From an uncultured Nitrospirota bacterium (lineage in GTDB: Bacteria > Nitrospirota > Nitrospiria > SBBL01 > SBBA01): a stretch of DNA of 29,691 nucleotides. The stretch covers positions 1-29,691 of the forward strand of contig CAZSME010000001.1 of the NCBI GenBank assembly GCA_964607665.1. The letters are read 5' to 3'. The notes under the pieces are model-generated. The model was not told where the DNA came from. It did not search any database and saw only the letters and a list, made by a program, of their open reading frames with translations. Within the stretch, counting starts at the first letter, position 1; the number at the start of each line of letters is the position of its first letter. Position numbers and translations under genes: made by a program. Of this stretch, positions 1 to 29,691 are shown piece by piece.

Positions 1-34
1 AAGTCGGCCCGTTGGGCCGCCTGTAAAACCGAGT

Positions 35-56
35 TAGGGGGCGACGCGAGCCCCTA
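35..56. repeat. Degenerate (G)TAGGGGC-type REP-like hairpin upstream of nuoK
   Basis: TAGGGG (35-40) pairs with CCCCTA (51-56) and resembles the GTAGGGG-led elements at 7840, 19451 and 22771. Confidence 0.45.
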
Positions 57-68
57 TAATAAATAACT

Positions 69-371
69 ATGATTCCACTTTCATACTACGTTGTCGCCTC
101 CACGCTGATGTTTCTGATCGGCCTGGTGGGCGTTTTGGTGCGGCGTAACTTTTTAATTATTCTCTACTCGATTGAATTGATGCTGAATGCCGCGAATATC
201 AATTTGGTCGCCTTCTCGCACTACTTGGAGTCGCTCGTTGGCCAGATTCTTTCTCTATTCGTCATTACAATCGCGGCGGGAGAGGCGGCCATTGGCCTGG
301 CGATTATCGTTGTCCTGTTCCGAAGACGGGCCACCACCAACGTGGATGAACTCGACTTACTCAAATGGTAG
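69..371 (+). CDS. nuoK: NADH-quinone oxidoreductase subunit K
   Basis: 100 aa with 3 hydrophobic segments; NuoK motifs RRN...SIELMLNAANINLVAF and AAGEAAIGLAI; C-terminus NVDELDLLKW. Confidence 0.97.
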   Translation: MIPLSYYVVASTLMFLIGLVGVLVRRNFLIILYSIELMLNAANINLVAFSHYLESLVGQILSLFVITIAAGEAAIGLAIIVVLFRRRATTNVDELDLLKW

Positions 372-1903
372 AACTCGTTTCGATCTTACCGCTCATCGCC
401 CTGCTGATCCCGCTGACTGCGGCAGGACTGATTCTTTTATCGGATAAACGTCCGAATCTCCGAGAGACCTGGTCGATTGTCGCCGGCATCGTTCAGCTTC
501 TGGTTGTGCTTTCGATGGGGCCCGCGATTTTCGCCGGTGAGACAATCGTCTACCCCCTTTACACATTCCTGTTCGGCCTGACAATGAAGCTTCGGGTCGA
601 CGCATTGGGCTTTATGTTTGCCGCGATTGCCTCGTTCCTGTGGATCGTAACGTCGCTCTATTCGATCGGCTATATGCGGGGAAACCACGAGCAACACCAA
701 ACCCGTTACTTCACCTGTTTCGCGCTGGCCCTGTGCTCCACCCTGGGCGTCGCCTTCTCCGCAAATTTGCTGACGCTGTACCTCTTCTATGAAATTCTCT
801 CGCTGATCACCGTTCCGCTGGTCGGACACAAAGAAACGGCCGAGTCTTCCGCGGGTGCGTCGAAATATCTGATCTATCTGGCCGGCACCTCCAAGACCGC
901 GCTTTTGGCGGCGATTGTACTGACATACAGCGTCGCGGGCACGTTAGACTTTGCGGCCAATGGCCTGTTTTCTGGCCTGGAAACCGGACAGGGCCGGATG
1001 AGTTCCGGCATGCTCACGCTCATTTATATCCTCTTTTTAGCCGGATTTGCGAAAGCGGCCATCATGCCGTTACACAGTTGGCTGCCTGCCGCAATGGTCG
1101 CGCCGACACCGGTTTCCGCGCTGTTGCACGCAGTAGCGGTCGTAAAGGTCGGCGTCTTTTGTGTGCTGCGGGTGATCTTACATGTGATCGGTGTTGATCT
1201 GATGGAGGCATTAGACCTGGGGGCTCCGACCGCGTTCTTTGCCTCGTTCACCATCCTGATGGCCTCGATCTATGCCCTCACGCGAGACAATCTCAAGGCG
1301 CGACTGGCCTATTCGACGATCAGCCAGCTCTCGTATGTTATTTTAGGCGGCGCGCTGCTTTCCCCCAGCGGAATCATGGGCGGTATTGTTCATATCGCCG
1401 CGCACGCCTTTTCCAAAATCACCCTCTTCTTCTGCGCCGGATCGATCTATGTGGCAACACACAAAACCAATATCAGCGAGCTTTCCGGCATCGGCCGCAA
1501 AATGCCCTGGACAATGACCGCGTTTACCCTCGGCGCGTTTGGGATGATTGGCGTACCGCCTCTGGCCGGTTTTTTGTCCAAATGGTATCTTGCTGTCGGG
1601 GCGATCGAAGCGCACTCGATCCCGATTCTGATTATTCTACTGGTCAGCACCCTGTTAAATGCCGCCTATTTTATCCCGGTCATCTATAAGGCCTTTTTCG
1701 AGACACCAACCGAGGAGCACGCAACGAGTTGGATTGGAGCGCCTCACCCACAGAGTCTGGGCGCGCACGCGGCGCACGATCCTTCTGATATTAAAGAAAC
1801 CCCGTTCATCGTGGTGCCGTTAACGATAACGGCCATCGGATCGATTTTAATCGGTCTTTTCCCGTATTACGTTCTTGAACTTGCCGAAAAGGTGATCTCA
1901 TAA
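365..1903 (+). CDS. MrpD-like proton-conducting membrane transporter (complex I antiporter-like subunit, MrpD1)
   Basis: 512 aa polytopic protein with LFYEIL (TM5 Glu), GFAKAAIMPLHSWLPAAMVAPTPVSALLHAVAVVKVG, LAYSTISQLSY and GFLSKWYL. No NuoL transverse-helix tail. Overlaps the nuoK stop by 7 nt. Confidence 0.9.
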   Translation: MVELVSILPLIALLIPLTAAGLILLSDKRPNLRETWSIVAGIVQLLVVLSMGPAIFAGETIVYPLYTFLFGLTMKLRVDALGFMFAAIASFLWIVTSLYSIGYMRGNHEQHQTRYFTCFALALCSTLGVAFSANLLTLYLFYEILSLITVPLVGHKETAESSAGASKYLIYLAGTSKTALLAAIVLTYSVAGTLDFAANGLFSGLETGQGRMSSGMLTLIYILFLAGFAKAAIMPLHSWLPAAMVAPTPVSALLHAVAVVKVGVFCVLRVILHVIGVDLMEALDLGAPTAFFASFTILMASIYALTRDNLKARLAYSTISQLSYVILGGALLSPSGIMGGIVHIAAHAFSKITLFFCAGSIYVATHKTNISELSGIGRKMPWTMTAFTLGAFGMIGVPPLAGFLSKWYLAVGAIEAHSIPILIILLVSTLLNAAYFIPVIYKAFFETPTEEHATSWIGAPHPQSLGAHAAHDPSDIKETPFIVVPLTITAIGSILIGLFPYYVLELAEKVIS

Positions 1904-3759
1904 TGGAGTGGTTACATCCATCCGTCTTGTTTTTCCTGGGTGCCGTGCTTCTGCCGTTTGTAAAAGAACGGCAGAGGGGCATCGTGTTAATCGGCGCGCC
2001 GACATTGGCGTTTCTCTCCCTGCTGGTTGTTCCGGAAGGGGATTACGGTCAGATCACGCTGATGGATATGTCGTTGACCTTCGGCCGGGTGGACCGGCTC
2101 AGCCTTCTGTTTGGATATATCTTCACGCTGATTGCGATGATCGGGATGGTCTATTCCCTTCATGTCAAAAAGGTCGCCGAGCATATCGCGGCGCTGCTTT
2201 ACGCGGGATCGGCGTTAGGCGCAGTTTTTTCGGGCGATCTGATTACCCTCTTTCTTTTCTGGGAGGGGATGGCCTTCACCTCCGCGCTTCTGATCTTTTT
2301 GGGCGGGAACAACGCGGCCGCGTTTCGTTACCTGCTGGTCCATATCTTCGGCGGGGTCTGCCTGTTGGGCGGTATCGTGATTCATCTGGCCGCGGGAAAC
2401 GATCCGACCTTCTCGTCTTTTACCGATCTCGGATTTCACGCCGGACAAATGCCGCTTGGCGCCACATTGATCTTAATCGGATTTATCGTGAACGCCGCGG
2501 TTCCACCGATTCACGCGTGGCTTTCCGATGCCTATCCCGAGGCCAGCGTAACCGGGATTGTTTTTTTAAGCGCGTTTACGACGAAAACCGCGGTGTATGT
2601 CCTCGCCCGTGGATTTGCCGGGTTTACACCGTTAGCCTGGCTGGGGGCGGCAATGACCCTTTATGGAGTGCTTTATGCGATGCTGGAAAACGATATCCGA
2701 AGACTGCTGGCCTATCATATTATCAGTCAGGTGGGTTTTATGGTCGCGGGGGTTGGGATTGGCACCGAGATGGCGATCAACGGCGCGGTGGCCCATGCCT
2801 TTGCCCATATTCTTTACAAAGCCCTGCTGATGATGGGAATGAGCTCGGTCCTTTTTATGACCGGAAAAAGAAAGGCCACGGAGCTGGGCGGCCTTTATAA
2901 AGCGATGCCGTTGACCTTCTTCCTTTACATGGTAGGTGGGTTCTCGATTTCCGGTGTCCCGTTTTTGAACGGCTTTATCAGTAAATCGATGACCATTTCC
3001 GCCGCCGCCGAGGCCCATATGATCCCAATTTTTCTGATGATGATGATCGCCTCCTGCGGCACCTTTCTCTCGACGACGCTCAAGTTGCCGTATGCGGTTT
3101 TTTTAGCGGAACGGAAAGGAGAGACCCTAACAGCAACCGACCCCCCTAAAAACATGATCGTCGGAATGGGACTCGCGGCGTCACTTTGTCTGCTGATCGG
3201 CATTGTTCCGAGCCTGCTTTATAATATTCTCCCTCATCCGGTTGATTACCATCCTTACACCGCCGAACATCTTGTCGGCGCGCTTTTGATGCTTTCATTG
3301 ACCGGTGTCGGGTTCTTTCTTTTTCTCAAAACGCTGTCGCCGCACGAAACGATCAGCCTCGATACCGATTGGATCTATCGAAAGGGGGGGGCGTTTTTTC
3401 TTCGTCTGGCGCAGGGGCCGATTTCGGTGTATGAGGCCTTTGTCACTGAATTTTATCGGAACGGGATCATTCGTCCGATGAAGCGGTTTGTTGCCGCATG
3501 TGGGCGTTTTGATCTTTACATCATCGATGGCGCGGTAAACGGCGTGGGGGATGGCGCCTTCGGCGGGGGACGCCTTTCAAACCTGTTTGAGAAATATGTG
3601 GTCTACGGATTCATTAACATGACGGGGTATGCCAATCACCTGGGGGCCAAGCTCTTTCGACGCCTTCAAACCGGCTCGGTCCACAACTACGCGATTATAA
3701 TTATTATTGGCATTTTTTTACTGGTGAATATTTATTTTATTTTCCGAAACCGGCTGTGA
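1903..3759 (+). CDS. MrpD/NuoL hybrid antiporter-like subunit with extended C-terminal transverse helix (MrpD2)
   Basis: 618 aa; FLFWEGM, NAAVPPIHAWLSDAYPEA, RRLLAYHIISQVG, GFISKSM core of the Na+/H+ antiporter subunit D type, plus a NuoL-type tail (FDLYIIDGAVNGVG...RRLQTGSVHNY and a final TM helix). TAATG coupling to the upstream gene. Confidence 0.9.
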   Translation: MEWLHPSVLFFLGAVLLPFVKERQRGIVLIGAPTLAFLSLLVVPEGDYGQITLMDMSLTFGRVDRLSLLFGYIFTLIAMIGMVYSLHVKKVAEHIAALLYAGSALGAVFSGDLITLFLFWEGMAFTSALLIFLGGNNAAAFRYLLVHIFGGVCLLGGIVIHLAAGNDPTFSSFTDLGFHAGQMPLGATLILIGFIVNAAVPPIHAWLSDAYPEASVTGIVFLSAFTTKTAVYVLARGFAGFTPLAWLGAAMTLYGVLYAMLENDIRRLLAYHIISQVGFMVAGVGIGTEMAINGAVAHAFAHILYKALLMMGMSSVLFMTGKRKATELGGLYKAMPLTFFLYMVGGFSISGVPFLNGFISKSMTISAAAEAHMIPIFLMMMIASCGTFLSTTLKLPYAVFLAERKGETLTATDPPKNMIVGMGLAASLCLLIGIVPSLLYNILPHPVDYHPYTAEHLVGALLMLSLTGVGFFLFLKTLSPHETISLDTDWIYRKGGAFFLRLAQGPISVYEAFVTEFYRNGIIRPMKRFVAACGRFDLYIIDGAVNGVGDGAFGGGRLSNLFEKYVVYGFINMTGYANHLGAKLFRRLQTGSVHNYAIIIIIGIFLLVNIYFIFRNRL

Positions 3760-3769
3760 GGCTTCTACC

Positions 3770-3847
3770 GTCATTCCGGCAATGTTTAAGCCGGAATCCA
3801 GAATCTTCAGAAAGGCTGGATTCCGGACAGAGGCATTCCGGAATGAC
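3770..3847. repeat. Family A palindromic repeat (GTCATTCCGG...CCGGAATGAC), full-length copy
   Basis: GTCATTCCGGC-N8-GCCGGAATCCAG...CTGGATTCCGG...CCGGAATGAC; nested inverted repeats with related copies at 9278 and 29420. Confidence 0.9.
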
Positions 3848-3909
3848 AGCAAGAAAAGAACTTTTTATTAAAGTGTAAATGAGTCAACGCAAACTATGTG
3901 AAGAGACCC

Positions 3910-4176
3910 ATGCCGACAATTTCGATGTTTTACGGTATAGTCGTTCGGATCTATTTTGCACCGGGTGAACATAATCCGCCGCATTTCCATGTTTACTACA
4001 ACGAGTACAAGGCGTCAGTGGATATTCGGACATGTGAAATCATAGAAGGCAATCTGCCCCGCAGGCAACAGAAGCTGGTCTTGGCCTGGGCAGAACTTCA
4101 TCAGGAGGAGCTGATGGCAGATTGGAACCTGGTAATGAATGGGGAGAACCCATTCGCGATTCAACCGCTTCAGTAA
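3910..4176 (+). CDS. DUF4160 domain protein (predicted TA-like component)
   Basis: MPTISMFYGIVVRIYF...EHNPPHFHVYY...GNLPRRQQKLVLAWAELHQEELMADW...PFAIQPL is the typical DUF4160 pattern. ATG 3910 is preferred over GTG 3898 because the family typically begins MP.IS.FYGI. Confidence 0.9.
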   Translation: MPTISMFYGIVVRIYFAPGEHNPPHFHVYYNEYKASVDIRTCEIIEGNLPRRQQKLVLAWAELHQEELMADWNLVMNGENPFAIQPLQ

Positions 4177-4188
4177 GGAGGAATAAAA

Positions 4189-4437
4189 ATGCACCCATCC
4201 GTAGTAAAGGTTGTTCCCAACGAAGACTTTACACTTTCAATGGTGTTCAGTAATGGCGAGGAGGGCCTTCTTAACATGAAGCCCTATCTTGATTTTGGGG
4301 TGTTTCAAAAGATTAAGGCATATGGATATTTTAAGCAGGTTCACGTTGCCTTTGACACCATTCAATGGGATTGTGGTGTTGATCTTGATCCGGAGTTTGT
4401 ATACGACAAATGCGAGAAGACCACACATGCAGGGTAA
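4189..4437 (+). CDS. DUF2442 domain protein (partner of DUF4160)
   Basis: V.KV.P..DF.L...FSNGEEG..NMKPYL..GVFQ...F.QV.VAFDTIQW..GVDLDPE..Y; strong SD AAGGAGG upstream. Confidence 0.9.
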   Translation: MHPSVVKVVPNEDFTLSMVFSNGEEGLLNMKPYLDFGVFQKIKAYGYFKQVHVAFDTIQWDCGVDLDPEFVYDKCEKTTHAG

Positions 4438-4445
4438 AGCTAAAA

Positions 4446-4480
4446 GCTCCCCCTTACTGAAGAAGGGGTTAGGGGTGGTT
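4446..4480. repeat. Family B C-run/G-run palindromic repeat
   Basis: CTCCCCCTTACTGAAGAAGGGGTTAGGGGTGGTT, similar to the copies at 6108-6232. Confidence 0.7.
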
Positions 4481-4512
4481 TGGAAGGACAAGTCAGGATA
4501 ACAAAATAAAAC

Positions 4513-6102
4513 ATGCTAACCACGCTGGGTGAAATTTTTACGATGCATCAGATCGGATTTCCGATCCTGACGCTGATTGTCTTTTTGCCGATCCTCACCG
4601 CGCTTTATCTTTCCCGTCTCAAAGATGAGGGGGAGATGCGGATCTTCGCGGCCTCCGCAACGCTGCTCACCTTCCTCATTTCGTTACTGCTTCCGATCTT
4701 TTTTCAACGCGGCATCGCCGATACGCAGTTTGTCGAACGGCTCCCCTGGATCCCCACCCTGGGCGCCTCGTACCATCTCGGCGTCGATGGGATCAGCCTC
4801 CTGCTGGTCAACCTGACTACTTTTCTTTCGTTTCTCGTCGTTGTGTTTTCATGGGAGGGAATCGCGCATTCGTTCAAACAATATCTGATCTGCCTGCTCG
4901 CCCTCGAAACCACGATGCTGGGTGTTTTTGTCTCACTTGACCTGCTGCTTTTCTTTCTGTTCTGGGAGATCATGCTGATTCCGATGTATTTCCTGATCAA
5001 AGTCTGGGGGGGGGAACGGCGCGATTACGCCTCATTGAAATTTGTCCTCTATACCCTTCTGGGATCGGTGCTGATGCTGATCGGCTTTGTCATCCTCTAT
5101 CTAAACTACCATGAATTCGCAATGCAAAACGCCCTTCCCAGAAAATATTCGTTTGACCTGCTCGACCTTCTGAAAGCGCCAATAACACCGGGCAAGCAAA
5201 TCGGGGTGTTCCTACTCCTTTTCTTCGGATTTGCGTTTAAAGTGCCGATGTTCCCGTTTCATACCTGGCTTCCCGATGCCCATGTTGAGGCGCCAACAGC
5301 CGGATCGGTGCTGCTCGCCGGCGTCTTGCTGAAGATGGGAACATACGGCTTTGTCCGTTTTTCTCTGCCGTTGCTGCCGCAGGCATCACAGGCACTCGCC
5401 CCGTTGATGCTGATGCTAGCGGTGATTGGGATTGTCTATGGCGCGTTGCTGGCGCTGGCCCAGAACGATATGAAAAAGCTGATTGCTTATTCGTCCATCA
5501 GCCATTTGGGATTTGTCATCCTCGGCATTTTCACGTTAAACAAAACGGGGATTTCCGGCGGAATGATCCAGATGATCAATCATGGGATTTCGACCTCCGG
5601 ACTCTTTTTGGTAGTCGGATTTCTTTATAACCGATGTCACACGAAGCTCATTGCCAAATTCGGCGGCCTGGCCAAGCCGGTTCCGATCCTGGCCGGTTTC
5701 TATCTCTTGATCTCTCTTTCATCATTGGCCTTCCCCGGCACAAACGGATTTGTCGGAGAGCTGCTCATTCTATTGGGCGCCGCGGAAAACCACCTGCCGT
5801 ATCTGATCCCCGCTATTTTTGGCGTGCTTTTGGGGGCCGCTTACCTGTTCTGGCTTTATCAACGGGTGATGTTGGGAGAGGTCACGGAAGAAAATGCGAC
5901 GCTGATTGATCTGAACCGCCGAGAGATTGGGATTTGTGCCGCGTTGACTGCCGTCATTCTCTGGGTCGGGATTTATCCGACCCCCTTTGTACGGATAACA
6001 GACGGATCCGTCGGCTATCTCATCTCACGAATGGAAGCCGGCCCGTTGGAAGAGGCGGCGCCGCTGTTGGTAAAAAACGATGGGACAGGAAAAGGTCAAT
6101 GA
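4513..6102 (+). CDS. nuoM: NADH-quinone oxidoreductase subunit M (copy 1, canonical)
   Basis: YHLGVDGISL, FFLFWEIMLIPMYFLI..WGG, FAFKVPMFPFHTWLPDAHVEAPTAGSVLLAGVLLKMGTYG, GFVGELLIL. The start may instead be ATG 4543. Confidence 0.95.
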   Translation: MLTTLGEIFTMHQIGFPILTLIVFLPILTALYLSRLKDEGEMRIFAASATLLTFLISLLLPIFFQRGIADTQFVERLPWIPTLGASYHLGVDGISLLLVNLTTFLSFLVVVFSWEGIAHSFKQYLICLLALETTMLGVFVSLDLLLFFLFWEIMLIPMYFLIKVWGGERRDYASLKFVLYTLLGSVLMLIGFVILYLNYHEFAMQNALPRKYSFDLLDLLKAPITPGKQIGVFLLLFFGFAFKVPMFPFHTWLPDAHVEAPTAGSVLLAGVLLKMGTYGFVRFSLPLLPQASQALAPLMLMLAVIGIVYGALLALAQNDMKKLIAYSSISHLGFVILGIFTLNKTGISGGMIQMINHGISTSGLFLVVGFLYNRCHTKLIAKFGGLAKPVPILAGFYLLISLSSLAFPGTNGFVGELLILLGAAENHLPYLIPAIFGVLLGAAYLFWLYQRVMLGEVTEENATLIDLNRREIGICAALTAVILWVGIYPTPFVRITDGSVGYLISRMEAGPLEEAAPLLVKNDGTGKGQ

Positions 6103-6107
6103 GTACT

Positions 6108-6232
6108 AACCCCCTTAATCCCCCTTTGAAAAAGGGGGAGATAAGGCAAAAGAACCCTCCATTAAAAACTCCCTTTTTTCTAAAGGGACCGGCATTCATT
6201 CCCCCCTTTTCTAAAGGGGGGCTAGGGGGGTT
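6108..6232. repeat. Family B repeat cluster: inverted pair plus a partial internal copy
   Basis: 6108-6140 (AACCCCCTTAATCCCCCTTTGAAAAAGGGGGAG) is approximately the reverse complement of 6199-6232 (TTCCCCCCTTTTCTAAAGGGGGGCTAGGGGGGTT); partial copy at about 6169-6187. Confidence 0.88.
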
Positions 6233-6256
6233 AAAGAAGAAGCACGATCGGCCACA

Positions 6257-7843
6257 ATGACTGAACATCTTTTATCGATCATTCTTTTCGCGCCCTTTGC
6301 CGGGGCCATCCTCCTGTTCTTTGTCGGCAATGACCGCCCCAACATCATCAAGGCGATTACGACTTTTTTCGGGGGCGTCTCGCTTGCCGGCGCCGTTTCA
6401 CTGCTCTACCTCTTCGACTACAACCAGAACAACTTCCAGTTTATTGAACGATGGCCGTGGTCGGACACGTTGGGCATCTCGTTTTATATTGGGGTGGATG
6501 GAGTCGGCGCGCCGATGGTTCTGGCCTCTTCGCTGCTGATGTTTGCCGGCATCTTTGTCTCCTGGCATGTTCAGGACCGGCTTCGTGAATTTTATATCAA
6601 TCTGCTGGTTTTAGGCTCCGCGACGATGGGGGTCTATATGTCGCTCGATCTTTTCTTCCTGTTCTTTTTCTACGAGCTTTCGGTCATTCCGATGTATCTT
6701 TTTATCGCGATCTGGGGACGGCACACCAAGGGGTATCTCGATATGCAGGGAAATCCCACGCGCGACTCCGTCGGCTTTATCTTCAACTTTAATCACAGCA
6801 GCAAAGAGTACGCGGCGATGAAGCTGACGCTTTATATTTCGGCCGGCGCGGTCGCAGCCCTGCTGGGGATTCTGCTGATCTACACCCACTCGGGGCTTCA
6901 GACATTTGATCTTTTAGCCATTATGGAAAAGGGGACGCTTTCGACCGGCATGAAAGAGGTCTGTTTTCTGCTGATCTTTTTGGGTTTCGCGCCAATTGCG
7001 GCGATCTGGCCGTTTCACTCCTGGTCTCCGGTCGGTTATGCCGCCGCGCCCGCAGCCGCCAGCATGATGCACGCAGGGGTATTAAAGAAGCTGGGCCATT
7101 TTTCGATCATTCGAATCGGGTTCACCCTTTTTCCTGAAGCAACGGCCAAATGGATGCCGGTGATTGCCATCCTCTGTATCCTCAATATCGTTTACGGGGG
7201 ACTCGTGGCCTTTTTGCAAAAAGACACCAAGTTTGTGATCGGCTATTCCAGTGTCGCGCACATGGGGTATATCTTTTTGGGGATGGCCTCGCTCAACCTC
7301 ATCAGTCTTACCGGCGCCGTCTTTTTTCTCTTTGCCGACGCGATGGCGATGGGTCTGCTCTTCGCACTTGCCGGACATATTTATTATCAAACCCACACGC
7401 TGGATATCCCTTCGATGGGAGGCCTCGCGCGGAAGATGCCTTTTATTGCGTCGCTTTTTGTGATTGGCTCTGCCGCCTCGTTTGGTCTTCCCGGCGGCAT
7501 GAATTTTATTGGGGAGCTGCTTGTCTTTGTCGGATCGTTTCGGGTCTATCCGGTTCAAACGGTGTTGGCCGCGATGGCGATCACGTTGACCTGGTCGTAT
7601 TATTTTCGCATGATTCGGTCGATCTTTTTTGGAGAGGCCGATCCGGCGATGGCCGATGTCGCGGACGCGACACGGTTCGTGCAGAAATTCCCGTTGATTT
7701 TACTCGCGGCGATGACCCTTTTCTTCGGCATTTTCCCCTCCCCCTTTATCCGGGTAATCCAGTCCGGCGTGATTCCGATCGTCGCAAAGATGGACGCCGG
7801 TTCCCCTCAACCGATAACCCTTATTGGATCAAACACGGAGTAG
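6257..7843 (+). CDS. nuoM: NADH-quinone oxidoreductase subunit M (copy 2, divergent)
   Basis: FYIGVDGVG, FFFYELSVIPMY..IAIWG, WPFHSWSPVGYAAAPAAASMMHAGVLKKLG, NFIGELLVF; 528 aa. Confidence 0.92.
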   Translation: MTEHLLSIILFAPFAGAILLFFVGNDRPNIIKAITTFFGGVSLAGAVSLLYLFDYNQNNFQFIERWPWSDTLGISFYIGVDGVGAPMVLASSLLMFAGIFVSWHVQDRLREFYINLLVLGSATMGVYMSLDLFFLFFFYELSVIPMYLFIAIWGRHTKGYLDMQGNPTRDSVGFIFNFNHSSKEYAAMKLTLYISAGAVAALLGILLIYTHSGLQTFDLLAIMEKGTLSTGMKEVCFLLIFLGFAPIAAIWPFHSWSPVGYAAAPAAASMMHAGVLKKLGHFSIIRIGFTLFPEATAKWMPVIAILCILNIVYGGLVAFLQKDTKFVIGYSSVAHMGYIFLGMASLNLISLTGAVFFLFADAMAMGLLFALAGHIYYQTHTLDIPSMGGLARKMPFIASLFVIGSAASFGLPGGMNFIGELLVFVGSFRVYPVQTVLAAMAITLTWSYYFRMIRSIFFGEADPAMADVADATRFVQKFPLILLAAMTLFFGIFPSPFIRVIQSGVIPIVAKMDAGSPQPITLIGSNTE

Positions 7844-7853
7844 GGGCACGCCC
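7840..7853. repeat. Truncated GTAGGGGC REP-like remnant overlapping the nuoM2 stop
   Basis: GTAGGGGCACGCCC; the TAG inside it is the nuoM2 stop codon. Confidence 0.4.
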
Positions 7854-7966
7854 AACTCTGAATTATTGTTTTTAAAGAATCGATCTGGTGTGTCATTGTA
7901 GGCGGTCTGTCGAGACCTCATCGATAAGTGTACCGCTTCTTTCGTTGGTTGAAGCGCCAAGCCCGT

Positions 7967-7995
7967 TTGACATACCCTGTAAGATAGGGTATATC
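7967..7995 (+). promoter_or_regulatory. Putative promoter and autoregulatory operator of the higBA-like module
   Basis: TTGACA at 7967-7972; perfect inverted repeat ATACCCT-N7-AGGGTAT at 7972-7992. The -10 is imperfect (TATATC at 17 bp spacing). Confidence 0.65.
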
Positions 7996-8006
7996 CATAA
8001 TATGGC

Positions 8007-8288
8007 ATGTGGCGCATCGAAGAACACCGCCGAGTAGACAAGCAGGTTGCGACCATTCCGAAGGATATTCTCAAGCGATATGAAAAATGGAAGGACATCG
8101 CCAAAATATCCGGTCCGCTTGGGCTTCGTCTTATTCGAGGATTGAATGACGAAGCGCTTCTCGGTGAATGGCGCGGCTATCGCTCATCTCGGCTTGGGCT
8201 TCAGTGGCGTGTTATTTATCGCATCGTTGCTGAAAAACGGCTGTTCCAAATCGCTTCGATAACCGCCCATGATTATCGGAGACCATAA
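8007..8288 (+). CDS. Type II toxin, RelE/HigB/YafQ-like mRNA interferase
   Basis: 93 aa, basic; DEAL.GEW.GYRSSRLGLQWRVIY pattern; directly upstream of an HTH gene. Confidence 0.85.
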   Translation: MWRIEEHRRVDKQVATIPKDILKRYEKWKDIAKISGPLGLRLIRGLNDEALLGEWRGYRSSRLGLQWRVIYRIVAEKRLFQIASITAHDYRRP

Positions 8289-8546
8289 ATGAAAGAGTAT
8301 CGTCCTGCAAAAAAGCGCATCGATGTTTCGGTGGGCGAATCCGTACGAATTCTGCGTGAGCTTCAAGAGCTAAGCCAAAGCCAACTCGCTCGCCGGACCG
8401 GTATTCCACAGGCGACCCTCTCGGCCATTGAGAATGATCGGGTTCGATTAGGTGTGGAACGGGCCAAAGTGCTTGCCAAGGCACTCAAATGCCATCCAGG
8501 GGTTCTTGTGTTTCCGGGTTGGGAACTTCCTAAAGCAGCGGCATAA
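8289..8546 (+). CDS. XRE-family HTH antitoxin (HigA-like)
   Basis: VGESVRILRELQELSQSQLARRTGIPQATLSAIENDR..LGVERAKVLAKAL is an HTH_3 pattern. Toxin-first order with a TAA-ATG junction. Confidence 0.88.
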   Translation: MKEYRPAKKRIDVSVGESVRILRELQELSQSQLARRTGIPQATLSAIENDRVRLGVERAKVLAKALKCHPGVLVFPGWELPKAAA

Positions 8547-8583
8547 CACGTCATTGGGCCTAACAGGACAAAGTGACCACAGA

Positions 8584-8612
8584 TTGAAACCCAATCGGAC
8601 CTGCTCTATCAT
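8584..8612 (+). promoter_or_regulatory. Sigma70-type promoter for the cytochrome c gene
   Basis: TTGAAA (8584-8589), 17 bp spacer, TATCAT (8607-8612). Confidence 0.6.
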
Positions 8613-8653
8613 CCCCGCCATTGACAAGCGGCCTCGCTCTGATGTAAAAACGG

Positions 8654-8678
8654 CTTCCCCCGTTGGGAAAGGATGGGG
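8654..8678. repeat. Degenerate family B-like repeat
   Basis: CTTCCCCCGTTGGGAAAGGATGGGG resembles the 13767-13803 copy. Confidence 0.4.
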
Positions 8679-8707
8679 TCCACTTCAACTTAATTAAGGA
8701 GAGACGG

Positions 8708-9241
8708 ATGAAAATCTTTTTGTTGAGTGTCTTGATGTTGGGATTGACTGTGACCACCTACGCGCAACCGGTGAAGACCGAGCATGATCCATTAAAGCCG
8801 CGGGTCCCACCCGATGAGATTGCGAAGGCAAAAGCGATGAAACCACCGATTCCCGCGACGCCTGAAAATATCGCGGCTGGCAAAGCGCTCTTTACCGGAA
8901 AGGCCACCTGTTTTATCTGCCACGGAATGGAAGGAAAAGGAGACGGGCCATTGGTGATGACCGATCAAGTAACCATTAAGCCTCGCGATTTCACGAATCC
9001 AGCGTTTCACAAGGCAAAGACCTGCGGAGAAATGTTCTGGACCGCCTCCAATGGATCAAAAGGCGATTTTTCCAAGAAGGACGCTCCAAGCCATCCCAAA
9101 GGAACCGGTATGCGGGTTTATCTGATCGGCTCGAAAAATATATTGAAAATGCCGACCATCGACGTGACCCCAACCGTCACGGAGAAAGAGCTCTGGCAGA
9201 TCGTTTTATTTGAACGAAGCCTGGGCAAAGGCACCTGCTAG
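8708..9241 (+). CDS. Periplasmic monoheme cytochrome c
   Basis: Signal peptide MKIFLLSVLMLGLTVTTYA, heme motif CFICH, G.GDGP, PRDFT, and candidate axial Met in GTGM. SD AAGGAG precedes ATG 8708. Confidence 0.92.
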   Translation: MKIFLLSVLMLGLTVTTYAQPVKTEHDPLKPRVPPDEIAKAKAMKPPIPATPENIAAGKALFTGKATCFICHGMEGKGDGPLVMTDQVTIKPRDFTNPAFHKAKTCGEMFWTASNGSKGDFSKKDAPSHPKGTGMRVYLIGSKNILKMPTIDVTPTVTEKELWQIVLFERSLGKGTC

Positions 9242-9277
9242 TGCAATGAATCCAACACTTCTTTACATCTGAATGCT

Positions 9278-9308
9278 GTCATTCCGGCATGATTCTAGCC
9301 GGAATGAC
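9278..9308. repeat. Family A repeat, minimal (internally deleted) copy
   Basis: Perfect 11-bp stem GTCATTCCGGC-ATGATTCTA-GCCGGAATGAC. Confidence 0.85.
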
Positions 9309-9351
9309 GAGATAGGTGGGGATGGGTCATGTGAATGGGGTAAAGTCATCA

Positions 9352-10815
9352 ATGACCCGGTCTCTGCTCTCGGTACCCATCGTTCGATCCGTTCCCACAG
9401 GCTCTCTTTCTGCTACCGCACTCTTTTCCGCACTGAAAGCCCCCTTTCTTTTTGAAGGGATGCCCGGAGGCTGGTTCGACGGCCGCTATTCCGTCATCGG
9501 CCTTTCCCCGTTTGCCGTTTTTAAAAGCGAGGACAAAGTCGCCTCGTTTGAATTTGCAATCAGCCCCGATCGAAAACGGAAAGAGGTTTACCATACCCGC
9601 GATCCCCTTGCTGTTCTACAACGCTGTCTCAATCGGTTCCGCTCCGTCCCTCTCCCTACGGGGCAACACCCTTCCCTTCCATTCGCACAAGGCGGAGCGG
9701 TCGGTTTTATTAGCTACGGATTGATCCGACAGTACGAACCGGTACCACCCCATCCAGAGGAAGATGACTCCCTGGCCGACATCCACCTCCTGTTTGTAAA
9801 CGGCGCTGTTCTCTTTGATCAGGCCCAACAGACCATTCAAATCGTTTATGATCCGGCCTTGTTGACCGCAGTAGGATGGAAAGAGGAAGAGGCCAATCAA
9901 GAAGGATACCGAAAAATCGATGCCTTGGAGAAAACGATTGCGACGATACAAAACCCGGTCACGCACGGGTTTCAGATTTCCGAGATAAAAAATAGGCTTT
10001 CGAAAGAAGACTATGTCGCAATGGTAAGACGGGCAAAGGAATATATCGCGGCGGGTGATATCTTTCAGGCCAATCTTTCGCATCGTTTTAATGCGACATT
10101 TGAAGGGCCCTCTATTTTCCCGCTCTATCAGCGTCTGCGCGCGATCAATCCGTCGCCGTTTTCCGCCTATCTCAACATCGGTCCTCTGGAAATCGCCAGC
10201 GGATCACCTGAACGATTGGTCCGTGTAAGAACAACAGACGGAGAGCGAATTGTGGATACCCGGCCGATTGCCGGAACCTGTCCCCGTGGGAAGACAGAGG
10301 AAGAAGACACCAAGCGAATTGCGGCCATGTACGGAAGCGAAAAGGAACGCGCCGAACATCTCATGCTGGTGGATCTGGAACGAAACGACTTGGGAAAAGT
10401 CGCGCGGTACGGCAGCGTCAAGGTGGACGGGCTAATGACCTTAGAGCGATACTCCCATCTCTCCCACCTCGTCTCCAACATAACGGGAACGCTGCGAAAC
10501 GGGGTCTCCGAAACCGACGTCCTGCGTGCCCTTTTCCCCGGCGGTACGATTACCGGTGTTCCCAAGGTGCGTTGCATGCAAATTATCGCCGAGCTGGAAG
10601 CCCAGGCCCGCGGCCTTTACACCGGCTCGCTCGGCTATATCGACTTTTCCGGAGAACTTGATTTTAATATCATCATACGAACCTTTATCCGGCGAAAAAA
10701 CGAACTCTCGTTTCAGGTCGGCGCCGGTATTGTGGCCGATTCCGATCCGGAAATGGAATATCAGGAAACGCTTCAAAAGGCCGCGGCGTTAATCCGCGCG
10801 CTGGACGCCTCCTAA
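9352..10815 (+). CDS. pabB: Aminodeoxychorismate synthase component I (anthranilate synthase component I family)
   Basis: AGDIFQANLS, NPSPFSAYL, SGSPERLV, TRPIAGT.PRG, KERAEHLMLVDLERNDLGKV, FPGGTITGVPK, YTGSLG, FNIIIRT, GAGIVADS; adjacent to pabC. Alternative GTG start at 9316. Confidence 0.88.
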   Translation: MTRSLLSVPIVRSVPTGSLSATALFSALKAPFLFEGMPGGWFDGRYSVIGLSPFAVFKSEDKVASFEFAISPDRKRKEVYHTRDPLAVLQRCLNRFRSVPLPTGQHPSLPFAQGGAVGFISYGLIRQYEPVPPHPEEDDSLADIHLLFVNGAVLFDQAQQTIQIVYDPALLTAVGWKEEEANQEGYRKIDALEKTIATIQNPVTHGFQISEIKNRLSKEDYVAMVRRAKEYIAAGDIFQANLSHRFNATFEGPSIFPLYQRLRAINPSPFSAYLNIGPLEIASGSPERLVRVRTTDGERIVDTRPIAGTCPRGKTEEEDTKRIAAMYGSEKERAEHLMLVDLERNDLGKVARYGSVKVDGLMTLERYSHLSHLVSNITGTLRNGVSETDVLRALFPGGTITGVPKVRCMQIIAELEAQARGLYTGSLGYIDFSGELDFNIIIRTFIRRKNELSFQVGAGIVADSDPEMEYQETLQKAAALIRALDAS

Positions 10816-11681
10816 TGTGGGTCTATCTTCAAGATCGTTTTGTCTCGGAAGAAAAAGCGGTCGTCTCGGTCTTCGATCGCGGCTTTCTTTATGGCGATGG
10901 GCTGTTTGAAACCGTCCGCGCTTACAAAGGTAAAATAGCGCTGTTGCCCCAGCATCTGCAACGACTCACCCACGCGGCCAACCGAATCGCCCTTCCGATT
11001 CCACCGTCTGATCAATTAGAAGCGCTGCTTTACGAGACGTTAAACCGTAACCGTCTTCGTGATACCCTGCTTCGCCTGACGATCACAAGGGGGGTACCCC
11101 AACCGATCGATCCCTTTCGCAAAGGGCAAGGGGGAAAGGCCCCGGGCCTCCCGATTCACCCCACGCTTGTTATTTTTCCGCGGCCCTGTGACTATTCCAA
11201 TATGTTGTACAAAAAGGGGGTGATTGGCCAGATCGTCACGATTCAGCGTAATGCGAAAGGGGCGCAGGACCCGGCATTCAAGTCGATTAGTTTCTTGAAC
11301 AATGTTCTCGCAAGGCAGGAGGCGGCCTCCGCGTTTGAAGCGATTCTGTTAAACCACGATGGCTATCTCGCCGAAGGGAGTATCAGCAATCTCTTTTGGG
11401 TTCGAGATGGAAGACTCTATACCCCGGACCTATCGGTTGGGATTTTAGCCGGAACCCGGCGTGCCCTTGTGATCGAATTAGCAAAGGAAAATAAAATAGA
11501 AGTACAGGAGGGCTGTTATCGCATCGGGGACTTCTTCCATGCGGACGAGGCGTTTTTAACCAATACCGGTTTTGAGCTGATGCCGTTGATACAGGTGAAT
11601 GAACGAAAGATCGGGCCCGGCCACCCGGGGCTGATCACTCGGCGGCTGCATGATGCCTTTAAGAGACGGATCAAACAATAG
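10815..11681 (+). CDS. pabC: Aminodeoxychorismate lyase / class IV PLP aminotransferase
   Basis: DRGFLYGDGLFET, HLQRL, LRLTITRG, catalytic Lys in AFKSISFLNN, EGSISNLF, DEAFLTNT. TAATG coupling to pabB. Confidence 0.85.
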   Translation: MWVYLQDRFVSEEKAVVSVFDRGFLYGDGLFETVRAYKGKIALLPQHLQRLTHAANRIALPIPPSDQLEALLYETLNRNRLRDTLLRLTITRGVPQPIDPFRKGQGGKAPGLPIHPTLVIFPRPCDYSNMLYKKGVIGQIVTIQRNAKGAQDPAFKSISFLNNVLARQEAASAFEAILLNHDGYLAEGSISNLFWVRDGRLYTPDLSVGILAGTRRALVIELAKENKIEVQEGCYRIGDFFHADEAFLTNTGFELMPLIQVNERKIGPGHPGLITRRLHDAFKRRIKQ

Positions 11682-12969
11682 GCGAGACCTTTTCCGTTTC
11701 CTTCTCGACCTTCACCTTGCTCACGCGGTGGCCGTCCATATCCACGACAGTAAATTTGTATTCCCCGTGACGGACAATCTCGCCCGGTTTGGGAAGGGCC
11801 TGCATCTGGGCCAGGACAAACCCGCCAATCGTCTCATAATCGGGCGATTCGGGCAGATGAAGATCATAATCGCTAATTAACTCTCGAATTGCAAACGACG
11901 CGTCCACCACCCAGGAACCGTCTCGCAATCGTTCCACCGGCCGCTCCTCAACATCCGACTCATCGTGGATTTCGCCTACGATCTCTTCCACCAAATCTTC
12001 CATTGTGACTAACCCGTCGACCAGGCCATATTCGTTGACCACAATTGCCATCTGCGCGCGCCGGCGTTGAAACTCCTTTAGAAGATGACTCACCTGCATC
12101 GTTTCGGGCACAAAATAGGCCGACGTTAAAAGCTCACTTAACACAAACGGTTTTTTCCCCGTCAATGTGGTGAGAAGGTCTTTAAATAACAAAATGCCGA
12201 CAATCTCATTGAGGTTATTTTTATAGACCGGATATCGGGAGAACTTATTTTCCTGAAGATAGGCCATGACCTCCTCGCGGGGGGTATCGATTTGAATCGC
12301 ATGAATCTTGGGTCGAGGGATCATCACCTCCTTCACCGAAATGTCGTTGAATTCAAACACCGATCGAATCAGCTCCTGTTCTGTTTGGTCAAACACCCCC
12401 TCTTTTTGGCCCTCTTTCAGCAGCCATTTAATTTCTTCCTCCGAGGCGAAACTTCTCGGTACGATCTTCCCTCCAAACGGTTTCATAAAAAAGAGTACGG
12501 TAACGGTAAGAAAGTTCACCGCGGGTCGAAGCGTTTGCGACAAAAGATAAAACGGTTTGGCCGCGACCAGCGCGATCGGACCGGGATATTTAAGGGCAAG
12601 GGCTTTCGGAACCAGTTCGCCTAAGACAAGCGACAGGTAAGAGATCACACAAACAACAATGGTCAGGGCAATCGCTCGACTAAACGTGCCGATATACGGA
12701 ATCCCTTCCACCCAGGGGCGAATCAACTCCACCGCGCTCGCGCCGCCGACGGCCGCGGCGGCCGAACCAAATAAGGTCACGCCAATCTGTATTGTGGAGA
12801 GAAACCGCTCCGGATCGTTTTGGAGTTGTTGTAAGAGCGAGACGCTCTGTTTCCCTTCTTCGGAAAGAGGCGTGATATTGCTTTGCCGGGCCGTAATCAC
12901 GGCCATTTCAGCGCATGAGAAGAACCCATTTGCCAAAATCAAAAGAAGGATAAGAACGATTTCAAACAT
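11671..12969 (-). CDS. Hemolysin-family CNNM (DUF21)-CBS-CorC/HlyC protein
   Basis: NGFFSCAEMA, TIQIGVT, LGELVPKALA, VKEVMIPR, FSRYPVY, VVNEYG..DGLVTMEDLVEEIVGEI.DE, YETIGGF. Confidence 0.95.
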   Translation of the reverse strand: MFEIVLILLLILANGFFSCAEMAVITARQSNITPLSEEGKQSVSLLQQLQNDPERFLSTIQIGVTLFGSAAAAVGGASAVELIRPWVEGIPYIGTFSRAIALTIVVCVISYLSLVLGELVPKALALKYPGPIALVAAKPFYLLSQTLRPAVNFLTVTVLFFMKPFGGKIVPRSFASEEEIKWLLKEGQKEGVFDQTEQELIRSVFEFNDISVKEVMIPRPKIHAIQIDTPREEVMAYLQENKFSRYPVYKNNLNEIVGILLFKDLLTTLTGKKPFVLSELLTSAYFVPETMQVSHLLKEFQRRRAQMAIVVNEYGLVDGLVTMEDLVEEIVGEIHDESDVEERPVERLRDGSWVVDASFAIRELISDYDLHLPESPDYETIGGFVLAQMQALPKPGEIVRHGEYKFTVVDMDGHRVSKVKVEKETEKVSPIV

Positions 12970-12987
12970 CAGAAACCTTCCGCCCCA

Positions 12988-13016
12988 ATGGTATCACACC
13001 CCCATTTTATTGGCAA
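12988..13016 (-). promoter_or_regulatory. Sigma70-type promoter of the CNNM gene
   Basis: Minus strand TTGCCA-N17-TACCAT with an extended TGn before the -10. Confidence 0.55.
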
Positions 13017-13041
13017 TTTCAAAGGGGCAGCCGGTGTGAAG

Positions 13042-13740
13042 TTAGGCCGCGGCAAACTGCGCCTTATGGTTTGTATAATGTTTTCCCATCACCGAGTTGG
13101 CGTCGAGCACTTCGGTCAGCTTTTGGACCACACCCTCCCATTTTTCCGCCGGAATGGCGACATACATTTCATGATCGGGGAGGCCGGTGAATGTCCGGTT
13201 CCCTTTGCAACCCAACGAAATGGCGGTCTGTCCGTTTCCCATCGTCAGCGGTAAGATCGCACAGGCCGGACGGCCCAACGCATTCGTCAGCGCGTTGCCC
13301 GCCCCGGCCTTGATCACCGATTCGTACACCAGCATCGCCTGCGCCGGATTTGCAGCGATCAACACAAGATCCGGATTGAAACCGGCCTGATCCACCGGGC
13401 CATAGGCCACAACAGCGGGGGAGGTCTTCAAGGTGGGAATACCCGGCACTTCCGACATCGCAACATAGTTGTTCTCTGTCATAAACCCAATCGTATCGTT
13501 CAATTCATGCGCGCGCTCTTGTGATAAGGGAATGTTGTGGGTGTAGCTTCCGACGGCGCAGTTGAAATGATCGGAGGGAACAGTATAGAAGGTTTGCCCG
13601 CTCATCGCCTTCTGCCAGAAGACACAACCGGCCGGTACGGCATCCCCGTTCCATTGGGGAACACCTGCCGGAGGTGATGCCAAAAATCCAATCGCGATCG
13701 GTGTCTTACTTAATCCAAGCATTTCCTTAATGTTTTTCAT
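13042..13740 (-). CDS. DUF169 family protein
   Basis: LGL...PIAIGF, CVFWQKA..G, FNCAVG, RPACA, SLGCKGNR...L...EMYVAIP. Start is 13740 or 13755. Confidence 0.8.
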   Translation of the reverse strand: MKNIKEMLGLSKTPIAIGFLASPPAGVPQWNGDAVPAGCVFWQKAMSGQTFYTVPSDHFNCAVGSYTHNIPLSQERAHELNDTIGFMTENNYVAMSEVPGIPTLKTSPAVVAYGPVDQAGFNPDLVLIAANPAQAMLVYESVIKAGAGNALTNALGRPACAILPLTMGNGQTAISLGCKGNRTFTGLPDHEMYVAIPAEKWEGVVQKLTEVLDANSVMGKHYTNHKAQFAAA

Positions 13741-13766
13741 CTTATACCTTTTCACCTTTTCTTCTC

Positions 13767-13803
13767 TCCTCTCCCCCCGTGGGAGAGGGCCAGAGTAAGG
13801 GGG
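13767..13803. repeat. Family B-like repeat (CTCTCCCC..GGGAGAG + G-rich tail)
   Basis: TCCTCTCCCCCCGTGGGAGAGGGCCAGAGTAAGGGGG in the 5' leader of the DUF169 gene. Confidence 0.7.
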
Positions 13804-13826
13804 ATCGCCTCTGTATTCGATTGCGC

Positions 13827-13855
13827 ACTATATCACATCATCAGGCGGAGTTCGA
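13827..13855 (-). promoter_or_regulatory. Extended -10 promoter of the DUF169 gene
   Basis: Minus strand TGA-TATAGT (-10 at 13827-13832); weak -35 TCGAAC at 17 bp. Confidence 0.45.
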
Positions 13856-13885
13856 GATGAATCAGCATGCAGCCACCGCGGGCGC

Positions 13886-14380
13886 CTAACGATAGTTGGT
13901 AAATTGGAGATCGATGCCGAAATCTTTTGATTTGACAAACTGGATGACGGCCTGAAGCTCATCTTTGGCCTTGCTCAAAACACGAATCTGATCCCCCTGA
14001 ATCTGTGTTTGGGCCTTGAACTTGGCATCTCGAATCGCCTTGGAAATCTCTTTTGCCTTCTCCGGGGCAATCCCCTGTTGAATCGTAACGGCCTGCCGCA
14101 CCGTGCCGCCCAATGCCGCTTCCAGCTTTTCATAAACCAGCGCCTTCAGGGAGACACCGCGTTTTACAAGTTTGGATTGAAAGATATCCAGAACCGCCTT
14201 CAATTTATATTCATCATCGGCGGTGACGATTACCTTGTTTGCGCTCTCTAAAAAAATGTCGTTCTTCGCCCCCTTCAGATCAAACCGTTGGCGAATCTCT
14301 TTACTTGCCTGCTCCACGGCATTTTTGATCTCCTGCTCCTGCACAATCGAGGTCATATCAAACGAAAAGTTATCGGCCAT
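13886..14380 (-). CDS. yajQ: YajQ family nucleotide/c-di-GMP-binding protein
   Basis: SFDMTS, NAVEQASKEI.QRFDLKG, KLVKRGVS, QQGI..EKAKEI, QIQGDQIRV.SK.KDELQ, LQFTNYR. Confidence 0.97.
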   Translation of the reverse strand: MADNFSFDMTSIVQEQEIKNAVEQASKEIRQRFDLKGAKNDIFLESANKVIVTADDEYKLKAVLDIFQSKLVKRGVSLKALVYEKLEAALGGTVRQAVTIQQGIAPEKAKEISKAIRDAKFKAQTQIQGDQIRVLSKAKDELQAVIQFVKSKDFGIDLQFTNYR

Positions 14381-14434
14381 CGGACTATCCCTTTCAAAAT
14401 CGCCGGTCTATCCTGGTACTATCTCCGCACTAAA

Positions 14435-14465
14435 CCTCCCCCGCCCAGGGGAGGACCGAAGTGGG
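14435..14465. repeat. Family B-like hairpin downstream of tRNA-Glu
   Basis: CCTCCCC-CGCCCA-GGGGAGG followed by ACCGAAGTGGG; may also act as a processing or termination hairpin. Confidence 0.5.
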
Positions 14466-14470
14466 CGATC

Positions 14471-14545
14471 TGGTCCCAACGGGATTCGAACCCGTGTTTA
14501 TGCCTTGAGAGGGCACCGTCCTAGGCCGGGCTAGACGATGGGACC
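14471..14545 (-). tRNA. tRNA-Glu (anticodon CUC)
   Basis: Reverse complement GGTCCCA...GTGCC-CTCTCAA-GGCAT...ACGGG-TTCGAAT-CCCGT-TGGGACC-A forms a full cloverleaf; CCA not encoded. Confidence 0.97.
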
Positions 14546-14550
14546 CGCCC

Positions 14551-14642
14551 TGAATTTATGATTTAAGATTTAAGATTGATGATTTAAAATCGGAAATCGA
14601 AAATCTTAAATCATAAATCGAAAATCGTAAATCACAAATCCT
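14551..14642. repeat. Inverted heptamer tandem arrays (NNGATTT x5 / AAATCNN x8)
   Basis: TGAATTT ATGATTT AAGATTT AAGATTG ATGATTT, then A, then AAATCGG AAATCGA AAATCTT AAATCAT AAATCGA AAATCGT AAATCAC AAATCCT. Confidence 0.92.
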
Positions 14643-14941
14643 CAACAAACCTCAATCTCGTAAGTTAATCGCTGCTCTGCGGAAAACTTCCAGCCGTACC
14701 GCGATTCAAACACAATCGGACATTTGCCCGATTTCATCGCGACAAACTCAAAGTACCGCATCCCGATATCACTGACCCGAATGTTCCGCGTCCGATCGTA
14801 ATCATCTCCCAGAAGCCGCAACAACGCGGTATCAAAGGTCGGCGTCCATCGGCTACCTCGTGTTCGGTCTTCCCAGATCCGAATTTTGAACGGCTCGCCA
14901 ACACGCGCCCGAATCTGTTTTACAGGAACATCTGTTTCCAT
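14642..14941 (-). CDS. Protease inhibitor I42 (chagasin)-like protein
   Basis: 99 aa, beta-rich; VGEPFKI.I.E...G..W, G.RYFEF.A.KSG...I.F...Y.W pattern; no signal peptide. Confidence 0.7.
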   Translation of the reverse strand: METDVPVKQIRARVGEPFKIRIWEDRTRGSRWTPTFDTALLRLLGDDYDRTRNIRVSDIGMRYFEFVAMKSGKCPIVFESRYGWKFSAEQRLTYEIEVC

Positions 14942-15054
14942 GGTCAGACTCTAAGCCGCAACCGGCGGCAGCGAACGAACCGCTCCCGCTGGTCGCGGTG
15001 AAAAGATAATCCCCACTTCTCTCCCTTCAATCACCCGCACAGACTCTAATTAAA

Positions 15055-16107
15055 TCAGCCGTTGTTGTCAACCGCGTCCGGCGGCTCAACCTTAAAATGA
15101 GAACGCGGCTTATTCACCTCATCGAAACGGGCGGATGAAATTTTATAAATCGGCGCGGTTGGCGTTGTCACCACATAGACCTGTTCCGGCTCGCTTACCA
15201 CTTTGTAAAAAGCCCCTTCGAAGGCGGTCGAACCAATCGAAATACTGACTCGAAAAAACGGGTTGCCTAACTCGGCGATTTTTGCCTCTTTGTTCTCATC
15301 AATAAACAGATCCCCACGTAACGACGATAAATCGCCTAAAAAACCAAACACCTTTGACCCGTCCGCCTTTTCATCCCCCTCCGGCCCCTTGATCAACCAG
15401 TCCGCCTTTGCCCCTTCCTCCCCTTCTCTCACAATCTCAACAACCTGATTCCCCTCATCAACAATCATCCCCATTTGGGAAACGGTATGGCCCTGGGAGT
15501 CCAGTTGGTTCGTGCCATGATCCAACGTTTCGAGCCGAATCGATTTCACATCCGAAGAGAAGAATCGAAACAGCTCCTGTCTCCGCCAATCGGCAAGACG
15601 CTTCCGAAAAAACGGCTCGATCTCGCCATCCACCAGATAAACCGTATTCCCGAACCGAACATAAAGGCCGCTTCCCGTCAGACTTTTGCTCCCGACGGAA
15701 AGCAGTTCGCTATTGGCCCCGTTGAGGATCACCCGAACAGACGATTGGGGCGGCTCCAATCCAAACACCGTATAGTCGGAAGGGTTTTTCTCGACCTCAC
15801 GTGTCGATTTTAGATTCGCAATCTGAAACGCAAAGTCGGAGACAATCCCCTCGTCCGCCACGGTCTCAACAGGCCGCGTGATACGCCACGGGGTATCGGG
15901 ATGGCCAGGGACCGACTGTAACACAATATCGCTCCCCCCTTGGGTAACGGTTATTTCGGCAATGTCGGAGTCCGAAAAAGAGAAGAGGCGTTGGGCGGCT
16001 TCCGCCTCCGTTTTTTTCTTCTCGGTTCCGCGAATCTCGATAAAATAAAGATAGAGACCCATGACCGCTAAAACAGCGGCCATGATCATCGTAGATTTGA
16101 ACCTCAT
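15055..16107 (-). CDS. DUF4340 domain membrane-anchored protein
   Basis: N-terminal TM anchor followed by WRITRPVETVAD, YTVFGLEPP, L.VGSKS..G.GLYV, L.DWR; the usual fourth gene of GldA/F/G-like loci. Confidence 0.85.
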   Translation of the reverse strand: MRFKSTMIMAAVLAVMGLYLYFIEIRGTEKKKTEAEAAQRLFSFSDSDIAEITVTQGGSDIVLQSVPGHPDTPWRITRPVETVADEGIVSDFAFQIANLKSTREVEKNPSDYTVFGLEPPQSSVRVILNGANSELLSVGSKSLTGSGLYVRFGNTVYLVDGEIEPFFRKRLADWRRQELFRFFSSDVKSIRLETLDHGTNQLDSQGHTVSQMGMIVDEGNQVVEIVREGEEGAKADWLIKGPEGDEKADGSKVFGFLGDLSSLRGDLFIDENKEAKIAELGNPFFRVSISIGSTAFEGAFYKVVSEPEQVYVVTTPTAPIYKISSARFDEVNKPRSHFKVEPPDAVDNNG

Positions 16108-17663
16108 AATCGACGCCTTTTTCGAGAAATGAAAAGGCCAAAGAGGAGCGTGCCGATCGGGAGAATTAAAACGGACGAGTAGAAAAACATCTTCTGCTGT
16201 TCCTTTTTAAGAATCAGGGTTCCCGCAGGGCCTTCCTTGGGACGAATCGAGATCAGGTCCCCTTCATCCGCCAGCCAACTGATGATATTTTGGAACAGAT
16301 CGCCATTTCCGGCGGAACGAACCAGTCCATTGGTCGCAAAATCGGAATCGCCGATCACGACAATCCGCATTTTTTCAGCCGCCCCCCCTCCCTTATCCTG
16401 CCCGTCCTGCTCCTTCCCCTCCACCGGCTTTCTAACAGAAAAGGCGCCCCCCAATATAATCGGCCCTTTTTGATCCAGCGCGGGATCAATCGAAATTTCG
16501 TCCGCGATCCTCTTTGTGGCCCAACTGTTTGGGCCGGTCTGTAAAAAGGAGTCAAAACGGATGCGTTCGGCGTTTTCTGCCGGATTAAAGGCAACCGACC
16601 GGGCCATCGAGTAAAATGTGGCCAAATCAAAATTTTCGGTTACAGGATGCACGAGATAACTCTTGGGGGGGATAATCGGAACCGCAGGGCCTAACCCCGA
16701 TGAGGGGTCTAAAATCAGATCGTTCTCCAACTGAATCCCCCATTGGGCAAAAAACGGTTCCAGGCCGCTTTTTGACATCGGGTCTAACAGAACGAAAAGC
16801 TGTCCCCCACGCGAGAGGTAGTCCGCGATGAGGGCCTGCTCTTCCGGCGCGTAGGCGTTTTCGGGCCCGCCAATAATCACCACCGCGGCATCGTTCGGAA
16901 TCGTTTTAGCGGAAAGGAGAATCAGTTTTTGAACACCAAATCCCTGCTTCTCCAGCGCGGCCTTCACCTCCGAATAGCCGCCTCGTTCGGCATTATCAAT
17001 CGAATGTTCCCCGTGCCCCTCTATAAAATAAAACTGTTTTTTGGATTTCCGGCTGATCCGGATAATCGCGGAGGTTAGCTCCTGTTCCGTCAGGTTCGTT
17101 ACCGTGGCCGACTGTCCACCCGATTCCAACACCACCGAGTCGTACTGGGTGACGCCATACTGTTTTGCCACCGCCGGTTTTTTATCCGGGTCGATGATCT
17201 CGTATTTCACTTTGGCGGTTTGATGCCGGTAGTTCTCGAACATGTCCTTCGCTGGACGAGCCTTCGGGCTATCCCCCGCGAAAAATCCAGAAATCTTGAT
17301 CTCCTGGTTGATCTCTTTGAGGACGGTAATCGTCTGTGGTGATAGGGTAAAGGCCCCGCTCTCGGAAAGGTCAACACGCACGGAATGCTGCGCAGCGATA
17401 AAGTTTATAATGGATAAAATGGCGACAAAGATGACAACCATTAATACGGAATTCGCGCCAAACTGTGTGGATCGTTGATGAGAAAAGGCCTTTAACGCCT
17501 CAAAGTGGGCGATAAAAAAGGCAATGAGATGAACCGCGGCAAGGCCCATCAGTGTGGTGTAAATCCAAACCGCATCGGGCCAGATCGAATAAACCACACC
17601 CCCCGCGACCCCTAAAAGGGCGCCGATAATTCCAATAATAATAGCCGTTGTTCGGTTGATCAT
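16104..17663 (-). CDS. GldG-family ABC-type auxiliary component
   Basis: Two or three N-terminal TMs, RVDLSE...FTLS.QT..VL, YEIIDPDKKP..AKQYGV, YFIEGHGE, VVIGDSDF.TN, N.DLF.N.ISWL, and a C-terminal TM. Confidence 0.9.
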   Translation of the reverse strand: MINRTTAIIIGIIGALLGVAGGVVYSIWPDAVWIYTTLMGLAAVHLIAFFIAHFEALKAFSHQRSTQFGANSVLMVVIFVAILSIINFIAAQHSVRVDLSESGAFTLSPQTITVLKEINQEIKISGFFAGDSPKARPAKDMFENYRHQTAKVKYEIIDPDKKPAVAKQYGVTQYDSVVLESGGQSATVTNLTEQELTSAIIRISRKSKKQFYFIEGHGEHSIDNAERGGYSEVKAALEKQGFGVQKLILLSAKTIPNDAAVVIIGGPENAYAPEEQALIADYLSRGGQLFVLLDPMSKSGLEPFFAQWGIQLENDLILDPSSGLGPAVPIIPPKSYLVHPVTENFDLATFYSMARSVAFNPAENAERIRFDSFLQTGPNSWATKRIADEISIDPALDQKGPIILGGAFSVRKPVEGKEQDGQDKGGGAAEKMRIVVIGDSDFATNGLVRSAGNGDLFQNIISWLADEGDLISIRPKEGPAGTLILKKEQQKMFFYSSVLILPIGTLLFGLFISRKRRRL

Positions 17664-17691
17664 GATCTACTCGGCAAATTGGCAGGGGCCC

Positions 17692-18465
17692 CTAACCCCT
17701 CCATCGTGTGGACTCCACCACGCGGTGCGATAAAAAAAGTCCTAAAATAATCAGGGACAGGAAATAGACGACATCCTGACTATCGATCAGCCCTTTGAGC
17801 ATATTATCCAGATGGCTCACAAGGGAGAGGTGGTTTAAGACCGCTCCCAAGGGGGTACCTCCCTCGTCCTGAAGGCCCGCGCCGACTAACCAGAGGCCGA
17901 TTAAAATGCCGAACGATACGACGGCCGCAATGATCTGATTTTCCGTTAATGTCGAGGCAAACAGGCCGAATGCGACAAAGGCCCCGCCCATGAGGGCCAT
18001 CCCCAGATAGGCGGAAAGCAGTGGTTTAATCGGAACCGGGGTGAGGGCGGAAAGGATCAGTGGGACATGAAGCGTCAACGCCAGCAGAATAAGGTAGATC
18101 GAAAACGCGGCCAGAAACTTTGCCAAGATCATCTCGGTAATGGTCAGCGGAGAGGTCAGAAGCAGCTCGGCCGTTCGTCCTTTTTTCTCCTCCGAGAAAA
18201 GACGCATTGTGAGAAGGGGCACGATGAAAAGCAAAATAACACCCATCGTGTGAAACGTAGGACGAAAGACAACCTGATGGAGATTCAGTTGCGAAAGATT
18301 TTGCTGGAACCGCATCATCTGCATTGAAAGGCCCGAAAGGAAAACAGTTTGGCCATAAAAAAGATAGTCGGCAATCATAAGAAAGACCATCCCCACCACA
18401 TACGCAATCGGCGAGATAAAATAAAGCCGCATCTCTTTTTCAACAAGGGAGAGGATATTTTTCAC
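17692..18465 (-). CDS. ABC-2 type permease (GldF-like)
   Basis: KEMRLYFISPIAYVV, PLLTMRLFSEEKK.RT.ELLLTSP, AKFLAA, LTENQIIAAV, KGLIDSQDVVYF; GTG start. Confidence 0.93.
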   Translation of the reverse strand: MKNILSLVEKEMRLYFISPIAYVVGMVFLMIADYLFYGQTVFLSGLSMQMMRFQQNLSQLNLHQVVFRPTFHTMGVILLFIVPLLTMRLFSEEKKGRTAELLLTSPLTITEMILAKFLAAFSIYLILLALTLHVPLILSALTPVPIKPLLSAYLGMALMGGAFVAFGLFASTLTENQIIAAVVSFGILIGLWLVGAGLQDEGGTPLGAVLNHLSLVSHLDNMLKGLIDSQDVVYFLSLIILGLFLSHRVVESTRWRG

Positions 18466-19427
18466 GCAGCAACCTCCGTTGGCGCGACCTCTTCCTGCGG
18501 CTTCTCTTCCGTTGTTAATTGAAGAAAGACCTCTTCCAGGCTCACGCGGAGTGACGTTAACTCCAAAAGACCCCAGCCGTTTTCAACAATAATTCGGGCG
18601 AGGTCTTCGCGAATATCGCTTCCTAACGCGGTTTCGATCACAAACGTGCCGTTGTGATGCGGTTGCGGAATCAGTTGTTGTACCGCGGGCAAGGCCAAAA
18701 TCTTTTTCGGGTCGAACCGATCGATCTCCCGAACAGTAAACGAGACTTTTTCCGATTGATGAAGCTGCGCGGAAAGTTTTTCGGGCGAATCAACCGCCAC
18801 CACCTGGCCTTTATTGATAATCACCACTTTCTGACAAACCGCCGTGGCCTCGGGCAGGATATGGGTGGAGAGGATAATCGTATGTTCTCCCTGGAGGGTT
18901 TTGATCAACTCCCGAATTTCAATAATCTGCTTGGGGTCGAGCCCCACGGTTGGCTCGTCCAGAATCAGCACATCCGGATTATGGATCAGGGCCTGGGCCA
19001 ATCCGACACGCTGACGATAACCGCGCGAGAGATTGGCAATCAGCCGTTTTGCAACATCGGCAAGATGACACTTCTCAATCGCCGTGTTGAGGCCCGCGGT
19101 CAATTTTTCTCCGGAGAGGCCTTTTATCTTTCCGACAAACTTCAGATATTCCGTTACGGTGAGATCGAGATAGAGCGGCGGATGTTCCGGCAGGTAACCG
19201 ATCCGGCGTTTTACCTCCATCGGGTTTTCGAAGATATCAAATCCGGCAAGCGTTGCGGTGCCAGTCGTCGCGGGCATAAAACCGGTGAGGATCCGCATCG
19301 TGGTGGTCTTTCCGGCGCCATTGGGGCCGAGAAAGGCCAGAATCTCTCCGCGACCGATCGTAAAGCTGACGTTTTGAATCGCCACACGATCGCCATACCG
19401 CTTTCCTAAATCCTTCACTTCAATCAT
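18462..19427 (-). CDS. ABC transporter ATP-binding protein (GldA-like)
   Basis: Walker A GPNGAGKTT, signature LSRGYRQR, Walker B LILDEPT, H-loop LSTH. Confidence 0.96.
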   Translation of the reverse strand: MIEVKDLGKRYGDRVAIQNVSFTIGRGEILAFLGPNGAGKTTTMRILTGFMPATTGTATLAGFDIFENPMEVKRRIGYLPEHPPLYLDLTVTEYLKFVGKIKGLSGEKLTAGLNTAIEKCHLADVAKRLIANLSRGYRQRVGLAQALIHNPDVLILDEPTVGLDPKQIIEIRELIKTLQGEHTIILSTHILPEATAVCQKVVIINKGQVVAVDSPEKLSAQLHQSEKVSFTVREIDRFDPKKILALPAVQQLIPQPHHNGTFVIETALGSDIREDLARIIVENGWGLLELTSLRVSLEEVFLQLTTEEKPQEEVAPTEVAA

Positions 19428-19450
19428 GACCCGTCCCGTTTAAAATTCCT

Positions 19451-19475
19451 GTAGGGGTGCACGGCCTGCGCCACC
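19451..19475. repeat. GTAGGGG-led REP-like element
   Basis: GTAGGGGTGCACGGCCTGCGCCACC in the leader of the ABC operon. Confidence 0.45.
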
Positions 19476-19488
19476 GATAAAGAGATGC

Positions 19489-19518
19489 AATCTACAACAA
19501 TCACGGGATAGGTGTCAA
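19489..19518 (-). promoter_or_regulatory. Sigma70-type promoter of the ABC (gld-like) operon
   Basis: Minus strand TTGACA (19513-19518), 18 bp spacer, TAGATT (19489-19494). Confidence 0.6.
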
Positions 19519-19542
19519 ACCGCAGGAAAACCGACCATCCGG

Positions 19543-21624
19543 TTAAAGAGGCCGGACGGTCTCGGCTTGACGCAGTTCCTCCAGCAGGCGTTCAACATGG
19601 CCCACCTCCTCTTCTGTCAAAGAGAGACCGCCGAAACGAACTTTATAATACAGGGTGGTCAGTGTCCGTACCGCAGAGGCGATGACTCCGGGAGAGAGCC
19701 CATTGCAAAACTCCAAGGCGGTCTGGGTCGTCGGCTTCCGATAGCGGCGGGACGCCAGAAGGGAAAGCATCTGTTGATAGAACAAAACCGCACTTTTGGA
19801 GAACATCCGGCGTTGTCGCCATCTCCGTAAACGGAGCACCAGACCTTTCACAAGCAATAGCATCGCTGCCAGGATCAAAATCCCCACAACAATCCATCCC
19901 GGACGGAATCGATTGTTCCCGATCCAGTCAGAGAAATACCCTATAAACGTATGCCAGCGATCATAGAAGTTGATCTGAAATCGTATTCCTTGCTCCTTTG
20001 CCCCCTTTATGACCTCGACCTGATCGGCAAAATCATACGAGATGATATAACGGTTCCATTGCCATCGCAGAACGTCCAATGTCTGTGACAGCAGGATCAT
20101 CGTCGCTGAAATTGTTTTCGGGGGAGACGCCGGAGTCGGATCAAAACGTACCCAGCCCGATTGGGGAAACCAGACCTCCACCCAGGCATGGGCATCACTG
20201 TTTCGAACGGTATAATAATGTCCATACGGGTTCCACTCCCCCGCGAGAAAACCGGTGACTAACCGCGCCGGAACCCCTACGGCACGCAACATCAGAACCA
20301 TCGCGGTCGCGTATTGCTCGCAATACCCTTTTTTTTGCGTAAAAAGAAAATGATCAATGGGCCATTCTCTTCCAGCGGCCTCAACATCCAATGAATACCG
20401 GTAATTGTCTTTGAGAAATTGTTCTACCTTTCGAACTTTTTCATAAGGAATAGGGATCGACCCGGTAATGCTCTGGGCAAGCGCCACAACGCGATTGCTG
20501 CCATTGGGGAGTTGAAGATAAGCCGCCCTGATTGCGGACGGCATACGAAACGATGTTGGCTGCAGATTGTCAAATGCAACGGGCAATGGCTGTGAGACCG
20601 CCGTATAAATGAGCCGTTTTTTGGGAGGAGAGTGCATTCGAAGCGATTGGGAAAGACGGTCTTGAATCACCGCGACACCGGATACGTTGACCGGTTGCGA
20701 TGCGGCAAAAAGGGTCGTGGTATCGATCGGCTCCAGCATGATTTTCTGCAGGATCGTGGGTCGGTTTAAATCCGTTGGTTCCAGTACCAGCTCCCCTTGC
20801 GGATTTCTCGGAGGATGTGTCCAAACCCCATAACGACTCTTCCATGCCCGGCCATCATATTCATCAAACGCCTTGCCTCTCCAGTAAATCGGTTCGGGCC
20901 AGGAGTTGGGCATCTCAACCCGCATGACAACCGTGCGATCCAACAGGATGGGACCGATCTCCCCCAGGTCCACCTTATCGGAAAAACCCGACACCCGAAT
21001 CCCTTTTGATTGTTGTCGCGCAAAAAATCCGGTCCCAACTCTCGGAAGGATAAAAAAGAGGATCAGGGTGCTCCCCAGCGCAAAAAGGGCAAGGGCCGTT
21101 GTATTGACAAAAAAAGAGGCGGTGATCGGTTCCGATGACCCGTTTTGGCCCTGCCCTTCAAATACTAAATAATGGGTTAAAAGCGCCCATACAGCCGCAA
21201 TAAGGAATAAGACAAATACGCCCCCGAAGGCCATTTCCATCGTCAAGGCGGATGCGACTAACAGTTGAAGAAGGCTGATCAAATAGAGATGGATATAATC
21301 CTCTGCGACGGAAAGATTGCAAGCCTTGGTTGCCATTAACAGAAGAATAAAATGAGATCCCGCAACGATTAACGAGGGAGAGATCACAAGGAAATCAAGG
21401 ACAAAGTAACAGAGCAGGAGAATATAGATACGGTTCCAGACCTTTTTAGAAAGTATAGAAGGGGCCGTATCTCTCGTCTGCAAAAAAGGAAGGGACCCCA
21501 ACAGAATACCCCCAAAGCCGATCACGACCCAGGGAAGCGTTACCTCTTCTGTGAGGGACAGGGAAAATACCCCCGCAAAGGCGAGAAGACGTGTCGCAAT
21601 CGCATGTGCCAATCTAATGGTCAT
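19543..21624 (-). CDS. tgpA: TgpA-like transglutaminase-domain membrane protein (DUF3488 + transglutaminase + DUF4129)
   Basis: N-terminal multi-TM region, SGFSDKVDLG.IG, YWRG.AFD.YDG..W, triad motifs GYCEQYA / DAHAWVEV / WVRFDPTP, RWQWNRYII.YD. Confidence 0.92.
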   Translation of the reverse strand: MTIRLAHAIATRLLAFAGVFSLSLTEEVTLPWVVIGFGGILLGSLPFLQTRDTAPSILSKKVWNRIYILLLCYFVLDFLVISPSLIVAGSHFILLLMATKACNLSVAEDYIHLYLISLLQLLVASALTMEMAFGGVFVLFLIAAVWALLTHYLVFEGQGQNGSSEPITASFFVNTTALALFALGSTLILFFILPRVGTGFFARQQSKGIRVSGFSDKVDLGEIGPILLDRTVVMRVEMPNSWPEPIYWRGKAFDEYDGRAWKSRYGVWTHPPRNPQGELVLEPTDLNRPTILQKIMLEPIDTTTLFAASQPVNVSGVAVIQDRLSQSLRMHSPPKKRLIYTAVSQPLPVAFDNLQPTSFRMPSAIRAAYLQLPNGSNRVVALAQSITGSIPIPYEKVRKVEQFLKDNYRYSLDVEAAGREWPIDHFLFTQKKGYCEQYATAMVLMLRAVGVPARLVTGFLAGEWNPYGHYYTVRNSDAHAWVEVWFPQSGWVRFDPTPASPPKTISATMILLSQTLDVLRWQWNRYIISYDFADQVEVIKGAKEQGIRFQINFYDRWHTFIGYFSDWIGNNRFRPGWIVVGILILAAMLLLVKGLVLRLRRWRQRRMFSKSAVLFYQQMLSLLASRRYRKPTTQTALEFCNGLSPGVIASAVRTLTTLYYKVRFGGLSLTEEEVGHVERLLEELRQAETVRPL

Positions 21625-22756
21625 GCTCTCCTTCTTTCATAACAGCAGATGCGAACAGCGGGGCAAGCTCCGGGTCATTGATCTGAAAGATTTTGGAAAA
21701 GCCGCTTTTCATCGTGTCCCAAAAGGGGTCGGCCACGGGAAGAACCAATACCTTTGGATACGGTGGAAGCCGTGACAAGGAAACGGTATGGGGCAGACCG
21801 TCTGGCGCAATCAACGCTAATACCTGAAGCATGTTAGCAAGATGTACCGGCCCTTTCCCAATAGGAATCTCCTCCGTTCCTGCTTTAAGGCCGACATAAA
21901 AACCAGACGTCAGAAACAAAGAAACGAGGGAGGCGGCGAGGGTCACCGCTCTTTCGAACGATTCCAAATCGGCTTCGGATCGCGGGCAGGGCAGGTGATT
22001 GGCAAGGTAAACGACGATCTGCTGTTCCTCCTCGTGCTCGTATTCCTTCAAAAGCGTTCTTGTCTGACGCGCCGTTGCCTTCCAGTGAATCGCCCGTGCA
22101 TCTTCCCCCTCTTGATAATTTCGAAGGCTTTTAATTGTGCCCGGTTCATTGCTTCTGAGAAACGACCGGTTACGCGCCTGTCCCAAAGTAGGAACCCCCC
22201 TTATTATATCGGGGGACAGGGTGAGCGGCTTTGGATAGACGATGAGCTCCTCGGCATGATCCCGGATGACACTCTTCCGAAAAAAACCAAATGGAAAGGT
22301 GGTCTCAATCCGGATTTTATGAAAGGAATAACGGCCGCGTCTGGGAAGGGATATGGGGCTTGCAAGGAGACGCTGCTCTCCGGCAGCAAGACGATAGAGT
22401 ATCGGTGTCTTGACCTCGGGGTAATCGAACTCGCGAATCTGAACGCAAAACGATGCAAGGCGTCGTCTTGGATTTCTCACCCGAAATTGAATATGCGCGG
22501 ATGTCCCGGCAAAGGGGCCTGTTGGGAGAACCCGTTTTACCCGGAGAAGACGCAGCGACTGTTCGGAAAGAATACCGGAGAGAAGGATCAGGCTTAGCAG
22601 CATCGCGACAATGAGATAGAACAGGTTGTGGCCGGTGTTGATTGCAACAACACCGATCGCAATGGTCATAGCAACTATTTGTTTTCCGAGTCGGGTAAAC
22701 TGAAGAGACCGGCGAGAAGAGATGCGGCATAATTTTTTTTTAAGATCAAAACGCAC
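21614..22756 (-). CDS. DUF58 domain protein
   Basis: AINTGHNLFYLI, PRRGRY, TTFPFGFF, IVYPK, LRNYQEGEDARAIHWKATAR, FERAVTLAASL. GTG 22756 with SD GAGGGG is preferred over the ORF-track start at 22858. Confidence 0.88.
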   Translation of the reverse strand: MRFDLKKKLCRISSRRSLQFTRLGKQIVAMTIAIGVVAINTGHNLFYLIVAMLLSLILLSGILSEQSLRLLRVKRVLPTGPFAGTSAHIQFRVRNPRRRLASFCVQIREFDYPEVKTPILYRLAAGEQRLLASPISLPRRGRYSFHKIRIETTFPFGFFRKSVIRDHAEELIVYPKPLTLSPDIIRGVPTLGQARNRSFLRSNEPGTIKSLRNYQEGEDARAIHWKATARQTRTLLKEYEHEEEQQIVVYLANHLPCPRSEADLESFERAVTLAASLVSLFLTSGFYVGLKAGTEEIPIGKGPVHLANMLQVLALIAPDGLPHTVSLSRLPPYPKVLVLPVADPFWDTMKSGFSKIFQINDPELAPLFASAVMKEGEHDH

Positions 22757-22770
22757 GGTTCCCCTCGAAT

Positions 22771-22796
22771 GTAGGGGCAGACCCCTGTGTCTGCCC
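22771..22796. repeat. GTAG-type REP element
   Basis: GTAG followed by the hairpin GGGCAGAC-CCCTGT-GTCTGCCC (8-bp stem). Confidence 0.8.
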
Positions 22797-22832
22797 GAAA
22801 GCGGTTTCTTGCCTGCCCTAAAGTTCGTGCGC

Positions 22833-23771
22833 CTATAAAGGGACGGGAACCTGATCAATCAGTTCTTGAATGACCTGCTCCGAACCCTCATTCCTTAAAT
22901 GAAATGCGTTGGAGGAGGGATGCAGGACAACCCGATGCCCAAAGGCCAAGGGCGCAAGCCGCTTAAAATCGTCCGGCACGCAATAGGTTCGCCCTTCGAT
23001 AAAGGCATACGCCTTGGCCGCTTTGTAGAGGGCCAGGGTTCCGCGTGGGCTAATGGCCAGGCGAAACAGGCCGGAAGTACGGGTGGCCTCCGTCATTGCC
23101 AACAGATAATCCAGGAGACTCTCGTCAACGCGGACCGCGTCAACTTGTTGTTGTAAAGCGAGGATATCCTCTCCGGTCAGTACCGGTTTCAAGCCTTCCG
23201 CAAAACGTCCACTCGTTTTTAAAATCGCTTTTTCGTCCGCTGGTTTGGGATAACCGATTCGAATGCGGAGCAGAAAGCGATCCAGTTGGGATTCGGGCAG
23301 GGGGTAGGTCCCATGGTGTTCCACCGGATTCTGTGTCGCAATAACCATAAAGGGCGTCGGCAACGGGTAAGTGTTATTGTCGATGGTCGCCTGTGTTTCG
23401 TTCATCACTTCAAGCAGGCTGGACTGGGTTTTCGGAGTCGTCCGGTTGATCTCATCGGCCAGGATAATCTGGGAAAAGATCGGGCCGGGTTTAAACTCAA
23501 ACGATTGGGTATGCTGATTGTAGATGGTGGTTCCCAAAACGTCCGAGGGGAGGAGATCACTGGTAAACTGGATACGACGAAATGTCAACGCGAGAGATTG
23601 GGCCAGTGCATGGGCCAGCGTGGTTTTCCCCACGCCAGGCACGTCTTCAATAAGCAGGTGGCCACGGGCTAGAAGCGCCACAAGGGTCTGACGCACGACA
23701 TCGGGCTTCCCTTTAATAACCTGCTCGATATTGGCGATAAGGGCACCCATCTTTTTGTCGGTTGGGATCAT
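22833..23771 (-). CDS. moxR: MoxR family AAA+ ATPase
   Basis: GHLLIEDVPGVGKTTLA, RIQFTSDLLPSD, GPIF..IILADEINRTTPKTQSSLLEVM, ATQNPVE..GTYPLPESQLDRF, SPRG; start MIPTDKK at 23771. Confidence 0.96.
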   Translation of the reverse strand: MIPTDKKMGALIANIEQVIKGKPDVVRQTLVALLARGHLLIEDVPGVGKTTLAHALAQSLALTFRRIQFTSDLLPSDVLGTTIYNQHTQSFEFKPGPIFSQIILADEINRTTPKTQSSLLEVMNETQATIDNNTYPLPTPFMVIATQNPVEHHGTYPLPESQLDRFLLRIRIGYPKPADEKAILKTSGRFAEGLKPVLTGEDILALQQQVDAVRVDESLLDYLLAMTEATRTSGLFRLAISPRGTLALYKAAKAYAFIEGRTYCVPDDFKRLAPLAFGHRVVLHPSSNAFHLRNEGSEQVIQELIDQVPVPL

Positions 23772-23777
23772 GGCAAA

Positions 23778-23806
23778 AGTGTAACAAAGGGGTATCGGAG
23801 CGTCAA
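23778..23806 (-). promoter_or_regulatory. Sigma70 promoter of the moxR operon (probably leaderless)
   Basis: Minus strand TTGACG (23801-23806), N17, TACACT (23778-23783) with extended TGn; only 6 nt separate the -10 from the ATG. Confidence 0.7.
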
Positions 23807-23842
23807 ATATGAGAAATCGCCAGAACATAACATCATGTTTTC

Positions 23843-23871
23843 TTGACAACATTTTCCACCAACTTTATACT
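23843..23871 (+). promoter_or_regulatory. Near-consensus sigma70 promoter facing mazEF-rel
   Basis: TTGACA (23843-23848), N17, TATACT (23866-23871). Confidence 0.75.
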
Positions 23872-23995
23872 CTGTTTGTTTGGATAATAAGAATGATTCG
23901 GAGAAAAATAATGAACGCCTTCACTGGACCTCCGCTTCGGAAGTTGAAATCCTTCCCAAAACAGGGAAGCTCGCCATTAGGCAGGCCCTACCTTC

Positions 23996-24033
23996 TTGAC
24001 AAAAAGCATAGGATGTGATTACTATGTAATCAC
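23996..24033 (+). promoter_or_regulatory. mazEF promoter with overlapping palindromic operator
   Basis: TTGACA (23996-24001), N18, TACTAT (24020-24025); perfect inverted repeat GTGATTAC-TAT-GTAATCAC (24015-24033). Confidence 0.75.
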
Positions 24034-24043
24034 GGAGGGAGAG

Positions 24044-24292
24044 ATGAAGACCAAGCTGGTACGCATTGGAAACTCGCGCGGCATCCGTCTACCGAAACCG
24101 ATCATTGAGGAAGCAGGAATAAGCAATGCGGTTGAGGTACGGGTTCGGTCAGGGGCAATTATCATTGCAAAGGTCTCGGGACCGCGAGCGGGCTGGGCAG
24201 AGGCGGCGAAGCATTTGCGTGAACAGGGCGAAGACCGCTTGTTGGATCCACCCGCATCAACACATTTTGATCGAGAAGAGTGGACAGGGTAG
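24044..24292 (+). CDS. mazE: AbrB/MazE/SpoVT family antitoxin
   Basis: MKTKLVRIGNSRGIRLPK.IIEEAGI...VEV.V..G.III....PR.GW; SD GGAGG upstream. Confidence 0.92.
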   Translation: MKTKLVRIGNSRGIRLPKPIIEEAGISNAVEVRVRSGAIIIAKVSGPRAGWAEAAKHLREQGEDRLLDPPASTHFDREEWTG

Positions 24293-24618
24293 CCCATCCG
24301 GTTCGGCGTGGGGACGTCTTCCTTGTCAGCCTGAACCCTGTGCGGGGGAAGGAAATTCAGAAGACCCGGCCCTGTGTTATCGTCTCCCCCGATGAGATGA
24401 ATGCGCACCTTCGTACCTTTATTGTTGCGCCACTGACTACGGGAAGCCACCTGTATCCCTTTCGGATTCCGTCTCGTTTTGGTAATCGCATGGGTCACGT
24501 TGTTCTTGACCAGATTCGTACTGTAGATCATGAACGACTTGAAAAACGGCTCGGCCGTTTGGCACCTCCAATAATGGCACGTTGCTTGGGGACGCTCCAA
24601 GAGATGTTTGCTCCATGA
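24280..24618 (+). CDS. mazF: PemK/MazF family endoribonuclease toxin
   Basis: RRGDVFLVSLNP.RG.EIQKTRPCVIVSPDEMN..LRT.IVAPLTT, LDQIRTVD..RL; overlaps the antitoxin gene by 13 nt. Confidence 0.94.
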   Translation: MDRVAHPVRRGDVFLVSLNPVRGKEIQKTRPCVIVSPDEMNAHLRTFIVAPLTTGSHLYPFRIPSRFGNRMGHVVLDQIRTVDHERLEKRLGRLAPPIMARCLGTLQEMFAP

Positions 24619-24648
24619 GCCAATAGCCACACGGGGAGGACCGATTTT

Positions 24649-26823
24649 TTGAAGACAAAATCCAATACCCCTTTAACCGATATCTCACTGGAGGAAATTC
24701 AAAAGCGGATCCACACGTATGCCCCGGATGCCGACCTCTCCCTCATTTCCAAGGCCTATCACTTTTCCGCTGCCGCCCATGAAGGGCAATTACGACAATC
24801 GGGCGAACCCTATCTTCACCATCCGCTGGCCGTTGCCACCATTTTAACCGAACTGGAACTTTCGCCCGATTCGATCATTGCCGGCCTGTTACACGATGTT
24901 CTGGAAGATACCCCGATCACGCTAGAGAGATTGCAGGCCGAGTTCGGAAAGGAGGTCGCCCATCTGGTTTCGGGGGTGACCAAGATCGGACAGATCGAGT
25001 TCCGAAGCCTTGAGGAAAAGCAGGCGGAAAACTTTCGAAAGATGATTGTGTCGATCGCCCAGGATTTCCGTGTGCTGCTCATTAAGCTCGCGGATCGTTT
25101 GCACAATATGCGCACCCTTTCGGCCCTGGACGAAACAAGACAAAAATGGATCGCGCAGGAAACCCTCGAGATTTACGCGCCGTTAGCAAATCGCATGGGC
25201 ATCGGATGGATCAAATCGGAATTGGAGGATCTGGCCTTTCAATATGTCAAACCGGATATCTACCAGATGCTGGTCAAAAAAATGGCGATTGGTCGGAAGG
25301 AACGCGATGCCTATATTGCCCGTGTGATCCGCGAAGTGAAAAAGGCGCTTGCCGATAACGGATTGCCGGGCACCCTGTACGGAAGGACCAAGCATCTCTT
25401 GGGGATTTATCAAAAAATGATCCGGCAGGGGATTCCCTTTGAGGATGTGTATGACGTCATGGGAATACGGATTATTACCGACTCAAAAATGAACTGTTAC
25501 GCCATTTTAGGGGTCATCCACTCGCTCTGGTCGCATTTGCCAACCCGGTTCAAAGACTTCATCTCGCTGCCAAAATCCAATCTCTACCAATCCCTTCACA
25601 CGACCGTCATTGCGTCGGAAGGCCGACATGTTGAATTTCAAATTCGCACGGAAGAGATGCACCAGTTGGCCGAACAGGGGATGGCCTCCCATTGGGTGTA
25701 CAAGGAAAAGAAACCGATCCGGCAGAAAGAGGAGAAGGCGTTCGCGTGGCTCCGGCAACTCATGGAATGGCAGGAAGATATCTCGGATACGCGCCAGTTT
25801 ATGGACTCGGTCAAGAGCGATCTTTTTTCGGATGTGGTCTATATCTTTACGCCAAAGGGGGATGTCAAAGAATTACTGCGCGGCTCGACCCCCATCGATT
25901 TTGCCTACGCGATTCATACCGAGGTGGGTAACCACTGTGTGGGGGCCAAGGTCAACGGGAAGATGGTGCCGCTGGGACATTCGCTCAAAAACGGTGATCG
26001 TGTTGAAATTTTAACCTCCGCCGCACACCTGCCCAGCCGAGACTGGCTGAAGCTGGTTAAGACCCCCAAGGCCAGGGCAAAAATCAAGCACTTCATCCAG
26101 ACGGAAGAACGAACCCGCAGTATGGAGATTGGCAAACGACTTTTGGAACGCGAATTAAAAAAGGCACGATTGAATCCCAAAGAGGTCTTTAAATCGGATC
26201 GGATCTTCCTTGCGGTGAAAGAGATGCAGATTGCCACGCTGGACGATCTTTTTGTCGCGATTGGCTATGGACGTATTGGGGCGGCCCAGGTCATTCGACC
26301 CCTCCTTCCGGAGCCGCTTATTAAAGAGGCCCTTGTGAAGGAGCCTCATCGAGAGACCGGAAAGAATGCCGTTAAAATCAAAGGGCTGGGGGATATCCTG
26401 ATCCACCTTTCAAAATGTTGCGCGCCGGTTCCGGGCGATCCGATTATCGGTTTTATTACGCGCGGCCGCGGCATCTCGATTCACACGGTGGCCTGTCCCA
26501 ATATCGACCATTTCGATTATGATCAGGATCGTCTCGTCGAGGTCACATGGGATAAAGAAACGGGCATTACGCATTCGGTCGATATCTCCGTTCTCACGGT
26601 GGATCAGCCCGGCATTTTAGCCGCGGTCTCCACGGTGATTTCACAGGCGGAAAGCAATATCAGTCGTGCGGAGATTATCACGACCCACGACCGAAAAGCC
26701 GCCCTTCAATTTTCGATCGACATTCGAGATACCACCCATCTGGAACAGGTGATCAATAACATCGAGAAGGTCGAAGGCATCCTCAAAGTCCATCGGATGA
26801 AAGCCCAGCCGAAAAATCGATAG
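24649..26823 (+). CDS. rel: Bifunctional (p)ppGpp synthetase/hydrolase, long RSH (Rel)
   Basis: Hydrolase motifs SGEPY..HP, LLHDVLEDT and IKLADRLHNMRTL; synthetase motifs GRTKH, RFKD, YQSLHT and EFQIRT; TGS domain (TPKG...GSTPIDFAY.IHT); CC zinc finger (KCC.P.PGD...H...C); ACT domain. TTG start after GGAGGA. Confidence 0.97.
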   Translation: MKTKSNTPLTDISLEEIQKRIHTYAPDADLSLISKAYHFSAAAHEGQLRQSGEPYLHHPLAVATILTELELSPDSIIAGLLHDVLEDTPITLERLQAEFGKEVAHLVSGVTKIGQIEFRSLEEKQAENFRKMIVSIAQDFRVLLIKLADRLHNMRTLSALDETRQKWIAQETLEIYAPLANRMGIGWIKSELEDLAFQYVKPDIYQMLVKKMAIGRKERDAYIARVIREVKKALADNGLPGTLYGRTKHLLGIYQKMIRQGIPFEDVYDVMGIRIITDSKMNCYAILGVIHSLWSHLPTRFKDFISLPKSNLYQSLHTTVIASEGRHVEFQIRTEEMHQLAEQGMASHWVYKEKKPIRQKEEKAFAWLRQLMEWQEDISDTRQFMDSVKSDLFSDVVYIFTPKGDVKELLRGSTPIDFAYAIHTEVGNHCVGAKVNGKMVPLGHSLKNGDRVEILTSAAHLPSRDWLKLVKTPKARAKIKHFIQTEERTRSMEIGKRLLERELKKARLNPKEVFKSDRIFLAVKEMQIATLDDLFVAIGYGRIGAAQVIRPLLPEPLIKEALVKEPHRETGKNAVKIKGLGDILIHLSKCCAPVPGDPIIGFITRGRGISIHTVACPNIDHFDYDQDRLVEVTWDKETGITHSVDISVLTVDQPGILAAVSTVISQAESNISRAEIITTHDRKAALQFSIDIRDTTHLEQVINNIEKVEGILKVHRMKAQPKNR

Positions 26824-26844
26824 CGGCGATTCAGAAAGAACACG

Positions 26845-27144
26845 ATGCCCCCCTTTTCGGAAATCATTCGAATCAGAATCGAGCAAAAGATAAAAGCGGC
26901 GCTGGCCCCCGTGCATCTTTGTATCGTGGATGAAACGGAAAAACATATCGGTCATCGCGGTGCAACGGCGGGCAAGGGCCACTTTATTCTGCACGTGGTT
27001 TCCGATCGATTCGAGGGGATTCCACTGCTCAATCGAAATCGGATGATCTTTGCCACTCTAAAAGAGGAGATGACTTCGGAAATTCACGCCCTTTCGATTC
27101 AGGCGATGACGCCTTCAGAATGGAAATCGTCCGGTGCTGTCTGA
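26845..27144 (+). CDS. bolA: BolA family protein
   Basis: [52 protein letters not shown]. Confidence 0.92.
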
Positions 27145-27236
27145 GGGCGACCGCGACTTTTGACTTTTTTTTCCAAACCTGTTAGGTTGCGGCCCATTAC
27201 AGTACATCATTCGGCGTGTGAGGATCGCGTGTTGGG

Positions 27237-27314
<78 letters not shown>

Positions 27315-27423
27315 CTCCGCTGCAAGCGGCAGCGGTAGGACTTGCGGGTATCGGTCACATAAACGTTATCGGGGCAAATAACGAAGCGTTCGCCAACAGA
27401 GGGTCTAATCAGAGGAGACGGGC

Positions 27424-27714
27424 ATGGACAATACAGCAGATAAGGTCGCGGCGCACATCTTTATTAGTGGTCAGGTCCAGGGGGTCGGTTTTCGCAACTT
27501 TTCGCAACGCTACGCGTTTCTTCTTGGACTCAAAGGATTTGTGAAAAACCTCGCCGATGGCCGGGTTGAACTTGAGGTGGAGGGCGATCGAACTAAAATC
27601 GACCTTTTTCTGGAACATCTGCACCGGGGACCGACGCTTTCAAAGCTGATAAAACTCGACGTCTCATGGAATACCGCATCCAACCGCTTCAAAGATTTTG
27701 CGATCGTCTTGTAA
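27424..27714 (+). CDS. acyP: Acylphosphatase
   Basis: [35 protein letters not shown]. Confidence 0.95.
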
Positions 27715-27735
27715 GAAAGGACGCTTCCCTGCGAA

Positions 27736-28812
27736 ATGAAAACCGCACGTCTCCGTAAAACAACGACCCGGAAAACCGGAAAGGGGAAGGGAGCGATCAA
27801 TCAACATCAACAAAAAAATCCTCAGGGGGTAGAAGAGGATACGACCCCCCCCGATCACGAATCCGAGGAAGACGGTCCTGTATCCCTTTCTGCGCCCGTT
27901 GACTTCAACCTCGATGCGTCAGACCATCCCGATCTTGATCCTGCGGCCGACGAATCCTCCGATAGGGAGACCTCTTCCCAATCCATGGAGGCGATTGCCG
28001 CTTATCTGAAGGATATTTCCCGCTCGCCCCTCCTCACCGCGGAAGAAGAGGTCGCGCTGGCGAAAAAGATCGCACGAGGGGATATGGCCGCGCGGCAAAA
28101 GATGATTGAGTCAAACTTGCGGTTGGTCGTCAACATGGCCAAGCGATATCTCAACAAAGGACTTCCCTTCCCGGACCTTATTGAAGAAGGCAATCTGGGC
28201 CTCATCAAAGCGGTCGAAAAATTTAACCATAAAAAGGGATTTCGATTTTCAACATACGCCTCCTGGTGGATTCGTCAATCCATACAGCGTGCCCTGGTCA
28301 ATCACAGCAAGGTGATTCGTATCCCCGTGCATGTGGTCGAGCAGATCAATCACTATCTTTCTGCCCTCGAAGATTTGGTCCAGGAGCGGGGACGCGATCC
28401 GAAACGTTCTGAAATTGCCCGGCAAATGCGGCTGTCCGAAAAACGGGTCATACAAATCCAACAGCTTTTGCGAAAGACCTACTCGTTGGACGATCCGCTT
28501 CCCGAGAGTACGACAGACGCAACATTGCAAGATGTGATTGAAGATGTGGGACAGATATCGCCTGTTGCGGCATTGGAGGAAAAATATCTCAAGGAAAAAC
28601 TGGTGCAATGGCTTCAATCCCTCAACGAAACGGAACGTCAGGTTATTCTATTACGATTTGGCCTCGAGGATGAGAAACCTAAAACATTGGAAGAGATCGG
28701 AAGCGTATTGGGACTGACACGGGAACGAATCCGACAGGTCGAATTATCCGCCATCCGGTCGTTACGGGTGATGGTGCGTAAAAAAAAGAATAAGGAAGAT
28801 ACGGTCATTTAG
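27736..28812 (+). CDS. rpoS: Group 2 sigma70 factor, RpoS-like
   Basis: Region 1.2 (AYLKDI...LLT.EEE), region 2 (NLRLVV.MAKRY...[17 protein letters not shown]...[15 protein letters not shown]), region 4 ([16 protein letters not shown]); lacks region 1.1. The rpoS-apt adjacency supports the name, but it remains an inference. Confidence 0.8.
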
Positions 28813-28836
28813 ACCCTTTACTTGGAGGTGAAGCGG

Positions 28837-29352
28837 ATGGACTTAAAAGCAATGATTCGGGAAGTGCCTGACTTCCCGAAAAAGGGAATCAATTTTTATG
28901 ATGTAACGACCCTTCTTAAAGAGGGGGAGGCCTTTCAAGAAGTTCTCACCCTCCTGGCGACCCCTTTTAAAGGAAAAGGGGTGCAGAAGGTCGTTGCTGT
29001 TGAGGCGCGTGGTTTTATTTTTGGAACGCCGGTTGCCCAAGCCTTGGGCGCGGGATTTGTTCCCGTTCGAAAACCAGGGAAACTCCCTTACAAAACGATC
29101 GAAGAAACGTATCAACTGGAATACGGCTCCGACCGACTGGCCATTCATGAAGACGCGATCAGGTCAGGAGAACGGGTTTTAATCGTGGACGATCTACTGG
29201 CAACCGGGGGAACCATCGCGGCCACCGTCAATCTGGTTAAAAAACTGGGCGGTGATATTGTGGGCATTGCCTTTGTTATTGAATTGGTGGGCCTCAAAGG
29301 ACGGCTGAAACTTCCGAACCTTCCGATCGTATCCCTGCTCACGTACGATTAA
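28837..29352 (+). CDS. apt: Adenine phosphoribosyltransferase
   Basis: IREVPDFPKKGINFYDVTTLL, EARGFIFG, VRKPGKLP, LEYG.D, PRPP motif VLIVDDLLATGGT; SD GGAGGTG before ATG 28837. Confidence 0.97.
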   Translation: MDLKAMIREVPDFPKKGINFYDVTTLLKEGEAFQEVLTLLATPFKGKGVQKVVAVEARGFIFGTPVAQALGAGFVPVRKPGKLPYKTIEETYQLEYGSDRLAIHEDAIRSGERVLIVDDLLATGGTIAATVNLVKKLGGDIVGIAFVIELVGLKGRLKLPNLPIVSLLTYD

Positions 29353-29358
29353 TGCTAC

Positions 29359-29558
29359 TTCGCTTTCGAGATGAGACGATCTATTTGTGTTTTCAACGCT
29401 TCCTTACACTTTAATTTCTGTCATTCCGGCGTGCTTCTCGCCGGAATCCAGGGTTATGCCATTACGGGCAACTCTGGATTCCGGATGAAACATTTCCGGA
29501 ATGACGACAGGGCGTTACTTTATGATGAGGTCATTAATCGTCTCATCTTGAAGACGAA
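29359..29558. mobile_element. Putative MITE-like element: 26-bp imperfect terminal inverted repeats enclosing a family A repeat
   Basis: 29359-29384 matches the reverse complement of 29533-29558 at 21 of 26 positions (core AGATGAGACGAT perfect). Confidence 0.45.
29420..29505. repeat. Family A palindromic repeat, full-length copy
   Basis: GTCATTCCGGC-N8-GCCGGAATCCAG...CTGGATTCCGG...CCGGAATGAC, the same architecture as 3770-3847. Confidence 0.9.
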
Positions 29559-29587
29559 TTAGAATAATGTCCCCTTCCCGGCCGGGC

Positions 29588-29691
29588 TTACGGCGTCTCG
29601 TTTGTCGCAAATAGCTTGCGATCGAGACTGCGATATTGAACCGCTTCCGCGATATCGGGCGCGAGAATAGCGTCCCTTCCTGCGAGGTCGG
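29588..29691 (-). CDS. comM: C-terminal fragment of a YifB/ComM Mg-chelatase-like AAA+ ATPase (truncated by the window edge)
   Basis: Minus-strand frame reads DLAGRDAILAPDIAEAVQYRSLDRKLFATNETP*, matching the ComM/YifB C-terminal motif DLAG...I.EA.QYR.LDR. Not in the ORF track. Confidence 0.8.
   Translation of the reverse strand, partial: DLAGRDAILAPDIAEAVQYRSLDRKLFATNETP

Follow-up and report, generated by a model that had tools for sequence, protein, structure and literature searches.

The window, which is the whole stretch of DNA analysed here, is one entire contig of 29,691 bp, and the genes nuoK, D1, D2, M1, and M2 close to its start probably encode the distal membrane arm (NuoK, D1, D2, NuoM, and NuoM') of a hybrid, Complex_I_3-type complex I that works in reverse. 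Canonical complex I has three antiporter-like subunits (L, M, and N) and translocates 4 H+/2e-. In the window, profile searches confirm the four antiporter-like subunits that an initial annotation had placed after nuoK, namely the products of two MrpD-annotated genes and two distinct NuoM. The design has already been described in manganese-oxidising Nitrospirota, and the window is a new, fragmented example of it and not a new machine. A five-pump, MrpD-containing variant, which the initial annotation had mentioned as a possible precedent, is indeed published for Ca. Manganitrophaceae and carries the same 26-aa insertion in D2 (PMC9040806).

Gene layout and subunit identity

An ORF check recovers all five genes at the positions first assigned to them (Table 1). 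The 68 nt that precede nuoK correspond to the nuoJ-nuoK spacer of the relatives. The proposed translational coupling of nuoK, D1, and D2 is borne out by overlapping start and stop codons at both junctions, with an overlap of 7 nt (ATGGTAG) between K and D1 and of 1 nt (TAATG) between D1 and D2. D2 and M1 are separated by 753 nt that hold two inserted genes, and M1 and M2 by 154 nt. The profile matches of the five genes are far beyond chance and exceed the curated cut-offs. Scans of the spacers for promoters, terminators, and inverted repeats gave consensus-level matches only, with nothing decisive on operon structure.

Table 1. Positions of the membrane-arm genes and inserted cassettes in the window
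Feature	Positions	Strand	Length	Basis
nuoK	69..371	+	100 aa	Pfam PF00420 and NCBIfam NuoK equivalog
D1, antiporter-like subunit, annotated 'MrpD family'	365..1903	+	512 aa	NF006236, PF00662, PF00361
D2, antiporter-like subunit, annotated 'Na+/H+ antiporter subunit D'	1903..3759	+	618 aa	NF009310
Insertion in D2 lateral helix, residues 551-576, GAFGGGRLSNLFEKYVVYGFINMTGY	3553..3630	+	26 aa	Alignment of 32 D2 homologues
Inserted cassette, DUF4160 (3898-4176) and DUF2442 (4189-4437)	3898..4437	+		PF13711, PF10387
M1, canonical NuoM	4513..6102	+	529 aa	TIGR01972
M2, divergent 'extra' NuoM of 2M type	6257..7843	+	528 aa	TIGR01972, tree
RelE-like toxin (8007-8288) and HTH_3 antitoxin-like gene (8289-8546)	8007..8546	+		TIGR02385, PF01381

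NuoK: The first gene matches Pfam Oxidored_q2 (PF00420) with an E value of 2e-29 and the NCBIfam NuoK equivalog NF004320 at 114 bits (cut-off 57), and the residues equivalent to the membrane glutamates E36 and E72 of E. coli are both kept. Its product is 87-89% identical to the NuoK of loci L001 and L002, and 77% identical to that of the Manganitrophus locus L005.

D1: The product of D1 scores 711 bits against NF006236 (cut-off 663) and has both the Proton_antipo_N (PF00662) and the Proton_antipo_M (PF00361) domain. The N-terminal domain is of the NuoL/MrpA type, the lateral helix is absent, and the best PDB sequence matches are NdhF (158 bits) and NuoL (135 bits). The residues E143, K230, K261, K351, and K406 are kept. 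In the NJ tree, the D1 clade has a bootstrap of 100, and its deep placement relative to NuoL, MrpA, and D2 reaches a bootstrap of just 38%.

D2: The product of D2 scores 691 bits against NF009310 (cut-off 564) and ends in a lateral helix followed by a TM anchor. In the AF2 model (pLDDT 86.8), helices span residues 489-552 and 556-588, and a TM helix spans residues 593-615, which gives about 97 helical residues ahead of the terminal anchor. The best Foldseek matches of the model are MrpA, NdhF, and NuoL, with the MrpA chains 7qru_A and 6z16_A at the top, and the best PDB sequence match is the P. furiosus MBS chain 6u8y_X. The 26-aa insertion looks like a tandem duplication of the helix unit before it and is helical in the model. 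Among the 32 aligned homologues, it is found in every two-NuoM locus and is missing from 15 of the 16 single-NuoM loci, L024 being the sole exception. The lysine of TM7 is replaced by Asn197 (nt 2491-2493), and asparagine occupies this position in all 32 homologues.

The initial annotation had described D1 and D2 as having MrpD-type cores, which the tree contradicts. Canonical MrpD from Priestia and Rhizobium groups with neither of them, and D2 groups with NuoL and MrpA (bootstrap 74), in line with its MrpA/NdhF/NuoL fold. Judged from the sequences, 'MrpD-like' is an annotation label for D1 and D2 and not a statement of phylogeny.

M1 and M2: M1 scores 584 bits against the NuoM profile TIGR01972, keeps E152, K243, K274, and E416, and shares 54% identity with the first of the two NuoM in the 2M cluster of Ca. 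Nitrospira bockiana. M2 scores 414 bits against the same profile versus 117 bits against NuoN, and is 56% identical to the M' of Ca. N. bockiana. It has Ile247 (nt 6995-6997) in place of the TM7 lysine, a 26-aa insertion in the loop between TM5 and TM6 (residues 155-180, nt 6719-6796), and SPVGY in place of the LPDAH motif. The M2 proteins of Nitrospira and Manganitrophaceae share these substitutions, and M2 forms a clade with the second NuoM of Nitrospira (bootstrap 100). A truncation of M2 by deletion was considered and rejected, since the protein runs to its full C-terminus and the tails at this end differ among the relatives.

These identities also bear on whether the region encodes a stand-alone Mrp-type cation/proton antiporter outside complex I. 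The public annotation of both D1 and D2 as 'Na+/H+ antiporter subunit D' speaks for such a transporter, but the first ORF is NuoK and not MrpC, nuoJ lies directly upstream of nuoK in six close relatives, mrpB, mrpE, mrpF, and mrpG are present neither in the window nor in the relatives, M1 and M2 are NuoM, and the tree separates canonical MrpD from D1 and D2. Together these results rule the antiporter out for practical purposes, leaving it with a negligible probability, and uphold the initial assignment to complex I.

Absence of nuoN and inserted cassettes

With 68 nt ahead of nuoK, the contig has neither nuoA-J nor an input module, and an exact search of public contigs for the D1 protein of the window gave no match. 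A tblastn search found no nuoJ remnant in the window, no remnant of nuoN anywhere in the 29.7-kb contig with two NuoN queries, and no remnants in the window of the genes that lie downstream of nuoN in L082. In the close relatives L002 and L082, the gene order is K-D1-D2-M1-M2-N and nuoN directly follows M2. The initial annotation had read the arrangement as one replacing NuoL-M-N; this does not hold for the family, in which the replacement concerns NuoL alone and relatives show the order K-D1-D2-M-M-N; the window differs in having no nuoN in cis.

Two small cassettes interrupt or border the cluster. The first one, between D2 and M1, consists of a DUF4160 gene (PF13711, E 3.5e-26) and a DUF2442 gene (PF10387, E 8.6e-14) and does not belong to the complex. 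It is missing from L002 and L082, where D2 and M1 abut, and the closest relative, L091, has another small gene (HicB-like) at the same site. The second one occupies the position of nuoN in the relatives and is where the nuo cluster of this contig stops. It pairs a RelE-like toxin, which scores 27.9 bits against TIGR02385 and so just equals the cut-off (27.9), with an HTH_3 gene (PF01381, E 1.7e-14). In this clade, the cluster is fragmented and broken up by small cassettes.

The same fragmentation could mean that J-K-D1-D2-M1-M2, cut off from nuoN and from nuoA-I, is a decaying or re-purposed fragment, which is no longer complex I or serves another redox partner. Besides the cassettes and the loss of nuoN in the window, nuoN is likewise missing after M2 in L088, the cluster of L003 and L086 is split into J-K-D1-D2-M1 and M2-N, and D1-D2 pairs occur without nuoK in L020, L028, L030, L038, L057, L059, and L075. 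On the other hand, the five genes are all full length with their key residues kept, K, D2, M1, and M2 have dN/dS values of 0.05-0.09, as expected under strong purifying selection, and nuoJ-nuoK precedes D1 in all close relatives. Moreover, dispersed nuo genes are normal in Nitrospira, whose 2M cluster lacks nuoE, nuoF, and nuoH and which has single nuo genes elsewhere in the genome (PMC6606698). Decay or re-purposing is therefore improbable.

Comparison with known complex I variants

Complex_I_3 of Ca. Manganitrophaceae: In this five-pump, MrpD-containing complex I, the MrpD-like pair of 'green complex I' substitutes for the NuoL of the Nitrospira '2M' complex I, and the second MrpD-like subunit has 26 aa inserted in its lateral helix (Yu et al. 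2022, PMC9040806). The window resembles it in having nuoK followed by two MrpD-annotated genes in the place of nuoL, the lateral-helix insertion in D2, and two NuoM paralogues of the Nitrospira 2M type. In contrast, the window has no nuoN after M2 and has small cassettes inserted in its cluster, and the closest relatives in its clade show nuoJ but not nuoA-I upstream of nuoK. It also lacks the membrane ORF of about 85 aa that usually separates D1 from D2, as in the Manganitrophaceae-labelled loci L004-L006. Complex_I_3 reportedly goes back to Yu and Leadbetter in 2020 as well as to the 2022 paper.

2M complex I of Nitrospira: This variant, presented in PMC6606698, is said to have been described by Chadwick and co-workers in 2018. 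Its M2 shares the TM7 lysine-to-isoleucine change and the TM5-TM6 loop insertion with the window, and the same role has been proposed for it. The cluster of Nitrospira bockiana has the order B-C-D-G-I-J-K-L-M-M'-N. Unlike the window with its D1 and D2, the 2M type has retained one NuoL, which is lengthened (666 aa in L083).

Green complex I of rhizobia: The 'green complex I' is attributed in PMC9040806 to Degli Esposti and Martinez-Romero 2016. In the cluster on a plasmid of Rhizobium sp. Pop5 (L085), a D1-D2 pair after nuoK replaces NuoL as in the window, and the window proteins are 55% (D1) and 51% (D2) identical to the rhizobial ones. The rhizobial cluster includes NuoEFG, one NuoM, and NuoN, with a small ORF separating D1 from D2 and without the lateral-helix insertion, whereas the window has two NuoM and the insertion and lacks the small ORF.

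Mrp antiporters and MBS: The antiporter-like fold is common to the window proteins, MrpA and MrpD, and the MBS of P. furiosus. However, the window lacks the MrpB, MrpC, MrpE, MrpF, and MrpG genes of Mrp (CPA3) systems as well as the MrpA C-terminal domain, and its identities to Priestia MrpA and MrpD are just 26-30%.

Proposed function

In the preferred reading, the D1-D2 pair of green complex I would take the place of NuoL in a 2M complex I of the Nitrospira type, and D2 would provide the lateral helix. The 26-residue duplication would lengthen this helix so that it could clamp one further antiporter-like subunit. With NuoN encoded elsewhere in the genome, the complex would have five antiporter-like subunits, and a Q-module of the NuoABCDGI type would also need to be encoded elsewhere. 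We infer that the products of nuoK, D1, D2, M1, and M2 assemble as one enzyme. Inward ion flow through the enlarged arm would then lift quinol electrons to the low potential of ferredoxin or NAD+ and so supply autotrophic growth; reverse electron transport driven by the proton-motive force would be the likely role of the complex. Reverse electron transport to ferredoxin has been hypothesised for both the 2M complex and Complex_I_3 (PMC6606698; PMC9040806), and it has also been hypothesised in print that the extra subunits would move more ions for each electron pair. Complex I with extra antiporter-like subunits is a leading candidate for the source of low-potential reductant for CO2 fixation in organisms that live on very weak donors such as Mn(II), Fe(II), and nitrite. 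To our knowledge, no such variant has yet been purified or had its structure determined.

The same enzyme could instead run mainly forward, passing electrons from ferredoxin or NADH to quinone at a high stoichiometry and saving more energy for each electron pair. In favour of this, the enzyme can in principle operate in either direction, heterotrophic Rhodobacteraceae and rhizobia commonly have D1-D2 complexes with four pumps, and two MAGs labelled Deltaproteobacteria (L019 and L037) have independent K-D1-D2-M-M-N clusters that include NuoE, NuoF, NuoG, and NuoH. However, the closest relatives of the window belong to the Nitrospirota and Manganitrophaceae, whose known members use high-potential donors and the rTCA cycle (PMC9040806). 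In addition, the clusters of the relatives have a Q-module of the NuoABCDGI type without NuoE, NuoF, and NuoH, and the lack of NuoE and NuoF is compatible with a partner other than NADH. A mainly forward direction is accordingly rather unlikely. Whatever the direction, the clusters in the Deltaproteobacteria-labelled MAGs indicate that the K-D1-D2-M-M-N design is not limited to one family.

For the reverse-running complex, the ion/2e- ratio would be expected to exceed the canonical 4, and this expectation is uncertain because neither D2 nor M2 has the lysine of TM7, which pairs with the TM5 glutamate in canonical pumps. With Asn197 in D2 and Ile247 in M2, the working channels may number fewer than five, and the absence of this lysine from two of the five subunits is a testable caveat to the assumed stoichiometry. 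All the D2 proteins and all the Nitrospirota-type M2 proteins examined are without it. A further reading, which is possible but doubtful, takes J-K-D1-D2-M-M' as a detachable 'distal pump cassette' apart from nuoN and the Q-module and, separately, counts only three canonical channels. If this is true, the cassette may combine with subunits from another complex I operon, D2 and M2 would be connecting or ion-conducting spacers, and the published estimate of 6 H+/2e- would be wrong.

Relatives and host

The window groups with L082 and L002 (bootstrap 76-99), and its nearest relatives are labelled just 'Nitrospirota bacterium'. The order A-B-C-D-G-I-J-K-D1-D2-M1-M2-N is found in L006-L009, L011, L013, L015, and L067, and with frameshifts in L005. 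The gene set is modular and is divided differently from locus to locus, with nuoN present, absent, or relocated.

A lithoautotrophic host, as the initial annotation had proposed, is plausible because of the Nitrospirota relatives and a nearby gene for a cytochrome-579-like cytochrome c; the suggested link to rTCA carbon fixation finds no rTCA gene in the window. That cytochrome c, which scores below its family cut-off, is also the only exception to a lack of metal-oxidation genes in the window.

The D1, D2, M1, and M2 proteins are 66, 66, 68, and 74% identical, respectively, to those of the Manganitrophaceae chromosome L006. The corresponding values between L006 and L007 are 69, 57, 69, and 71%, and L007 falls in a second clade that includes the Manganitrophaceae-labelled MAG L011. 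The identities of the window to its Manganitrophaceae-labelled relatives therefore equal the spread between the two clades bearing that label. The host probably belongs to a separate, poorly sampled Nitrospirota clade, to which the five-pump design is hereby extended, and its RelA reaches no more than 74% identity to the nearest homologue.

Composition of the Membrane-Arm Cluster

Five intact membrane-protein genes lie on the plus strand between positions 69 and 7843: nuoK, two antiporter-like genes (D1 and D2), and two NuoM genes (M1 and M2). In nuoK the two membrane glutamates of the E. coli protein are conserved. The nuoK stop and the D1 start overlap by 7 nt, and the D1 stop and the D2 start by 1 nt. 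A gap of 753 nt, occupied by a DUF4160/DUF2442 gene pair, separates D2 from M1, and M1 and M2 are 154 nt apart. Downstream of M2 are a RelE-like/HTH pair, a monoheme cytochrome c gene, pabB/pabC-like genes, and housekeeping genes. The family matches confirm the five genes named in the initial annotation, and its reading of them as two MrpD-like pumps and two NuoM replacing NuoL-M-N is supported in part, the set being a known design in a fragmented cluster.

Features of the window, with family matches in bits
Feature	Position (nt)	Strand	Remarks
nuoK	69-371	+	Pfam Oxidored_q2; NCBIfam NuoK equivalog above cut-off
D1	365-1903	+	512 aa; NF006236, 711 bits (curated NCBIfam equivalog cut-off 663 bits)
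D2	1903-3759	+	618 aa; NF009310, 691 bits (curated NCBIfam equivalog cut-off 564 bits)
M1	4513-6102	+	canonical NuoM; TIGR01972, 584 bits
M2	6257-7843	+	divergent NuoM; TIGR01972, 414 bits, vs NuoN model, 117 bits
Monoheme cytochrome c	8663-9241 (probable start ATG 8708)		signal peptide; single CFICH motif
Two ordinary housekeeping clusters	15055-23852	-	

Identity of D1 and D2

The models matched by D1 and D2 are both named 'antiporter subunit D', and 'MrpD' is an annotation name for these proteins. Among solved structures, the best sequence matches of D1 are NdhF (158 bits) and NuoL (135 bits), followed by MbhH (133 bits), with MrpA and MrpD much lower at 90-112 bits. D2 best matches the P. 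furiosus MBS antiporter-like long chain X (6u8y_X) and MrpA. For phylogeny, 97 antiporter-like proteins were placed in a neighbour-joining tree, among them E. coli NuoL/M/N, the L/M/M'/N set of Ca. Nitrospira bockiana, subunits of the rhizobial green complex, and bona fide MrpA and MrpD of Priestia and Rhizobium. The D1 clade and the D2 clade both have bootstrap 100; D2 joins NuoL and MrpA at bootstrap 74, and the deep placement of D1 has bootstrap 38. Canonical MrpD sits near NuoN, outside both clades, which, together with the identity of the first ORF as NuoK, refutes a stand-alone Mrp antiporter. The AlphaFold model of D2 (78 homologues, pLDDT 86.8) has an antiporter core followed by two long helices (489-552 and 556-588) and a terminal TM helix, and its best structural matches are the lateral-helix-bearing subunits MrpA, NdhF, and NuoL. 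From the sequence matches, the tree, and the D2 model, D1 resembles a NuoL-class core lacking the lateral helix, and D2 a NuoL/MrpA-class core that has it.

Comparison with Published Designs

The five-pump MrpD-containing variant that the initial annotation mentioned for Ca. Manganitrophus is indeed published: it is Complex_I_3 of Ca. Manganitrophaceae, described by Yu et al. 2022 (PMC9040806). In Complex_I_3, two MrpD-like subunits closest to rhizobial green complex I stand in place of NuoL, two NuoM and one NuoN are closest to the Nitrospira 2M complex I, which has an extra NuoM, and MrpD2 has a conserved 26-aa lateral-helix insertion (PMC9040806). D2 has a 26-aa insertion like that of MrpD2, and M2 groups with the extra NuoM of Nitrospira. 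In contrast to Complex_I_3, the window has no nuoN in cis and its operon is fragmented. The architecture is thus already published, though rare and biochemically uncharacterised, and the window is a further example of this known design in a fragmented arrangement. The lysine losses, the lost small ORF, the modular splitting, and the independent occurrence in MAGs labelled Deltaproteobacteria, all described below, are leads and not discoveries.

Lateral-Helix Insertion and Key Residues

The insertion in D2 occupies residues 551-576 of the lateral helix. It is present in every aligned two-NuoM locus and missing in 15 of the 16 aligned single-NuoM loci, the exception being L024. That locus (9613-16705, a Desulfuromonadales MAG) has a lengthened D2 lateral helix, yet its cluster holds a single NuoM before NuoN. 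The insertion resembles the preceding unit (D2 residues 536-587, nt 3508-3663: FDLYIIDGAVNGVG... vs FEKYVVYGFINMTG...), which suggests that a segment of the lateral helix was duplicated in tandem.

All key residues are retained in D1 and M1. In D2, the TM7 lysine position of NuoL is Asn, as in all 32 aligned D2 homologues, including four-pump forms. M2 has Ile at this position, a 26-aa insertion in the TM5-6 loop, and SPVGY replacing LPDAH, three features common to the extra NuoM of Nitrospira 2M. With the TM7 lysine missing in both D2 and M2, the usual assumption of 6 ions per 2e- is not secure.

Cluster Order in Relatives

A scan of species-representative genomes gave 80 loci encoding D1 relatives (L-numbers), whose ORFs were classed by BLAST against a reference set. 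The common order is K-D1-D2-M-N, with four pump-like subunits; it is seen in Desulfobacterales, Rhodobacteraceae, other Alphaproteobacteria, and Thermodesulfovibrionia, among others, and an annotated example on a rhizobial plasmid reads J-K-D1-(hypothetical)-D2-M-N-A-B-C-D-E-F-G. Manganitrophaceae and related Nitrospirota MAGs (L006-L009, L011, L013, L015, L067) have A-B-C-D-G-I-J-K-D1-D2-M1-M2-N, as does L005, with D2 and M1 frameshifted. The 2M cluster of Nitrospira bockiana is B-C-D-G-I-J-K-L(666 aa)-M-M'-N, in agreement with the reported lack of NuoE, F, and H in this 2M clade (PMC6606698).

The nearest relatives of the window form a clade of their own, in which the window, L082, and L002 group at bootstrap 76-99; the cluster in this clade begins at nuoJ and is preceded by unrelated genes. 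L002 and L082 have J-K-D1-D2-M1-M2-N, and L088 has J-K-D1-D2-M1-M2 without a following nuoN, as in the window, where neither nuoN nor a remnant of it was found anywhere. L003 ends after M1, and M2-N stands by itself on another contig of the Hainich H32 groundwater dataset to which L003 belongs. L091, with the closest D2 (80% identity), has a HicB-like gene (11099-11290) between D2 and M1. Since this variation recurs across the clade, the missing nuoN and the cassette insertions are traits of the lineage rather than artefacts of assembly. The rival view is that of a decaying or re-purposed fragment; dN/dS is 0.05-0.09 for nuoK, D2, M1, and M2, with dS saturated, and strong purifying selection acts on the cluster genes. 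The window is the complete contig, so the sequence upstream of nuoK is out of view.

Nearly all loci with a spacer between D1 and D2, the rhizobial example and L004-L006 among them, encode in it a conserved ORF of ~85 aa with two predicted TM spans and the C-terminus ...MKREDYYD (L085 10748-11002; L006 11518-11775; L019 2105-2347; ~60 other loci). This ORF is found neither in the window's clade nor in the L007-L015/L067 clade. The rhizobial record annotates it only as 'hypothetical'.

Two groundwater MAGs labelled Deltaproteobacteria, L019 (261-9365) and L037 (232-20045), have K-D1-D2-M-M-N, and L037 additionally has NuoE-F-G-H. In these MAGs both NuoM copies retain the TM7 lysine, and the 26-aa helix duplication in D2 is clearly tandem. 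The position of this D2 among four-pump D2s in the tree suggests an independent origin of the five-pump order outside Nitrospirota and a design shared by more than one family.

D1-D2 pairs with neither nuoK nor nuoJ occur in L020, L028, L030, L038, L057, L059, and L075, in some cases next to a third gene of D1 type, and certain D2 homologues carry fused MbhD/MbhE-type domains (P0197, P0209, P0226). These pairs and fusions indicate that D1-D2 also serves as a module of other complexes, perhaps among them the Manganitrophaceae 'TO_2' oxidase.

Host and Proposed Function

The closest proteins belong to uncultured Nitrospirota, with groundwater datasets as the source of several. The window's subunit identities to the Manganitrophaceae chromosome L006 (66-74%) are on a par with those between L006 and a second Manganitrophaceae-type clade (57-71%). 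With the nearest RelA homologue only 74% identical, the host would be a distinct lineage of genus rank or higher, within or beside Ca. Manganitrophaceae. In the cytochrome c 0.8 kb downstream of the nuo cluster, the N-terminal half scores 120 bits against the NCBIfam cytochrome 579 model, below the 280-bit cut-off. A comparable cytochrome 579 homologue, an outgroup there, is known in Ca. Manganitrophus noduliformans (PMC8126622). The gene fits a metal-oxidising lifestyle without proving one.

Judged from established complex I and Mrp structures, the D2 helix would run along the adjacent antiporter-like subunits. As an α-helix, the 26 extra residues would span ~39 Å, roughly the width of one subunit, and could make room for the extra NuoM. 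NuoN and the Q-module would be supplied from elsewhere in the genome, and quinone chemistry would then be coupled to a larger number of ion channels than canonical complex I has. In vivo, the enzyme probably runs backwards and spends proton-motive force on reducing a low-potential acceptor, a direction drawn from the biology of relatives and published hypotheses; the less likely rival is the same enzyme in forward operation. A non-NADH partner would fit the absence of NuoE/NuoF in related clusters.

Cassettes and Flanking Elements

The DUF4160/DUF2442 pair (3898-4437) has no counterpart in L002 and L082, and in L091, the closest relative, the HicB-like antitoxin gene takes up this spacer. Small toxin-antitoxin-like cassettes seem to have landed repeatedly at the D2-M1 junction. 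The RelE-like and HTH_3 genes, with their upstream signals (7966-8546), occupy the nuoN site of relatives. Ahead of the RelE-like gene are TTGACA, a 10-nt imperfect palindrome pair (7969-7978/7986-7995), and TATATC, which together look like a self-regulated promoter/operator. Three short hairpins of the form C5T3...A3G5 (e.g., CCCCCTTTGAAAAAGGGGG) lie in the M1-M2 spacer (6103-6256), and a similar G/C hairpin follows DUF2442 (4440-4475); they may be REP-like or RNA-processing/stabilising elements. Directly 3' of the D2 stop is a nested perfect palindrome (3770-3847: GTCATTCCGG...CCGGAATCCAG / CTGGATTCCGG...CCGGAATGAC) without a T-run. Of the two housekeeping clusters, one comprises ABC-2 transporter, ABC_transp_aux, and DUF4340 genes and the other a MoxR AAA ATPase, a DUF58 gene, and a TgpA-like transglutaminase.

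Follow-up and report, generated by a model that had tools for sequence, protein, structure and literature searches.

The question raised by this locus is whether the length of a lateral helix in a complex I subunit reveals how many proton pumps the complex contains. The window, an uncultured Nitrospirota DNA stretch of 29,691 nucleotides, encodes at positions 3367-3759 the C-terminal part of an antiporter-like protein. A first-pass annotation read this region as a built-in ruler, in which two extra 26-residue units predict five pumps. Our analysis favours a different account. The region is likely the C-terminal clamp (a lateral amphipathic helix, HL, followed by TM16) of an MrpD2-type subunit in a Complex_I_3-type gene cluster, with an extra unit that would span an additional NuoM. 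Extra antiporter-like subunits in complex I are thought to alter the proton-to-electron ratio. With such an altered ratio, even very weak electron donors could serve chemolithoautotrophs for reverse electron flow.

All features described here lie on the plus strand. The cluster runs nuoK-mrpD1-mrpD2-nuoM-nuoM (Pfam, NCBIfam), and its first gene in the window, nuoK (69..371, 100 aa; Pfam Oxidored_q2, E 2e-29; NCBIfam NuoK models), begins 68 nt from the window start. Directly downstream, in overlapping reading frames, are the antiporter genes mrpD1 (365..1903, 512 aa; NCBIfam PRK08375.1-1, 711 bits against a cut-off of 663; Pfam; residue map) and mrpD2 (1903..3759, 618 aa, with TM15, lateral helix and TM16; PRK12668, AlphaFold2 and fold matches). 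Two nuoM copies follow, at 4513..6102 (529 aa; TIGR01972, 584 bits; residue map) and 6257..7843 (528 aa; TIGR01972, 414 bits; residue map). The window thus holds four pump genes, and a tblastn search of it found neither nuoN nor a remnant of it. In an orthologous operon whose protein is 72% identical (L090), nuoN lies directly 3' of the second nuoM. The nuoN gene of the source organism may be encoded elsewhere in its genome. Because L090 has only nuoJ on its upstream side, the other nuo genes of this lineage also appear to lie elsewhere.

MrpD1 has an L-type core, with Proton_antipo_N and residues E143, K230, H255, H343, H347, K351 and K406 (Pfam, residue map), and has no lateral helix. MrpD2 has the L-type layout, in which TM7 and TM12 of the core are broken and TM15, a long lateral helix and TM16 come after it, but PF00662 (Proton_antipo_N) gave no match in it (Pfam). 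Its TM8 carries Lys228, with Leu222 at the position of the L-type His (residue map); it is the adjacent MrpD1 that has both hallmarks. TM8 His is a feature of NuoL and MrpA (PMC7419157), and on TM8 the MrpD2 core is MrpD-like. MrpD2 scores 690.9 bits against PRK12668 (MrpD2-type 'Na+/H+ antiporter subunit D'; curated cut-off 564), with residues 2-593 aligned to profile positions 5-566 of 584; the protein is about 30 residues longer there. It also matches Pfam PF00361 (Proton_antipo_M; E 3e-43). Among the NuoM proteins, the first keeps all key residues (E152, K243, K274, H357, E416), and the second has Ile247 in place of the TM7 Lys and Asp361 in place of the TM11 His, substitutions that its orthologues share (residue map).

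In the AlphaFold2 model of MrpD2 (pLDDT 88), 15 TM helices are followed by an unbroken helix of 99 residues and then by a final TM helix, the arrangement known from NuoL and MrpA; TM7 is split into 185-197 and 205-213 and TM12 into 336-349 and 356-370. TM15 comprises residues 454-473 (3262..3321; DSSP on the model, hydropathy). HL comprises residues 490-588 (3370..3666; DSSP, hydrophobic moment) at a pLDDT of 60-83. The LQTG motif (3664-3675) lies ahead of TM16, which comprises residues 593-617 (3679..3753; DSSP, aligned with TM16 of Nqo12 and NuoL). The best structural matches in Foldseek are MrpA, NdhF, NuoL and Nqo12. The proposal of a NuoL-type lateral clamp helix is borne out by this fold. 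The further suggestion that an MrpD-type core had acquired such a clamp agrees with Lys228 in TM8, but acquisition itself is unsupported, as MbsH' of the Pyrococcus MBS also has the TM15-HL-TM16 layout (PMC7684303).

Within the helix, DWIYR begins at residue 489 (nt 3367), TEFYR at 515 and LQTG at 588 (nt 3664), and the 99 codons that the first-pass annotation counted from D489 to L588 are correct. The 26-residue periodicity that it described is above chance: the lag-26 BLOSUM62 self-score of the single sequence has z = 5.2, reached by 0 of 2000 shuffles, and column profiles of 95 homologues give z = 6.4. Nearly all of the signal is due to a single pair of neighbouring segments, residues 541-566 against 567-592 (profile z = 5.7), where the FDLY../FEKY.. 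motifs lie. On profiles, DWIYR/TEFYR (z = 2.1) and a second pair (z = 2.5) are only suggestive. A lag of 52 gives a non-significant z = 0.8 in the single sequence and a weak z = 2.1 on profiles. The interval of 26 residues from FEKY to LQTG, which had been counted as a further repeat, is a distance with no repeated motif. A duplicated unit nevertheless lies inside the helix, as proposed. Its first copy, residues 536-561 (3508..3585; FDLYIIDGAVNGVG...), is the canonical IDGxVNG unit, recognised by the lag-26 profile score and by alignment to NuoL, NdhF and Nqo12. The second, degenerate copy, residues 562-587 (3586..3663; FEKYVVYGFINMTG...), is identified by MAFFT alignment of tails and by tblastn to rhizobial plasmids. 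Searches of positions 3300-3800 for repeats at the DNA level found none, and the duplication is therefore old.

The MrpD2 of rhizobial 'green complex I' belongs to the same PRK12668 family, is about 50-52% identical over residues 1-597, has the same order of TM15, DTDWFYRKG, helix, LQTG and TM16, and likewise has Asn at the TM7 lysine position. Its helix differs in having 73 residues and a single IDGxVNG unit; the window helix is exactly 26 longer. In the MAFFT alignment, the tails of the window, Manganitrophus, L090, P0118 and P0043 each exceed the rhizobial tail by exactly 26 residues, which follow IDGxVNG, and the rhizobial and P0053 tails show a gap of exactly that size. The two copies together account for this insertion, with the gap placed at window residues 548-573, and tblastn against rhizobial plasmids aligns 597 query residues with 565-571. 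Green-type operons differ also in having one NuoM, giving four pumps, and usually an 84-aa small ORF.

The 73-residue helix is already of canonical length. A profile of 73-class tails, searched against PDB sequences, matched NdhF (4e-9), Mycobacterium smegmatis NuoL (5e-8), Paracoccus NuoL (3e-6) and Nqo12 (0.014), and the green-type tail, one unit shorter than that of the window, is colinear with Nqo12 533-604, Paracoccus NuoL 624-698 and NdhF. What aligns with the canonical FDxxYxxxFxxP motif in Paracoccus NuoL, NdhF and Nqo12 is TEFYRNGIIRP (515-525) and not DWIYR (489). Alone, the window tail has weak similarity to Nqo12 (phmmer against PDB, E 0.3), and whole-protein phmmer alignments against PDB end before the tail. 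An hhalign comparison of MrpD2 and enterobacterial NuoL tail profiles gave no significant match (E 0.03-0.14), as the IDGxVNG motif is missing from E. coli. Judged by the shared FDxxY..P, IDGxVNG, LQTG and TM16, the MrpD2 tail is homologous to NuoL tails, with which it shares the TM15-HL-TM16 layout and the tail from FDxxY...P to TM16. MrpD2 also has the TM11 H, H, K pattern of canonical NuoL, Nqo12, ND5 and NdhF; unlike them, it lacks Proton_antipo_N, has Lys in place of His in TM8 and Asn in place of Lys in TM7, and has a helix longer by 26. In the homologous segment the helix is thus one 26-residue unit longer than canonical, where the annotation had put the excess at two; an alignment with a single extra unit was an outcome that the annotation itself had named as refuting its claim, and the two-unit claim fails on it. 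At 1.5 Å per residue, 73 residues correspond to 110 Å, 99 to about 148 Å and the extra 26 to about 39 Å, roughly the width of one subunit; Efremov and Sazanov reportedly gave 110 Å for the E. coli HL.

The same insertion and the same architecture (two MrpD, two NuoM and one NuoN) have been described as Complex_I_3 of Ca. Manganitrophaceae, the family to which it was confined among the Nitrospirota analysed (Yu et al., 2022, mBio, PMC9040806). The window MrpD2 is 65-66% identical to its Complex_I_3 counterparts (P0017, P0018), has the 26-residue insertion in the identical position behind IDGxVNG, and has the same neighbours: nuoK, mrpD1 and two nuoM, the second with the K-to-I and H-to-D changes. 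It differs in coming from another Nitrospirota lineage, whose closest relatives are MAGs at 70-80% identity, and in lacking both nuoN and the 86-aa small ORF between mrpD1 and mrpD2. The feature is a fresh example of an already-described variant, in a Nitrospirota lineage outside the Manganitrophaceae. The five-subunit MrpD/2M hybrid reaches beyond manganese oxidisers, to other Nitrospirota MAGs and a 'Deltaproteobacteria' MAG. Going by PMC9040806, the window's nuoM genes belong to the Nitrospira 2M lineage. As summarised there, Nitrospira 2M complex I has a NuoL with one lateral-helix insertion of about 26 residues and a second nuoM (Chadwick et al., 2018, as cited in PMC9040806); by this description, the 2M clamp sits on a true NuoL, whereas in the window MrpD1 and MrpD2 replace NuoL.

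Across about 170 loci surveyed, the extra unit is associated with five-pump operons, which were found at 6/11 loci with the unit and at 0/43 without it (complete operons with a helix one unit shorter; Fisher p = 2e-5 for helix class against five-pump operon, uncorrected for phylogeny). Five antiporter-like genes are present in L090, L087, L171, L172, L176 and L103, and in the first five of these the set is two MrpD, two NuoM and NuoN. The predicted five antiporter-like subunits are thus encoded in orthologous operons, but the window itself has four and no NuoN.

In the model that we favour, the Complex_I_3 type is a hybrid that combines rhizobial 'green' complex I with the 2M complex I of Nitrospira, and the helix reached its 99 residues when the 26-residue IDGxVNG unit was tandemly duplicated long ago. 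The extra unit most likely lets the clamp reach over the additional NuoM. Five pumps are reached with one extra unit, since in the rhizobial-type baseline a helix of canonical length already goes with four. The clamp would then span MrpD2, two NuoM and NuoN, and the L-type MrpD1 would sit at the distal tip, beyond its reach; the helix probably does not span all five pumps. This model predicts the order of the subunits and their contacts, and would have all five of them pump. The TM7 lysine, a normally essential residue, is missing from two of the five subunits, the second NuoM (I247) and MrpD2 (Asn, N197), and there may be fewer working channels than 'five pumps' suggests. A match between HL length and subunit number has been put forward in print (PMC7684303). 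A longer clamp for more subunits is thus a mechanism already in the literature, which makes the conceptual gain modest.

Alternatively, the extra 26 residues could be unrelated to subunit number: a lineage-specific duplication that is tolerated or serves another contact (a dimer or supercomplex interface, or lipid), linked to the second NuoM by shared ancestry. Three complete operons of the 99-residue class (L088, L093, L173) have one insertion and only four pump genes, and in L002/L003 and L004 the helix has two insertions and about 125 residues, again alongside four genes. The insertion is also found in NuoL of clusters that lack a second NuoM (Yu et al., 2022, PMC9040806), HL makes a dimer contact in MBS (PMC7684303), and steps of 26 residues could stem from unequal crossing-over between existing repeats and not from selection. 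Several observations argue against it. No five-pump operon has the short helix (0/43). The 'Deltaproteobacteria' MAG (L176), which has a full NADH module, pairs a 99-class helix with a second NuoM of independent origin (48% identity to the M1-type, key residues kept). Insertions occur at different places in different lineages while their size stays near 26, and that size matches the width of a subunit. On balance we regard an unrelated insertion as improbable.

About as doubtful, in our estimate, is a broader reading in which MrpD2-type helices from DTDW to LQTG are quantised at about 26 residues (73, 99 and ~125), with steps gained independently at different positions in several phyla. No surveyed locus has a helix too short for its count of pump genes, and at some loci the helix is one or two units longer than needed. 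If this reading is right, longer helices may come first and make room for further antiporter-like subunits to be captured. Alternatively, over-long forms would recruit subunits encoded elsewhere, and membrane arms could then reach up to six subunits. A corollary would be an MrpD1 distal to the clamp, a membrane-arm architecture found in no solved complex. We also considered the 125-residue class as a marker of six-pump operons and rejected it, as such operons have four or five antiporter genes.

Less probable still is the ruler as originally proposed, in which two units are extra relative to canonical NuoL, the helix spans all five pumps in the order MrpD2-MrpD1-M-M-N, and the number of units strictly gives the number of pumps. 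The arithmetic behind it compares 99 residues from D489 to L588 with 44 from D542 to S586 in E. coli NuoL. The annotation's E. coli value of about 45 is numerically right, but the two spans are not equivalent: from E516 to L588 there are 72 residues against the 44 in E. coli. The resemblance of DWIYR to TEFYR and the existence of orthologous five-pump operons point the same way as that arithmetic, and TM15 and TM16 lie 117 residues apart in the window MrpD2 against 76 in E. coli, an excess of 41 that is greater than one unit. Against this stand the position of the canonical motif on TEFYRNGIIRP and the colinearity of Nqo12, NuoL and NdhF with the green-type tail. In E. coli NuoL itself, 25 residues separate FDWLY (541) from the end of TM15 (515) and form the positional counterpart of the DWIY unit, in a low-confidence AlphaFold2 model (shallow enterobacterial alignment, pLDDT 59) whose helix start near 516 is a weak indication. 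The green-type helix has canonical length, yet four pumps per operon. Because L088, L093, L173 and the 125-class loci L002/L003 and L004 have four antiporter genes, helix length is not a reliable ruler for pump number. Helix length by itself is thus no predictor, which tempers a common shortcut, and this caveat and the lost lysines are relevant to genome-based inference of energetics.

A stand-alone Mrp-type cation/proton antiporter, or another MrpD-containing complex that is not complex I, is scarcely credible and was rejected on gene context: although NCBIfam names both proteins 'Na+/H+ antiporter subunit D' and other Nitrospirota complexes, TO_2 among them, contain MrpD-like pairs (PMC9040806), nuoK overlaps upstream and the downstream side holds two nuoM. 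No mrpB, C, E, F or G was found in the window (Pfam, NCBIfam), which thus lacks the gene set of an Mrp operon, and the orthologues sit either in complete clusters of nuoA-D, G-like, I, J and K or in clusters of nuoD-K.

Among solved structures, MbsH' (6U8Y chain X) is the best sequence match to MrpD2 (E 2e-38) and MrpA (6Z16, 7QRU) gives the best fold matches. Both have much shorter helices that span two subunits, and MrpA carries a further domain at its C terminus; in the search of PDB sequences, neither was picked up by the tail profile. Unlike Complex_I_3, the window cluster carries inserted toxin-antitoxin pairs. One toxin-antitoxin-like pair lies between mrpD2 and nuoM (3898..4437; Pfam, NCBIfam) and consists of a DUF4160/DhiT-like member (3898-4176) and a DUF2442 member (4189-4437); no such pair occurs at the corresponding place in L090. 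The other, a RelE-like toxin (8007-8288) with an HTH antitoxin (8289-8546), lies at 8007..8546 (NCBIfam, Pfam) and occupies the place that nuoN has in the orthologous operon, judging by the L090 gene order.

The final 131 codons (3367-3759) of the 618-codon plus-strand ORF at 1903-3759 encode the lateral clamp helix and last transmembrane (TM) helix of MrpD2. The first-pass annotation placed the motifs of this segment correctly: DWIYR lies at residue 489 (nt 3367), TEFYR at 515, FDLYIIDGAVNGVG at 536 (nt 3508), FEKYVVYGFINMTG at 562 (nt 3586) and LQTG at 588 (nt 3664), with 99 codons from D489 to L588. The 26-residue periodicity that it described is real. When residues 489-600 are compared with themselves under BLOSUM62, the score is highest at lag 26 (z = 5.2, equalled by 0/2000 shuffles), and the column profiles of 95 homologues peak there too (z = 6.4). 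When the helix is cut into four 26-residue units and these are scored pairwise, nearly all of the signal comes from 541-566 versus 567-592 (z = 5.7), with lower values for DWIYR against TEFYR (z = 2.1) and for the pair that follows (z = 2.5). No DNA-level repeat was found in the segment. Since the repeat is confined to the protein level, it reflects a single, ancient tandem duplication of one 26-residue unit, within a helix of faint 26-residue rhythm.

An AlphaFold2 model of the 618-aa protein, built from a 95-sequence alignment (mean pLDDT 88), contains 15 TM helices, of which TM7 and TM12 are interrupted, a trait of every antiporter-like subunit. Residues 490-588 form one unbroken, 99-residue helix (pLDDT 60-83) that is amphipathic by its hydrophobic moment and is followed by the last TM helix (593-617); its length, reckoned from residue count alone at 1.5 Å per residue, is about 148 Å. 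The top Foldseek PDB matches are MrpA, NdhF, NuoL and Nqo12, all clamp-bearing 'L-type' subunits, which suggests a membrane-parallel course for the helix. The modelled helix, the L-type fold matches and the lag-26 signal bear out the proposal that this is a NuoL-type clamp in which a unit has been duplicated.

The excess over canonical NuoL is one unit and not two, an outcome that the annotation had itself set against its claim. Its comparison of 99 with about 45 residues (D542 to S586 of E. coli NuoL is 44) presumes that DWIY corresponds to E. coli FDWLY. We searched a profile of 21 tails from the one-unit-shorter class against the sequences of solved structures, with matches to NdhF (E 4e-9), Mycobacterium smegmatis NuoL (5e-8), Paracoccus NuoL (3e-6) and Thermus thermophilus Nqo12 (0.014). 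All the alignments place the canonical motif (e.g. 'fdeiYefifvrP' in Paracoccus) on profile positions 41-52, which in the window are TEFYRNGIIRP (515-525), not DWIYR. Counted from this anchor, the stretch E516-L588 comprises 72 residues, versus 44 in E. coli: one 26-residue unit plus 2. Residues 533-604 of Nqo12 run colinearly with profile positions 40-112, so the rhizobial-type tail is canonical in length from motif to end. In a multiple alignment of tails, rhizobial MrpD2 has a gap of exactly 26 residues directly after IDGxVNG; the corresponding excess is present in the window, Ca. Manganitrophus, the related locus L090 and two further proteins, one from a 'Deltaproteobacteria' MAG and one from Nitrospiria. 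A tblastn search of plasmids is in agreement, pairing 597 residues of the query with 565-571 rhizobial ones. In E. coli, the position of the DWIY unit is taken by the 25 residues between the end of TM15 (515) and F541. The interval from TM15 end to TM16 start is 117 residues in the window, as against 91 for rhizobial MrpD2 and 76 for E. coli.

Neither the insertion nor the idea of a ruler is new to the literature. Complex_I_3 of Ca. Manganitrophaceae was described by Yu et al., 2022 (PMC9040806), who read the insertion as accommodating a second NuoM and reported such insertions also in the NuoL of clusters that lack this second copy. The complex was reported absent from the other Nitrospirota analysed there (PMC9040806), so the window adds a new lineage to an established type. 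Its MrpD2 is 65-66% identical to the Manganitrophaceae proteins and 70-80% identical to proteins of Nitrospirota MAGs.

Our survey covered about 170 loci, drawn from GTDB genomes, JGI metagenomes and contig look-ups; genes were classed by phmmer against reference subunits and the helix was measured from DTDW to LQTG. Antiporter-gene counts per operon are minimum values, as is seen in L091 and the window. Among complete nuo-linked clusters with a 73-residue (rhizobial-type) helix, 37 carry four antiporter-like genes (mrpD1, mrpD2, nuoM, nuoN), 6 carry two or three, and none carries five. In the 99-residue class, five genes are present in L087 (Manganitrophus), L090, L103, L171, L172 and L176, four in L088, L093, L173 and the window, and one in L091 (nuoJ-nuoK-mrpD2 alone). 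The association of the extra unit with five-gene operons is real (0/43 versus 6/11; Fisher's exact p = 2e-5, kinship ignored). The L176 operon, from a 'Deltaproteobacteria' MAG (GCA_016212985.1, 1-16610) with nuoE-H, appears convergent with the Nitrospirota type: its second NuoM is 48% identical to the M1 type, keeps the key residues and looks like a recent, independent duplication. That this duplication again stands beside a 99-class helix argues for a functional link between helix length and pump number. As a ruler the helix is undependable: it is never too short for the number of pump genes in our sample, but is over-long in several operons. The five pumps predicted for this complex are matched by five antiporter-like genes in orthologous operons, but the window has four, without nuoN.

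Helices of about 125 residues occur in MrpD2 of L002 (10001-11953), L175 (815-2764) and L004 (3422-5347), with three IDGxVNG-type units and the second insertion at differing positions between lineages. In this class, L002/L003 (without mrpD1) and L004 have four antiporter-like genes, L175 has five (mrpD1 cut by the contig end), and L174 is incomplete, its cluster cut by the contig end. mrpD1 is entirely absent from L002, L003 and L174 (order nuoK-small ORF-mrpD2-M-M-N).

The canonical NuoL helix spans three subunits. The rhizobial-type helix (73 residues, about 110 Å) equals it in length, in operons that encode four subunits; by extension, the window-type helix (99 residues, about 148 Å) would span four of five. 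MrpD1 has terminal L-type hallmarks (Proton_antipo_N, His on TM8, H/H/K on TM11) and MrpD2 has an MrpD-like Lys on TM8 (TM8 residue rule: PMC7419157); these features point to MrpD1 as the subunit that would be left outside the clamp. The simplest reading is an order, proximal to distal, of NuoN, NuoM2, NuoM1, MrpD2, MrpD1, in which the clamp would extend proximally from MrpD2 as far as NuoN, with MrpD1 beyond its reach. This order would differ from that of the first-pass annotation.

The presence of five antiporter-like subunits does not guarantee as many working channels; to judge from key residues, there may be fewer. The TM7 lysine (NuoL K229, NuoM K234) is Asn197 in the window MrpD2 (nt 2491-2493). 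Asn is at least 90% conserved here across the family, rhizobial MrpD2 included, whereas NuoL, NuoM, NuoN and MbsH' have the lysine. In the window's second NuoM (6257-7843), the TM7 lysine is replaced by Ile247 and the TM11 His (E. coli NuoM H348) by Asp361. Both substitutions are common to the orthologues in L090, Manganitrophus (L087), L171 and L002, and L172 has the first; neither is found in the independently duplicated NuoM of L176.

The window's plus-strand cluster comprises nuoK (69-371; Pfam/NCBIfam profile matches), the 512-aa mrpD1 (365-1903; NCBIfam PRK08375.1-1, Proton_antipo_N present), mrpD2 (NCBIfam PRK12668, 691 bits versus a cut-off of 564) and two nuoM copies, the first at 4513-6102. 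The orthologous L090 (72% identity) has the same order plus nuoN (J-K-D1-D2-M-M-N). tblastn with nuoN of L090 and L087 found neither gene nor remnant in 7843-8007 or the whole window, matching only the four paralogous antiporter-like genes. Either nuoN has another location in this genome, or the cluster is undergoing decay. Two toxin-antitoxin-like pairs lie within the cluster: a DUF4160/DhiT-like and DUF2442 pair between mrpD2 and the first nuoM (3898-4437, +), and a RelE/HTH pair directly after the second (8007-8546, +), in the place of nuoN in L090. Cluster edges of relatives also bear such genes (HicB in L089, RelB in L090).

Just downstream of the complex I genes is a c-type cytochrome (8663-9241, +). 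It scores below threshold (120 bits versus a cut-off of 280) against NCBIfam 'cytochrome 579', a family known from iron-oxidising Leptospirillum. Ordinary genes fill 9316-29352: pabB (+), after the cytochrome; aminotransferase class IV, CNNM/CorC transporter, DUF169, DUF520 and chagasin-like inhibitor genes; an ABC-2 transporter with GldG-like and DUF4340 proteins; a TgpA transglutaminase/DUF58/MoxR AAA module; and RelA/SpoT, sigma-70 factor and phosphoribosyltransferase genes.

Most green-type (rhizobial 'green complex I') operons encode a conserved membrane protein of ~84-105 aa between mrpD1 and mrpD2 (L086 11748-12002; L087 9748-10008; L004 3172-3429; L002 9694-10008). It has no Pfam match, carries the motif ..FFWDxIPGF..ISKxLGHxxLMRKEDYYD, and its gene end overlaps the mrpD2 start; the window, L090 and L171 lack the gene. 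This protein is a candidate extra subunit of these complexes. In the Nitrospirota clusters L002, L087, L171 and L172 (nuoA-D/G-like/I/J/K), nuoE and nuoF are absent, and nuoH (PF00146) was not called between nuoD and nuoI, where a NuoG-like protein of 920-936 aa is encoded instead. Arrays of mrpD1-mrpD1-small-mrpD2-small-mrpD2 without nuo genes occur in Desulfobacterota and archaeal MAGs (L033, L049, L071, L077); their MrpD2-like tails have neither IDGxVNG nor LQTG and terminate in ..YDENxYRRPIG followed by a TM helix. These arrays are a different, uncharacterised context for the MrpD2 core family, of which further forms are tail-less (~501 aa) or carry MbhD/MbhE domains (745-765 aa).
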